This document shows positions 1-64,000 of a stretch of DNA of 64,000 nucleotides, in pieces. The position numbers and the translations under genes are program-made. The stretch lies in assembly GCA_964494795.1 (NCBI GenBank), contig CAZBSV010000210.1:3619-67618 (forward strand), given 5' to 3'. Under the pieces are notes generated by a model, which saw nothing but the letters and a program-made list of their open reading frames with translations, ran no database searches and had not been told where the DNA came from. The stretch is from an uncultured Spirochaetales bacterium. Its GTDB lineage: Bacteria; Myxococcota_A; UBA9160; SMWR01. Every line of letters begins with the position of its first letter. Positions within the stretch are counted from its first letter, which is position 1.

Positions 1-354
1 GTTGAGCTCGGGCGTCGCACGAGGGCTCGGCTTTCCGACAAAATCCACGGCACCGAGCTCGAGCGCGCGAAACACGTCTTCTTCGCCGGTGCGCCCACTG
101 ATCACGATCACCGGAGTCGGTCGCTTGTTCATCACGACCCGCAAGAACGTGAATCCGTCCATGCGCGGCATTTCTAGATCCACCGTAATCAGATCGGGCT
201 GGAGTTCGAAGGTCTTGCGCAGCGCCTCCTCACCGTCGCGCGCAACACCGACGACTTCGACGAGCGGAGACGCGTCGAGCATTCTCGTGATCGCGTGACG
301 ACTGAACGCAGAATCGTCGATCACCAACACTCGGATCGTCGCCCGATGCATCAT
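1..354 (-). CDS. cheB: Chemotaxis methylesterase CheB, N-terminal REC part (runs off window start)
   Basis: Manual translation [19 protein letters not shown]...[12 protein letters not shown]...GAVDFVGKP (CheB-type receiver). ATG overlaps cheR TGA (ATGA). Catalytic domain lies outside the window. Confidence 0.85.
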
Positions 355-1289
355 TTGTCGAGCTCCTGGCGGTCGGAACTCGCAATCGCAGCAGCCGCGG
401 CGATGCTCCACAGATTCTCGGAAGCCATGCCGGGCAGCGGCCGGCGATACACGAGATCGCGCCTCAGGTGACGCAGTTCGAATGAAGTCGATAGATTGAT
501 CAGCGACTCCGAGTGTCCCAAAAGGAGATGTCCTCCCGGGCGCAACTTGTCGTAGAAGGTCCGTATCACCTGACACTTGGTGTCCAGGTTGAAGTAAATG
601 ATCACGTTCCGGCAAAGAATCACGTCCATGGTTCGAAGTAACGCAATCTTCGACTGGTCAAGGAGATTCAAGTGAATGAAGTCGACGTCTCGCTTGAGAT
701 CATCGGAGATCTGCCAGAGTCGATCCTTTTCGATGAAATATTTACCTCGGAGATGAGGATCCGTCTCCCTGAACGATGCCTCGCGATACACCCCCTTACG
801 CGCCTTGCGAAGCATCCTGCGAGAGATGTCGGACGCGTAGACGTGAATGTCGACGCCTGGCTTCAGCCCGGCCTCGCGGGCGAGCATCGCGATGCTGTAG
901 GGCTCTTCTCCGCTCGAACACCCGGCGGACCAGACGTTGATGGGTCGATTACCCCTTGCCGCGCGCTCGAGATGGAGTTCCGCGAAGATCTCATTGATCA
1001 GTGCCCGAAGCTGGCTCGACTCGCGGAAGAAGTAGGTCTCGTTGGTCGTCAATTCGTCGATCAGGTTCGGAAGCTCCTCCGAACCGGTACTGCTGCTGCG
1101 AACCCGATAGTGGTAGGCAGCAAAGCTCCCGAGTTCGAGTTCTCGAACCCGCCGCGCCAGGCGTCGCTCGAGCAGGAATCGCGACATTTCACTGAAATCG
1201 AGACCAGAATGTTCGCGCACGAGGTCGGCGAACATCCGAAATTCGGCATCGGTGAGAGCCAGATCGTTGCTCGGGCGGGTCGGATTCAT
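351..1289 (-). CDS. cheR: Chemotaxis methyltransferase CheR
   Basis: [31 protein letters not shown] and GHSES motifs. Confidence 0.95.
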
Positions 1290-3400
1290 CGGACCTCGCC
1301 TTCGAGTCTCTTGAGGGCCGACAGCGTAACCTCACGCACGAAGTCGTGTTGCTCGACGTCGAGGCAGCGAAGAATGGCGGGAACGCCGCGTATCAGATTG
1401 CGGTCGGCAACCGTCTGGATCGCTTCCGCGCGGACCGACCAATCGCAATGCTCGATCAGCGGAAAGAGCACTTCGACGGCACGGGCATCCGAGTGGAGGC
1501 CGATGCAGCGTATCGCCGCGCGCACGAGCTCGGGTTCCGGCCGCGTGAGGATTCCCGCAGCGCGTTCGGCGGCGACCCCTCCCACCTCGCAGAGCGCTTC
1601 CATTGCCGCGAGGGCAACCGGAGGCTCGTCGGCCAGCGCCGTATCGATGACGCGCAACATCTCGCTTCGACTTCGAGCGGTTTCCGATTGACTGAATCGA
1701 AACACCACGGACCGGACCGCAGCTGCGCGAACCCCGGAATCTTCGTCGTCCGCGAGCCGCTTCAGGTCATCGACGACGTCAGCGTTCGCGGATGCCCCGA
1801 GTGCTCGCGCCGCAGCGATTCGAACCCTCGGCGATTCGTCGGCAAGGGCGAGTCGAAGCGGTTCCGCGGCGGTTCCAGGCTCGAGACGCGCGAGCGCCTC
1901 GACGGATGCGCGCCGAACGGAAGCGCTCTCGTCCTTGAGTAGGAAACTGACGATCTGTGAATCTTCAGAGCGGCCGATGCGCCCGATCACCGTGGCGACG
2001 GCGAGTCGCACGCTCTCCGCGGATCCAGCCAGACAAGCGATCAAGAGTTCGATCGCTCTTTGCGTGACCGCGGAGCCCTTCCTGGGCCCGGGTGCAGCGA
2101 GCGCGATCAGGCCATCGATGACGGCTGTGAGCTCCTCTTCGGACTCAAAATCGTCCTCGGCTGCGGCGGCGGAAAGCCGCATCACGAGTGGCGCCAAGCC
2201 GAGTTCGAGACCGCGGCGACCGATCGAACGAGCCGCCGCGGATCGAACCTCGATCGACGGATCTTCCAGTGCCGCCAGCAATCGAGCTGCGCTGCCTGCT
2301 CCGGAAGTGCGACCAAAGAGCACGCAGGCATCCCGTTTCGATCCGGCGTCGAGTTCGGGCCACTCGGCGTCGATGATTTTTTCGGCAACTTCGTCGAGGT
2401 CTTCGAGCGTCGCGAGTGCCGTGTCGCGGAGCGCGTCATCGCGGCCGGCCTCGAGGATCGGCAGTACGGAAACGGCCGTTGCAACAATCCCGAGAAATTG
2501 AATCAGGACCAGCTTCATCGAAAGATCCGCCTCGGGAAGGCGTTCCACCGCGCTCGAAACCACGAGTCCATTCGCCAATGCGGAAGCCCGAATTCGCGCG
2601 ATCAGCGAGCTGCTCTGATCCGGCCCGAGTCGCGAAGCAAGGCGCAGCAGCGAGCGGATGGCAGCCTCGCGGCTGGAACGGGAACCGGACCCGAGCGCCT
2701 TGAGCAGCAGCATGATGCCTTCATTGTCGTCTTCTGCGCGCCCAAGCAGCGAAAGGCCCGCGTGACCGAGGATCGGATCGCTCAGCACGGATCCGAGTTC
2801 ACTCGCGCAAATTGGATGCTCGAGCGCATTGAGCGAATGAATCGCGGAGAACCGCACCAACTGATCCTCACAGCTGTCGGCGGCCTTGCGAATCAGAGCC
2901 TGCGGCACGCCGGCGCCACCGATCGCCCCGAGCGCGTCGGCAGCCGATGCGCGGACATTCGGATCCGAATCTTCGAGCATCTCCAGGAGCGAATCGCTGG
3001 TGGACGGATCCGCGATGCCCGCGAGTGCATCGATCACGAGCTTTCGCACGTCGACATCGTAACTCGTGCGTTCCGCGAGCAGGGCCGGAATCGCCCTTTC
3101 CCCGAAGTGAATCAGGGCGTCGACCGCTGCATTTCGGCGGCCGGGATTTTCACCGTCACCGAGCGCACCCACGAGCGCGTTCGCCACATCCGCGACCTCG
3201 CTGCGCGCGACGAGGCGTTCGATCGAGGATTTTCGCACGCGCCAGCTCGAATCGCCGAGGCATTCGATCAGGCGGCGGATCGCGTCTTCCGACGGCAGCG
3301 CGTCGACGCGCTCTACCGCAAGCCGGCGAACTTCTTCGTCACTGTCGCGAAGGTCTCGCACGATGCTCGCGCGATCCCTTTCGTCGAATTCCACGCTCAT
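1286..3400 (-). CDS. HEAT-repeat protein (~704 aa)
   Basis: Repeated L.D....VR..A..ALG units. Start MSVEFDER at 3400 overlaps the upstream TGA; the extension of the 962-aa ORF lies over another gene. Confidence 0.85.
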   Translation of the reverse strand: MSVEFDERDRASIVRDLRDSDEEVRRLAVERVDALPSEDAIRRLIECLGDSSWRVRKSSIERLVARSEVADVANALVGALGDGENPGRRNAAVDALIHFGERAIPALLAERTSYDVDVRKLVIDALAGIADPSTSDSLLEMLEDSDPNVRASAADALGAIGGAGVPQALIRKAADSCEDQLVRFSAIHSLNALEHPICASELGSVLSDPILGHAGLSLLGRAEDDNEGIMLLLKALGSGSRSSREAAIRSLLRLASRLGPDQSSSLIARIRASALANGLVVSSAVERLPEADLSMKLVLIQFLGIVATAVSVLPILEAGRDDALRDTALATLEDLDEVAEKIIDAEWPELDAGSKRDACVLFGRTSGAGSAARLLAALEDPSIEVRSAAARSIGRRGLELGLAPLVMRLSAAAAEDDFESEEELTAVIDGLIALAAPGPRKGSAVTQRAIELLIACLAGSAESVRLAVATVIGRIGRSEDSQIVSFLLKDESASVRRASVEALARLEPGTAAEPLRLALADESPRVRIAAARALGASANADVVDDLKRLADDEDSGVRAAAVRSVVFRFSQSETARSRSEMLRVIDTALADEPPVALAAMEALCEVGGVAAERAAGILTRPEPELVRAAIRCIGLHSDARAVEVLFPLIEHCDWSVRAEAIQTVADRNLIRGVPAILRCLDVEQHDFVREVTLSALKRLEGEVR

Positions 3401-4518
3401 GCCCCGCTCCTCGCTTTGGCGACTCGAAGCAGCTCCTCGGCCAGGAAGTCCCGTTCCTGTTGGATTGCGGGATCGACGCGAGCCGCGAAGAGTGAGCGAC
3501 CCTCTGCGAGATCGCCCTTCATCGCCTCGAGAACGTTGCCCGCACGGACAGCCGCTGCGAACTTCTCCTGGCTGTAGAGAACGATGTCGGAGACCACGAT
3601 CCGAGCCAGGCGCTCGGCCTGTTGAATCCTCTCGTCGATGCCCGCGCCTCGCCCCGGCGCTGAACCGGAAGCCTTGGCGGCTTCGAACTTGGGAGCCGAC
3701 ACAGCGGGCCTGGCGACAGAAATCGGCGCGGCGGCCGGAGCCCTCGCCGCCACCTCCCGCTCGGGCATCAGCGTCGCGGCCCGCACGCTCACGGGATCGA
3801 CGATCGGTCGAACCCGTGGCGAGGCAACAGCTGCTTGCGCGGCGCGCGGTTGCGACGACGGAGCGACCGCGGGGAGCATCCCGAATTCTGCGAAGATCGA
3901 GTAGAGAGACCCGGGCAGATCCTGGCGCTCGACGTACGCGTCGGCTCCGTAGATCTCTTCGGGCGGACGTCGATAGCGGGTTCGATCGTGAATCGCACCC
4001 ACGAGCACGACGTGGATGTCGCGCAGGCTCTCGTTTCGCTTCACGATCTCGCAAACCTGAAAGCCAAACATCTTGGGCAGCGCGGCATCGATCACGATGG
4101 CTCGCGGCAGCAATCGCTGAATCGCGAGCATTGCCTCGACTCCGTCGTGGACCAGCGTCGGCCGAAGGCCCCATTGCATCATGGCACTGGCCGTCGCCTT
4201 GCCCTGTTCGATCTCTGGATCGGCGATCAAGACCGTCTGCTGCCGATCGGCCGCCGAGCGCTCCGGGATCGGCGGCGTCGGGCGGGACATCGGCGGCGGC
4301 AGTGACGGCGCGGGCATTCTCGGCGCTTCGGCTTGCTGCGCGGCAACCGGTCGCGTATGCGCCTCGCGAACCGCTTCCCTCGATTCTCCGACAGCCGACG
4401 GCCGACTCACCTGGAATACGGCTTCACAGCGCGAACAGCGCAGCCTCACGCCTTCGGGCCGCAGGCGGTCGGATTCCATGCGGTAGCGGGCCGCGCATCC
4501 GGGGCATGCGACGATCAT
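3397..4518 (-). CDS. Zinc-ribbon (MJ0042-like) + atypical receiver + C-terminal helical domain protein
   Basis: MIVACPGC...RLRCSRC (two CxxC), Pro/Ala linker, REC-like core (AIVIDAALPKMFG), C-terminal AERLARIVVSDIVLY. Confidence 0.8.
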   Translation of the reverse strand: MIVACPGCAARYRMESDRLRPEGVRLRCSRCEAVFQVSRPSAVGESREAVREAHTRPVAAQQAEAPRMPAPSLPPPMSRPTPPIPERSAADRQQTVLIADPEIEQGKATASAMMQWGLRPTLVHDGVEAMLAIQRLLPRAIVIDAALPKMFGFQVCEIVKRNESLRDIHVVLVGAIHDRTRYRRPPEEIYGADAYVERQDLPGSLYSIFAEFGMLPAVAPSSQPRAAQAAVASPRVRPIVDPVSVRAATLMPEREVAARAPAAAPISVARPAVSAPKFEAAKASGSAPGRGAGIDERIQQAERLARIVVSDIVLYSQEKFAAAVRAGNVLEAMKGDLAEGRSLFAARVDPAIQQERDFLAEELLRVAKARSGA

Positions 4519-4584
4519 TGCGGCGCTCCGAGTCCGCGATCGATGGTTTCAATTGTCATGTCTCCCCCGTACTCGCTCACCGCT

Positions 4585-7158
4585 TCAGAGCCGAAGCCGA
4601 TGTACGTCCTGTCTGAGTTCAGCCGATTGCTCCAACAGCTTCTTGGTCGCTTGATCCATGCGGCGCGCGGACTCCTCGTTGGCGCGAGTCTGCGCGAAGA
4701 CTTCCTCGATGAACTCGACGGCAGACCGACATGCTGCGGCCTGTTCCTGAAGAGCCGCGTTGATCTGCTCGACCGCATCCCTCTGGCCTTCGACACTCTC
4801 GCGAATCCGACCGGAGCCGCGAGCCTGTTCCTCTGTCGTACATCGCACCTGCTGGGCGACGTCGCGCATCGAAGTGGTGTTGCGATAGACGACCGTATTG
4901 CCCCGCTCTTGCTCGGTCGCGGCGTTGCGGATCTCGTCGACGCCGCCGCGAACCCTTTCCATGAGTTCGACCACGTGCGAGGCCGCGCGGGCTTGCGCTC
5001 GCACCGCCTTGAGGATTCCCTCGATCCGATGACCGCTATCTCGCGAAGCACGAGTAATCTCTTCGAGCGAAATGCCGGCCTCAGCGGACAGATCGACTCC
5101 GGATGCCACGCTTTCGGTACCGCTCTCGATCGCTCCGATTGCGTTTTCGCTCTCCGCCTGAACCGCGCGAATCAGGCTTCCGATCTCCTTCGTCGAGGCA
5201 AGCACCCGATCCGCGAGATCCTTGATCTCGTCCGCGACGACGGAGAATGCGCGGCCGTGCTCACCGGCCTGCGCGGCGATGATTGCGGCGTTCAGCGCGA
5301 GAAGATTCGTCTCATCGGCCACATCATCGATCACGTCGACGATCGCACCGATCTCGTTCGTGCGACCACCGAGGTTCCGGATCACCTGCTCCGCGGTCTC
5401 GGTCGCGATCCGGATTGCATCCATTCCTTCGATGGTCTGCCGGACCTTGTCCCGCCCGAGCTCCGCGGTCGACACGACGTAATTGGAAAGCCTCGCAGAC
5501 TCTTCGGCGCTCTCGTCGACTTCCATCAGCGAGTTGGCCATCAATTCCATCGAGGACGACGTCTCCATCGCAGCTTCAGAAAGCGCCCGAGTGCTCTTCA
5601 CGACCTGACTGACACTCCGAACGATCTGCTCCATCGATGTCGACACTTCTTCCACCGTTTCGGAAAGCGTCGCGGCGGTTTCGTTCAGATCATTTCCCGC
5701 GGCACCCAACTCCAGGATCGAGCTGGAGGATTCCTCGACCGATCCGTTCAGCACTCCCGCGGAATCTGCAATGCCGCGAACCTGGCCGTCGATCGCGTCC
5801 ATCGAGAGAGCCGCCCGTTGGATTCCAGCGACCTGATCCGCGGTCACCGCGGCGACACCGCCAGAGATCGACGCGATGTCGGCGGCCATCTGCTCGAGCC
5901 GGTCCGCGGCTCCGAAGATTCGCGAAAGCGTCGAGCGAAGCGATCCGGCCATCGCCTCGAAGTCCCGCGACAGATCCCCGATCTCATCCTCCGATTCCAG
6001 CACCCTCTCACGATGCAGATCTCCGGAAGCCATCCGAGCGACATTGTCGCGCAGTTGGGCCACGGCGCGGATCACATCGCTCGAAACCAACCAGGCCAGC
6101 AGGCCGCCGGTCGCAATCGCGAGCACCAGCAGAACGACGAACGGAATCCAGATTCGCGCCGTGTCGAATGCAACCGCGCGGCGCGGCGTGGAGACCACGA
6201 GGACGCTACGGTCCTCGAGAGCTCGCCACGAAAACACGCGCCCGAAGAGCCTGGATCCGCCGCTACCGCTCTCGATGCCGCGCTCGCGCTCCTCCCTGAT
6301 TTTTGCCACCAATCGGGCGTCGAGCATGCCGCGCCCACTCTCTTCGGCGTCGGAAAAATCCAACCGCGTTACATCGAGCGGTGCGGCTAGAGTCGATCGG
6401 TCTCCGAGAACCGCGGCGGTGGCCGCGCTGAGATCCTGGTCGTCGAGTCGGACGATCAATGCCTCGACAACACGGTCCTGCCAGCGCAGCGTAAACTCTT
6501 CGGCGCCGTCCAGCGTCTTTACGAAGATCAAAGCGAGTCCGATGAGGGCCGGAACGGCTGTCATCCCCACCACACAGCCGACCATCTTGGTTCGCAGCGA
6601 GACTGGCTTCAGCAGCGCTCGGCGCACCTCTGGATTCTCGATCTCGGTTGCCATTGCGGTCCGGGTGCTCTCGAGATCGCGCTTGATCACAAAGAACAGA
6701 AAGGCAGCCGCGACGGCTCCAGCGACGAGGCCCGCGCCGACTGCGATCGCACCGTCGTGCAGCCCGAACCACGGAAATCGCAGCGCCATCGAAACCGCCG
6801 TCATTCCCCCGGTAGCGATCCAGCCGATCAGCGCGGCAATCGCGAGCGTGCGCGGTAGATCCAGAACCGCCGCGAACACAGCTCTGCGATCCTCATCCGC
6901 GACCGCGTCGTCCAGGCTCCGATCCAGCACGATTGCGATTGGATCGCTGGTGCCGATCCGCAGCTTCACCGCGAGCGCCGAAGCGAGCACCGCGTACCCG
7001 CCGGAAAACGCGAACAGCCAGACCCATGCCTCGCTCGTGAGTTGCAAGAGGGTAAACAGCAGCGCAGCCAGGATCGCGGGGCCCGGCAGCGAGATGCCGT
7101 AGTAGAGCGAGAGCAGCCGCCGCCTGAATTCAGATGATTTGCGGAGATCAGAATTCAT
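4585..7158 (-). CDS. mcp: Methyl-accepting chemotaxis protein
   Basis: About six hydrophobic segments, HAMP (EDEIGDLSRDF), hairpin tip TNLLALNAAIIAAQAGEHGRAFSVVADEIKDLA. Confidence 0.95.
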   Translation of the reverse strand: MNSDLRKSSEFRRRLLSLYYGISLPGPAILAALLFTLLQLTSEAWVWLFAFSGGYAVLASALAVKLRIGTSDPIAIVLDRSLDDAVADEDRRAVFAAVLDLPRTLAIAALIGWIATGGMTAVSMALRFPWFGLHDGAIAVGAGLVAGAVAAAFLFFVIKRDLESTRTAMATEIENPEVRRALLKPVSLRTKMVGCVVGMTAVPALIGLALIFVKTLDGAEEFTLRWQDRVVEALIVRLDDQDLSAATAAVLGDRSTLAAPLDVTRLDFSDAEESGRGMLDARLVAKIREERERGIESGSGGSRLFGRVFSWRALEDRSVLVVSTPRRAVAFDTARIWIPFVVLLVLAIATGGLLAWLVSSDVIRAVAQLRDNVARMASGDLHRERVLESEDEIGDLSRDFEAMAGSLRSTLSRIFGAADRLEQMAADIASISGGVAAVTADQVAGIQRAALSMDAIDGQVRGIADSAGVLNGSVEESSSSILELGAAGNDLNETAATLSETVEEVSTSMEQIVRSVSQVVKSTRALSEAAMETSSSMELMANSLMEVDESAEESARLSNYVVSTAELGRDKVRQTIEGMDAIRIATETAEQVIRNLGGRTNEIGAIVDVIDDVADETNLLALNAAIIAAQAGEHGRAFSVVADEIKDLADRVLASTKEIGSLIRAVQAESENAIGAIESGTESVASGVDLSAEAGISLEEITRASRDSGHRIEGILKAVRAQARAASHVVELMERVRGGVDEIRNAATEQERGNTVVYRNTTSMRDVAQQVRCTTEEQARGSGRIRESVEGQRDAVEQINAALQEQAAACRSAVEFIEEVFAQTRANEESARRMDQATKKLLEQSAELRQDVHRLRL

Positions 7159-7649
7159 GCTGCGTTCTCGTGATCGCTCAGTACCGAGCGGTATACACTC
7201 TCGAGCAGGTGATCCAACGAGAGAACCACGATCGGCTCCAAACCGGGTCTTCGAACCACGGCCCGAGCCGTGTCGTAACCTGCTTGCATCGCGAGAAACG
7301 GCGGATCCTCCATCGACGCCGCGCCGACCTGGAGAACCTCGACCGCCGCGTCGACCACCAAGCCGACGACGAGGCCATGCGTCTCGACCACCACGATTCG
7401 CGTGCGGATCGACTGCTCCACCTTGCGCCCGTCGAGCGCTCGCCGGAGATCCACGACGGGCACCAGCGCACCGCGCAGATCGATGACACCCTCGATCAGC
7501 GCAGGCGACTTGGGAAGCGGCGTCACGCTTTGCCAGCGGACGACTTCACGCACGTTCAAGACGTCGATCGCGATCAAGCGACCTCCGACCTCGAAGCAGC
7601 CGAGAGTGACCTCGTTCTCCCCCGCAGCGATGGAAATGGCGTCAGGCAT
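7155..7649 (-). CDS. cheW: CheW adaptor
   Basis: VREVVRWQSVTPLPKSPALIEGVIDLRGALVPVVDL; start at 7649 overlaps upstream stop. Confidence 0.9.
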   Translation of the reverse strand: MPDAISIAAGENEVTLGCFEVGGRLIAIDVLNVREVVRWQSVTPLPKSPALIEGVIDLRGALVPVVDLRRALDGRKVEQSIRTRIVVVETHGLVVGLVVDAAVEVLQVGAASMEDPPFLAMQAGYDTARAVVRRPGLEPIVVLSLDHLLESVYRSVLSDHENAA

Positions 7650-8154
7650 TGCGACCCAGCACCCTGTCCAATTCGACCAACGAAATGAATTGATCCCCAA
7701 CGCTGCAGAGATCTTCTACTGCACCCGTATCCGATCCCTCGGCGGGCCGAATCGACTCGCTCGAAACCCGCAAGACCTCTTTTATGGCGTCGACGAGCAC
7801 ACCCACCACCTCGTCATCGCCGGTCTTGACCACGATGATCCGGGTCCGACGGGACGCCTCGACTCGCCCGAGGCCGAGCCGGATACGCAGATCGATCAAT
7901 TCGATCATTTCGCCGCGCAGCGAGATGACGCCGCGAACATCCTCGGGCAGCCTCGGAACCGGCGTGACGGGTCGCATCCGCACGATCTCCCGCACCCGCT
8001 CCACCGGAATCGCATACGGAGACCCCGCGAGTTCAAAACTCAGCAACTGACGGATCTCTTCGACTGAATCGTCCGGAGCACCCTGGCGCGCAGCGCTGCG
8101 CGCCAGCGAATCCCACTCGCGCGCCTCTGCGGCAGACGTGGTCGTTTCACTCAT
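7642..8154 (-). CDS. cheW: CheW adaptor
   Basis: YAIPVERVREIVR...TPVPRLP...GVISLRGEMIELIDL. Confidence 0.92.
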   Translation of the reverse strand: MSETTTSAAEAREWDSLARSAARQGAPDDSVEEIRQLLSFELAGSPYAIPVERVREIVRMRPVTPVPRLPEDVRGVISLRGEMIELIDLRIRLGLGRVEASRRTRIIVVKTGDDEVVGVLVDAIKEVLRVSSESIRPAEGSDTGAVEDLCSVGDQFISLVELDRVLGRNA

Positions 8155-10226
8155 GCGGACTCCTTCCGGCTCAGAGCGTCTTCGACCAGGCTCGAGATAT
8201 CGACGACCAAAACGGCGCCCTGATCGCCTAGCTCCGTCGCACCCGCAAAGCCGCGCAGGTTCTTGACGGGACCCTGGATCGGCTTGATGACCGTGTCCTG
8301 CTGTCCGTCCAGACGGTCGACGAGCAGCCCGATCCGCTGTTCGCCGAGGCCCACGATCACCGCGAATTGCTTATCCGTCGCCGACGACACCTCGAGCTGG
8401 AATTCCTTCGCGAGGCTTCGCAACAGGAGAGCTTCACCCCGGAGGTTCAGGATGTCGCGATTCTCGCTGTGCTGGATATCGCGGGTGTCGATCAGCAGGG
8501 TTTCGTGCACCGCATTGATCGGAATCGCAAATCGGTGTTCTCCGACTCCGACGATCAGGGATTGAATGATCGCGAGCGTGATCGGAAGCGTCATCGCAAT
8601 CGTGGTTCCGCGACCCGGAATCGACTCCACGTCCACGGCTCCGCCCAGAGCCAGCATGTTTTCACGCACCACGTCCATTCCGACGCCACGGCCGCTGGTT
8701 TCGCTGACCTGCGATTGGGTCGAGAGCCCCGGCGAGAAGATCAGATTGAGGATCTCACGATCACTCAACTCGGCCCCGCGCGAGATCAGACCGAGGGATT
8801 CAGCGCGCGCAACGAGAGCGTTGCGATCGATCCCCTTGCCATCGTCAGAGACGGAAATCACCACGTGGTTTCCGCGCTGAAACGCATTGATTTTGATGCA
8901 GCCCTGGACGTCCTTGCCCGCGGCGCGTCGCTCCTCGACGGTTTCGATCGCGTGATCGATCGCGTTTCGAACGATGTGCATCAAGGGGTCGACGAGCTCC
9001 TCGACGATCAACTTGTCGAGTTCCGTGTCCGCGCCCGAGACCTCGAGCTTCACATCCTTCTGGAGATCTCGCTTGAGCGAGCGAACCACGCGCGAGATCT
9101 TGTCGAATACCTGCCTCATCGGAACCATCCGCACTTCCAGAACCGCGGACTGGATGCCCTTGAGCTTTCGATCGAGTGATTTGTGGATCTTCGACAGCTC
9201 AGCTCCGATCTGGGCATTCTTGGGTTGCGCGACGAGCCGGGCCGCAATCTCGCCGATCGTCGAGCGCTGGATGACGAGTTCGCCGACGAGATTCATGAGT
9301 TCATCGAGTTTTCGAATATCGACCCGCACCGTCTCGCTGATCGAGCGGAGCGATTCGAGCTCGGATGGAGCCACGGGTAGAGACGTCGCGTCGACTTCCG
9401 ACTCGGGCTCCGACTCGGAGTCCGAGTCGGCCGAGACAACCTCGACGGCCGGCGCTCCCGCCCGCAGCGAGATCACTTCGGCATCCGGAAAATCGAGCAC
9501 GTCGCGAAGCTGTGCCATGGACAGATCCGAGGCAACGAGCAGCGAGAAGCGGATCTGGGCTTCTGGCGTATCTCCGGGAGCGGGTAGAGTCGACAACACC
9601 TCTCCGACTGCTCGAATCGAATTGGAGAGCTCAGAGAGCCCCTCGTCGAACGACATGATCGCGAACGTCGAGCTGACCAGCATGATGTGCCGGCCGCGGC
9701 GAATGCTCTCGCGCAGTCGATGTTCCTCGTATTCGGTCAGCGCTCGCAGCAGTGTGTTGTCGATCTCCAGGGACTGCAGCTCATCGCCGGCCGCAACCGC
9801 ATCCTTGGCGGAGGCCCCGATCCGCCTCGCGAGATCCTCGACCGGACCGTTGAATGCGGCGAGTGCTTCCGCGTTTCCGATGGACTCGAGCAGGCTCGCG
9901 AACGTGTGGATGGCCTCGTCGATCAACGCCACGCAAGGCGAATCGATCGACACCTTGCCGAGGCGCAGGCCGTCGAGAATGTCCTCGAGGTGGTGCGCGA
10001 GATCCTGGATCGACTCGAGCCCGAACATTCCGGCCAGGGCCTTCAGGGAGTGAGCGGAGCGAAACAGCCGGTTGACCAGGTCGGGGTCGACTTCGCCGCC
10101 CGCCGCGCGTTGATCGTCGAGATCGGCGTAGTCCTCGCGCATGCGCTCGAGGATCTCTTCCGCCTCCGATACGAACTCCTGGTCCGCTTTGCGCTCGGAA
10201 CGCGATCGGCCACCGCGAGTTGCCAT
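8151..10226 (-). CDS. cheA: Chemotaxis histidine kinase CheA
   Basis: HPt FRSAHSLKA, VRVDIRKLDELMNLVGEL, HIVRNAIDH, SGRGVGMDVV, C-terminal CheW-like P5; no fused REC. Confidence 0.96.
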   Translation of the reverse strand: MATRGGRSRSERKADQEFVSEAEEILERMREDYADLDDQRAAGGEVDPDLVNRLFRSAHSLKALAGMFGLESIQDLAHHLEDILDGLRLGKVSIDSPCVALIDEAIHTFASLLESIGNAEALAAFNGPVEDLARRIGASAKDAVAAGDELQSLEIDNTLLRALTEYEEHRLRESIRRGRHIMLVSSTFAIMSFDEGLSELSNSIRAVGEVLSTLPAPGDTPEAQIRFSLLVASDLSMAQLRDVLDFPDAEVISLRAGAPAVEVVSADSDSESEPESEVDATSLPVAPSELESLRSISETVRVDIRKLDELMNLVGELVIQRSTIGEIAARLVAQPKNAQIGAELSKIHKSLDRKLKGIQSAVLEVRMVPMRQVFDKISRVVRSLKRDLQKDVKLEVSGADTELDKLIVEELVDPLMHIVRNAIDHAIETVEERRAAGKDVQGCIKINAFQRGNHVVISVSDDGKGIDRNALVARAESLGLISRGAELSDREILNLIFSPGLSTQSQVSETSGRGVGMDVVRENMLALGGAVDVESIPGRGTTIAMTLPITLAIIQSLIVGVGEHRFAIPINAVHETLLIDTRDIQHSENRDILNLRGEALLLRSLAKEFQLEVSSATDKQFAVIVGLGEQRIGLLVDRLDGQQDTVIKPIQGPVKNLRGFAGATELGDQGAVLVVDISSLVEDALSRKESA

Positions 10227-10232
10227 GAGCGT

Positions 10233-10619
10233 CTACCCGCTTTTCACAGCGCGGGCGAGCAGATCCTCCACGATCTCCCGCAGATGCTCGGGTTCGAAGG
10301 GCTTGACGAGGTACGCGTCGGCTCCCAATTCGACGCCCTTCTCGCGATCGCGCTCGGAACTCTCGGTCGACACGATGACCAGTGGAATCGACCGATAGGC
10401 GTCGTTGCTCTTCACGAACGACACGAGTTCGAGCCCGTTGATGTCGGGCATGTTGATGTCGGTGATGATCAGGTCGAACGATTCACGCGGGAGACGGCGG
10501 AGTGCCTCGAAACCGCTCGACGCCTCCGTGATCTTCACCGGAGGTTCGAGGCCCTCGAGCGCAGAATTCAGTAGCGCCCGCATCGTAGGAGAATCTTCGA
10601 CGATCAGAACTCGCTGCAC
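10233..10619 (-). CDS. cheY: Single-domain response regulator CheY-like
   Basis: IVEDS, ITDINMP, VST, VKPF canonical receiver residues. Confidence 0.9.
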   Translation of the reverse strand: MQRVLIVEDSPTMRALLNSALEGLEPPVKITEASSGFEALRRLPRESFDLIITDINMPDINGLELVSFVKSNDAYRSIPLVIVSTESSERDREKGVELGADAYLVKPFEPEHLREIVEDLLARAVKSG

Positions 10620-10751
10620 GGACCCCTCCGCTGGCAGTCGTCGCTAAAACGGCCGATCCCCGTATCGGACTTTCAGCAGCTTTCTTGAGGCAGTCTCGAT
10701 ACTTCGGGCGATTTCTCGCGCATCGCGCCGGCGCCGCGGGAGCGGGAAATC

Positions 10752-12695
10752 TCAGGAGGCGGCAGGATCTCCGAGCTGGGCGAGGGCGCGCTTGAGCAGC
10801 GCGCGTTCGAGCGCCAACCCGGCCTCATGCAGGGCGATCTCGATCACCGAGGTGTCGCCGATTGGCTCACCGCCTGGCAGGTTGTCGGCGTACAGCAGGG
10901 CCACCACCCGGCCGCCGCTCACGATCGGCGCCACATAGGCCTCGGCGGGCTCGCGGTCGCCGATTCGCTTCGAGAGCGCCCGGTCGCCCTCGCCGATGAC
11001 CGGCGAGCAGAGCGAGCTGCGCGCCTCGAGCACGCGTCTGAACCACTCGATATCCGCCGCGCGCGTTTCGATTTCGCGGAAACCGGCGTCATCGGGTCCG
11101 CCCCCACGGGGCAAGCCACGCTGCGCGATTCCGAGTGCGACGTCGTCGCGCACCATGAACATCGCGACCCGCGAAAAACTCTCCGACGCAAATTCCAGCA
11201 CCAGTTTCAGCGCGTCGCCTTGATTGCCGGGGTCGCGGATGCGCTCGCTCACCGAGCGCAGGGTTCGCAGGCTCTCGGAACCGGTGGCGCCACTCGCGGA
11301 ATCGCGCAAGTTGGCGCGACTCGATTGGCCCGACGGCTGCGCGGGCTGCTTGAGCCACGCCGCAACCTCGGTCCGAAAGCGCTTGGCTTCGTCCACCAGC
11401 TTCGACCAGGCCTTTCGGTTCGCGAGATAGGCGGGATCGGGTCCGCTGAGGATCGCGTCGGCGGCATCGATGCCTTCCTCCGACTGCGCGTTCTCGTACC
11501 GCGCAACCAACACGGGCATCGAAGGTGCGAGAAGCTTGAGCCGCCGGATGAAGGCCGCAAGATTTTCGACGCCGCTCACCCTCCCGCGCGCGAGATCGAT
11601 CGAAACGAGAACGATCGGGATCTCTCCGCGGCGCAGGTACTGTCGGATTCGCGCGATTCCACTCTCGGCGTTCTGGAAGATGTGCACGCGGGGAAAGAAC
11701 TCGGCGAGGTTCAACTTCTGCCACTCGAGGGTGCTGAGGTTCGGATCGATCGCGATCAGGCATGCGGCCGCAACCGCGGATCGGGAATTCGCCCGCCCGC
11801 TCGGGCTCAGCGAGGCCGGGCCGGCCGCCTTCGCTGGGAACTTCTTGACGGGCTCCGCGTCGGGCCAAGCGACGGACTCCGCGTCGGGCCCCGCGACGGA
11901 CTCCGCTTCGGGCCCCGCGACGGACTCCGCTTCGCGCTCCAATTCGGGAGCCTCTCTGCGGCTGGCCGCGAGCGCCAACACGTCCGCGGGAGCCCGCGAC
12001 GACGCGTCCGAATCCCGCTCGTCCGGCGCGGCTTCGGGCTCCACGGCTTCGACCGGCGCGGCAGCTTCGACCCCACCCGGCGCGGCAGCGAAGCCCCGAG
12101 ATCCCGCCGGATCCACTTCCCCGCTGAACAAGATCGGCGCGTCATCGGGTTCCGAGATCGGCGCGGCATCTGCGGAGAACTTGACCCCGGGCGCTCGATC
12201 GCCGCAGCTGCTCTCGTCGCTGAGGCGTGTCGCCTCCATCGTCAGATACTGCGCGTTGATTCCCGTCGGAATCAGGATTTCGAGATCGCGCGCCTCGATC
12301 TGGTCGCTCACTTCGAAACTGAACTCTCCAGTCACCCAGGAGAAGATCCGGAATACCGAGCGCTCGACCTGCTCGCGGCGGGCTGAATCGAGGCTTTCCG
12401 CGGTGAGCGACGTGCACTCGGGGATGACTTGATCGAGCGACGCGGCGCGCGAGTTCGAGAGTTCTACGGCGCGGTCGAATTCCTCGGCGCGAATGAAGTT
12501 GGATCCGACGAGCAGCGAGCGGAGATCCTCGGGTTCACCCTTGACGTAAGCGGCACGGACCAGGCCGTCGCGAAAGACGATCCGGCCTTCGCCCAGCTCG
12601 GAGTGGATCCGCAGCAGACCCGACTTCCGAGACAGACTGACGATTTGCAGAATGTCTCCGAGGCCCAGATCCTCGAGACTTCCGACCAAGCTCAT
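10752..12695 (-). CDS. DUF4388 (PATAN-like) domain protein with C-terminal GAF-like domain
   Basis: MSLVGSLEDLGLGDILQIVSLSRKSGLLRI N-terminus; acidic repeat linker; AYVAPIVSGGRVVALLYAD GAF-like C-terminus. Confidence 0.75.
   Translation of the reverse strand: MSLVGSLEDLGLGDILQIVSLSRKSGLLRIHSELGEGRIVFRDGLVRAAYVKGEPEDLRSLLVGSNFIRAEEFDRAVELSNSRAASLDQVIPECTSLTAESLDSARREQVERSVFRIFSWVTGEFSFEVSDQIEARDLEILIPTGINAQYLTMEATRLSDESSCGDRAPGVKFSADAAPISEPDDAPILFSGEVDPAGSRGFAAAPGGVEAAAPVEAVEPEAAPDERDSDASSRAPADVLALAASRREAPELEREAESVAGPEAESVAGPDAESVAWPDAEPVKKFPAKAAGPASLSPSGRANSRSAVAAACLIAIDPNLSTLEWQKLNLAEFFPRVHIFQNAESGIARIRQYLRRGEIPIVLVSIDLARGRVSGVENLAAFIRRLKLLAPSMPVLVARYENAQSEEGIDAADAILSGPDPAYLANRKAWSKLVDEAKRFRTEVAAWLKQPAQPSGQSSRANLRDSASGATGSESLRTLRSVSERIRDPGNQGDALKLVLEFASESFSRVAMFMVRDDVALGIAQRGLPRGGGPDDAGFREIETRAADIEWFRRVLEARSSLCSPVIGEGDRALSKRIGDREPAEAYVAPIVSGGRVVALLYADNLPGGEPIGDTSVIEIALHEAGLALERALLKRALAQLGDPAAS
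11847..11934. repeat. In-frame 24-bp tandem repeat x3.7 (EAESVAGP-like units)
   Basis: GACGGRCTCCGCKTCGGGCCMMGC units at 11847, 11871, 11895 and partial at 11919. Confidence 0.9.
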
Positions 12696-12850
12696 CGAGC
12701 AACTCCGCAGCCACCTACGTGATGACGAGTCTCGGGGGGCGAAGGAATCCGCTCGCCGCGCAAGCGCGCGGTCGAAGCGATCCCGCCGCAGCGCTTCCGA
12801 CGGCTTCCCCGATACCGACTCACCACCTAGAGGATCGGCGAGTCGCGGAC

Positions 12851-13468
12851 TTACTTAAACCGAAGACGCTGATCGTGGGGAAAATCTCCCGACGGGATCG
12901 TGGTGGATTTCGGGAGCTTGCCGGCGGCCGCGGGCAATCTCAGCTTCGCTCCTGGCGGCAGCTCGAGTCGATCGAGAGGGCTCAATTCAGCGAGCCGCTC
13001 CGCGGCCCCCTCCCCTGCGAGCACGACGCGCAGCTCCGCGCGGCTGTCGGCGGCGGCCAGCGCCGCGCCCGCGAACACGGCGCGGGTGCCCTCGGGACCG
13101 AGGGCCGCGGCCTCGGTGACAAATCCCGCGACGGCGCGCTGCAGCCGCAGCTCGAGTGCCCGCCGCACGGCTTCGCGGCCAAAATCGTGCCAGCTCGCGG
13201 CGCTCAGCGCTGCGCGCGGCCCCATGCCTAGAACCAGTAGAACCGGAGACCGCAACGCCCCCGCGGTCGAGATCAAAGCGGCCTCACCGAGTGCTCCAGT
13301 CAGTCTCCCGGAGCTGAGGAACTGCCAGAGTTCACCGCACATGCGCCAGTCGGCGCGAGCAGCGGCGCCCCGCAGCGGTCGATCGTCGGGCGAAACGCCG
13401 ACCATCAACGCGTCGGCCGCAATCCTCTCGAGCGGTCGCTCTTCGATTTCGACGACGAGCGCGGCCAT
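12851..13468 (-). CDS. Stand-alone leucyl aminopeptidase (M17) N-terminal-domain protein
   Basis: RPLRGAAARADWRMCG...LTGALGEAALI...LLVLGMG resembles Peptidase_M17_N; no catalytic domain. Confidence 0.65.
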   Translation of the reverse strand: MAALVVEIEERPLERIAADALMVGVSPDDRPLRGAAARADWRMCGELWQFLSSGRLTGALGEAALISTAGALRSPVLLVLGMGPRAALSAASWHDFGREAVRRALELRLQRAVAGFVTEAAALGPEGTRAVFAGAALAAADSRAELRVVLAGEGAAERLAELSPLDRLELPPGAKLRLPAAAGKLPKSTTIPSGDFPHDQRLRFK

Positions 13469-13971
13469 CAGGCGGCCCCACTTTCCGTTTCACGGCTCGC
13501 TTCCGGATCGGACTCCTCGGCCGGCTCTGCGTACTTGTGCAACTGCCGCGCGACGGCGTCGAGCACGCCGTTCACGAAACCGGGCGAGGATTCGGCACCG
13601 AAGCGCCTCGCGAGCTGGATCGCCTCGTCGAGCACCACGGAAACCGGAGTGTCGGTTCGCATCAACTCGTAGGTGCCGAGCCGAAGAACATTGCGGTCGA
13701 CCGCCGCCATCCGAGAGAGCTTCCAGTTGATCGCGTTCGCGGCCAACAGCGCGTCGATTTCCGACAGCTCCGACGCCGTTCCCTGGACGAGTTTCAGCGC
13801 GAAATCACGAGCGCCTTCGGGAAGATCGAAGTTCTGCGCGACCTGCTCGAAAGTTTCCTCGATGCGGGTTTCGCCATCGCCTCGCTTCGGATCGGCCAGA
13901 TCGTGCGCGTAGAGGGCCTGGAGCGCGACCTGCCGCGAGCGCTGGCGCGGCACGCGGTCCGATCGACTCAC
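13468..13971 (-). CDS. nusB: Transcription antitermination factor NusB
   Basis: RSRQVALQALY, NWKLSRMAAVDRNVLRLG, FVNGVLD; GTG start overlaps ribH stop. Confidence 0.93.
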   Translation of the reverse strand: MSRSDRVPRQRSRQVALQALYAHDLADPKRGDGETRIEETFEQVAQNFDLPEGARDFALKLVQGTASELSEIDALLAANAINWKLSRMAAVDRNVLRLGTYELMRTDTPVSVVLDEAIQLARRFGAESSPGFVNGVLDAVARQLHKYAEPAEESDPEASRETESGAA

Positions 13972-14453
13972 GTATTCGCCTCGGCTGGTCGACCCAAGCG
14001 GTTGATCAAGGCCGCCATCTCGATCGCCGCGCGCGCGGCCTCTTCGCCCTTGTTGCCGTGTTCGCCGCCCGCCCTCGCGACGGCCTGGCTGACATCGTCC
14101 GTGGTCAGCACGCCGAACCCGATCGGCACCAGGGTGTCGCGCATGACTTCTCGAATCCCATCGGTAACGCCACGGCACACGTAATCGAAATGCGGCGTTC
14201 CGCCGCGAATCACCGAGCCCAGCGCCACGAGCGCGTGGTAGCGGCCGCTGGACGCCAACGCGCGCGCCGCTAGCGGAATTTCGAACGCCCCCGGCACCCA
14301 CGCCACATGGATGTCCTGCTCGCGCGCTCCGCAGCGGAGCAGCTCCGCCGAGCACGCCTCGAGCAGTTTCACTGCGATCATCTGGTTGAAACGCGACACC
14401 ACCAGCGCAAAGCGCATCCCGCTCGCGTCCTCGGAACTTTCGAAAGTGTTCAC
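13968..14453 (-). CDS. ribH: Lumazine synthase
   Basis: VVSRFN, VPGAFEIP, LGSVIRGGTPHFDYV, GNKG. Confidence 0.96.
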   Translation of the reverse strand: MNTFESSEDASGMRFALVVSRFNQMIAVKLLEACSAELLRCGAREQDIHVAWVPGAFEIPLAARALASSGRYHALVALGSVIRGGTPHFDYVCRGVTDGIREVMRDTLVPIGFGVLTTDDVSQAVARAGGEHGNKGEEAARAAIEMAALINRLGRPAEANT

Positions 14454-15598
14454 CGACTCGCTCCTCGACCCTTGGCGCTCGCGCCGCGGCGCTTCGGGTA
14501 CGCGACGGGGCCGCGAAGATACAGGTCGCAGCCCGCGCGGCCCGCGCGCGCATCGATGAGCGGCGACTCGACGAGCGACTTCAGACCCAGCTCCGCGATC
14601 GACGCTCGCCCATCCCCCCCGAGCAAGCGGGGCGCGATGAACCAGTGCAGTTCGTCGACCAGACGAGCGCGCAAGAGTGCCGCAGCCAGCTCCCCCCCGC
14701 CCTCGACGAGAATCTCAGTGAGACCCTCTCGCGCCAACCGCTTGGCGGCGCGCCGAAGGTCGATCTTCCCGTCGCGCGTCGGAGTCTCGAGCACCCGCGC
14801 GCCGAGTCTCTCGAGCAGCCGGCGGCGACCGGCAGCCGCCTGCGCGCCGCAGAGCACCCAGGTCCCGTCGGCGCCTTCGCGAAAGAGTCTCGCGCTGGGC
14901 GGCACGCGCAGTCCGGAGTCGACCAGCACCCGGATCGGCCGGTGAACGACGTGCCCGCGCCGACGAGCGGTGAGTTCCGGATCGTCAGCCAGGACTGTTC
15001 CCGATCCGACGACGATCGCGTCCACGCGCGCGCGCAAGAGATGCCCCTTCGCCCTTGCGTCGGGCCCCGTCACCCAACGCGACTCGCCGCTCGCAGCCGC
15101 GATCCGGCCGTCGAGCGAACTCGCGATCTTGAGCATCACGAACGGGCGCGCGAGCGCGCACACGGTCGCAAAGCCGCGGTGCTGGTCGCGGCAGGCGTCT
15201 TCGAGAATGCCGAGCTGAACATCGACCCCCGCGCGTCGCAAACGACGGATGCCCTCCCCCGAAACATCCGGGTGGGGATCGCGCTGTCCGACGAACACGC
15301 GCTGGATGCGCGCTTCGAGGATCGCCTCCGTACAGGGGCCCGTGCGACCCAGCCGACAGCAGGGTTCGAGCGTGACGGCCAGCGACGCGCCGCGCACCGC
15401 GCTGGCGCCAAAGCGGCGTTTCGCGCGCTCGATCGCGACGATTTCCGCGTGCGCGCCGCCGACGGGCCGCGTTGCGCCGCGCCCCAACAATCGATCGCCG
15501 CGAAATACCGCGGCCCCCACCGGCGGATTCGGATGCGTGCGCCCCGACGCCCTGCGTGCCGCCGCGAGCGCGATCGTCATCGCGGCCTCGGGTGTCAT
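14450..15598 (-). CDS. ribD: Riboflavin biosynthesis deaminase/reductase
   Basis: PNPPVGA, HAE, TLEPC..GRTGPC, KIASSLDG, WVTG, VEGG. Confidence 0.95.
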   Translation of the reverse strand: MTPEAAMTIALAAARRASGRTHPNPPVGAAVFRGDRLLGRGATRPVGGAHAEIVAIERAKRRFGASAVRGASLAVTLEPCCRLGRTGPCTEAILEARIQRVFVGQRDPHPDVSGEGIRRLRRAGVDVQLGILEDACRDQHRGFATVCALARPFVMLKIASSLDGRIAAASGESRWVTGPDARAKGHLLRARVDAIVVGSGTVLADDPELTARRRGHVVHRPIRVLVDSGLRVPPSARLFREGADGTWVLCGAQAAAGRRRLLERLGARVLETPTRDGKIDLRRAAKRLAREGLTEILVEGGGELAAALLRARLVDELHWFIAPRLLGGDGRASIAELGLKSLVESPLIDARAGRAGCDLYLRGPVAYPKRRGASAKGRGASR

Positions 15599-16050
15599 CG
15601 CGCAGGCTCGATCGACTCGAAAAATCTCCGGTAGTCGTCGGCGCCCTGAAAATCGAGGAAGACCGACGCGAAGCGCGCCGCGGCGAGATGGTCCAGGCCG
15701 ACGAGCTCTTCCATCATGCGCCGACCGATCAAAGCGCTCGTCACTTCTCTTTCTCCGAGCTCTTGCACGTGTCTCTCGACGCGATCGACGAGCTGGGCGA
15801 GCGCGGTTGCGCTGACGGGGCGCTTCTCGCAAGCCTTCTGCACCGCGGTCAGCAGTTTCTCGCGCTGGAAGTCCTCGCGCCGCTCGTCGCGCTTGACGAC
15901 TTTCGGGAAGACTTCTTCGACTCGCTCACGCGTGGTAAAGCGGCGCTCACACTCGAGACATTCGCGGCGTCGACGAATCTCGTTGCCATCTCGACCCAGG
16001 CGGGAGTCGATTACCCGGTTTGCCGAGTCGAAGCAGTACGGACAACGCAC
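15595..16050 (-). CDS. nrdR: Transcriptional repressor NrdR
   Basis: CPYC...RRRRECLEC zinc ribbon followed by ATP cone. Confidence 0.96.
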   Translation of the reverse strand: MRCPYCFDSANRVIDSRLGRDGNEIRRRRECLECERRFTTRERVEEVFPKVVKRDERREDFQREKLLTAVQKACEKRPVSATALAQLVDRVERHVQELGEREVTSALIGRRMMEELVGLDHLAAARFASVFLDFQGADDYRRFFESIEPAR

Positions 16051-16053
16051 GGC

Positions 16054-17796
16054 TCAGGCGGAGTCGTTCCAACGACCGGTGTACAAGGGAAACCGCCGAC
16101 ACAGCGCCTCCACGTCGACGCGCACCGCATCCAGCGCATCGACGTCACCCGGCCGCTCGAGGGCCCGAACGATCAGACCGCCGATTTCGTGCATCTCCGG
16201 TTCGCGCATTCCGCGGGTCGTGACCGCCGGAGTGCCGATGCGGACTCCCGAAGTCACCATCGGTTTGCGCGGATCGAAGGGAACCATGTTCTTGTTGGCG
16301 GTGATGCCGGCCCGCTCGAGTGCGATCTGGGCCGCCTTGCCGGTGGTATCCCGTCCCACCAGGGACAAGAGGAAGAGGTGATTGTCGGTTCCGCCCGCAA
16401 CGATCTTGAAGCCCCGCTTCTCGATCGTCTCGGCGAGTGCGCGCGCGTTCTTGATGATCTGCTCGCAATAGCGCTTGAAGGAGGGTTGCAGCGCTTCGCG
16501 GAACGCGACCGCCTTGGCGGCGATCACGTGCATCAACGGCCCTCCCTGGCCACCCGGGAAAACGGCGCTGTCGATCTTCTTGGCGTATTCCGCATCGCAG
16601 AGGATCAAGCCACCGCGCGGTCCGCGCAGTGTCTTGTGGGTCGTCGTCGTAAAGATCTGCGCGCGACCCGCCGGACTCGGATGCAGACCGGTCACGACGA
16701 GACCCGCGATGTGGGCGATGTCGGCGAACAGGATCGCGCCGACCTCGTCCGCGATGGATCGAAACGCCGCGAAGTCGATCGTGCGCGAATACGCGGTCGC
16801 GCCGCATTGGATCAACTTGGGCCGACACTGTTTCGCGAGACGACGCACTTCGTCGTAGTCGATGCGCTCGTCTTTCTCGCTCACCCCGTACGGGATGATC
16901 TTGTAGAGCTGACCCGAGAAATTGACCGGGCTGCCGTGCGTGAGGTGGCCGCCGTGGTCGAGGTTCATCGCGAGCACGCTGTCTCCGATCTCGAGCACCG
17001 CGCGGTAGACGGCCTCGTTGGCTTGGGATCCCGAGTGGGGTTGGACGTTCGCGTGAGCCACGCCGAAGAGTTCCTTCGCGCGCGCGATCGCGAGGCTCTC
17101 GACCTCGTCGACCTGCTCGCATCCGCCGTAGTAGCGGCGGCCCGGGTAACCCTCGGCGTATTTGTTCGTCAACACCGAACCGACCGCTTCGAGAATCGGA
17201 TCGGATACGAAATTTTCGGACGCGATGAGTTCCAGCGACAGCGCCTGCCGCCGCGCCTCGAGCGCGATGAACTTCGCGATTTCGGGGTCGGCCTTGGCGA
17301 GCGTTTGGCCCATGGCGGGCGATGCCGCGTTGGCGACAGCGCCAGCGGCGTTCGGACCTGTCAACGAGTCGATCATCTCAATCCTCCTCGCGTGGCGACC
17401 ACCCTCGAAGGGTTCTGCCAGCCACGCCTCTACGATGGCCCAGGCGCGGGCCGGATCGAGGCGATCCGCCGCAAGCGCTAGAACGTTGGCGTCATTGTGC
17501 CGGCGCGCGAGCTTCGCGGTGTCGACGTCGTCGACCAACGCGGCGCGCACTCCGGGAAAACGGTTCGCGGTGTACATCACCCCCAAACCACTGCCGCAGA
17601 TCACGATCCCCCGCTCGGCATTTCCGCTCGAGACCGCGCGCGCGGCCGGTGCTGCGAATACCGGGTAATCGACGGCCTCCGCGCCATGTGTGCCGTAATC
17701 GCGAATCTCATAGCCAGCGGCTTCGAGTCGCTTGCTCAACTCGAGCTTGAGGTTCGCACCCCGATGGTCGCTCGCCATCACGATCAATTTACGCAT
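16054..17796 (-). CDS. rpiB-glyA: Fused ribose-5-phosphate isomerase B / serine hydroxymethyltransferase
   Basis: N-terminal ASDHRG...DYP...ICGSGLG...ANR (RpiB); C-terminal [26 protein letters not shown] (SHMT); single uninterrupted ORF. Confidence 0.93.
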
Positions 17797-18015
17797 CGCC
17801 TCGTTTCCTCTCGCCTACGATCCCGCTTTCTCACTTTCCCGCTTTCCGATGTCGGATATCCGGTTGCGCGATTCCAAGATCTGCGATGTGCGCGCCTGGG
17901 AGCCGCGGACTGCGTCGCGGGCCGGTCCAGTGTGCCAATCTTCCCGAGTCTTCGCCTCCACGGCGCGGCTCCTGGGTTGGCGACGGCGTCGCCGGGATCG
18001 GCATTCTCGTGCCCG

Positions 18016-19269
18016 CTACTCGGCCCGCCCGAGAACCAGCGTGGCGTTCGTTCCACCGAATCCAAACGAGTTCGAAAGCGCGATCCGAATCCGGGTCTCG
18101 CGAGCCTTGTTGGCCACGTGATCGAGTTCGCACTCGGGATCCGGCCGATCCAGATTGATCGTCGGCGGCAGGATGCCGGTCTGCAGCGCGCGCACACACA
18201 GCAGCGCCTCGACGGCGCCCGCCGCGCCGAGCATGTGTCCCGTCATCGACTTCGTCGCAGAAACCGCGAGCCGCTGGACGTGGCTGCCGAACACCGCGCG
18301 GATCGCGCGCGCCTCCGAGGGATCTCCCTGTGGAGTGCTGGTTGCATGCGCGTTCAGATGATCGATTTCGCTCGGGTTCAACCCCGCATCTGCGATGGCG
18401 GCGCGCATGCAGCGCTGCGCACCTTCGCCGTCCTCGGTCGGTTGTGCGACCGAGGCAGCGTCGGCGGTCATCCCATAGCCGAGCACGTGGGCGAGGATGT
18501 TCGCACCCCGAGCGCGTGCGCGCTCTAGCTCTTCGAGCACCAGAACCGCGGCGCCTTCCGCAATCACGAAGCCATCGCGATCGAGGTCGAACGGGCGGCT
18601 CGCCGCGGCAGGATGATCGTTGCGCGTGGAGAGCGCCTTCATGTTCGCGAATCCGGCTAGACTGATTGCGGTGATCGGAGCCTCGGATCCACCCGCGAGC
18701 ATCACATCGGCGTCACCTCGCTCGATCACGCGAGCCGCTTCGCCGATGGAGTGCGCGCCCGACGCACACGCCGCCGTCTGGCAGAGATTGGGTCCGCGAA
18801 AACCGTGCCGGATGGCCACGTATCCGCTTGCCATGTTGCAGATCGACATTGGAATCGTGAAGGGCGAAACCCTGCGCGGCCCGGATTTGATCAAAGCGGC
18901 GATGGAATCCGAGAGGGTTTCGAGGCCGCCGATCCCCGAGCCGATCGCAACTCCGCAGCGCTCGCTCTGCTCGTCTTCGCCTTTCAGACCGGCGTCTTGC
19001 ACCGCTTCTCGCGCAGCCGCAACGGCGAGCAGCGCGAACCGATCGAGTCGGCGGATCTCTTTGCCGGACAGATCTCCGAGATCGAATTCGTCCGGAGTCT
19101 GGGCGGCGATGTGGACCGAAAACTCCGAAGTGTCGAATCGACGGTTCTCCGCGACGCCGGATCGGCCCGCGATTGCGGAGTTCCAGGTTTCGTCCGCGGT
19201 CGCGCCGAGAGGGCTCACACAGCCCAGGCCGGTGATGACGACCCTTCGACCGGTCGGGGGGAGGCGCAT
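18016..19269 (-). CDS. fabF: 3-oxoacyl-ACP synthase II
   Basis: TAACASG catalytic Cys, NAHATST, GHMLGAAG, SNSFGFGGTN. Confidence 0.96.
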   Translation of the reverse strand: MRLPPTGRRVVITGLGCVSPLGATADETWNSAIAGRSGVAENRRFDTSEFSVHIAAQTPDEFDLGDLSGKEIRRLDRFALLAVAAAREAVQDAGLKGEDEQSERCGVAIGSGIGGLETLSDSIAALIKSGPRRVSPFTIPMSICNMASGYVAIRHGFRGPNLCQTAACASGAHSIGEAARVIERGDADVMLAGGSEAPITAISLAGFANMKALSTRNDHPAAASRPFDLDRDGFVIAEGAAVLVLEELERARARGANILAHVLGYGMTADAASVAQPTEDGEGAQRCMRAAIADAGLNPSEIDHLNAHATSTPQGDPSEARAIRAVFGSHVQRLAVSATKSMTGHMLGAAGAVEALLCVRALQTGILPPTINLDRPDPECELDHVANKARETRIRIALSNSFGFGGTNATLVLGRAE

Positions 19270-19273
19270 GACG

Positions 19274-19510
19274 TCAGGCCTCGAGTTTTTCCTTCACGTA
19301 GGCGATTACATCTTTGATGCTCTGGATCCTTTCCGCGTCATCGTCGGGAATCTCGATGTCGAACTCCTCTTCCATCGCCATCACGAGTTCGACGATATCG
19401 AGCGAATCGGCGCCGAGATCGTCGATGAAGCTGGCTTCCGGCGTGAGTTCTTCCGCCGTCACGCCGAGCTGTTCGACGATGATCGCTGATACGCGGTCTT
19501 CCAGCCCCAT
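19274..19510 (-). CDS. acpP: Acyl carrier protein
   Basis: [14 protein letters not shown]. Confidence 0.97.
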
Positions 19511-19534
19511 GTGCCCACCTCCCGAGTGAACGGT

Positions 19535-20491
19535 TTAGCCCGGCTCTGCGTGGGACGCGAGGGCGAAACTCTCGGCATCCGCAAATTCATCGGGTGACGA
19601 CAAGCCCGCGCGCTGCAGATTGCGCGAGATTCGCGCAACCAAGCCGCTCAGCACGCGTCCCGTGCCCACTTCGAGCACGTGCGTCACACCGAGGGCGAGC
19701 ATGCGCTCGACCATCTCGACGAACCGCACCGGGGCCGTAACCTGGGCCTCGAGCAGCGCCCCCATCCGCTCGGGATCCTCGTTGGGCTCCGCTTCGACGT
19801 TCGTGATGACCGGCGGAGATGCCTTCGCGAAGCGAACGCGGCCCAACTCGATCGCGAGCTTCTCTGCGGCGGGCGCCATCAGCGCGCAGTGGAAGGGAGC
19901 CGAGACCGCGAGCCGAACCGTTCGCTTCGCGCCCGCCTCGAGCGCGCTCGCGCACGCCCGTTCGACGGCCGCCGCGTCACCCGCGATGACGGTCTGTTGG
20001 GGCGAATTGTAGTTGGCGGGCGAAACCAGCTTGCCGGTCTCGGCACACACAGCGGCGCATACGCGTTCGACATCGCTCGGAGCCAGACCGAGGATCGCCG
20101 CCATCGCGCCGCGCCCTTCGGGTACGGCCTCCTGCATGAACCTTCCGCGCGCGTGCACGAGCCGGACGGCCTCCTCGAATACGAGAGCGCCGCTCGCGAC
20201 GAGCGCCGTGTATTCGCCGAGGCTATGACCCGCGACGAAATTCGGAGCGATCGAGTGCCGCTCTTGAAATGCGCGCAAGAGCGCGATGCCAGCGGTGAGA
20301 ATCGCGGGTTGCTGAACTTCGGTGCGCAGCAGCTCCGAGTCGGGCCCCTCGAAGCAGGCCTTCGAGAGCGCAAGACCCAATGCGGCGTCGGCGGCATCGA
20401 AAGTATCTCGGGCGGCGGCAGAAGTGCGATAGGCCTCGCGCCCCATCCCAACGACCTGGGATCCCTGACCCGGGAACAAGAGTGCGAGCAC
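19535..20491 (-). CDS. fabD: Malonyl-CoA:ACP transacylase
   Basis: FPGQGSQ, GHSLGEY, VSAPFHC; GTG start at 20491 inferred. Confidence 0.94.
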   Translation of the reverse strand: MLALLFPGQGSQVVGMGREAYRTSAAARDTFDAADAALGLALSKACFEGPDSELLRTEVQQPAILTAGIALLRAFQERHSIAPNFVAGHSLGEYTALVASGALVFEEAVRLVHARGRFMQEAVPEGRGAMAAILGLAPSDVERVCAAVCAETGKLVSPANYNSPQQTVIAGDAAAVERACASALEAGAKRTVRLAVSAPFHCALMAPAAEKLAIELGRVRFAKASPPVITNVEAEPNEDPERMGALLEAQVTAPVRFVEMVERMLALGVTHVLEVGTGRVLSGLVARISRNLQRAGLSSPDEFADAESFALASHAEPG

Positions 20492-20499
20492 TGGACGCT

Positions 20500-20682
20500 C
20501 TAGTCCTCTTCGGTCCGAATGATCTCGCGGCCGCGATAGCTGCCGCAGTTCGGGCACACACGGTGCGGCGCCTTCGGCTCTCGACACTGCGGGCAGGTGC
20601 TTCGCGCGGGCACGCCGATCGCGTCGTGCGAGCGCCTCTTGTTGCGCTTGGATTTGGACGTTTTCCCCTTCGGAACTGCCAT
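20500..20682 (-). CDS. rpmF: 50S ribosomal protein L32
   Basis: [13 protein letters not shown]...CPQC...PHRVCPNCG. Confidence 0.96.
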
Positions 20683-21269
20683 CAGTCACCTCCTCGGACC
20701 AGTTCGTCTCGAATTCCCGCGAGCACCGCGAACGGGGAATCCGGCTTCAATTTCTCACAGCTGCAAACCGCAACGGCGAGATCCGTTCCACACCGGGGAC
20801 ACAGACCCGGGCAATCCTCTCGGCACAGTGGCTTCACGGGGAGTGCCAGCGAAACGAGCTCGGCGAAGATCGACCCGAGTTCGATCTCATTGCCCCGATA
20901 CCAGCCGGTCTCCAGTTCGCTCCCGAGACACAGGCCGTCCCGAGACAGCGCCGCGGCACTTTCCGGATCCGCAGGCACCCGGTTTCCCGCCGGTTCGAGG
21001 ACGAGCGTGAACTCCTCGCCGAACCGATGACGATAGCGCGCGAGGCACCGCGCGCATTCAAGTTTCACCCAGCCATCGACACCGCCCTCGATCTGGACGT
21101 CGTCTCCAATCCGCCGCGCGTGACAGAACATATCCACAGGCTGCGCGAACTCGCCCGGCAAGCCGGAATCGGTCATCAGCGCGGCCTTCCACCAGGCCTC
21201 GCCGCCCTCGAACGAGAAAGCAGCGGGCACTTCTGTCAGTCGATCGGTCGGGATTTTCATGCTCTGCAC
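20682..21269 (-). CDS. yceD: DUF177/YceD family protein
   Basis: LECARCL...[21 protein letters not shown]; directly upstream of rpmF. Confidence 0.9.
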
Positions 21270-21369
21270 CGCTCGAAGCCCGCGTCGGCGCGCGTTTCAC
21301 TTTCAAAGCACGGAAAGTGAGTAAAAACAGTAACTTGGATGGCCCGTTGGAATAGCAAAGCCGACCCTT

Positions 21370-21521
21370 GGAGGCAACGGCGTCGGAGGCTCGGAGGCAA
21401 CGGCGTCGGAGGCGGCTGCGTCGGAGGCTCGGAGGCGGCTGCGTCAGGGGCAACTGCGCCAGGGGCTCGGAGGCGGCTGCGTCGGAAGCTCGGAGGCGGC
21501 TGCGTCGGAGGCGGCTGCGCG
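21370..21521. repeat. Composite minisatellite: eight 15-bp (GGAGGCGGCTGCGTC-type) and four 8-bp (GGAGGCTC-type) units
   Basis: Read directly; 152 bp = 8x15 + 4x8; lies between divergent yceD and gltX. Confidence 0.9.
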
Positions 21522-21543
21522 GCTTCGGGTATGCTCGGCCGCC

Positions 21544-22953
21544 ATGTCCGAGGTGCGCACCCGATTTGCTCCGAGCCCGACGGGCTTTCTGCACCTGGGA
21601 TCGGCGAGAACCGCGCTGTTCAACTGGGCGTTCGCGCGCCACCACGGCGGGAAGCTGCTGCTGCGGATCGAGGACACGGATCGAGAGCGCTCGAGCTCGG
21701 CATCCGAGCGCGCCGTCATCGACGGCCTCCAGTGGCTCGGCGTCGACTGGGACGAGGGCCCGGTGCGCCAGAGCGAGCGCGCGGACAGCCACCGAGCCGC
21801 CGTCGAGCGGCTGCTGGCCTGCGGGCGCGCCTACCGCTGCACGTGCAGCGCCGAAGAACTCGAGGCCCGCCGCGAGGCGACGATCGCGGCCGGGCGGAAG
21901 TGGACCTACGACGGTCGCTGCCGGGATCTCGGGCTCGCCGCCAGCGCGGGGCCGCACGCTGTCCGGCTGCGCTTGCCCGCGAGCGGCGATCTCGACTGGA
22001 ACGACCTGGTCTTCGGCCCGAGCAGCCAGGACGCCTGCGAAATCGGAGACCGGATCATCCAGCGCAGTGACGGACAGCCGCTCTACCACCTCGCCGTGGT
22101 GGTCGACGACCTCGAGATGCGAATCAGCCACGTGATTCGCGGCGCGGACCATCACCCCAACACGCCGCTCCAGATCGCCCTCTACCGCGCGCTCGACGCG
22201 GAGCCTCCTCAGTTCGCGCACGTTCCGCTGATCGTCGGCGCGGGTGGCAAGAAGCTCAGCAAGCGTCGAGATCCGGTTTCGATCCAGGATTATCGGGAAG
22301 CCGGCTACCTGGCCGCCGCGCTGCGAAACTGGCTGATCCGAATCGGCTGGTCGCACGCTGACCAGGAAATCTTCTCGTCCGACGAAATCGCCGCGCTGTT
22401 CGAGCTGGGCGCGGTGAGCCGCTCCGCCGCCCAGGCAGATGGCGAAAAACTGCTCTGGCTCAACCAGCACTACCTCAAGCAGCTCCCCGCAGCGAGTCTC
22501 GCAGAAGCACTCGCGCCGTTCCTGTCGGCGGAAGCTTCGCGCCCCGTATGCGTCGACGCGGAACTCAGCGCGCTCGCGGAACTGCAGCGCGAACGCGGCA
22601 AGACCCTGTCCGAAATGGCCCGCCTCTCGCGCTGGTTCGTCGTCGATGAGGTCGACTTCGACGACAAAGCCGTCGCCAAGCATCTGACGCCGGCCGTCGA
22701 GTCCGCTCTGCGCGAACTGCGCGACGGCCTCGCCAAACTCGAAGCCTGGTCCAGGGATTCGATCGAGGCGGTATTTCTCGCTGTGCTCGCGAGACACGCA
22801 GACATGCAGATGGGTAAGCTCGCCCAGCCGGTGCGCGTCGCGATTACCGGCGGCACCGTATCGCCGGGGATCTTCGAAACCCTCGAGGTTCTCGGAGCCC
22901 CGCGCAGCGTCACCAGAATCAACCGCGCGCTCGAACGCATCGGCGTCGGTTGA
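21544..22953 (+). CDS. gltX: Glutamyl-tRNA synthetase
   Basis: RFAPSPTGFLHLG, LRIEDTD, IRGADH, KLSKR. Confidence 0.96.
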   Translation: MSEVRTRFAPSPTGFLHLGSARTALFNWAFARHHGGKLLLRIEDTDRERSSSASERAVIDGLQWLGVDWDEGPVRQSERADSHRAAVERLLACGRAYRCTCSAEELEARREATIAAGRKWTYDGRCRDLGLAASAGPHAVRLRLPASGDLDWNDLVFGPSSQDACEIGDRIIQRSDGQPLYHLAVVVDDLEMRISHVIRGADHHPNTPLQIALYRALDAEPPQFAHVPLIVGAGGKKLSKRRDPVSIQDYREAGYLAAALRNWLIRIGWSHADQEIFSSDEIAALFELGAVSRSAAQADGEKLLWLNQHYLKQLPAASLAEALAPFLSAEASRPVCVDAELSALAELQRERGKTLSEMARLSRWFVVDEVDFDDKAVAKHLTPAVESALRELRDGLAKLEAWSRDSIEAVFLAVLARHADMQMGKLAQPVRVAITGGTVSPGIFETLEVLGAPRSVTRINRALERIGVG

Positions 22954-22988
22954 GGTTCGCCGGCAGCTCGGTTATAGACATCCGCAGT

Positions 22989-23062
22989 TCCCCGGTCGTC
23001 TAACGGCAGGACAGCAGGCTCTGAACCTGTCAATGGAGGTTCGAATCCTCCCCGGGGATCCA
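22989..23062 (+). tRNA. tRNA-Gln (CTG)
   Basis: Acceptor TCCCCGG/CCGGGGA, anticodon arm GCAGG-CTCTGAA-CCTGT, T-loop TTCGAAT, encoded CCA. Confidence 0.95.
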
Positions 23063-23067
23063 CCTGC

Positions 23068-23099
23068 GCGTCAATGCGTCAATGCGTCAATGCGTCAGT
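23068..23099. repeat. 8-bp tandem repeat (GCGTCAAT)x3 + GCGTCAGT covering the pilD stop codon
   Basis: Read directly. Confidence 0.9.
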
Positions 23100-23970
23100 A
23101 GGAAAAGAACAGCCGATCCGGCAGCAACACGACCAGCAGCGCTCCCGCCGCGATCGCGGGCCCGAAACCGAACGGCGCGTTCCATTTGCGGGTCGCCAGC
23201 GCCCAACCGACGCCGACCACCAGGCCGATCAGCGAGGCCGCGAGGATCGTCTCCATCACACCGAGAGGCCCGAGCACCGCGCCAATCATCGCGAGCAGCT
23301 TCACGTCGCCGAAACCCACGCCGGGAAACCAGACCCAATAATCCAGGCTCGACGCCTTGGGGATCTCTTCGCCGGGTCCCGGCCAGTGTTCGAATCGACG
23401 CCCAATCGCGACCGACAAACGCGCGTGCACGAATCCGACGGACCAGAGCACGCCGCCCCCGACTGCGGCTCCGAGCGCGGAGTGGATCGATGCCTCGATC
23501 CACGACGTACCCGAGAGCGACGCGACCGCGGGCACTGCGACCAGGGCGACGACGAGTCCGCCGATGGAAATTTCGTCGGGAATGATCTGATGGTCGATGT
23601 CGATCACCGACACCGCGATCAGTGCAGCCGCGAAGCCGCACCAAATCGGCGTCATCGGATCCGCGCCGTGCCGCCACGCGATCGCCGCAAAGATCAATGC
23701 GGTGAGCAGCTCGACTGCGGGATAGCGCAGCGAAATCTTCGCGCTGCAGCGACGACAGCGGCCGCGCAAGCAGAGAAACGAGAGCAGCGGAACGTTGTCC
23801 GTCGCCGACAGCGCAGCCGCGCAAGCGGGGCAGCGAGATCCCGGGCGCAGGAGAGATTCCCCGCGCGGAAGTCGATGGATGACGACGTTCAGGAAGGAAC
23901 CGATCGCGAGCCCGAATGCGAATGCGGAGATGGCGATGAATTCGCGCGGGAGCGCGCTGAAGTCGATCAT
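23095..23970 (-). CDS. pilD: Prepilin peptidase/N-methyltransferase
   Basis: GSFLNVVIHRLP, SRCPAC...GRCRRC, IDIDHQIIPD, GFGDVKL, PFGFGPAI. Confidence 0.95.
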   Translation of the reverse strand: MIDFSALPREFIAISAFAFGLAIGSFLNVVIHRLPRGESLLRPGSRCPACAAALSATDNVPLLSFLCLRGRCRRCSAKISLRYPAVELLTALIFAAIAWRHGADPMTPIWCGFAAALIAVSVIDIDHQIIPDEISIGGLVVALVAVPAVASLSGTSWIEASIHSALGAAVGGGVLWSVGFVHARLSVAIGRRFEHWPGPGEEIPKASSLDYWVWFPGVGFGDVKLLAMIGAVLGPLGVMETILAASLIGLVVGVGWALATRKWNAPFGFGPAIAAGALLVVLLPDRLFFSY

Positions 23971-23990
23971 TGCGTCAGTCTATAGCGGCG

Positions 23991-24761
23991 CTATCGAAAA
24001 TCCCGCCGCTCGAAGATCAACGCGGCGACCACGAGCAGAACCGCCGTATAGCCGGCGCCGTAGAGCGCGGGAAACCAGATGTCGGAGGCCGCGAGCGGGA
24101 GCTGATGGGCGGCCGCGATCGACAGATTGAAGCTCTCGAGGTCCGGCAGGATGCGGTGCAACCAGGCCGTCGTCTCGCGCACGAGCGCGCTCGCAGACCT
24201 CGCGCCGTGCTCCCGGAGATCGCGCGTCAGGTGCCCCGCGAGCCAGAGCCCGCACGAGAAGAACGACGCCAGCAACGGCGTGGTAAAGGCCGAGAACAGC
24301 GTCGCAAGCGCCACCACCAGCGCCAGCTCGATCCCCATCAGCACGAGTGCCGCGAAATGGTTGAATCCGAGCGGCGCACCCATCAGCAGCGAAACCCCCG
24401 CGAAGAAGGACGCCATGACAACCACCTGGAGCCAGATGATCAGGATCAGCCCCGTGTACTTCCCGATCAGGAATTCCGCCCGCGAGAGCGGTTTCGACAG
24501 GATCGTGTACACGGTCCGCCGCTCGACCTCCTTGTGGATCAGGCCGACTCCGACAAAGATCGCGATCGCGACCGAGAAGAGCCGAATCGACGCAAAGCCA
24601 AAATCCTGGACCATCCGCTCGCGCTCCACGTAGGACAGCGTCGACAACGCGATGCCGAGGACCATCACCCCCAACGCGAAGAAGAGCAGCGTATACAGCA
24701 GCTTGTTGCGGATGGCCTCCCGAATCGTATTGACGGCCATCGCCCAGATCCGGCGGATCAC
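23991..24761 (-). CDS. ABC transporter permease, PilI-like
   Basis: Multi-TM; EVERRTVYTILSKPLSRAEFLIGKY; ends FERRDF; position between ABC ATPase and pilD matches myxobacterial pilGHID order. Confidence 0.85.
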   Translation of the reverse strand: MIRRIWAMAVNTIREAIRNKLLYTLLFFALGVMVLGIALSTLSYVERERMVQDFGFASIRLFSVAIAIFVGVGLIHKEVERRTVYTILSKPLSRAEFLIGKYTGLILIIWLQVVVMASFFAGVSLLMGAPLGFNHFAALVLMGIELALVVALATLFSAFTTPLLASFFSCGLWLAGHLTRDLREHGARSASALVRETTAWLHRILPDLESFNLSIAAAHQLPLAASDIWFPALYGAGYTAVLLVVAALIFERRDFR

Positions 24762-24803
24762 GGCAGACTCTCCCGATGGATCACGGCAGACCCTCCCGGC
24801 GGA

Positions 24804-24819
<16 letters not shown>
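24755..24819. repeat. 23-bp tandem triplication of an RBS/stop/start junction
   Basis: GGATCACGGCA(G/C)AC(T/C)CTCC at 24755, 24778 and 24801. Confidence 0.9.
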
Positions 24820-25756
<937 letters not shown>

Positions 25757-25760
<4 letters not shown>

Positions 25761-26737
25761 GCGCCCTCCCCCTCGGCGCCCTCGCGCTGCTGCTTCCAGC
25801 GCTCTTTGCGGGCGCGGTCCGTGCCGGCTTCGTGGAGCCGATAGCGAATCCGGTAGTAGGAGGAGACGATCTGGTCGGTCTCGGGATCCAGAATCCATTC
25901 GAATCCATCGAGGTACAGTTGGGCGCGCGGCAGCTGCGTCAGGACCGGATTCGGCCCCTCGATCAGGTCCGAGACCTGCTCGATGTCGCGACCCGTGCGC
26001 CGCCAGTATTCCGCGCGCGCGGCGTCGAGAAAGCGCGCCCGCTCTTCGACCTGGATTTCATCCAGGGCATTCAAGTATTGAGCCTTCTTGAACGGATCCT
26101 CTGTCGAATCGGCCATCTGCCGGAGAAATTCCGCCGCGACCTGCAGCCCGGCCTGCTGGCTCCGCAAGCGAGCGACCAGCGGCGCGAGATAATTCGGCGC
26201 GCCCTCGAGGTCGATTGCGGTTTCCAGAATCTCCGCCGCGCGCATCTGCTCGTCGAGGTAATAGAAGTGGTTGAAACCGAGGTGATAGCGGTTGCGCCAG
26301 TCGAGCGGGTGATAGCTGATCCCGCGCTCGAGCAGTCGATTCCCGCGCTCGACCATCTCGCGGTCGCGGGTGAGCCAGACTGCCGCGAAGCGATAGGGGT
26401 GATCCACCCAGGGATCGACCTGCGTCACCACGTCGATCAGATCCGCGAGCGTTTCCCCGCGCGCTTCGATCGGGCCGCTCGCGGAACCCACGACTGCAAT
26501 CGCGCGCAGCCAATAGTAATCCGCAACGGCGGCGTCGAAGCCAAGAGACCAGAGCTTGGCATATTCCGGACGGGGCACGTGCAGCTCCCCCGATTCCATG
26601 CGCGAGCGGGTGTTGAATTGAGAGTGCGCGGCACCGGTCGTTGCGATCGCTACTACGAGAAGCGCGATGCGCTGGCAGCCGCGCTTGCGCCAACACGCTG
26701 AATGCAACGCCCTGACCCCCAAGAGCCGTTCAATCAC
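25757..26737 (-). CDS. PilG-like pilus accessory protein (myxobacterial sense; helical/TPR-like)
   Basis: N-terminal hydrophobic segment; ADYYWLRAI...DP...PYRFAA...LERG...P.DWR..YHLGF; sits between pilin and ABC genes. Start uncertain. Confidence 0.65.
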
Positions 26738-26756
26738 CCCAAGAGCCGTTCAATCA
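26717..26756. repeat. Perfect 20-bp tandem duplication CCCCAAGAGCCGTTCAATCA x2
   Basis: Copies at 26717-26736 and 26737-26756. Confidence 0.92.
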
Positions 26757-26776
26757 GCGCCCACCGAGGGGCGCGA

Positions 26777-27358
26777 TCAGTATTCGTCGAGCGATCGCTG
26801 GACGGCGACCGTGTCGTAGATCGGTTGGCCGCTTCCAGAGTCGATCGGCGTACCGAACCCGAAGAGACCGGACGGGCATTCTCCGATCACCGCACCGGTT
26901 TCATCGGTCTGGGGGTGGACGTACATGACGGCTGAGTTCAGATTGTCGGCGTCGACATCACCGAATGCACTGGCGGTAAAACACGTCGAGCACGTGCAGG
27001 GCGTGGCTCCGGTATTGGTGTCGTAGGTGTAGAAGACCTGACCTTCCGGCCGCCACCCGAGATCCTCATAGGCGATCTCGGAAGCGGCATCCCATGTCAT
27101 CTTTTGAGTACCTAGACCGCCGTAGGGGCCGAAATCGGGCCAGGCGCCGGCTTCGAAAAATTCGCCCCGCTCCGCGTGGTAGGTGCTCTGGAGTCGCGAA
27201 ACCGCGCCGAGGTTTACGTAGGCCTCACTGCGCCGCGATCGAGCCTGGTAGGAGAGGAAGTTCGGAATTGCAATCGCCGAGAGCACTCCGATCAGGCTGA
27301 CCACGAGCATGAGTTCGATCAGCGTGAAACCGGCCTTCTTCTGAGATCGCGCGATCAT
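26777..27358 (-). CDS. Second type IVa pilin (PilA paralogue, probable minor pilin)
   Basis: [28 protein letters not shown] class III signal; shares GW.PEG.V and A.A..D.D.D motifs with the upstream pilin. Confidence 0.88.
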
Positions 27359-27380
27359 CCCGACTCTCCTCGCCTACAGC

Positions 27381-27419
27381 AAAAGATCGGAGGAGGGCCG
27401 GACGCAGCCGGCCCTCCTC
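27381..27419 (-). terminator. Intrinsic terminator between the two pilin genes
   Basis: 12-bp perfect stem GAGGAGGGCCGG/CCGGCCCTCCTC with 6-nt loop, then CGATCTTTT on the minus strand. Confidence 0.7.
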
Positions 27420-27438
27420 GATTCGAACCGAAACCGGC

Positions 27439-27981
27439 CTAGAAGACGCTCTGGCCGTAAGTGCTCAAGCACGGCCCCACCGTCTCGGGGACCAGCACTG
27501 TTGCGTCGCAGTCGATCAGACCATTGCCGTGGGCGCCACCGGCCTCAGTACCCTTCTTGTAACCCCAGGTCTGACCCACGGCATCGTTGTCGATGTCCGC
27601 CTGCGCCGAAGCCGTGAACTCCGAGTACGGGGAGGTCGAGGCGACCACGTAGTTGAAGAACACGTAGCCCTCGGGCGCCCAGCCGAGGCGGTCGAAGCCC
27701 GCGTTGGCGCCGTTCGCGCTGTTGTCGAACACAACCTTGGCGTTGAATCCCGCGGCCGGCGGTGAGGCCAACGCCGACACGTAGACGCCGAACTCCGAGT
27801 AGTAGGACTCCTCAGCGGTCCGGATCGCGGCGAGGTTGGTCTTGCCTTCGCTCGACTTCGCCTTGAGCTGGAATCGCAGGAAGTTCGGAATTGCGATCGC
27901 CGCGAGAATACCGATGATGGCAACGACGATCATGAGCTCGATGAGTGTAAACCCACCTTTTCGATTGTGAAATTTCTTCAT
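27439..27981 (-). CDS. pilA: Major type IVa pilin
   Basis: [34 protein letters not shown]; preceded by sigma54 promoter, followed by terminator. Confidence 0.92.
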   Translation of the reverse strand: MKKFHNRKGGFTLIELMIVVAIIGILAAIAIPNFLRFQLKAKSSEGKTNLAAIRTAEESYYSEFGVYVSALASPPAAGFNAKVVFDNSANGANAGFDRLGWAPEGYVFFNYVVASTSPYSEFTASAQADIDNDAVGQTWGYKKGTEAGGAHGNGLIDCDATVLVPETVGPCLSTYGQSVF

Positions 27982-28105
27982 TTTGAAATGGCTCCCATTG
28001 TTCTCGAGTGTCGCTCCGGGCGGAACCTTCCTGCCCGCTGCGGTTCCACCCCCCGTACCATCGGGAAGCTTGATGAACACTCGAACCGTTCGATCCGCGG
28101 TACAT

Positions 28106-28122
28106 CGCAATGCGCATGCCAA
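28106..28122 (-). promoter_or_regulatory. Sigma54 -24/-12 promoter of pilA
   Basis: TTGGCATGCGCATTGCG (GG-N10-GC) about 125 nt upstream of the ATG; pilA is sigma54-dependent in Myxococcus, Geobacter and Pseudomonas. Confidence 0.8.
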
Positions 28123-28305
28123 ACTGGCCTTTGCGTACGGATGGATCGGCAAGCGCCCAGTCGAACCTGAGGCCCATGGGCGTACTTTCCACGCAGCCCA
28201 GCAGGACCTTCAGGCGCGTGAGTCGGCCGAAGCGGAGCTGCGAAGTGACGATTTGCGGCGCTAAAACCGACGAAATTCGTCACCGCGGCGCGGAGCCCGG
28301 CTCGG

Positions 28306-28335
28306 TTGACAGTGCGGCGACGCAGTGGCTACGCT
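28306..28335 (+). promoter_or_regulatory. Sigma70-type promoter of tRNA-Glu
   Basis: TTGACA-N18-TACGCT, 23 nt before the tRNA. Confidence 0.65.
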
Positions 28336-28358
28336 GCGCGGCTTCTGCGGCAGGAATG

Positions 28359-28434
28359 GCTCCCATCGTCTAGCGGTCCAGGACGGGGCCCTCTCAAGGC
28401 TCAAACACGGGTTCGATTCCCGTTGGGAGCGCCA
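28359..28434 (+). tRNA. tRNA-Glu (CTC)
   Basis: Acceptor GCTCCCA/TGGGAGC, anticodon loop CTCTCAA, GGTTCGATTCC, GCCA end. Confidence 0.95.
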
Positions 28435-28503
28435 GCCATTTCGCATTCAAACCCGACAATTCCCGATGCGAACCCGACAGCGCGAAATCGGCGCAGATCG
28501 AAA

Positions 28504-29130
28504 ATGCTGCTGGCCTTCATGGACTGCGAGTTCGGTGGGCTCGACCCCGAACTGCACGACATCACGGAAATCGCCGTGATCCTGACCGACTACCGATTGG
28601 TCGAGCTCGCGCGCGGGGAGTGGAAGGTTCGCGCCAGAGCGGATCGCATCAGCGAAGAAGGAGCGGCGATCAGCGGTTACAGCGCGGAAGCCTGGAAGGG
28701 AGCGCCGCCGCTTCGGCAGGTTCTGCAAGAGCTGAGCGAGCTGATGCCCGCAAACGCACTGGTCGTTCCCGCGGGCCAGAACGTCCGCATGGATGTGGCT
28801 TTTCTGGAACGCGGCTATCGCAGCTGCGCGCTCGCGTTTCCGTTCGACTATCACGTGATCGATCTCGTGACGCTCTTCTACGCCTGGTCGCTGATGTCGG
28901 GCGAGCGAGTTGCCGCGCTTTCACTCCGACAGGCCGCGCTCACCGCGGGATTGATCGAGAACGAGGTCGCCCACCGCGCGATGGCCGATGCCGCGCTCAC
29001 CCTCGAGACGTTCCGCCATTTCATTGGACGCCTCGCGTTGCGCGATCCAGCCGATTGGATGCCCGAAACCGATCGGATGCCCGAAACGGGGGCTTTCGAA
29101 CGCGAAAGCGCGAGTTCATTCGAGCGCTAG
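28504..29130 (+). CDS. DEDDh 3'-5' exonuclease (DnaQ/RNase T-like)
   Basis: FMDCEFGGL (ExoI), NVRMDVAFL (ExoII), HRAMADA (ExoIII). Confidence 0.85.
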   Translation: MLLAFMDCEFGGLDPELHDITEIAVILTDYRLVELARGEWKVRARADRISEEGAAISGYSAEAWKGAPPLRQVLQELSELMPANALVVPAGQNVRMDVAFLERGYRSCALAFPFDYHVIDLVTLFYAWSLMSGERVAALSLRQAALTAGLIENEVAHRAMADAALTLETFRHFIGRLALRDPADWMPETDRMPETGAFERESASSFER

Positions 29131-29133
29131 CGG

Positions 29134-29188
29134 GGGAAGCTTCGCTTCCCTTGCGGCGCAGCTCGAACCCGTTCCGGGTTCGAGCTGC
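29134..29188. terminator. Two hairpins between convergent genes (possible bidirectional terminator)
   Basis: GGGAAGC-TTC-GCTTCCC and perfect 14-bp GCAGCTCGAACCCG-TTC-CGGGTTCGAGCTGC; no clear U-tract. Confidence 0.5.
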
Positions 29189-29254
29189 TAGCACGCCATG
29201 CAGCCGCTGCGTGTGCGCGTCCGACCTCGACCCGCTGCGACGGGCTGCGGGGGC

Positions 29255-29302
29255 GAGTCAGGACCGCTCGGGCTCCGAGAGTCAGGAGCGCTCAGGCTCC
29301 GA
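29255..29302. repeat. 24-bp tandem duplication across the ECF stop codon
   Basis: GAGTCAGGACCGCTCGGGCTCCGA / GAGTCAGGAGCGCTCAGGCTCCGA (22/24 identical). Confidence 0.85.
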
Positions 29303-29873
29303 GGATGGCCTCGAGGCCGGGCGCGCTGTCGGATATCGCGATCCGCATTCGATACAGGTTGGCCTTGATGGCGTCCTCGGATTTGCCGAGTGCGCCCGCG
29401 ATCGAGCGGATCGATTGGCGCCGTAGGTGTTTGAGGTGGAAGATCCGGCGCTGCAGCGGCGTGAGGTCCTCCTCGATGACGATCGCGCAGCGCTCGAGCA
29501 CGCGACGCGCGTCGACCACGCAGTCGATCGGAGCGACGTCCAGCGCGACGCGGCTCGCGGCCACGCCGTCGATGGACTCCAGATACGGGCGCGGCTTGCG
29601 GAAGCGACGGTTGACGGTGTTTCGAGTGATCCCAAAGATCCAGACGAGCAGCGTCGACTCGCCGCGGTAGTTTGCGAGAGCGCGAAAAACGGTCAGGAAG
29701 ACCTCCTGACTGACGTCTTCGGCCTCGGCGGAATCGCGAAGCCGTTTCAGCGCAAAGCGGTAGACGCGAGAAAAATAGGCTTTGTAGAGCAGATTGAAGT
29801 GTTCGATGCTGCCCGCGAGGATCGCCTCGACGAGTTCGGCATCGCTTTCCCACGCTTGCTGGTTGCTGATCAC
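29292..29873 (-). CDS. ECF-type RNA polymerase sigma factor
   Basis: Region 2 AEAEDVSQEVFL...LLVWIFGITRN; region 4 LTPLQRRIF...SIRSIAGALGKSEDAIKANLYR; GGAGG 5 nt before GTG. Confidence 0.9.
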   Translation of the reverse strand: MISNQQAWESDAELVEAILAGSIEHFNLLYKAYFSRVYRFALKRLRDSAEAEDVSQEVFLTVFRALANYRGESTLLVWIFGITRNTVNRRFRKPRPYLESIDGVAASRVALDVAPIDCVVDARRVLERCAIVIEEDLTPLQRRIFHLKHLRRQSIRSIAGALGKSEDAIKANLYRMRIAISDSAPGLEAILGA

Positions 29874-29937
29874 CCATGCCTCCGGTCGCGTCGTTGGGAA
29901 TCTCAAGAGTGGGACCTCGGTCCCGCGAGTCTGCTTG

Positions 29938-29954
29938 AGCAAACGCCGTGCCAG
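29938..29954 (-). promoter_or_regulatory. Sigma54 -24/-12 promoter of the ECF gene
   Basis: CTGGCACGGCGTTTGCT matches TGGCACG-N4-TTGC consensus exactly. Confidence 0.8.
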
Positions 29955-30136
29955 CCTGCAACAAGCCCGCAGCCCGGCCCGCCAACCGACCCATTGCTTT
30001 CGCGATATCGCGTTCGTGAGGCGCGCGATTTGCGCGTTCGAGGAGCGCAGCGTGGAGAAGCGCATTTCCACTTGTGTGGCCTGCCGGTCACCCGAACGGG
30101 GTCCGTTGCGCGTCTGCGCAAATTGCGTCGGCGCAG

Positions 30137-30628
30137 CTAGAGCTTGCTGGGCTGGATCCACCAGCGCCCATCGATGCGTTCCCATCGATCGACGCGGATC
30201 AGCGCGGTCGCGCTGGGATTGAGCGGTCGACTGTCCGCCCCGACGTATCGAACCTGGACCAGCGCGATGAAGCGGTTTTCGAACAGCAGCTCCTCCACGT
30301 CCACCTCGGTGGGGCGGCTGCGTTCGAAATTCGCCGCCTGAAGCGACTCCGCGAGGTCCGCGTAGTAGTCGAAGAACGCGTCGAGCGTCTGGAAGTGGTC
30401 GCGAAGCCCCCGGTCGTTGAAAGTCTCGAGCGTATTAAACCGGCGACGGATCAGCGCCTTGTAGAACGACTCGGCGCGCTGGGAAAACTCGATCGCGTAG
30501 TCGCCCGAAACCGCCACGCTTCCCGAGCTCGGTGCTGGGATGTGGGCCGACGACGACGAGCAGCCGGTCAAGCAGAGTGACGCCATCAGTGCGGGAAATG
30601 CGTGTCCAAATCCGCTCAGGGCGCGCAC
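30137..30628 (-). CDS. Hypothetical probable lipoprotein
   Basis: LCLTGC lipobox-like motif followed by Ser-rich linker; start either GTG 30628 or ATG 30586. Confidence 0.6.
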   Translation of the reverse strand: MRALSGFGHAFPALMASLCLTGCSSSSAHIPAPSSGSVAVSGDYAIEFSQRAESFYKALIRRRFNTLETFNDRGLRDHFQTLDAFFDYYADLAESLQAANFERSRPTEVDVEELLFENRFIALVQVRYVGADSRPLNPSATALIRVDRWERIDGRWWIQPSKL

Positions 30629-31950
30629 TCCAGCTGCGCCTCCAGGTAGTCGACGACGGCTTCGATTGCGATGCGCTCTTGCTTCATCGTATCCCGCTCG
30701 CGAATCGTGACCTGCTGGTCGTTCACGGAGTCGAAATCGTACGTCAAGCAGAAAGGCGTGCCGACCTCGTCCTGACGCCGGTAACGGCGCCCGATATTGC
30801 CCGCATCGTCGTAGAAGACGTTGAAGCGGCGGCGAAGCCGGGTCCCGAGCTCGCCGGCCGCGTCTGCGAGCTTCTTCGACAGCGGCAACACGGCCACCTG
30901 AATCGGAGCGATCGACGGATGCAGGTGCAGCACACTGCGCGATTCGCCGTCCTCCAACTCTTCGACCGCATACGCGTTCGCGAGCAGAGCCAGGCAAAGC
31001 CGGTCGATGCCGACCGACGTCTCGATCACGGTCGGCATGAAGCGCTGCTTTGGGTCCTCGCCCGATACCGACAGGTCCTTGCCCGAGTACTCGCTGTGCC
31101 GGGATAGATCCCAGTCACCGCGGTCGTGAATGCCCTCGATCTCCTGCCATCCGAACGGAAAGCGGTACTCGATGTCGACCGCGTTTTTGCAGTAATGCGC
31201 GAGTTCATCTCGAGCGTGAGGTCGCGTGCGCAGAGAATCCGATGAAAGGCCGAGTTCCCGGTGAAAGCGCAGCCGCTCGTCTCGCCAGTGTTCGAACCAC
31301 TTTTCGCGCTCATCGGGATGGCAGAAGTACTCCATCTCGGCCTGCTCGAATTCTCGCGAGCGAAAGGTGAAATTGCGCGGATTGATCTCGTTGCGGAACG
31401 CCTTGCCGATTTGGGCAATTCCGAACGGAATCTTCTGGCGCGCCGCCTCTCGAACCCGCTTGAGTCCCGTGAAGATCGGCTGACAGGTCTCGGGGCGAAG
31501 ATAGGCGGTCGCGGCCGCGTCTTGGGACGCGCCAATCCGCGTCTCGAACATCAGGTTGAAGTTGCGCGGCTCGGTGAGGTCGTGCTCGGACGAGCCCTCC
31601 CGCGCCGAACAGGGTCCGACGTCGTCGAGTTGATCGGCGCGAAAGCGCTTCTTGCAGGCGCGGCAGTCGACCATCGGATCGCTGAAGTGCTCGGTGTGTC
31701 CAGAGGCTTCCCAGGTTCGCGGATGCGAGATGATCGCGCTGTCCATTCCCTCGACATCCGCTCGCTCGCGCACCATGCGCTGCCACCAGCGCGCCTTCAC
31801 GTTGTTCTTCAGTTCGACGCCAAGCGGTCCGTAGTCCCAGAACCCGTTGATGCCGCCGTAGATCTCGCTCGACGGGAAGATGTATCCCCTTCGCGCGCAG
31901 AGCGACACCAGCTCGTCCAAATGAGTCAGCCGCTGGCCGCTCTCTGTCAT
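30616..31950 (-). CDS. glyQS: Glycyl-tRNA synthetase, homodimeric (alpha2, archaeal/eukaryotic type)
   Basis: SSEIYGG, LRPETCQPIF, GKAFRNEI, FRSREFEQAEME, EIEGIHDR, C-terminal anticodon domain IGRRYRRQDEVGTP. Confidence 0.93.
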   Translation of the reverse strand: MTESGQRLTHLDELVSLCARRGYIFPSSEIYGGINGFWDYGPLGVELKNNVKARWWQRMVRERADVEGMDSAIISHPRTWEASGHTEHFSDPMVDCRACKKRFRADQLDDVGPCSAREGSSEHDLTEPRNFNLMFETRIGASQDAAATAYLRPETCQPIFTGLKRVREAARQKIPFGIAQIGKAFRNEINPRNFTFRSREFEQAEMEYFCHPDEREKWFEHWRDERLRFHRELGLSSDSLRTRPHARDELAHYCKNAVDIEYRFPFGWQEIEGIHDRGDWDLSRHSEYSGKDLSVSGEDPKQRFMPTVIETSVGIDRLCLALLANAYAVEELEDGESRSVLHLHPSIAPIQVAVLPLSKKLADAAGELGTRLRRRFNVFYDDAGNIGRRYRRQDEVGTPFCLTYDFDSVNDQQVTIRERDTMKQERIAIEAVVDYLEAQLECAP

Positions 31951-31989
31951 GAAAACTCCCACGCCCCGAAACGGCGTTCAGTATATCGG

Positions 31990-32769
31990 TTATCGCGGCG
32001 CTGGGGATCGCAGCGCGCGATCCAGAACCGCCCCGCTGCGCAACTCGATGCCCAGATGGAAGCGCTGGAAGCGATCCAGCAGACGACGGGCCTCGTCGAG
32101 CAGCGCGCCACTCATCGCGAGGCGATCGAGTTGCTCGAAATCGAAGCGCAATCCCTGCTCGAGCGCGCGGAGGGTACCAGCCTGTACGCGCAGGATCCCG
32201 TCGAGATTCGCCGCGCACGGTTCGCAGACCACGCCGCCGTCCGCGACGTGGAAAGCGAGTGGAGAGCGGCCCTCTGGGGTCGAACCGCAGCGCACGCAGC
32301 GCGCGAATTCAGGGCGGAGCCCGAGAGCGTCGAGAGCGCGAAGTTCGATCAGCGTGCGCAACCGAAGATCGGGCGCGCGTTCGGACACCATTCGCAGGGC
32401 GTCGAGCGCGAAAGCGAACAGTCTCTGCGTGTCTGCGCGGACTCCGCGCTCTGGAGCCAGCCGATCGAAGAGTTCGAGCAGATAACAACCCAGCGCGAAA
32501 CGCGCGCTGTCGCTCCGCATCGCGATGAACGGATCGATCAGGCTCGCCTGATCGAGGCGCGCAAGCGCACCCGGCCGTCGCAGATCGAGCTGGATCTTGA
32601 CGTGGTTGAACAGATCCAACGTCCCCGAGAAGCGACGCACGCTCCGACGCGCGCCTTTCGCGATCACGGGCAGCCGCCCGATCTCGGGCACCAGCAGATG
32701 CAGGATCCGATCGGACTCGCCAAAATCCACCGAGCGTAGGATCAGCGCTTCAGTTCGGATGTTGGTCAC
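31990..32769 (-). CDS. recO: DNA repair protein RecO
   Basis: LRSVDFGESDRI...IAKGARRS; CVRC...VVCEPC zinc motif. Confidence 0.92.
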   Translation of the reverse strand: MTNIRTEALILRSVDFGESDRILHLLVPEIGRLPVIAKGARRSVRRFSGTLDLFNHVKIQLDLRRPGALARLDQASLIDPFIAMRSDSARFALGCYLLELFDRLAPERGVRADTQRLFAFALDALRMVSERAPDLRLRTLIELRALDALGLRPEFARCVRCGSTPEGRSPLAFHVADGGVVCEPCAANLDGILRVQAGTLRALEQGLRFDFEQLDRLAMSGALLDEARRLLDRFQRFHLGIELRSGAVLDRALRSPAPR

Positions 32770-33346
32770 GCGGGGATCCTACCGACTCCGCGGCGTCGGC
32801 GTCGCTGTCCGGCGCGCCCTGCATTCGGATCTGCTCGTCGGCCAAAGCGCGCACGGCGTCGCGTCGATAGACGATCTTCGGGGCGCTGTCCTCGTCGGCC
32901 GCGGAAGGAGCGCGGGAATACCACGCCCAGAGCGCGAGGCCGAGGCCGACCCCCGCAACCAGCAGGCCCGCGCCCGCGAGATAGCGGCGATCGAGCCAAC
33001 GGGCGCGAGCGCGCGCGTCGTCGGCCGAATCGGCTGGCTCGCCGAGCATCCGCATCACCGCTTCTTCGGGATTCAACCCCAACGCCACTGCGACGGTGCG
33101 AACGAACCCTCGCACGAAGCCGTCGGGGTTGGCGTCGAACGCGCCGGACTCCATTCGCTCGAGCGAACGCGCCGGGATCTTGGTGAGATCGGCGAGTTCA
33201 GCGAGCGAGATTCCGCGCAGCCGGCGTTCGCGCGCGAGGTAGCTGCCGATCGAAGTTTCGGGAAGCCGTGCCGCGCCCTCGAGCGGAGGGCGATTTCCGC
33301 CGCTCAGCGCAGGAGCTTCAGGTACTCCTCGGATTTCGCGCCCCAT
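32750..33346 (-). CDS. RodZ-like HTH membrane protein
   Basis: IGSYLARERRLRGISL...TKI...LERMESG...FVRGFVR plus one TM segment; start uncertain. Confidence 0.75.
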   Translation of the reverse strand: MGREIRGVPEAPALSGGNRPPLEGAARLPETSIGSYLARERRLRGISLAELADLTKIPARSLERMESGAFDANPDGFVRGFVRTVAVALGLNPEEAVMRMLGEPADSADDARARARWLDRRYLAGAGLLVAGVGLGLALWAWYSRAPSAADEDSAPKIVYRRDAVRALADEQIRMQGAPDSDADAAESVGSPRDQHPN

Positions 33347-34140
33347 GGACCACCCGGAGTCTGAGCGACGGCCGCCCTGAGGTAGCCGATCGCACGCTCG
33401 CGCTCGCCGAGCGCTACGTAGATCTCGCCGATTCGGTAGTTGGCCTCGGCTTGAATTTCAAGGTCAGGCTGCTGGCTCAACACTTGTCGAAAATGGGCGA
33501 CGGCCTCTACCCGTCGACCTTCCTCCATCTCAAGGATGCCGAGATTGAGCAGTGCCGGCCAGTAGTCGGGGCGGTATTCGAGCCCGAGCCCGAGCGAGAG
33601 ACGCGCCTCCTCCACGCGGCCCAGCTGGAACTCCGCGAAACCTTTGTGCGAAAGCGCCCGCCAGGGGCCCGAGAACGTGGCGTCGGCGGCGAGGATCTCG
33701 CATTCGGCAATGGCTTCCTCGTAGCGCTGTAACCGGTTGTACAGAGCCGCGAGATTGAAACGCGCTTCTTGGAAGGTCCGATCGAGTTCCAGGGTGCGCA
33801 GGTAGTGGTGCTCGGCCTCTGCGGGTTTGCCCCGCATCGAGTAGCCGTCGCCGAGCGCCTGCTGGATCCGCGGGTCCTTGGGAGCGAAACCCTCGGCGGC
33901 CAGGAGTTCGCGCAGTCCGAGCGCGAGGCGATCATTGCGGATGTAGTCCAGACCGAGATTGAGATGCGAGTTGGCGCGCCTGACGCGCAGCGCCTCATCC
34001 GAATCGCTCCCAGAAGTCGCGCAACCGGTCAGCGCGAGCGAGGCAAGAACAAAGGCGAGCGCGGAAAGAACAGAAGCGAGCGAAGCAGGAACGCAGAGCC
34101 AAGCGATGGCAGTCGCGCGCGTCAAAGTTCGCGTCGACAT
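33304..34140 (-). CDS. TPR lipoprotein, Tgl/PilF(PilW) pilotin-like
   Basis: LALTGC lipobox, multiple TPRs, TFSGPWRALSHKG resembles the pilotin Y..P..A..N.G motif. Confidence 0.75.
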   Translation of the reverse strand: MSTRTLTRATAIAWLCVPASLASVLSALAFVLASLALTGCATSGSDSDEALRVRRANSHLNLGLDYIRNDRLALGLRELLAAEGFAPKDPRIQQALGDGYSMRGKPAEAEHHYLRTLELDRTFQEARFNLAALYNRLQRYEEAIAECEILAADATFSGPWRALSHKGFAEFQLGRVEEARLSLGLGLEYRPDYWPALLNLGILEMEEGRRVEAVAHFRQVLSQQPDLEIQAEANYRIGEIYVALGERERAIGYLRAAVAQTPGGPWGAKSEEYLKLLR

Positions 34141-34159
34141 GGAAACCCCTCCAAGGATG

Positions 34160-34732
34160 TCATCCGCGATCGCCCAGCCGAGCGAGCTGCGGTTCAGCTT
34201 TCGCGAACCCAATCTCTGCGCCGCGCGCAGCGAGAGGAGAATCCGCCGTAGATCGAATCAGAGCCGCCGCATCCAGTGCGGCCGACGGACTCGGGCGCCG
34301 AAACTTCGTCAGCAGGGGAGCGGATACCAGGATCGCCTCGACGGCGCCCGGAGCCGCCGAGTCGACCAGTTCCTCCCAGATCGAAGTCGCTGCCTTGCCC
34401 GTAATCGGCAGCACATCTTCTTCGAACAAGAACCCCATTCCCTCGGCGAGTGACAGCGCCGCCTCTGCCGCCAGCGACGCCTCCGCGCCGCGCGGCGCTT
34501 CGCCGTCCACGGAAAAGAGCGCGACTTCGCGGGTCCGCTCGGAGCGGACGACCAGTGTGTGGCGCGCGACGCCCGTCGCGGAATCCGAATGGATCGCGAT
34601 CACCGCGGAGGCGGGGCCCACCGGAAGCGCGGCGATCGCCAGCACGGGCATGTTCAGTGATCGCCGGATCGAGCGCAGCGTCACCGCCGACCGACTCCGA
34701 GCCGAGACAGTCCTGGCGCTCGCATCCGTCAT
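34160..34732 (-). CDS. Hypothetical protein
   Basis: Fills the gap upstream of the tgl-like gene; plausible composition; start uncertain. Confidence 0.5.
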   Translation of the reverse strand: MTDASARTVSARSRSAVTLRSIRRSLNMPVLAIAALPVGPASAVIAIHSDSATGVARHTLVVRSERTREVALFSVDGEAPRGAEASLAAEAALSLAEGMGFLFEEDVLPITGKAATSIWEELVDSAAPGAVEAILVSAPLLTKFRRPSPSAALDAAALIRSTADSPLAARGAEIGFAKAEPQLARLGDRG

Positions 34733-34975
34733 GCCGCGCGTATCGGATCGAGTGGCGCAGTTCTTGAGTTTCAGCGCGGTGCAGCGCGAGCCGGAAGCGC
34801 GCGGCACCCCTGGGAGTTCTGCGAACGGGCCCGGAGGGGCTGCTTGGCGCGCGGCTGGGATCGGGGGGTTTCACAACGGCCGTCGCGGGATACAATGGCG
34901 CTGTAATTCGCTGGGCCGGTCTCCCAGATCAGCGAGCGGAGCGAGATCGAGCGATTTGAGCGCGGTACTCGCGCG

Positions 34976-36826
34976 GTGTCAGGGAAAGTGCCAGATAAAT
35001 CAGTCCGACAGATCGAGAGCGTGGCGATCCGGTTTACCGGCGATTCCGGTGACGGAATGCAGCTCACCGGCACCAAGTTCACCGAGGCTACAGCGCTCGC
35101 GGGCAACGAACTCTCGACGCTTCCCGACTACCCCGCAGAGATTCGCGCCCCTGCCGGAACACTCGCGGGCGTATCCGGTTTCCAGATCCACTTTTCGTCA
35201 AAGACCGTCCGGACGCCAGCCGACCATCCCGACGTGCTGGTCGCCTTCAATCCGGCAGCCTTGCGCGCGAACGTCGATGACGTGCGACCGGGGGGCATGG
35301 TCATCATCAACAGCGAAAGCTTCACGACCAAAAACCTGAAGCGAGCGGGTTACTCCGAAGACCCCTGCCCGGCTCTGCGAGACCGCTTCTCGCTGGTCGA
35401 AATCCCGCTCACCCGCCTCAATCGCGAGGCGCTCAAGGATCTCGACCTCAGCGCGCGCGATGCCGACCGCTGCAAGAATTTCTTCGCGCTCGGCCTGATG
35501 TATTGGCTCTACAACCGACCGATGGAACCGACCGAGCGCTGGCTCGCAAATCGCTTCAAGGGAAATGCGCTCGAGGCGAACCTTCGCGTGCTGCACGCTG
35601 GTCACGCGTTCGGCGAAACGACGGAACTCCTGCCCGTTTCCTACATCGTTCCCAGGGCGAAGATCCAGCCGGGCGTGTACCGAAACATCACGGGCAATAC
35701 GGCCCTGGCCTGGGGGATCGTCGCCGCGGGCGTGCAGATGCAGACGGATGTCTTCCTCGGCGCCTATCCGATCACACCCGCGAGCGATGTGCTTCACGAA
35801 GTCGCGCGCTACCGACACTTCGGAGTCAAGACCTTCCAGGCCGAGGATGAAATCGCGGCGATCTGCGCTGCAATCGGCGCGTCATTTGCGGGCAAACTCG
35901 GCGTCACGACCACGAGCGGGCCCGGCTTCGTGCTGAAACAAGAGGCCCTCGGGCTCGCGGTCATGGCCGAACTTCCCCTCGTGGTCATCGACATTCAGCG
36001 CGCGGGACCCTCTACGGGAATGCCGACGAAAATCGAGCAGGCCGATCTGCTGCTCGCCCTCTACGGCCGCAATTCCGACAGCCCCATGCCCGTGATCGCC
36101 CCGATGTCGCCGGGCGATTGCTTCCACACGGTCCTGGAGGCATTCGCGTGGGCGGTCAAATACATGACGCCGGTCGTCGTGCTCTCGAACGGCCACCTCG
36201 CGAACAGTTCCGAACCCTGGCGGATCCCGGACGTCGCCACGCTCCCGCGACCCCAAGTCGAATACTGGACGGATCCGAAGACTTTTCGGCCGTATGCGCG
36301 CAACCCCGAAACGCTCGCTCGCCCCTGGGCGATCCCCGGCACACCGAATCTCGAACACCGGATCGGTGGACTCTCCAAGGAAGACCAAAGCGGAAACGTC
36401 TCCTACGACCCCGAAAACAACGAGCGGATGGTTCGACTTCGCTCGGAAAAGATCGCGCGGATCGCAGCCGAGATTCCGCCCGTGGAGATCAACGGGCCCG
36501 CGAGCGGAGAGTTGCTCATCGTGGGTTGGGGGGGAACCCACGGTGCGATTTCGTCCGCCGTCGAAGCGGCGCGGATCGACGGGCAGACCGTCTCGAGCAT
36601 CCACCTGCGTCACCTCAATCCGTTTCCCGCCAACCTCGAATCGGTGCTGCGCCGCTTCAACAAGATCCTCGTGCCCGAGTTGAATCAGGGGCAGCTGGTT
36701 CGACTGCTGCGCGCGGAATTCCTGGTGCCCGCGATTGCGATGAACAAGGTTCGCGGTCAGCCATTCCTCATCGAGGAGCTGCGCGCTCGGATCAACGAGT
36801 TGCTGAGCGAGGAGAAGACACCGTGA
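34976..36826 (+). CDS. korA: 2-oxoacid:ferredoxin oxidoreductase alpha subunit (gamma-alpha fused)
   Basis: GDSGDGMQL, YPITPAS, QAEDEIAA, TTTSGPG, QRAGPSTGMPT; substrate specificity not determinable. Confidence 0.9.
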   Translation: MSGKVPDKSVRQIESVAIRFTGDSGDGMQLTGTKFTEATALAGNELSTLPDYPAEIRAPAGTLAGVSGFQIHFSSKTVRTPADHPDVLVAFNPAALRANVDDVRPGGMVIINSESFTTKNLKRAGYSEDPCPALRDRFSLVEIPLTRLNREALKDLDLSARDADRCKNFFALGLMYWLYNRPMEPTERWLANRFKGNALEANLRVLHAGHAFGETTELLPVSYIVPRAKIQPGVYRNITGNTALAWGIVAAGVQMQTDVFLGAYPITPASDVLHEVARYRHFGVKTFQAEDEIAAICAAIGASFAGKLGVTTTSGPGFVLKQEALGLAVMAELPLVVIDIQRAGPSTGMPTKIEQADLLLALYGRNSDSPMPVIAPMSPGDCFHTVLEAFAWAVKYMTPVVVLSNGHLANSSEPWRIPDVATLPRPQVEYWTDPKTFRPYARNPETLARPWAIPGTPNLEHRIGGLSKEDQSGNVSYDPENNERMVRLRSEKIARIAAEIPPVEINGPASGELLIVGWGGTHGAISSAVEAARIDGQTVSSIHLRHLNPFPANLESVLRRFNKILVPELNQGQLVRLLRAEFLVPAIAMNKVRGQPFLIEELRARINELLSEEKTP

Positions 36827-37854
36827 CCGCTGAATTCAGCAAACTTACGAGCAAGGATTTCACCACCGATCAGGACATTCGATGGTGTCCGGGTTGCGGC
36901 GATTACTCGGTGCTCGCCAACGTGCAGCGCGTGATGCCCGAACTGGGAGTTCCGCGGGAAAACTTCGTGTTCGTCTCGGGCATCGGCTGTTCGAGTCGAT
37001 TCCCCTACTACATGAACACCTACGGATTCCACACCATTCACGGCCGGGCGCCCGCTTTCGCGACGGGCATCAAGGCCAGTCGACCCGAACTCTCGGTCTG
37101 GGTGGTGACGGGCGATGGGGACGGGCTCTCGATCGGAGGCAACCATCTTCTGCACACGATTCGGCGAAACGTCGACATCCAGATCCTGCTGTTCAACAAC
37201 CGCGTCTATGGCCTGACAAAGGGGCAGTACTCGCCGACCTCGAGACTCGGGATGCGGACCCACTCGACGCCCGACGGTTCGATCGATCATCCGATCGATC
37301 CGCTGGCGTTTGCGTTGGGGGCCGGTGCGACATTCGTCGCGCGCGCGGTCGACGTCGATGGCGCACACCTGCAGCGGCTCTTGCGGCGCGCCCACGATCA
37401 CCCCGGAACGGCGCTGATCGAGATCCTGCAAAATTGCCCGGTCTACAACGACAACGAGTGGCTCGAAGTCGAAGACCGCAAGAGCCGGGTGCATGCCGCT
37501 CTCGTGCTCGAGGATGGCCAGCCGCTCGTGTTCGGACCCGAGGATCAACCCCGAGGCATCCGATTCCACGGCGGCATAGCGACGGTGGTCGAGCTGGAGA
37601 AGGGCCAGGATCCGATTGCGGCCGGCGTGACGGTCCACAACGAGCGCTACCAGACACCCGCCTACGCGTTCGCGCTCGCGAGCCTGAAGCGACCGGAGTT
37701 CCCGCTGCCGATCGGTGTATTTCGCGCGGTCGAAACGCCGACCTATGACGCGATGTTGCAAGGCCAGGTGGCGGCAGCCGTGGTCAAACGCGGCGTCGGC
37801 TCGCTCGACGAACTGCTCCACTCCGGCGACATCTGGACCGTCGATCCGAGTTAG
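36823..37854 (+). CDS. korB: 2-oxoacid:ferredoxin oxidoreductase beta subunit
   Basis: WCPGCGD, SGIGCS, HGRA, GDGD TPP motif, NNRVYGLTKGQ; GTG overlaps alpha stop. Confidence 0.92.
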   Translation: MTAEFSKLTSKDFTTDQDIRWCPGCGDYSVLANVQRVMPELGVPRENFVFVSGIGCSSRFPYYMNTYGFHTIHGRAPAFATGIKASRPELSVWVVTGDGDGLSIGGNHLLHTIRRNVDIQILLFNNRVYGLTKGQYSPTSRLGMRTHSTPDGSIDHPIDPLAFALGAGATFVARAVDVDGAHLQRLLRRAHDHPGTALIEILQNCPVYNDNEWLEVEDRKSRVHAALVLEDGQPLVFGPEDQPRGIRFHGGIATVVELEKGQDPIAAGVTVHNERYQTPAYAFALASLKRPEFPLPIGVFRAVETPTYDAMLQGQVAAAVVKRGVGSLDELLHSGDIWTVDPS

Positions 37855-38963
37855 GCGCGCCGACGCCCCGAAGCGCCCAGCACCACGCGTCGGAATTCCT
37901 CGATCACGGGGAGCCGATCCAACCAGGGCGAAGCATCCGCTCGTGAGGGGTCGATCTCGCTGGCTCGGCCCGCGAAACCCTCGGGAATCTGACTCACGAG
38001 CACGGGACGCCGGCCGGAATCGTCGACGAAGTGATATTCGAATCCGGGGACGCACAGCTTCTCATCGGCGATCACATCGATCGCGCGGACGCCATAGCTC
38101 GTCAAGTTGGCGGCCGTCGTCTGCGGCGGGATGATCCAGGCGCTGCGGGGCGCTGCGATGAAGAGGAATTGGATCTTTCGATTCTTCGACAGGATCCGAA
38201 AGCGCTTCAGATCGCCGCCGTAAAGCTTGCTGTTCGAAGCGCTCACCTCGACCACACCGCGTTCGAAATCGGGTTCGAAACCGCGAACGAATCGGAGTGA
38301 CGTCGGATCGTTCTTGCGCGTGAAGCGAGCGATGCTCCGGCCACTGTTGATGAGGTTGCGCGGGTTCGATCGGGCGCGAATGCGCGGCTCGAGGAAGTCC
38401 CGATAGGGCTCGATCCGATCGTCGTGCCCCCGGCGCAGCACGAGCGCGAGCGCGTCGTCGTCGTACGGAATCCGACGCTGCCTCCGGCTCAATTCCTCGA
38501 GTGCGGTCTGGATCTCCAGCGGAAGATCCGTGGTTTCTTCGACGCTCTGCTCGATCTCTTCGCCATCGACGATGGCCGTTCTCATCTCGCCCTTGCCGAT
38601 CCAATTCTCGCCGTCCGACCGAATGAAGTGGGAGGCGGATCGCCAAACCAGGGAAATGTCTTTGTAGAAGATGCGAGGATGGATCTCGATCGCTCGCGTC
38701 CGCGAATTCGGCTGCACGACGTACGCCACGAAGAAACGGATGTCGGGATTCTGGCGAACGTGGCTCAGGTAGTAGGTCGTATCGAAAAGATCAAGCTTGA
38801 ATTTCGGCGCGTAGCCCCGAGCGATCAGGCGCTCGGGGTTCGCGCGCGCTTCACCCACACACCGAATCGGCGCGCCGGAATCGATCGAGCGCTGAAACTC
38901 CCGCGCAATCTGCCGTGGTGCGAGCGGAGATGGGCTTACGCTCGGGTGGATTCCGGCAATCAT
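37851..38963 (-). CDS. Hypothetical protein (370 aa)
   Basis: Globular-looking composition with aromatic residues; co-oriented downstream of FDH alpha. Confidence 0.7.
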   Translation of the reverse strand: MIAGIHPSVSPSPLAPRQIAREFQRSIDSGAPIRCVGEARANPERLIARGYAPKFKLDLFDTTYYLSHVRQNPDIRFFVAYVVQPNSRTRAIEIHPRIFYKDISLVWRSASHFIRSDGENWIGKGEMRTAIVDGEEIEQSVEETTDLPLEIQTALEELSRRQRRIPYDDDALALVLRRGHDDRIEPYRDFLEPRIRARSNPRNLINSGRSIARFTRKNDPTSLRFVRGFEPDFERGVVEVSASNSKLYGGDLKRFRILSKNRKIQFLFIAAPRSAWIIPPQTTAANLTSYGVRAIDVIADEKLCVPGFEYHFVDDSGRRPVLVSQIPEGFAGRASEIDPSRADASPWLDRLPVIEEFRRVVLGASGRRRA

Positions 38964-39025
38964 GTTGGCGTCGCCATCGGGTGCGGCGCGGGAATCACCG
39001 GCTCGAGAGGCAAACTGCGCCCACT

Positions 39026-41836
39026 TCAGTTCGAGCCTGCATCGGCACCCAATCGCTCGACACGCACCGCGCAGAACTTGAATTCGGGAATCTTGCCATC
39101 CGGATCGAGCGCGTCCGTGGTGAGCAGATTCGCCGAGGCCTCGCGGTAGTGGAACGGGATGAAGACGGCGCCCTTGTACTCGCAGTCCGCCACGCGTGCG
39201 CGCAGCGAAATGCTGCCGCGCGGGCTGGTGACGCGAACGCGATCGCCGTCTGCGACACCGAGCTCGCGCGCGTCATCGGGATGAATGCCCACGAACGCCT
39301 CGGGTTCGATCGCATCGAGCGCCTTGGCGCGGCGGGTCATCGATCCCGTGTGCCAGTGTTCGAGCACGCGGCCGGTGTTCAGCACGAGCGGATATTCGTC
39401 GTCGGGCAGCTCGTGCGCGGCCAACCACTCCGCGGGCACGAATTTCGCCCTGCCGGTCGGCGTCGGGAAGCCGTCCGAAAACAGCACCACGGGTCCGTCC
39501 TCGTGTTCGGGATCTGGATTCGGCCAGAGTTTGCCCGTGAGTCCGAGGTTTTCGTGTCGCAGCGTCGCGTACGAAGACGTCAGGCTCGCAAACTCCGCGA
39601 AGATCTCGGCCGTCGAGCGGTAGTTCATCGGACGGCCCATGCGGGTCGAGATCTCGCAGATGATCTCCCAGTCGAGGCGCGCCTGACCCGGCGGCTTCAG
39701 GGCTGGGCGCCCGATCTGCACCCGACGATCCGTATTGGTATAGGTGCCATCCTTTTCGAAGAATGCGCTCGCCGGCAGGATCACGTCCGCGAATTCCGCA
39801 GTCTCGGTCAGGAAGATGTCCTGCACGACCAGGAAGTCGAGCTTGGCTAGCGCCTTGCGGACCTTGTTGGCATTCGGATCCGAGAGGAACGGATTCTCGC
39901 CCATGATGTACATGCCGCGGATCGAACCCTCGAGGGCGCCCTGCGTGATCTCCACGACGGTGAGCCCCTTGTGGGGCGAGAGCGCTTGTCCCCAGGCGCG
40001 CTCGAACTTCTCGCGAATCTCGGGAGCCTCGACGCTCTGGTAGTCGGGGTAGACCATCGGAATCAACCCGGCATCGCTCGCACCCTGCACGTTGTTCTGC
40101 CCGCGCAGCGGATGCAGACCCGAACCGGATTTTCCGATGTTGCCGGTCAACAGCGCGAGCGCGATCAGACAGCGGGCATTGTCGGTGCCGTGGACGTGCT
40201 GGGAGATTCCCATCCCCCAGAAAATGATCGCACAGCGCGCCTTGGCAAATGTGATCGCAACCTCTCGGATCGTTTGCGCGGGAACGCCACAAATCTTGGA
40301 GACTTTCTCCGGCGGATACTTTGCGACCATTTCGCGCAGCGCGTCGTAATTCTCGGTGTACTTGTCGACGTAGGCGCGATCGACGAGATTTTCTTCGATG
40401 ATGACCTGCATCATCGCGTTGTAGAAGGCCACGTCCGTACCGGGTTTGGTGCGGCAGTAATACGCGGCGTGATCGGCGATGTCGGACCGACGAGGATCTA
40501 CCACGATCAGCTTCGTCCCGCGCTTGCTCGCCTCTTTGAAGAACGTGGCGGCGACCGGATGATTGGATGTCGTATTCGACCCAGCGATCAGCGCGGCTTC
40601 GGCGTTGGCGATATCCCCGTAGGTGGTGGTTACGGCGCCACTGCCGATGCCCTCTAGAAGAGCCGCCACGCTCGAGGCATGACACAGCCGCGTGCAGTGA
40701 TCGACGTTGTTGGTACCAAATGCCGTGCGCACCAGCTTCTGGAACAGATAGGCCTCTTCGTTGGAGCATTTGGCGCTGCCAAACCCCGCCAGCGCATCCG
40801 GACCCTCGGTGTCGCGAATGCCCGAAAAGCGGCTCGCGACGAGCTCGAGCGCCTCGTCCCAACTCGCCTCCCGAAACGCGGGCAGCACTTCGGCGTAGTC
40901 GACGAGTCCACCGGCCTTGCGACGGCCGTCGTGTTCGCCGCGCACGTCGCGAGAAATCGCGCCCTTCGGATACCGGTCGCCGCGTCGGATCAGCGGAACC
41001 GTCAGGCGCTGCGCGTGCTGCACGTAATCCCAGCCGTAGCGCCCCTTCACGCACAGCCGCGCGTGGTTGCCAGGGCTCTCCCGACCTTCGGCGAATACGA
41101 TCGCATTGCGCTTCGGGTCGACGTGGTAGGTGATCGCGCAACCCACCCCGCAATAGGGGCATACGCTGGCTACGGGCGTGAGTTCTGCGCGCGGCCGCAG
41201 CGCTGCGGACACCGCTTTATCGACGAGCGCTCCCGTCGGACACACGGCCGCGCATTCACCGCAAGAAACGCAGGTGCTCTCTCCCATCGGCAGGTCGAGG
41301 TCGAACGCGATGCGGGCCCCGTAACCCTTGCCGGTGCGACCCATCACCTCGTTGTTCTGAATTTCGTCGCAGGCGCGAATGCAGCGATCGCAGAGGATGC
41401 ACGCCTGGTGGTCGACGGCGATGACGGGCGAGCTCGAGTCCGCGGGCCGGCCATTTCCCGACGGAAAGCGGTCTGCGCGCGCCGCGTAGCGTGCCGCCAA
41501 TGCGAAGAGTTCGTTTCCACCGACCGTCGTCTGTTTCGGGTCCCGCTCGGGCGGCGGCTGATCGCACAGGAGCAGTTCGGTCAACGTCTTGCGGTGAGAC
41601 TCGATCTCGGGCGTCGAGGTCCGCACCTGCATTCCCGGCTCACAGGGTCGGACGCACGATGCCGCGAGCGTCCGGGCGCCGACATCCACCACGCACATCC
41701 GACAGACGCCGACGGGCTTCATGCGCGGTTCGTGGCAGAGAACCGGAATCTCGATTCCCACAGATCGGGCGGCATCCCAAAGGGTCGTGCCCGTGGGCGC
41801 CTCTACCGCGATGTCATCAATCGTGAGCTTGATCAT
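39026..41836 (-). CDS. fdhF: Mo/W-bisPGD formate dehydrogenase alpha subunit (FdsA/FdhF-like, Cys-ligated)
   Basis: N-terminal 2Fe-2S, CILCDRCIRAC and CVSCGECAAVCP, CPYCGVGC, DHCTRLCHASS, PLRGQNNVQG. Confidence 0.92.
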   Translation of the reverse strand: MIKLTIDDIAVEAPTGTTLWDAARSVGIEIPVLCHEPRMKPVGVCRMCVVDVGARTLAASCVRPCEPGMQVRTSTPEIESHRKTLTELLLCDQPPPERDPKQTTVGGNELFALAARYAARADRFPSGNGRPADSSSPVIAVDHQACILCDRCIRACDEIQNNEVMGRTGKGYGARIAFDLDLPMGESTCVSCGECAAVCPTGALVDKAVSAALRPRAELTPVASVCPYCGVGCAITYHVDPKRNAIVFAEGRESPGNHARLCVKGRYGWDYVQHAQRLTVPLIRRGDRYPKGAISRDVRGEHDGRRKAGGLVDYAEVLPAFREASWDEALELVASRFSGIRDTEGPDALAGFGSAKCSNEEAYLFQKLVRTAFGTNNVDHCTRLCHASSVAALLEGIGSGAVTTTYGDIANAEAALIAGSNTTSNHPVAATFFKEASKRGTKLIVVDPRRSDIADHAAYYCRTKPGTDVAFYNAMMQVIIEENLVDRAYVDKYTENYDALREMVAKYPPEKVSKICGVPAQTIREVAITFAKARCAIIFWGMGISQHVHGTDNARCLIALALLTGNIGKSGSGLHPLRGQNNVQGASDAGLIPMVYPDYQSVEAPEIREKFERAWGQALSPHKGLTVVEITQGALEGSIRGMYIMGENPFLSDPNANKVRKALAKLDFLVVQDIFLTETAEFADVILPASAFFEKDGTYTNTDRRVQIGRPALKPPGQARLDWEIICEISTRMGRPMNYRSTAEIFAEFASLTSSYATLRHENLGLTGKLWPNPDPEHEDGPVVLFSDGFPTPTGRAKFVPAEWLAAHELPDDEYPLVLNTGRVLEHWHTGSMTRRAKALDAIEPEAFVGIHPDDARELGVADGDRVRVTSPRGSISLRARVADCEYKGAVFIPFHYREASANLLTTDALDPDGKIPEFKFCAVRVERLGADAGSN

Positions 41837-41915
41837 TTCTCCGCCCGCAGCCTCGAAGTCCTGGAATCGGGGCGAGTGTAGCGGTGAATCCCGCCACTCC
41901 GCCGCTCGTGCGCAA

Positions 41916-42731
41916 TCAGCGCCCCGCGACCGCGTCGAATACGCAGATCCGCTCGCCGGGACCGATGGGAATCGCTGCGCGGCGCGTCACCGGCCGCCCA
42001 TTCAACGAGATCGAAAACGCATCTGCGACGACACTCCCCTCTAGGATTCCAATCGAAGATTGGAACGGCGCGAGGACATCCCCGAGCGTCCCGACCGGAA
42101 CCTCGAACTCGCTTCGCCCCGTCGCCAATCGCGCACGTCCTTGAAACTCGAGCGTCGCGGTCGGCCTCGGTTCGGCTTCTCGAACCGCTTCCAGATAGTC
42201 GTCGGGCGTGTTGAAGCCTCGCACGGACTCCAGATCGGGCAGCTCTTGCTCCGAAAGCTTTCGATAACCGAGCCGCTCGAGAAGCTGCAGCGGGCGGGCG
42301 CGCCCCTCCGCGAACATCGCGTCGATCTGCTCGGATGCGCGGCGCGGATACACGGCCGCGAGGGTCTGGACGTGCCCGTCGACTTCAGCTGCGGCCGCGC
42401 AGCCGCAGGAGAGCAGTGCCTTTACGAAGGCCGGCGAGAGGAATGGGGCGTCGGTTCCCGTTACGAACGCGTATTCGGTGCGAATCTGCCCAAGCCCCTC
42501 TCGAATGCCCGCTAGCGGCCCGAGTGCGGGTTCGCGATCGCGAACCACGCGCGCTTGGAGCGGCGGCAGCTCGAGCGAATCGGATGCGACCACGACGACC
42601 TCGTCGACGATCGACTGCAAGATGGACACGACGTGAGCAATCATCGGCTGGCCCCGCCAGGGCAACCAGGCTTTGTCGCGGCCCATGCGAGAGGATTTCC
42701 CGCCGCACAGCACGATCCCAGCCGCGCCCAC
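41916..42731 (-). CDS. mobA: Molybdenum cofactor guanylyltransferase with C-terminal MoaD/ThiS-like domain
   Basis: LCGGKSSRMGRDKA, GPLAGI, TDAPF, GFNTPDDY; C-terminal ubiquitin-like fold ending VAGR. Confidence 0.88.
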   Translation of the reverse strand: MGAAGIVLCGGKSSRMGRDKAWLPWRGQPMIAHVVSILQSIVDEVVVVASDSLELPPLQARVVRDREPALGPLAGIREGLGQIRTEYAFVTGTDAPFLSPAFVKALLSCGCAAAAEVDGHVQTLAAVYPRRASEQIDAMFAEGRARPLQLLERLGYRKLSEQELPDLESVRGFNTPDDYLEAVREAEPRPTATLEFQGRARLATGRSEFEVPVGTLGDVLAPFQSSIGILEGSVVADAFSISLNGRPVTRRAAIPIGPGERICVFDAVAGR

Positions 42732-42734
42732 GCC

Positions 42735-44333
42735 TCAACGCCGCGGGGTCGTCGTCGGAAAATTCTTGAGGATCGAAAGCAGCGGCCCCAGCGCAACCTG
42801 TCCGAGCCCGCAGATGCTGGTGCGAGCGAGCGTCGCGTGGAGCGCTTCGAGTTCGCTTCGCTGCTCATCGGAGACGTCGTCGGCGATCTCCAACAGCTTG
42901 ACCGCCTTTTCGGTGCCGACCCGACAGGGCACGCATTTGCCGCAGCTTTCGTTGCGGAAAAAGCGCGTCACATTGCGCCCCGCTTCGAGCAGATCGCTCG
43001 ACCGCCCGACGAACACCGCAGCGCCCGAACCCAGCATCGAGCCGGCGGCTTCGAGCGTGCCGAAATCGATCGGCACGTCGAGCCGATCCGGCGGCAGGAA
43101 GTTGCTCGACGCGCCGCCGGGAGCGATCGCGATCAGCTCTTGCCCGTCGCGCATTCCCCCGCAGCGCTCGAGCAGTTCGCCCAGAGTCGCGCCCATCGGG
43201 ATCAGCACCACGCCCGGCCGTTCCACATCGCCGCTGACGCTGATGAATTTATGCCCCGCGTGGTCCGCCTTGCCGAGCGAACGCCACCAGTCGACGCCGT
43301 GTCGGAGAATTCCCGTGGCGTGCGCGAAGGTCTCGACATTGTTGATCAGGGTCGGTTGATTCCAGAGCCCCTCGACGCCCGGAAACGGCGGCTTGTTGCG
43401 CGGCTCCCCACGCCGATCCTCCATGCACTCGAGCAGTGCGGTTTCTTCGCCGAGGATGTAACCGCCGGGCGAGACGAAGACCTCGAGCTCGAAGTTGAAA
43501 TCGCTGCCGAAGACGTGCTGCCCGAGTGCGCCCGCCGCATACGCGGCATCGATCGCGGCCTGGAGGGCCACGCGCTCGGGCTCGTATTCGTGCCGGATGA
43601 ACACCCAACCGCGCTCGGCACCGACGCAGTACGCGCCGAGCGCCATGCCCTCGATCACCAGATGCGACAGGTCGCGAAGCACCTCCCGATCCTTGAAGGT
43701 ACCCGGCTCGCTCTCGTCGGCGTTACAGATGACATACTTCGGCGTTGCTGGTTCGGCCGCCACCAACGTCCATTTCTTGCCGGTGGGAAAGCCGGCTCCA
43801 CCCATTCCCCTCAGACCGGAAGCCTCGAGGGTCCGCGCAAGCGCCGAGCGATCTGCGCCGAGTGCCGACCGCAGCGCCCCGTAGCGGTCCGCGGAATTCC
43901 GATAGATCTCGGCCTCCCCCCAGCCCGGAGTCGTTCGAGGCTCGGGATCCGGATCGCGCCCATCGACGATCGCGACGATGTCGCGCGTCTCGCTCGTCGA
44001 GACGACGTCGTGGCCGATGAACGCAGCGGGCGCCCGATCGCAGCGACCGATGCACGAAATTTCGCGGATCTCCACGTCGTCGCGTCCCGCGAGCGCCGCG
44101 CGCAAGCGCTCGCTGGCTTCGCGGCCCCCGGCCATCGCGCACGAGAGATCGCGGCAAACTGCCAGCTCCACGCGCTTCGGGGGCGTGCGTCGAAAGTGGG
44201 TGTAAAAGCTCGAGACGCTCTCGAGCCGGTGCAGGGGAAGTTCGAGCCGCTTGGCGAGCGCGCCGAGTTCTGACGGACTCAGCCAACCGTCACGCTCCTG
44301 GAGCAGCGTCAGTTCATGAACGAGCGCTCGCAC
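42735..44333 (-). CDS. Fused NuoE/NuoF-like diaphorase (FdsG-FdsB-like)
   Basis: VCRDLSC...SCIGRC (2Fe-2S), SGLRGMGGAGFPTG, CNADESEPG, YILGEETAL, ESCGKCVPCR...SICGLG. Confidence 0.88.
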   Translation of the reverse strand: MRALVHELTLLQERDGWLSPSELGALAKRLELPLHRLESVSSFYTHFRRTPPKRVELAVCRDLSCAMAGGREASERLRAALAGRDDVEIREISCIGRCDRAPAAFIGHDVVSTSETRDIVAIVDGRDPDPEPRTTPGWGEAEIYRNSADRYGALRSALGADRSALARTLEASGLRGMGGAGFPTGKKWTLVAAEPATPKYVICNADESEPGTFKDREVLRDLSHLVIEGMALGAYCVGAERGWVFIRHEYEPERVALQAAIDAAYAAGALGQHVFGSDFNFELEVFVSPGGYILGEETALLECMEDRRGEPRNKPPFPGVEGLWNQPTLINNVETFAHATGILRHGVDWWRSLGKADHAGHKFISVSGDVERPGVVLIPMGATLGELLERCGGMRDGQELIAIAPGGASSNFLPPDRLDVPIDFGTLEAAGSMLGSGAAVFVGRSSDLLEAGRNVTRFFRNESCGKCVPCRVGTEKAVKLLEIADDVSDEQRSELEALHATLARTSICGLGQVALGPLLSILKNFPTTTPRR

Positions 44334-44390
44334 CGCACAATCTCCCCGATTTCCCCGACTGCCACGCCCCTAAGCCGCCCATCCAATTTA

Positions 44391-44434
44391 CCAGCGGCCA
44401 ACCCGCGATTTCCCGGCGGCCAACGCGCCGTTTC
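44391..44434. repeat. Imperfect 22-bp tandem repeat upstream of the FDH unit
   Basis: CCAGCGGCCAACCCGCGATTTC / CCGGCGGCCAACGCGCCGTTTC (18/22 identical). Confidence 0.6.
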
Positions 44435-44468
44435 GATTGGGCGGATCGGCGACCTTCGCGCGCGGCGG

Positions 44469-45347
44469 TTATCGACTCAGGCCCGCAACGCTCGCGGCCA
44501 GCGTGGATCCAATCTCGGCGGGCGAGCGCGATACCACCACCCCGGCAGCCTCCAGCGCGGCAATCTTATCGCTCGCCCGCCCCTTGCCGCCCGCGATGAT
44601 CGCACCGGCGTGGCCCATGCGCTTGCCGGGCGGCGCATTTTGTCCCGCGATGAAAGCGACGACGGGTGTCTTCATCTGCCCCTTGATGAACTCCGCGGCT
44701 TCTTCTTCCGCGGAGCCGCCGATCTCGCCGATCATCACGATGGCCTTGGTCTCGGGATCCGCCTCGAAAAGGCGCAACGCGTCGATGAAGGTCGTCCCGA
44801 TGATCGGATCTCCGCCGATTCCGAGGCAGGTCGTCTGGCCGATCCCGAGCCGCGAGAGCTGGTCGACGGCCTCGTAGGTGAGGGTTCCCGAGCGGGAAAC
44901 GACTCCGACCGGGCCGGGTCGGGTGATTTCCGCGGGCATGATGCCGATTCGACACTGACCGGGCGTGACCACTCCGGGGCAGTTCGGCCCGATCAGTCGC
45001 ATCGCGGATCCCGCGAGCGCCCGCTTGGCGCGCAGCATGTCGAGCGCGGGGATTCCCTCGGTGATGCACACCGCCAGTTCGATCCCCGCGTCGGCGGCCT
45101 CCAGCACGGCGTCGGCCGCGCCGGGCGGCGGAACGAAGATCACCGAAGCATTGGCGCCGGTCTGCTGGACGGCTTCGCGAACGGTGTCGAATACGCGAAT
45201 CCCGTCGATCAGCTGTCCGCCCTTGCCGGGCGCAACCCCTCCGACGACCTGCGTCCCGTATTCGATCGAGAGTTTCGCGTGGCGCCGACCCATTCGGCCG
45301 AGGCCCTGGATCAGAAGCTTGGTCGAGCTGTCGCAGAGAATCGCCAC
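44469..45347 (-). CDS. sucD: Succinyl-CoA synthetase alpha
   Basis: [35 protein letters not shown]. Confidence 0.96.
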
Positions 45348-45349
45348 CG

Positions 45350-48745
<3,396 letters not shown>

Positions 48746-48821
48746 GGCGGAAGCGATATAAGCAATCCTTGGCGAACCCGCCATCTCGCATGGCGAACCG
48801 CGAATCGATCGGTCGCTTGAT

Positions 48822-50609
48822 TCATCCGCCCCGCTTTGGAGCTGTGGCTAGGCGAATCTGGAGCTCATCGAGCTGTTTCTGGTCGACTACCGTCGGGGCA
48901 TCCATCAAGAGGTCCTGGCCCCGCTGGGTCTTCGGAAACGCGATCACGTCGCGCAGGTTGTCGGCGCCCGCTAGAACCATCACCCAGCGATCGAGCCCAT
49001 ACGCAAAACCACCATGGGGTGGCGCGCCCGCGTCGAGGGCGTTCAGCAGGAAGCCAAATCGCGACTCCGCGTCCTGCTTCGAGTAGCCCATGATCTCGAG
49101 AATGCGGCGCTGGACGTCGGAGCGGTGGTTGCGAAGGCTGCCAGAACCGAGCTCGACGCCGTTGACGACCACGTCGTAGTGGGTGCCGCGCACCTGCTCG
49201 GGTGCGGTTTCGAGCAACGCGATGTCCTCGTCGACGGGCGCAACGAAGGGTTGGTGGACGTAGGTGAGGTCGCCGCCCTCGTCGCGCTGAAAGATCGGGA
49301 AGTCGACGACAAAGAGCATATCCCAGGCTCGATCGTCCATCCGGCCGAGCTGTCGGCCGAGATCCGAGCGCAGACGCGAGAGCACGGCGTTGGCTCGGGA
49401 TTCTTCGTCGGCCTGGAACAGCAGCAGCGTCCCCGGCCGAGCGCCCGTGCGAGACGTGATCGCTGCGCGCTCCTCGTCGGAGAAGAATTTGACGATCGGA
49501 GATTGCCAGGAGCCGTCCTCGCCGACACGGATCCACGCGAGGCCCTTGGCGCCGAGCTCTTTCTTCACGAACGTCTCGAGGCGATCCACCGCCCCGCGAC
49601 CGAATTCCTGGGCGTCGTGGATCGGCAAGCATTTTGCGATTCCGCCAGCGTCGATCGCGGATCGGAACGCCCGGAATCCGCTCTCCCGAAACACATCGCT
49701 CAGGTCGACGAGTTCGAGTTGGATCCGGGTGTCCGGGCGATCGGACCCGAAGCGCGCGAGCGCTTCCGCATAGGAGATGCGCGCAAAGGGTCGTGGGACA
49801 TCGACCCCGATCACCTGCTGAAAGACGCCCGCCGTCAACTCCTCGAGCACGCCGAGCACGTCTTCGACGCCCACGAAAGACATTTCGAGATCGATCTGGG
49901 TGAACTCGAGCTGTCGATCCGCGCGCTGATCCTCGTCGCGGAAGCAGCGGGCGATCTGGAAGTAGCGGTCGAGACCGGCCACCATCAGCAGCTGCTTCAT
50001 GATCTGCGGCGATTGAGGCAGCGCGTAGAACTCGCCCGGCTGAAGCCGACTCGGAACCAAGAAATCGCGAGCACCTTCCGGAGTCGACTTCGTGAGCATC
50101 GGCGTTTCGATCTCGAGAAACTTCTGCCCGCAGAGAATCCGGCGCGTCACCTGGTAGAGCTCGTGGCGGATCCTCAGGTTGCGCTGCAGCGGCGCCCTGC
50201 GCAGGTCGTGGATCCGATAGCGCAGACGGGTCGCCTCATCGACACCCGGATTGTCCTCCAGTGGGAACGGGGGAGGCGTCGCGCGGTTCAGCAGGCGCAG
50301 CTCCTGGGCGACGACTTCGATCTCGCCGGTCGCCATCTTGGGGTTGACGCTGTCGGGAGTCCGCCGCTGCACGGTCCCGCGCACGAGGATCACGTACTCG
50401 GAGCGGATCTCTCCGGCCCGCTCGTGGCTCTCGGGCGATTCTTCGGGTCGGAAGACGACCTGAAGCAACCCCTGGTGGTCGCGGAGGTCGACGAAGATCA
50501 ATCCGCCGTGATCGCGCCGGCGCTGCACCCAACCTGCGACGACGACCTCTCGGCCCACGTCCGCAAGCGTCACCGCAGCGCACGCGTGGCTGCGGCGCAG
50601 GGACCCCAT
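48822..50609 (-). CDS. aspS: Aspartyl-tRNA synthetase (probably non-discriminating Asp/Asn)
   Basis: [37 protein letters not shown]; start 50609 or 50639. Confidence 0.95.
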
Positions 50610-50708
50610 CCCGTCGAGTGTGGAACCCGCTCGCGTCACCGCGCTCCTCGAGGCTCTCGATGCAATAGAAAAGGCCAGTGAAATCGGGCACTTGGTTAGC
50701 AGAGCCGA

Positions 50709-50846
50709 GCATGAATTGTCAATCCGTCACAGCATGAATTGTCAATCCGCCGCGGCAGGAATCGTCGATCCGCCGCGGCAGGAATCGTCGATCCGTCGCG
50801 GCATGAATCGTCGATCCGTCGCGGCATGAATCGTCGATCCGCTGCG
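50709..50846. repeat. 23-bp tandem array x6 with internal palindrome
   Basis: GCA(T/G)GAAT(T/C)GTC(A/G)ATCCG(N)5 units at 50709, 50732, 50755, 50778, 50801, 50824; no spacers. Confidence 0.93.
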
Positions 50847-50867
50847 GGGCGGACGGCGATTTTTCGC

Positions 50868-52256
50868 TCAGAGATCCGCCGCGGAGCAGACGCAGTTTCG
50901 ACCGAGCGACTTGGCGCGATACATCGCCTTGTCGGCCACGTCGAGCAGGCGGGTCCGGTCGCGCGCGTGCTGCGGGAACGTCGCGACACCGATGCTGATG
51001 CTCAGACGAAACGGCGTGTCGCGCCCCGCTTCGAACGACGTTTCCTCTACCAGTCGGCGGATCCTCTCGGCAATCAAGAGAGCGACATCATGTTGTGTAT
51101 CTGGAAGCAGTATCGTGAATTCGTCTCCGCCATAACGCGCCAGGGTGTCGACCTGGCGAATGCAGGTCGAAAGCACCTCGCTGAGCCTGCGGAGAGCGCG
51201 CGAACCGACGAGATGCCCGTACTGGTCGTTGACCAGTTTGAAGCGATCGAGATCGAGGAACAAGACGGTCAACGCGTTTCCGTAACGATCCGCGCGGTGG
51301 ATCTCGCGGTCCGTGGCCTGCAGCAGGTAGCGCGCGTTGTAGACCTCGGTAACGTCGTCGATGAAGGCTCGCTCCTTCGCCTCGTTGTATCGCTCGGCGT
51401 TGCGAAGAGCGAGCTCAGCGTGGCCCGCGATCAGCTTCGCGCGATCGAACTCCGTGGGATCGAAGGGCCGGCCGTCTTCGAACAACCACAAGACACCGAT
51501 CTCGCGATCGCTTCCGCGCATCGGAATTGCGGCGACGGTCCCGCACTCGATTCCGACGCCGCGAAGCGTGTCGTGCAGCGGTCCGTCGCTGAGGATCTCG
51601 ATGCGCGAGATGGCGTCGATGTCGATCGATTTGTCGCCCACGAGCGATTCGCGAAGCGCGCGCGTCTCCAATTCCGAAAACCCGCGAAACGCGATGCCGT
51701 CGGTCGGAATCGAGCCGCGGTGAAACAGCGCGAGGCCCCGCTGGCGCGGAAGGTGTTGAAGCAACAGATCCAGCACCGTCGTATACACCTCGGCGGGCTC
51801 GAGGCAGCGCAGCAGGCTGCGGCAGGACTCCAGCGTGAGCAGGTCTTGGCGCAGCTTCACATTTTCGTCGAGCAGGCGTCGCTGCGCGAGGATTCGATCC
51901 ACGACGAGCGCGAGTTCGTCTTGGTTGATGGGCTTGGTGAGATAGTCGGCGGCCCCCATTCGCAGTGCGCCCACCGCGCTCTCGACCGTCGCATTGCCGG
52001 TCAACAGCATGAAATCGGTCGACGGATGCGTGCGCCGGATCTCTTCGAGGAGTTCGACCCCAGACAGACCGGGCATCGTCAGATCGGAAACGATCAGATC
52101 CGCGGGCTCCCGCCGCAGGGCCTCGAGTGCGGCCTGGGACGAGTCGCAGCACTCGACGCGAGCGCGGTTGCCAATCGCGTCGCGCACCATCTCACGGATC
52201 AGACGATCATCGTCGACGACGACGACGCGGGCGGTCACGTCGCGCCCAGCGGCCAT
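50868..52256 (-). CDS. REC-GAF-GGDEF diguanylate cyclase
   Basis: VVVDDD...IVSDLTMP...KP; GAF-like middle; RQVD I-site and ARYGGDEF active site. Confidence 0.92.
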   Translation of the reverse strand: MAAGRDVTARVVVVDDDRLIREMVRDAIGNRARVECCDSSQAALEALRREPADLIVSDLTMPGLSGVELLEEIRRTHPSTDFMLLTGNATVESAVGALRMGAADYLTKPINQDELALVVDRILAQRRLLDENVKLRQDLLTLESCRSLLRCLEPAEVYTTVLDLLLQHLPRQRGLALFHRGSIPTDGIAFRGFSELETRALRESLVGDKSIDIDAISRIEILSDGPLHDTLRGVGIECGTVAAIPMRGSDREIGVLWLFEDGRPFDPTEFDRAKLIAGHAELALRNAERYNEAKERAFIDDVTEVYNARYLLQATDREIHRADRYGNALTVLFLDLDRFKLVNDQYGHLVGSRALRRLSEVLSTCIRQVDTLARYGGDEFTILLPDTQHDVALLIAERIRRLVEETSFEAGRDTPFRLSISIGVATFPQHARDRTRLLDVADKAMYRAKSLGRNCVCSAADL

Positions 52257-52580
52257 TCTACTCTCCTCCGCTAGTTAGAATCGGCGGCCGGAGTTGCGCG
52301 CTTGAGAAAGAGCCATCTGTGGGCGAAAAGGCCCGCCCGTGATCGCTCGGCGGCACAACCACCCTCCAGCGCCGACCCGAATCCTCGCTTCGCAAGATCG
52401 CGCACGCTCGAACGATCCCTAAATCGCGCACTCCACCCTTCCCATCCTCATTCCCGCTGGTTTCGGAATCCACCCACACCCAAGAACTCGATCCTCCGGG
52501 AATCGCCGATCCAATCTCCGATGCAACGTTAGCGGGTGCCATCTACTCCATCAGACAGCGGACACACTACTGGAACCCGA

Positions 52581-52788
52581 CGCCGAGCCCGGTCGGCCAT
52601 CGCGCTCAAACACCATGTCGCGCGATGGCCGACCGGGCTCGGCGCCGCGCTGCTGAGGTTCGGATGGCTGCGGCCAATTGGCAATTGTGGCTTTCCGCCG
52701 CGCCAGCGTGCGCGCCGCAAGGAGCGGGAGACGAGAGAGCATCGCGCGACGTGGGGTTCGAGCGCGATGCTCTCTCGTCTCCTGCTCC
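52581..52788. other. Twin long-hairpin element with complementary loops (candidate ncRNA or REPIN/MITE-like element)
   Basis: 25-bp perfect IR 52581-52605/52620-52644; 27-bp IR 52721-52747/52762-52788 with one G-T; both loops 14 nt. Confidence 0.8.
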
Positions 52789-52875
52789 GTAAGATCAGTC
52801 GTGCGGAATGGCCCGTGTAGGGTCGGTTTCGACCCCAACGGATGCCTAGCGGCCGAAGACGTTCGCAGTCGCCAC

Positions 52876-54081
52876 CTAGGGTCGCTTCAGGCGAAGTCCC
52901 TGGAGCCGGATGAAGCCCGTCGCATCGCGCTGGTCGTAGGTGTCCGCCGGCCCCGCATCCTCGAACGAAGACTGTGCGGCGTCGTAGAGAGACACCGGAG
53001 AGCGTCTGCCGGTAATCCGCACGCTGCCCTTGTAGATCGACACCCGAACTTCGCCCGTCACATTCTCTTGTGACGCCTCCATCAGCGCTCGTAGAGTCTT
53101 CATCTCCGGCGCGTACCAGAATCCGTTGTAGATCAACTCTGCGTAACGCGGCGAGAGCCGGTCTCGCTCGTGCATCACGTCGCGATCGAGCGTGATGGAT
53201 TCCATCGCGCGGTGGGCGGCGTGCAGAACCGTGCCGCCGGGCGTCTCGTACACACCGCGCGATCTGAGGCCGACGAAGCGGTTCTCGACCATGTCGACGC
53301 GGCCCACGCCGTGCTCTCCTGCGAGCGCGTTGAGCCGGCGCAGCAATTGGGCGGGCGATAGCGCCTCGCCGTCGATCGATACCGGCGTGCCTTGCTCGAA
53401 ACCGATCGTGATCTCTGAAGCCACGTCGGGCGCCATGTCGGGAGATTTCGTCATGATGAACATGGATTCGTCCGGCGCGTGCCACGGGTCCTCGAGAACG
53501 CCGCCTTCGTACGAAATGTGCATCAGGTTGCGGTCCATCGAATAGGGCTTTTCGAGCGTCGCCGTCACCGGGATTGCGTACTTGTTGCAATACGCGAAGC
53601 AGTCGGATCGAGATCGGATGTCCCACTCGCGCCACGGCGCGATGATATGGAGCTCGGGAGCCAGCGCGCGAAAAGTCAGTTCGAAGCGAACCTGATCGTT
53701 GCCCTTTCCAGTCGCTCCGTGTGCGACGGCGTCGCAGCCGGTTTCGCGGGCAACCTCCGCCTGATGCTTCGCGATCAGCGGCCGCGCCAGCGCGGTGCCG
53801 AGCAGGTAGCTGCCCTCGTAGACGGCCGCGCCTCGAATCGCGGGAAACACGAACTCGCGCACAAACTCTTCGCGCAGATCGCGGATCACACAGTCGACGG
53901 CCCCCGTCGCCTTGGCTTTTTCGGGAAGTCCGCTGAGTTCTTCTTCTTGACCGACATCCGCCGTGAAGGCGACGACCTCGCAGCCGTAACTGTGGATCAG
54001 CCAGTGAAGAATCACGGAGGTATCCAAACCACCGCTGTAGGCGAGGCAGACTCGCTTCACTTGACGCTTTGCGGCCATCAC
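52876..54081 (-). CDS. argG: Argininosuccinate synthase
   Basis: [38 protein letters not shown]. Confidence 0.96.
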
Positions 54082-54149
54082 GTTGCAGCCTCCGGCCGGG
54101 CAGTCTACCGAAGCCCCGGCCGGGGCCGCACGCTATGACGCGATCGGGC

Positions 54150-54689
54150 TCAGGGATTGATTGCGGTCGTGCCCGAGAGCAGGCTCTGGAGTTCGTCGGC
54201 CCGCTTCCGCAGCTGTTCGACGGTGCTCGCAACGTCCTCCAGCATCAGTCGATAGCGCTCGGCTCGGCGGCCGCCCACCTGCTCGGCAAATTCGCCGAGG
54301 CAGCGCGTGAGCTCCTCGAGCGGCGCCTGGATCTCCTTCGCGCATTCGATCATCCGGCGGTCGCTGCTGATTTCCAGCGTAATCAGGATCACGACACCGA
54401 CCCGGTTGCTCTCCGACGAAATCGGCGACGCCACCGCCCAGTAGCCGCAGCCCGCCTCGCGCAGCTGGAAGCGAACCGGTCCGGCGCCGCGGCAGACGTC
54501 CGCAACCGCGCGCAATACCGCCTCGCGCGCGCCGCCCTCGAAGAGCGTGGCCAGATCCTTTCCGCGCGCCTGCTCGAGCGAGATCGAAAAGCGCGATTCG
54601 AAGGACGGATTGAGGTGGACCACCCGCCCGTCGGGGTCGCCAACGAGCACGGGCGCATCCAGGTAGTCGAGCAACGATCGGCCGCTCAT
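54150..54689 (-). CDS. PAS-domain protein with degenerate HisKA-like tail
   Basis: LDYLDAPVLVGDPDGRVVHLN PAS; AKEIQAPL and helical hairpin; no ATPase domain. Confidence 0.7.
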   Translation of the reverse strand: MSGRSLLDYLDAPVLVGDPDGRVVHLNPSFESRFSISLEQARGKDLATLFEGGAREAVLRAVADVCRGAGPVRFQLREAGCGYWAVASPISSESNRVGVVILITLEISSDRRMIECAKEIQAPLEELTRCLGEFAEQVGGRRAERYRLMLEDVASTVEQLRKRADELQSLLSGTTAINP

Positions 54690-54761
54690 CGGCCGACCTC
54701 GGTCTCGCCAGGCGATCGCAATGCGATCGCGAAGGTGCGACCCGAGCTCGCTCGAAAACGA

Positions 54762-56327
54762 TCAATCCGGAAGGTCATACTCTTCATTCTCTTTGATGAT
54801 CTGCGCGATCTCTTGTTCGGACAGGCTGCCGGCCGCGTTGACCGTGATGCTCTGCTCGCGCTCGGTAGCAACGTCGCGCGCGAAGACGTTCACGATGCCG
54901 TCGGAATCGATCTCGAACGAAACCTCGATTTCGGGCTCTCCCGCCTTCACCCTCGGAATATCGGTCAGCACGAACTCACCGAGCAGATGGTTCTCATCGG
55001 ATCGATCGCTCTCTCCCTGCAGGACCCGGATCTTGACGGCGGTCTGATCATCTCGCGTCGTGGTGAAGACGTGGGATTTTCGGGTCGGAACCGTCGAGTT
55101 CCGCGGGATCAGCGGCGCGAATTGACCGTCGAACGTTCCGATCCCCAAGGAGAGCGGAGTTACGTCCAAGAGCAGCAGGCTGTCGTCGTGAGACGCCAGA
55201 ATGTCGGCCTGGATCGCGGCGCCCATCGCGACCACTTCGTCGGCGTTGAGGCCCTTGTGGGGCGCCTTCTTGAAGTAATTCGTCACGCACTGCTGCACGA
55301 GCGGCATGCGGGTCTGGCCGCCGACCAGCACGACCTCATCGATGTCAGAGGGAGTCAGGCCGGAATCGCTCACGCACTGCTTCACCGCATCCATCGTCTT
55401 GTGGATGATGTCTCCGACGAGCTCCTCGAGGGTCTCGCGCGTCAGTTCCATGTTGAGATGACGCGCGCCGCCCTCGTCGTTCGCGATGAACGGTAGATTG
55501 ATCTCGGTGACGCTCAGCGAAGAGAGGTCGCACTTCGCCTTTTCGCAGGCGTCCTTGAGGCGCTGCAGCGCCATCAAGTCGCCGCTGAGATCGATGCCAT
55601 CGGAGTCTTGGAACTCCTTCAACACATGAGCGACGAGACGCCGGTCGAAATCCTCGCCGCCGAGGAAGGTATCGCCCGCGGTTGCCAGCACTTCGATGAC
55701 GCCACTCCCGAGTTCCAGAATCGAGATGTCGAAGGTTCCACCGCCGAGGTCATACACCGCGATCTTTTCTTCGCGCGCGTCGCCGATGCCGTAGGCGAGG
55801 GCTGCGGCCGTTGGCTCGTTGATGATTCGGAGCACCTCGAGGCCTGCGATCTTTCCGGCATCCTTGGTGGCCTGCCGCTGGGAGTCGTTGAAGTAGGCGG
55901 GAACCGTGATCACTGCCTGCGTGACCGGCTCACCGAGGTACTCCTCCGCGACCCGTTTCATCTCGCGAACGATCACACCCATGATTTCGGGGCAGGTAAA
56001 TACCTTGCCGGCGATCTCCAAGCGCGCGTCGTCGTTTTCCCCGCGCACGATCTTGAAGGGGCACAGGGTCATCGCCTTTTGGACTTCGGACGACTCGAAG
56101 CGGCGCCCGATCAGGCGCTTTGCGGCGTAGATCGTGTTTGCGGGGTTCGTAATCGCCTGCCGCTTGCTCAAGTGCCCGACCAGTCGCTTGCCGTCCAGCG
56201 AAATCGCAAACATCGATGGAGTCGTCTTGTATCCACCCGTGTTGGGTATGACGATCGGCTTGCCTTGATCGACGATTGCAACACACGAATTCGTCGTGCC
56301 CAGATCGATGCCAATCACGCGTCCCAT
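54762..56327 (-). CDS. Hsp70/DnaK paralogue lacking the C-terminal lid
   Basis: [35 protein letters not shown] linker, SBD-beta; stops at 521 aa. Confidence 0.9.
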
Positions 56328-57625
56328 TACATCCCCCCACTCTTTGCTGAACGTCGCGGGCGCTGCAAATCCTGCAGCGCATTTTGTACCTCTCGATTCT
56401 TCGGATCGAGGCGCCCCGCTTCTAGCAAGGCCGATTTCGCCTTCTCGCGCAGACCGCCGGCGCGAAACACGCGGGCGAGCGTGAGCCGCATTTCAACCGA
56501 CTCCGGACTCAACTCGCAGGCGGCCTCCGCGTACTCGGTAGCGCGCTCCAACTCGCCGATGTCCAGCGCGAGCAGTGCGGTCCGGTGGTTGACCTCGGGA
56601 TCCGCGGGCCGGTGGATCAACACCTCTTCCAGCAGCCGCAGCGCCTCGTTCTTGTCGCTCGGATCCACCGCGCCGCCATCTCCCTCGAGCAGCTTGAACG
56701 CGCGCTGCTCGTAGTGGCGCGAGAGGATTTCGGCGAAGCGCGCGCGGTATTCGTCGTTCCAGGGGTTGAACGCGACAGCCAGGCGCAGGCTCGGCGCGGC
56801 TTCGTGCCAGCGCTCCCGCTTCGCGGCCACCATCGCCGCCTCGAAGAATTGGCTCGCCTTGAGCCTCCGCTCGGCCAGGATCTGCGGTGGGATCCGGAAG
56901 TGCCGCCGCAGGCGCTCGAGGGTCTGGCGTTTGCTGAGCTTGCGGGGCGGAAGCTTGCGCACCGGAATCGCATCCGCGTCGGCTGTCTCCTCGACGGGTT
57001 CGGGCTCCGGCTCGGGCATGGATTCCAGCGTCCGCTCGATCTCGGCGCGAGTCGTGGGATCCGACAACAGCTCGTAGGCCTCGACGAGCTTGCGAAAGAT
57101 CCGTTCGAGCAGCCCCCGGTAGTCGCCGAGGCGCGCGCGGAAATAGCGGTCCGGGTGATAGATCTTGGAGAGCGCGAAGTAAGCGCGCTTGATCTGTTTG
57201 GTGTCGGCATTGCGCGGGACGTCGAGCAGCTGGAAGTAGGGCCTCCCGAGAGACGCCTCGAACGCGAGAATCTGCGCCTGCAGTTCGACTGAGATGTCGA
57301 GCACGGGGTCGATCCGCGGATCCACGCTGTAGTCCAGCGGGCCCGCTTCGACCTTGGGTGGCGCCTGCGCGGCCGAGGTCTGCGCACGGCCGGACCGGCA
57401 CTCCTCGATCGCGACGACGCCGTCGGACACCCAACGCTCGATGCAGCGATCCACTTCATCGGGCGGAATTCCGCCGATCTGCCGAAGCAGCGCCCACGAT
57501 GTGTGGCCGTCGATGCGAGACAGCAAGAAACCCTCCACGGGACTCAACTCCAGGCTGGACGGATCCCAGCCGGAGGCGAGCCGCGGAATCCGCTGCTCCT
57601 GCTCGGAACCCTCCACCGAATGCAT
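56327..57625 (-). CDS. J-domain protein with N-terminal helical domain and TPRs
   Basis: YFQLLDV...IKRAYFALSKIYHPDR (HPD); C-terminal TPR-like helices; stop/start overlap with Hsp70. Confidence 0.88.
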   Translation of the reverse strand: MHSVEGSEQEQRIPRLASGWDPSSLELSPVEGFLLSRIDGHTSWALLRQIGGIPPDEVDRCIERWVSDGVVAIEECRSGRAQTSAAQAPPKVEAGPLDYSVDPRIDPVLDISVELQAQILAFEASLGRPYFQLLDVPRNADTKQIKRAYFALSKIYHPDRYFRARLGDYRGLLERIFRKLVEAYELLSDPTTRAEIERTLESMPEPEPEPVEETADADAIPVRKLPPRKLSKRQTLERLRRHFRIPPQILAERRLKASQFFEAAMVAAKRERWHEAAPSLRLAVAFNPWNDEYRARFAEILSRHYEQRAFKLLEGDGGAVDPSDKNEALRLLEEVLIHRPADPEVNHRTALLALDIGELERATEYAEAACELSPESVEMRLTLARVFRAGGLREKAKSALLEAGRLDPKNREVQNALQDLQRPRRSAKSGGM

Positions 57626-57786
57626 CCCCCCTCAGGATCCAAGGGCGACCCCGCACGGGTTGTCATCGGCCGGCAGGAATCAAAAGCTGAGCGTCACGGC
57701 GAAAACCCTGTGAGGCGACGCCGACCTGGGTGATGCGGCTGCCACACGCCTCCAGGCGAGTTTCCCGCGGGGGAAATCGCCCGAAA

Positions 57787-58710
57787 TCAGCGCCGCGCGC
57801 CCAGCAGGCGCTCGAGAATCGCCTTCTGGGCGTGAAGCCGATTCTCGGCCTGGTCGAGCACGAGGCTTCGCTCGCCGTCGAGCACCTCGTCGGTGATCTC
57901 CTCGCCGCGGTGGGCGGGCAAACAGTGCATCACATGCGCGTCCGCGCTCTGCGCGAGGATTTCCGCATTCAGCTGGTAGGGTTCGAAGATCTTCTTGCGG
58001 AGCTCCCGCTCGTCCTCCTGCCCCATACTCGTCCAGGTGTCGGTGTAGACGAAGTTTGCGCCGCGAACGGCGTCGACGGGTTCTTCGGACCAGCTGATGT
58101 TCGCTCCGCTCGCCGCAGCGAGTTCGTCGACCTGACGCCTGACGCGCAGCGCAGGCCGGTGGCTGGCCGGCGTGGCAAGGCGCAGGTCCAACCCGAGCAC
58201 GGCCGCTCCGAGCAGCAGCGAGTTCGCCATGTTGTTGCCGTCGCCCAGATAGGCGATCACCGCGTGCTTCAAGTCGCATTTCTCCGCGATCGTCTGGAAA
58301 TCCGCCATCACCTGGCACGGGTGCAGTAGATCGGTGAGGCCGTTGATCACGGGAATCGCCGCGAATCGGCCGAGTTCCTCGACCAGCGCGTGACTGAAGG
58401 TCCGCGCGACGATCCCGTCGACCCAGCGCGAGAGATTGTTCGCGACGTCCTGCGGCGACTCTCGGGTTCCAATCCCGATCTGCTCGGGCCGAAGCAGAAT
58501 TGCGTGCCCTCCGAGCTGCGTCATCCCAGCCTCGAAGGTGACGTGGGTCCGCAGCGAGGGCTTCTCGAAGAACATCGCGAGCACGCGGCCGGGCAGCGTC
58601 TGGTGCCCCTTGGAGTGCCGACGAAGCTGCTTGAGCTCTCGCGCGCGATCGAGCAATGCGAGCAACTCGTCGGCCGTCCAGTCGGCGAGAGTGATGAAGT
58701 CCTTGGGCAT
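57787..58710 (-). CDS. argF: Ornithine carbamoyltransferase
   Basis: FEKPSLRT, HPCQ, GDGNN, DTWTSMG, HCLPAHRGEE. Confidence 0.94.
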   Translation of the reverse strand: MPKDFITLADWTADELLALLDRARELKQLRRHSKGHQTLPGRVLAMFFEKPSLRTHVTFEAGMTQLGGHAILLRPEQIGIGTRESPQDVANNLSRWVDGIVARTFSHALVEELGRFAAIPVINGLTDLLHPCQVMADFQTIAEKCDLKHAVIAYLGDGNNMANSLLLGAAVLGLDLRLATPASHRPALRVRRQVDELAAASGANISWSEEPVDAVRGANFVYTDTWTSMGQEDERELRKKIFEPYQLNAEILAQSADAHVMHCLPAHRGEEITDEVLDGERSLVLDQAENRLHAQKAILERLLGARR

Positions 58711-58711
58711 T

Positions 58712-59563
58712 TCAGCGCGTGATCAGGGTACCGACACCGCCGTCGGTAAAGATCTCGAGGAGCACCGCGTGCAGAACGCGGCCATCGAGAATCGTCGCAC
58801 TGCCGACACCGCCCTCCAGCGCTTCGATGCAGCAGCGCAGCTTGGGAATCATGCCGTCGCGGATCGTCCCGACTTCGATGAGCTTGCGCGCTTCTTCGGC
58901 CGCGAGGCGGCTGATGACGCGCCCCTCCGAATCCATCACGCCCTCGACGTCGGTCAGCAAAATGAACTTCTCGGCCCCGAGCGCGCACGCAATCGCGCCC
59001 GCGGCCTCGTCGGCGTTCACGTTGTGGCTGACACCGTCTGCATCCACACCGATCGGAGCGATGACGGGTACGAAACCCGCTTCCGCGACCGACGCGATGG
59101 ACGCGGGGTCGACCGATACGACCTGCCCTACACGGCCGAGATCGCGATCCTCGTGAAGCCGTCGCGTGACGCGGATCATTCCGCCGTCGCCGCCGGTGAG
59201 TCCGATCGCACGGCCACCGCCCTGTCCGATCAGCGAGACGATCTCGGGGTTGACCTTGCCGCCCAACACCATCTCGACGACTTCCATCGTCGCATCGTCG
59301 GTAACGCGGAGGCCATCGACGAATTTCGACTCGATTCCGAGTCGGGCCAGGGTCTTCCCGATCTGCGGTCCGCCGCCGTGCACGATCACCGGGCGCAATC
59401 CGATGTACTTGAGCAGCACGACGTCGACCGCAAACGATGCCCGCAGCGCGGGCTCGGTCATTGCGCTCCCGCCGTACTTGATCACGATGGTCTGATCGTA
59501 GTAGCGCCGCATGTAGGGCAGCGCTTCGACCAGCACCTCGGCTTTGTCGATCAGGTTCTTCAT
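58712..59563 (-). CDS. argB: Acetylglutamate kinase
   Basis: VIKYGGSAM, VHGGGP, GLRVTD, NVNAD, GMIPK. Confidence 0.96.
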   Translation of the reverse strand: MKNLIDKAEVLVEALPYMRRYYDQTIVIKYGGSAMTEPALRASFAVDVVLLKYIGLRPVIVHGGGPQIGKTLARLGIESKFVDGLRVTDDATMEVVEMVLGGKVNPEIVSLIGQGGGRAIGLTGGDGGMIRVTRRLHEDRDLGRVGQVVSVDPASIASVAEAGFVPVIAPIGVDADGVSHNVNADEAAGAIACALGAEKFILLTDVEGVMDSEGRVISRLAAEEARKLIEVGTIRDGMIPKLRCCIEALEGGVGSATILDGRVLHAVLLEIFTDGGVGTLITR

Positions 59564-59626
59564 CGGAAGCCGCAGAGGATAGGTGCTTTGCTGGAAAAAT
59601 CCGAATCGTTTCGCGGCGCGAATTCG

Positions 59627-61189
59627 CTACGTGGTGGCGCGCATCTCGCGACGGGCCTTCGCGACCTCGTCGACCGACTCGAGCAGACTGCGGTACAAGC
59701 GCGCGTTGCGCACCGCCGCCGAAATCGCGGCCGCGAGGACTTCTCCGGTTCTCGCGGAGGCGGGCACCCCGGCTTCCGGAAACACCCGCAACACCCCCAT
59801 CGTCTTGTTGCGGAAACGGATCGGAACGCACAAAAACGCTCGCGGCGCGCCATCTTCGGGCGTGTCGACGGCGGGATCGAAGCGAGGATCCCGATCGGGC
59901 GCATCCGTGGCCACCAGCCGCCCGGTCTGGAACACCACACCCGTCAGTCCGGAACCAATGGGCAGCCTCGCCCGATCAGCCTGGCCGGCGCGCTCGCACT
60001 GGCTTTCGAGCAGCAGCTCGCGACCCTGTGCGCCGAGCAGGTAGAGCGAAACCGGTGCGGCCGGCACACCGTTTGCCACCGCGGCGAGCGACGCACTGAT
60101 GAGTCGGTCGGGTTCGATCTCCGAGGCAACCGCATCGCAGATCGCGCGGGCGAGTTCGGCGTCTTCGGCGCTGCCGGCGTCGGTCAGCTGGCGATCGACC
60201 GAATGCGGATGCTCAGCGATTGCGGGTTCGCGCCCCACGCGATCGAAATCCTCCGCGGCTTCCAGAGCTTCCGCAGCCTGCGCCGCGACCTGACTGTTGG
60301 ATTGCGCGATCAACGGGCCGATCTGCAACGCGAGAATCCGCAGCAGGCTGAGATCTTCGGAGCCGAACGGGCCTCCGTCCCCGCGCTCGGTCGCGCACAC
60401 CACACCAATTGGCTTTCCGCCGCCTCGGATCGGAGCCACCGCGAAAGCGCTCGATCGGTAGCGGCCATCCACCGCCCGAGCGCCGAACCGCGCCTGCGCG
60501 CCGCCGTCCGAGACCGCGAGCGCAGTCCCCTCCTCGAATACCGAGCCGGCCACGCCGGTTCCGATTTCGACGGCGTCCATGGCCGCGGGCTCGACGTCGC
60601 AGCCCGTCGCTCCCGCGACGCGCAGCAGCCGCGAGTCCCCGTCCAGCAGCATCAGCGAGGCGCGGGATACGCCGAGCACTTCGGCGACCGCGCGCGCCGC
60701 GCGGTCGGCGAGCGAAGAGCCCGTGTCATCCGGAACCGACTCGCCCACCAGGTCGGCCAACCGGCTGTCGAGCGCTGCGAGCCGAGAGCACAGCGACTCC
60801 CAGTTCGAGTGCATCGCCGATGCCAACGCGGCCCTGCGAACCGCGAGTACGAGTTCTTCGTCGTGCAGCGGCTTCGCGAGATAGTCACAGGCTCCGACGC
60901 GCAGCGACTCGAGCACGAGATCGTGATCCATCTCGGCCGAGAGCGCGATCACCCGCAGCGCGGGTTTCTCGGCGACCAACCGGCGCAAGAGATCGAGCCC
61001 GACGGTTCCGCCAAAGCTGATGTCGAGCACGACGACCCCGATCTCCGGTCGGATCGCCAACTCGAAGGCTTCCTCTTCGCGCTCTGCGGTGATGCACTCG
61101 ATCGAAGCGCCCCGCAGTGCGTCGCAGATCGCCTCTCGATAGAAGCGCTCATCGTCGACGACGAGTACCCGGCTCGACTCTTCGGCCAT
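59627..61189 (-). CDS. Response regulator REC + two GAF domains, no enzymatic output
   Basis: VLVVDDE...VLDIS...LSA...AKP; two GAF-like segments (GTGVAGSV...VAPI; GSGLTGVV...CVPI). Confidence 0.85.
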   Translation of the reverse strand: MAEESSRVLVVDDERFYREAICDALRGASIECITAEREEEAFELAIRPEIGVVVLDISFGGTVGLDLLRRLVAEKPALRVIALSAEMDHDLVLESLRVGACDYLAKPLHDEELVLAVRRAALASAMHSNWESLCSRLAALDSRLADLVGESVPDDTGSSLADRAARAVAEVLGVSRASLMLLDGDSRLLRVAGATGCDVEPAAMDAVEIGTGVAGSVFEEGTALAVSDGGAQARFGARAVDGRYRSSAFAVAPIRGGGKPIGVVCATERGDGGPFGSEDLSLLRILALQIGPLIAQSNSQVAAQAAEALEAAEDFDRVGREPAIAEHPHSVDRQLTDAGSAEDAELARAICDAVASEIEPDRLISASLAAVANGVPAAPVSLYLLGAQGRELLLESQCERAGQADRARLPIGSGLTGVVFQTGRLVATDAPDRDPRFDPAVDTPEDGAPRAFLCVPIRFRNKTMGVLRVFPEAGVPASARTGEVLAAAISAAVRNARLYRSLLESVDEVAKARREMRATT

Positions 61190-61231
61190 CTCGATCCCTC
61201 CGCTCCCGATTCGCTCAGATGATTTCGATCA

Positions 61232-62610
<1,379 letters not shown>

Positions 62611-62614
<4 letters not shown>

Positions 62615-63159
62615 GGTAGTGTCACCACGTTGATGTTGTCGTTGGTGTAGATGCAGATCCGAGCCGCATGCCGCAGCGCCTCCTCGGCGATCTCCGCAAC
62701 ACCGAGCCGGCTATGCTCCGCGAGAGCGCGAGCCGCTGCCAGCGCGTAATTCCCGCCGGAGCCGACCGCCACGATCCCGTCGTCCGGCTCGATCACGTCA
62801 CCGTTTCCCGAAACGACGAGCACGCACTCGCGGTTTCCGATCAGCAGCAGCGCCTCCAGGCGCCGCAGCGCGCGATCCGTGCGCCAACTCTTCGCGAGCT
62901 CGACCGCGGCGCGCCGGACATTGCCCGAATGCTCCTCGAGCTTGGACTCCAGGCGCTCCGTCAATGCGAGCGCATCGGCGGCGCCGCCCGCAAATCCGAT
63001 CAGGACATCGTGCTTGGCGGCCTTCCGGGTCTTTTGCGCCTTATGCTTGATGACGGCGTCGCCGACTGTCACCTGCCCGTCGGACGCCATCGCAATCTTG
63101 CCGTCTCGCACGATCGCGAGCACCGTCGTCGAGCGAATCCGACTGCCTCGCAGCATCAC
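62611..63159 (-). CDS. hslV: HslV protease
   Basis: [25 protein letters not shown]. Confidence 0.96.
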
Positions 63160-64000
63160 CTGCTCCGTCGGCCGCTGGATTCGAGGGGCCTCGCACCGGC
63201 TCTCGGATGCGCTTTGTCGTAGACGGCGACCAGGCGCTCCGCGGAAACTGCCGTGTACTTCTCCGTCGTCGATAGGCTGGCGTGACCGAGCAGCTCCTGA
63301 ATTTCTCGAAGATCCGCACCCATGTCGAGTAGGTGCGTCGCGTAACTGTGCCGGAGCCGGTGCGGGTGAACGCGATCCACGATGCCTACGCGGCGCGCAC
63401 GCGCCTTGAGGATCCGGCGAATGTCCCGCGGATCGAGGCGGCCGGCGCGGCCCTCTCGCGTCCGAAGCGACGGGAACAGCGGCTCCGCGAGGATGCCCGG
63501 AGCCCGCCGCGAGTCGAGATACGCGCCGAGCGATTCCCGGGCGGCAGCGGGCAGCGGAACCACGCGCTCCTTGCCGCCCTTGCCCATCACCCGAACGTCA
63601 CCCCGATGCAGATCCAGATCGCGAACGTCGAGCGAGGCCGCTTCGCCGACGCGCAGGCCCGCGCCGTAGAGCAGCTCCACCAGCGCGCGGTCGCGCAAGC
63701 GACCGCGATCCCGGCGTTCGCCGCGACGCTCGGCGTCTCCCGACTCGATCAGCGTCTCGCAGTCGTCCACCGCGAGTGGATTGGGCAAGCGTTTGGGCTG
63801 ACGGGGCGCGGGAATCCCGAGCGTGGGATCCAGTCGGCAGCCGCCCTCGCGCACCAGGTAGCGGAAGAATGAGCGTAGCGAGGCGAGCTTGCGACCGAGC
63901 GTCGAAGGATGGGCGCCCGCGTGGAGCGCAGCGAGAAACGCGCGAACGTCCGCCGCCGTCACCGTCGAGGGACGGCTCGGCGAGTTCAAACTCGCGGTGA
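63156..64000 (-). CDS. xerC: Tyrosine recombinase XerC (5' end outside window)
   Basis: RKLASLRSFFRYL, LYGAGLR, GKGGKER, HRLRHSYATH, LGH..LSTTEKY; xerC-hslVU synteny; frame open to window edge. Confidence 0.85.
   Translation of the reverse strand, partial: TASLNSPSRPSTVTAADVRAFLAALHAGAHPSTLGRKLASLRSFFRYLVREGGCRLDPTLGIPAPRQPKRLPNPLAVDDCETLIESGDAERRGERRDRGRLRDRALVELLYGAGLRVGEAASLDVRDLDLHRGDVRVMGKGGKERVVPLPAAARESLGAYLDSRRAPGILAEPLFPSLRTREGRAGRLDPRDIRRILKARARRVGIVDRVHPHRLRHSYATHLLDMGADLREIQELLGHASLSTTEKYTAVSAERLVAVYDKAHPRAGARPLESSGRRSR

What the first reader, a model, noticed from the sequence alone, without database searches (positions are those of the whole stretch)
52581..52835. Twin long hairpins with mutually complementary loops: candidate new structured RNA or mobile DNA element
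Seen: hairpin A has a 25-bp perfect stem and loop TCAAACACCATGTC; hairpin B has a 27-bp stem (one G-T on the + strand) and loop GACGTGGGGTTCGA. Both loops are 14 nt and can pair at 12/14 positions including one G-U. Both stems share the inner CATCGCGC/GCGCGATG, so the 30-nt cores are inverted copies, but the outer 17-19 bp are unrelated and still paired. The 76-nt spacer has CAATTG-G-CAATTG almost exactly at its centre and can form a third stem (52647-52655 with 52704-52713). A small GGGTCG-GTTT-CGACCC hairpin follows. It lies between argG and the cyclase with no credible ORF. Inference: (a) kissing-loop or two-state switch RNA, (b) REPIN or IS200/605-derived non-autonomous element, or (c) cruciform recombination site. 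I do not recognise it as a known family.
Basis: partly seen in the sequence, partly recalled or inferred. Interest (0 to 1): 0.75.

Follow-up and report, generated by a model that had tools for sequence, protein, structure and literature searches.

The report
Conserved twin palindromic hairpin repeat
The two long hairpins are real and belong to an undescribed family of about 74-base palindromic repeats with a conserved 14-base loop, found between genes in one group of uncultured Myxococcota; it most resembles the REP/BIME intergenic repeats of other bacteria rather than a kissing-loop RNA switch.

Summary
Hairpins A (52576-52649) and B (52719-52790) are the only such structures in the 64 kb (fold z about -10). 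No Rfam family, paper, phage or plasmid matches.

They are not unique to this genome. I found 16 homologous hairpins, some of them orthologues, in metagenomes and Myxococcota MAGs. Twins lie after argG (window, L122) and after typA (L032, L124, L132/133); singles and decayed copies occur elsewhere.

- **Architecture:** the loop GACATGGGGTTCGA and its GCGC closing pairs are nearly invariant. The 24-30 bp stems covary: 93.8% of cells are paired, against about 45% when the pairing is slid, and 16 of 24 pairs change on both sides.
- **Constraint:** between orthologues the hairpins are far more conserved (97% and 88%) than codon third positions (77% and 60%). The spacer drifts neutrally.
- **Turnover:** related genomes show empty sites, a fusion of the two cores, and a remnant of the leader plus outer arm.
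- **Loop complementarity:** it follows from the two cores being inverted copies. Loop differences are not compensated, and single hairpins keep the same loop.

Best reading: a new REP/BIME-like extragenic palindrome family, spread and lost as DNA and retained under selection in 3' intergenic regions. It fails the strict REPIN, MITE, terminator and IS200/605 tests. The function and any partner protein are unknown.

The parts
52576..52649 (.). Hairpin A ('A-type'). Arms are 52578-52605 / 52620-52647. The loop 52606-52619 reads TCAAACACCATGTC on + and GACATGGTGTTTGA on -. The outer module CGCGGCGCCGAG (read from the 3' arm) is shared with the A hairpins at the typA loci.
   Evidence: Model R1 scores it 81.6 bits. 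It aligns with the A hairpins of L122, L032, L124 and L132.
52719..52790 (.). Hairpin B ('B-type'). Arms are 52721-52747 / 52762-52788, with one G-T on the + strand. The loop 52748-52761 reads GACGTGGGGTTCGA. The outer module GGAGCRGGAGRCG is conserved between the argG and typA contexts.
   Evidence: R1 scores it 82.1 bits. It is 88% identical to its L122 orthologue, against 60% at argG third positions.
52598..52627 (.). Core A: CATCGCGC, the 14-nt loop, then GCGCGATG. This is the family's most conserved part.
52740..52769. Core B, an inverted copy of core A (27/30). The centre-to-centre distance is 142 bp here and 142-148 bp across the five twins.
52686..52720 (+). 'B leader': about 35 nt on the spacer side of hairpin B. 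It is homologous between the argG-context and typA-context twins, so it belongs to the B unit.
   Evidence: B-proximal spacer z = 4.4-5.1 in three of the four cross-context pairs (window-L124 is not significant). It is retained in the deletion remnant of L152/L154.
52650..52685 (.). A-proximal part of the spacer, which contains the start of CAATTG-G-CAATTG (52675-52687). It is locus-specific and not conserved in other twins.
   Evidence: not significant across contexts; spacer stem poorly supported. At the typA locus the equivalent segment persists in L134, which has no hairpins.
52876..54081 (-). argG (argininosuccinate synthase), the upstream gene. Its stop codon is 85 nt from the base of hairpin B.
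   Evidence: The distance is also about 85 nt in L122.
50868..52256 (-). REC-GAF-GGDEF response-regulator diguanylate cyclase, the downstream gene. Its start codon is about 320 nt from hairpin A.
52256..52410 (-). Remnant of the 3' end of a BNR-repeat gene that lies between argG and the GGDEF gene in L126, and after the twin in L122. It is context only and not part of the element.
   Evidence: tblastn E = 7e-12 to residues 373-424 of the L126 protein, and blastn 77% over 145 nt.
52820..52835 (.). Small hairpin GGGTCG-GTTT-CGACCC between the argG stop codon and hairpin B. It is not a family member and not conserved in L122. It may be argG's own 3' hairpin.
   Evidence: region z = -1.9.

Best explanation
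**What it is.** The twin is one locus of an undescribed, low-copy, dispersed family of extragenic palindromic repeats. So far it is seen only in one clade of uncultured Myxococcota. Each unit is a palindrome of about 74 nt with four parts:
- a conserved outer stem module, which comes in an A type and a B type;
- a variable middle stem;
- a conserved inner stem, TCGCGC/GCGCGA;
- an almost invariant, asymmetric 14-nt centre, GACATGGGGTTCGA.

An A unit and a B unit (B carries a leader of about 35 nt) sit head-to-head with centres 142-148 bp apart. The pair therefore reads the same from either side.

**How it most likely works.**
- *Shown:* units are gained, lost, fused and truncated as DNA. Where a unit is retained, its sequence and pairing are held well above the neutral rate.
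- *Inferred:* the units spread as non-autonomous DNA, like REP/BIME elements.
- *Inferred:* the arms are kept perfectly Watson-Crick by arm-to-arm templated correction of the quasi-palindrome, together with selection.
- *Inferred:* the host keeps the units in 3' intergenic regions because the very stable hairpins act on transcripts from either direction, as a symmetric 3'-end barrier, terminator or insulator.
- *Inferred:* the invariant loop is the recognition site of a protein not yet identified, either a mobilising enzyme or an RNA- or ssDNA-binding factor.

The mutual complementarity of the two loops is a by-product of the inverted arrangement. It is not the mechanism.
For: **A family exists**
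- There are 16 hairpins with this loop inside long stems, some of them orthologous copies: the window (2), L122 (2), L032 (2), L124 (2), L132 (2; L133 is the same locus), L024 (2), L120 (2), L069/L153 (1) and L121 (1).

**The stems covary**
- 93.8% of cells are paired, against 39-55% when the pairing is slid. 16 of 24 pairs change on both sides. 0 of 500 shuffles reach the observed values.
- The loop columns are 9-14 of 14 identical.

**The element sits in different genomic contexts, which indicates dispersal**
- After argG: window, L122.
- After typA: L032, L124, L132/133, L120, L153.
- After other genes: L024 (twice), L120a.

**The A and B outer modules and the B leader are shared between contexts**.

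**Presence/absence and decay**
- The argG site is empty in L125, L126, L127 and L128-131, which keep the same synteny.
- The typA site is empty in L134/135 and L136.
- L120b is an A/B core fusion.
- L152/L154 keep only the leader plus 14 nt of the outer arm, yet are 99.8% identical to L153, whose contig continues into hairpin B.

**Constraint between orthologues**
- typA pair: third positions 77%, spacer 78%, hairpin A 91%, hairpin B 97%. The two B changes form one compensatory pair (P = 1e-6).
- argG pair: third positions 60%, flanks 40-51%, hairpin B 88% (P = 3e-7), hairpin A 73%.

**Position**
- All copies are intergenic.
- The singles that can be oriented lie 38-93 nt after a stop codon.
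Against: - Copy number looks low: one locus in this 64 kb and none in about 140 kb of related loci. REP families usually have tens to hundreds of copies.
- No transposase, RAYT, integrase or reverse transcriptase is among the 38 window ORFs scanned.
- No target-site duplication or sharp element boundary could be defined.
- Part of the typA 'spacer' survives in a genome without hairpins (L134). The twin may therefore not move as one unit, and the constant 142-148 bp spacing at two loci remains unexplained.
- No U-tract follows the stems. Empty orthologous sites carry no substitute hairpin, so a terminator role is not demonstrated.
- There are no transcription data.
- Several supporting loci come from metagenome assemblies, which palindromes can mislead. 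L069/L153 is chimeric, and L120b could be an assembly collapse.
Confidence: 0.45

Rival explanations
1. A host-encoded cis-acting RNA hairpin (or a pair of them) in 3' UTRs, not mobile DNA. The conserved 14-nt loop is bound by an RNA-binding protein or ribonuclease. The 25-30 bp duplex is an RNase III-type substrate that sets mRNA 3' ends and stability, or releases a 3'-UTR-derived small RNA.
For: - The loop and stems are strongly conserved relative to neutral sites, and the stems covary.
- Copies are always intergenic and lie 38-93 nt downstream of stop codons.
- In well-assembled hairpins, arm mismatches are G-T five times and A-C once when read on the GAC-loop strand. This is the direction expected if that strand is the RNA, but n is small (P about 0.1).
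Against: - The stems are almost entirely Watson-Crick and read equally well on both strands. They are far longer than known protein-binding or terminator hairpins.
- Homologous units sit after unrelated genes, in both orientations relative to the neighbouring gene.
- The presence/absence, fusion and truncation products are typical of unstable palindromic DNA.
- No Rfam family matches.
- Empty orthologous sites have no replacement structure.
Confidence: 0.2
2. One reading: one RNA carrying both hairpins acts through an intramolecular kissing-loop or a two-state switch between the two complementary loops.
For: The loops can pair at 12-14 of 14 positions in all five twins. The centre-to-centre spacing is constant at 142-148 nt.
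Against: - Complementarity is automatic for inverted copies of one sequence.
- Differences between the two loops of a twin are not compensated. The window has two mismatches on each strand, and L032/L124 have a G-U on one strand and a mismatch on the other.
- Single hairpins with no partner keep the same loop (L024a, L024b, L120a).
- The spacer evolves at the neutral rate and has no conserved fold.
- At typA the twin lies between convergent genes, so no single transcript need carry both hairpins.
Confidence: 0.05
3. One reading: a double-stranded or cruciform DNA site. Each 30-bp core (an 8-bp inverted repeat around an asymmetric 14-bp centre) is a recombinase or DNA-binding-protein site. The inverted pair then defines an invertible or bridged segment of about 112 bp, or a structural or topological site such as a gyrase or nucleoid-protein site.
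For: - The core layout resembles recombinase core sites: inverted arms around an asymmetric centre.
- Two cores lie in inverted orientation at a fixed 142-148 bp.
- L120b is a product of recombination between the two cores.
- Conservation is equal on both strands.
Against: - No recombinase or integrase is among the 38 window ORFs or in the called genes of the related loci.
- The spacer has the same orientation in all three typA orthologues and in both argG orthologues.
- The typA twin has no downstream gene to switch.
- Covariation of 24-30 bp stems is not needed for a 30-bp protein site.
Confidence: 0.12
4. A true REPIN mobilised by a RAYT (Y1/HUH transposase), or a derivative of IS200/IS605 ends.
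For: It is an inverted doublet of short palindromic cores with a less conserved spacer. The copies are dispersed and extragenic, and the element persists through vertical descent. These match the general description of REPINs in PMC3337134.
Against: - The doublet does not fold as one hairpin; each core has its own long local stem.
- The 5' flanks read GC[AG][AG]GGAGC, with no conserved GTAG.
- No RAYT is in the window.
- The apparent copy number is low.
- IS200/605 ends carry hairpins in the same orientation, not inverted.
Confidence: 0.08

Closest known systems
REP sequences and BIMEs (bacterial interspersed mosaic elements) of Enterobacteria and Pseudomonas
   Same: Both are dispersed extragenic palindromes in 3' intergenic regions. 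Units are arranged in alternating (inverted) orientation with a linker. Distribution among relatives is presence/absence. The proposed roles are also shared: an mRNA 3'-end hairpin, a terminator or insulator, or a protein-binding site.
   Different: REP units are about 20-40 nt imperfect palindromes with conserved stems, a 5' GTAG and a tiny loop, and they occur in hundreds of copies. Here the units are about 74 nt with 24-30 bp covarying stems. The most conserved part is a 14-nt apical loop, there is no GTAG, and the apparent copy number is low.
REPIN-RAYT systems (Bertels and Rainey; PMC3337134, PMC3116915)
   Same: Both have two short palindromic cores in inverted orientation, separated by a less conserved spacer of tens of nucleotides. 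Both persist by vertical inheritance over long periods.
   Different: A REPIN folds as one long hairpin, with one REP pairing with the other. Here each core is the tip of its own long hairpin, and the outer arms of A and B are not complementary. No RAYT was found in the sequence available.
Correia elements (CREE/NEMIS) and other MITEs that form long hairpins in mRNA
   Same: Both are short non-autonomous intergenic repeats whose transcripts would form long duplexes suitable for RNase III. Both are inserted next to housekeeping genes and are variably present between strains.
   Different: MITEs have terminal inverted repeats and target-site duplications, and their copies are alike along the whole length. 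Here no target-site duplication or sharp ends were found, and the stems differ between copies while staying paired.
Hairpins with a conserved loop and variable stem that HUH enzymes recognise (rolling-circle origins of geminiviruses, circoviruses and plasmids; IS91 and IS200/605 ends)
   Same: The architecture matches: an invariant loop sequence presented on a GC-rich stem whose sequence varies but stays paired. This is a 'works-like' lead for what might read the loop.
   Different: There is no sequence similarity to known nick sites, no Rep or HUH gene nearby, and no viral or plasmid homologue. The stems here are much longer. This resemblance comes from general knowledge and was not tested.
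Intrinsic (bidirectional) transcription terminators
   Same: Both are GC-rich hairpins shortly after stop codons. At typA the twin lies between convergent genes, and the head-to-head layout is symmetric.
   Different: There is no U-tract. The stems are two to four times longer than terminator stems. A 14-nt conserved loop is not a terminator feature.

Membership tests
Any Rfam 15 family | Score at or above the family's gathering threshold | tested here: not met
   At gathering thresholds the whole window yields only two tRNAs. A permissive scan of 52200-53000 gives only generic long-hairpin miRNA models at 35-39 bits, against thresholds of 79-168.
REPIN | [quoted passage not shown] | tested here: met
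   The 30-nt cores are inverted, 112 nt apart and 27/30 identical. The same layout occurs in L122, L032, L124 and L132.
REPIN | The doublet as a whole folds into one near-perfect hairpin, with its two ends complementary (PMC3337134) | tested here: not met
   The MFE, centroid and consensus folds all give two separate local hairpins. The outer arms of A and B are both G-rich on the same strand and are not complementary.
REPIN | Tens to hundreds of copies per genome | tested here: inconclusive
   There is one locus in 64 kb and none in about 140 kb of related loci. Two unselected extra copies were found in about 120 kb of element-bearing loci. No complete genome was available, and the genome-collection scan was truncated.
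REPIN / REP | An associated RAYT (Y1/HUH transposase) gene flanked by the repeats | tested here: inconclusive
   None is among the 38 window ORFs or in the called genes of the related loci. The rest of the genome was not seen.
REP (classical) | A conserved 5' GTAG tetranucleotide next to a short imperfect palindrome | tested here: not met
   The flanks read GC[AG][AG]GGAGC. GTAG appears in one copy only, L122.
MITE (for example Correia) | Terminal inverted repeats with a target-site duplication and sharp ends when compared with empty sites | tested here: inconclusive
   Filled and empty sites were compared at argG and typA. No target-site duplication or clean boundary was found, and the flanks are too diverged. 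Short direct repeats near hairpin B (CTCGC[G]CAA) were seen by eye only.
IS200/IS605-derived element (PATE) | Subterminal hairpins at the left and right ends on the same strand, plus TnpA (Y1) | tested here: not met
   The two hairpins are in inverted orientation. No Y1 transposase was found in the window.
Intrinsic terminator | A GC-rich stem-loop immediately followed by a U-tract | tested here: not met
   The scan of 52100-53000 finds no terminator-like sites on either strand.
Invertible DNA switch (inverton) | Inverted repeats flanking a segment found in both orientations, with a cognate recombinase | tested here: not met
   The spacer has the same orientation in all orthologues. No recombinase gene was seen. 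Read-level inversion was not testable.
tRNA / tmRNA-derived element | Recognisable tRNA-like fold | tested here: not met
   ARAGORN finds nothing in 52000-53200. The GGTTCGAG resemblance to a T-loop is short and is not closed by a pairing stem.

The most novel reading that the evidence does not exclude
The invariant 14-nt loop, presented on a self-correcting long stem, is the recognition or cleavage site of a dedicated enzyme that has not been described, for example an HUH-type or other ssDNA or RNA hairpin-specific protein. That would make this a new kind of hairpin-based mobile or regulatory system in Myxococcota, distinct from REP/RAYT. A and B units would be placed as a symmetric pair at a fixed spacing of about 145 bp. 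Alternatively, the pair is a functional RNA module in 3' UTRs whose complementary loops bridge transcripts.
Probability: 0.15. Interest if true: 0.75.

Novelty: new variant of a known kind. Interest (0 to 1): 0.5.

Why it matters
Nothing comparable is described for Myxococcota, in the literature or in Rfam. The element combines three features that are unusual together:
- a nearly invariant apical loop;
- long stems that change in sequence yet stay perfectly paired;
- conservation well above the neutral rate at orthologous sites.

It is also lost, fused and truncated in close relatives. This makes it a compact natural case for studying how long palindromes are maintained rather than destroyed in bacterial chromosomes. 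It also points to an unknown factor that reads the loop.

There is a practical consequence too. These palindromes mislead metagenome assemblers, as the fold-back chimera at a contig end shows. Covariation in a DNA palindrome can also be mistaken for evidence of a structured RNA.

Tried and rejected
**Searches that found nothing or too little**
1. Rfam at gathering and at permissive thresholds: no family.
2. Exact-protein look-ups of the window's argG and GGDEF proteins: not on record, so the source genome is not in that collection.
3. The first genome-collection pattern was too loose.
4. Viral contigs (two patterns), phages and plasmids: no members.
5. Literature searches for the loop sequence and for Myxococcota repeat families: nothing.

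**Ideas tested and dropped**
6. The spacer as a decayed palindrome, which would make the twin an inverted duplication of one unit: not significant, z about 1.
7. A conserved third stem in the spacer: poorly supported.
8. Polarity from the 'G-rich 5' arm': withdrawn, because this holds on both strands of any palindrome.
9. Polarity from the loop orientation of single hairpins relative to the upstream gene: three of three agree, which is too few.
10. A remnant of the B unit at the empty argG site of L125: p = 0.002 in one of 30 tests and degraded in L129, so it is only a possibility.
11. A substitute hairpin at empty sites: none.
12. A small ORF starting at the loop ATG/GTG: considered by eye and rejected. 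The arms covary for pairing, orthologue differences are mixed rather than synonymous, and L120a has ATA at that position.
13. A tRNA-like origin: none.

**Data quality**
14. L069 was dropped as a structural witness after it proved to be a fold-back chimera.

Full report
**1.

Reading 52300-53100 and running the repeat finder confirm the main features.
- Hairpin A has 28-nt arms with one mismatch (25 bp perfect) around TCAAACACCATGTC.
- Hairpin B has 27-nt arms with one G-T on the + strand around GACGTGGGGTTCGA.
- The two 30-nt cores are inverted copies (27/30).

The region folds far better than shuffled sequence, with z = -10.7 and -11.6 on the two strands. Each hairpin folded alone as ssDNA gives -35 to -45 kcal/mol, z about -10. 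No other inverted repeat in the 64 kb is both long and short-looped.

Both flanking genes are on the minus strand. argG stops at 52876, and a REC-GAF-GGDEF gene starts at 52256.

Rfam has no family for the element. ARAGORN finds no tRNA-like gene. No promoter- or terminator-like site is present.

**2. It is a family, not a singleton**

A degenerate core pattern scanned against GTDB genomes returned mostly chance coding matches. It also returned true homologues embedded in long hairpins in two Myxococcota MAGs. A tighter pattern found four more loci in metagenomes and none in viral contigs. A hairpin search and a covariance model (R1) added diverged copies.

- *Twin copies* lie after argG (window, L122) and after typA/BipA (L032, L124, L132/L133).
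- *Single or altered copies* are L024a, L024b, L120a, L120b, L069/L153 and L121.

In a loop-anchored alignment of 14 hairpins, the loop GACATGGGGTTCGA and its GCGC closing pairs are nearly invariant. The 24 stem pairs behave as follows:
- 93.8% of cells are paired, against 39-55% when the partner is slid.
- 16 pairs change on both sides.
- No shuffle out of 500 reaches the observed values.

A palindrome reads the same on both strands, so only the loop gives a hairpin its orientation. The twin always reads 'UC-loop, then GAC-loop' from either side. The 'mutually complementary loops' are therefore simply two inverted copies of one loop.

**3. Anatomy**

Comparing the argG and typA twins shows two hairpin types with distinct conserved outer modules.
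- A has CGCGGCGCCGAG.
- B has GGAGCRGGAGRCG.
- Both have a variable middle and a common inner stem and loop.

About 35 nt next to B, on the spacer side, are homologous between contexts: z = 4.4-5.1 in three of the four cross-context pairs. The A-proximal spacer and the outer flanks are not homologous between contexts.

The CAATTG-G-CAATTG motif and the spacer stem are specific to the window. The spacer is not a decayed palindrome. Centre-to-centre spacing is 142-143 bp at argG and 146-148 bp at typA.

**4. Evolution**

*Constraint between orthologues*

| Segment | typA pair (L032 vs L124) | argG pair (window vs L122) |
|---|---|---|
| Codon third positions | 77% | 60% |
| Spacer | 78% | 51% |
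| Outer flanks | 77% (stop to hairpin A) | 40-44% |
| Hairpin A | 91% | 73% (core intact, arm changes compensated) |
| Hairpin B | 97% (P = 1e-6) | 88% (P = 3e-7) |

The only two changes in the typA hairpin B form one compensatory pair.

*Loss and decay*
- The closest argG relatives have only about 150 nt between argG and the GGDEF gene and no model hit. These are L125 and L128-131, at 89% protein identity and with the same synteny. L126 and L127 also lack the element.
- At typA, L134/L135 lack both hairpins but keep about 40 nt of the central spacer. L136 has nothing.
- L120b joins the B 5' arm to the A 3' arm across one core. This is the product expected from recombination between the two cores.
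- L152 and L154 are two independent assemblies, 99.8% identical to L153 over 11.9 kb. They match L153 exactly up to ...GCGCAAGGAGCAGGAGGCCG and then skip the rest of hairpin B. What remains is the leader plus 14 nt of the outer arm.

*Ancestral gene order.* The window keeps the last roughly 150 nt of a BNR-repeat gene. In L122 that gene follows the twin, and in L126 it lies between argG and the GGDEF gene. The ancestral order was therefore probably argG-twin-BNR-GGDEF.

**5. What the data say about mechanism**

*Shown*
- The hairpins are homologous, dispersed and intergenic.
- They are under constraint on both pairing and sequence.
- They are repeatedly deleted or rearranged.

*Against a kissing-loop or switch RNA*
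- Loop differences within twins are not compensated. The window has two mismatches on either strand.
- Partnerless singles keep the loop.
- The spacer drifts neutrally.
- At typA the two hairpins face convergent genes.

*Against a simple terminator*
- No U-tract follows the stems.
- Empty sites carry no substitute hairpin.

*Against a classical mobile element*
- No transposase, RAYT, integrase or reverse transcriptase is among the 38 window ORFs. The window is core chromosome.
- No target-site duplication was found.
- Copy density is low.

*Against a DNA inversion switch*
- The spacer orientation is constant among orthologues.
- No recombinase gene was seen.

*RNA or DNA?* The near-absence of wobble pairs, and stems that are perfect on both strands, point to maintenance at the DNA level. 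This is my inference, drawing on the known templated correction of quasi-palindromes. A weak excess of G-T over A-C mismatches on the GAC-loop strand (5 to 1) leaves room for an RNA role.

*Working model (confidence 0.45).* I commit to a REP/BIME-like extragenic palindrome family. It spreads and decays as DNA and is retained in 3' intergenic regions because its very stable, symmetric hairpins act on transcripts. The invariant loop would be the recognition site for an unidentified protein.

**6. Comparison with known systems**

Bertels and Rainey define REPINs as inverted REP doublets that fold as one hairpin, occur in hundreds of copies, and are tied to a RAYT gene (PMC3337134).
- The inverted-doublet feature is met here.
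- The single-hairpin fold is not met.
- Copy number and the RAYT association could not be settled.
- GTAG is absent.

The element also fails the tests for a MITE, for IS200/605 ends, for an intrinsic terminator, for an inverton and for a tRNA-derived element (see the membership table). It works most like REP/BIME elements but is not a member of any named family. I therefore rate it a new variant of a known kind.

**7. Caveats**
- All homologues come from metagenomes or MAGs.
- The L069/L153 contig end is a fold-back chimera: its first 190 nt are an 87% inverted copy of the other side. It was not used for structure.
- L120b could be an assembly collapse.
- L121 has very low coverage.
- The genome-collection scan was truncated, so the taxonomic range and copy number are lower bounds.
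- There are no expression data.

Noticed in passing
window 52256-52410 (minus strand): The DNA just upstream of the GGDEF gene is a remnant of the last roughly 50 codons of a BNR/YCF48-like repeat gene. That gene is intact between argG and the GGDEF gene in L126 and follows the twin in L122. This explains part of the unusually long 619-nt intergenic region.
   Followed up: yes
L069 1-460 (= L153 11810-12153; contig JADFQO010000049.1): The contig ends in a fold-back. A typA 3' end, about 87% identical to the contig's own typA end and in inverted orientation, is joined on through hairpin B. This looks like a strain-chimeric assembly artefact caused by the palindrome.
   Followed up: yes
L152 11860-11925 and L154 8342-8407: Two independent assemblies are 99.8% identical to L153 but lack hairpin B. 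They keep its leader and the first 14 nt of its arm. An 11-nt stretch next to the junction (GCGGTTGCGA region) is the reverse complement of flank sequence in L120. This hints at a template-switch or inversion-type deletion.
   Followed up: partly
L120 9793-9854 and 6819-6898: L120b is a hybrid hairpin (B 5' arm, GAC loop, A 3' arm), consistent with deletion between the two cores. L120a is a diverged single copy after a glpD-like gene, with loop GACATAGGGTTGGA and closing pairs GGC/GCC.
   Followed up: partly
L134 11864-11904: A genome without either hairpin still conserves about 40 nt of the typA-twin spacer, about 73% identical to L124. Neighbouring intergenic DNA is unalignable. The stretch can form a 9-bp stem, and the reason for its conservation is unknown.
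   Followed up: partly
five twins: window, L122, L032, L124, L132: The loop centre-to-centre distance is 142-148 bp at two unrelated loci, although the A-proximal spacer is not homologous between them. This is about 14 helical turns. The constant spacing is unexplained.
   Followed up: no
window 52501-52526: A short tandem repeat, AATCGCCGATCC x 2.2, lies between hairpin A and the BNR remnant.
   Followed up: no
window 9398-9430 and 29158-29188: Two other perfect 14-15 bp hairpins with 3-nt loops (ccgactcgggctccg-ACT and gcagctcgaacccg-TTC). They are unrelated to the family by sequence.
   Followed up: no
window 52606-52619 and 52748-52761, and all family loops: The loop contains the palindrome CATG, so an ATG (GTG in window B) sits in the loop on both strands. 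Two of the three variable loop positions would be start-codon-preserving or synonymous in one frame. I judged a small ORF unlikely, because the arms covary for pairing and L120a has ATA.
   Followed up: partly
window 36757-38963 (minus-strand ORFs): Two long ORFs (432 and 370 aa) have no Pfam match. They lie in a stretch of about 2.2 kb where the GC3-based gene call found no convincing gene.
   Followed up: no
window 351-12695: A chemotaxis-type cluster: CheR, a HEAT-repeat protein, an MCP, CheA and a DUF4388 protein. The rest of the window is housekeeping: glyA fused to rpiB, fabF, fabD, gltX, recO, sucC, mdh, icd, aspS, and argB/argF/argG. tRNA genes lie at 22989-23059 and 28359-28431.
   Followed up: partly
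L125 7227-7247 and L129 1825-1845: The 'empty' argG site contains GCGCTCGCCGAGCAGGAGG, which resembles the end of the B leader plus the outer arm. It may be a remnant of a lost B unit, but the statistics are weak (p = 0.002 in one of 30 comparisons).
   Followed up: partly
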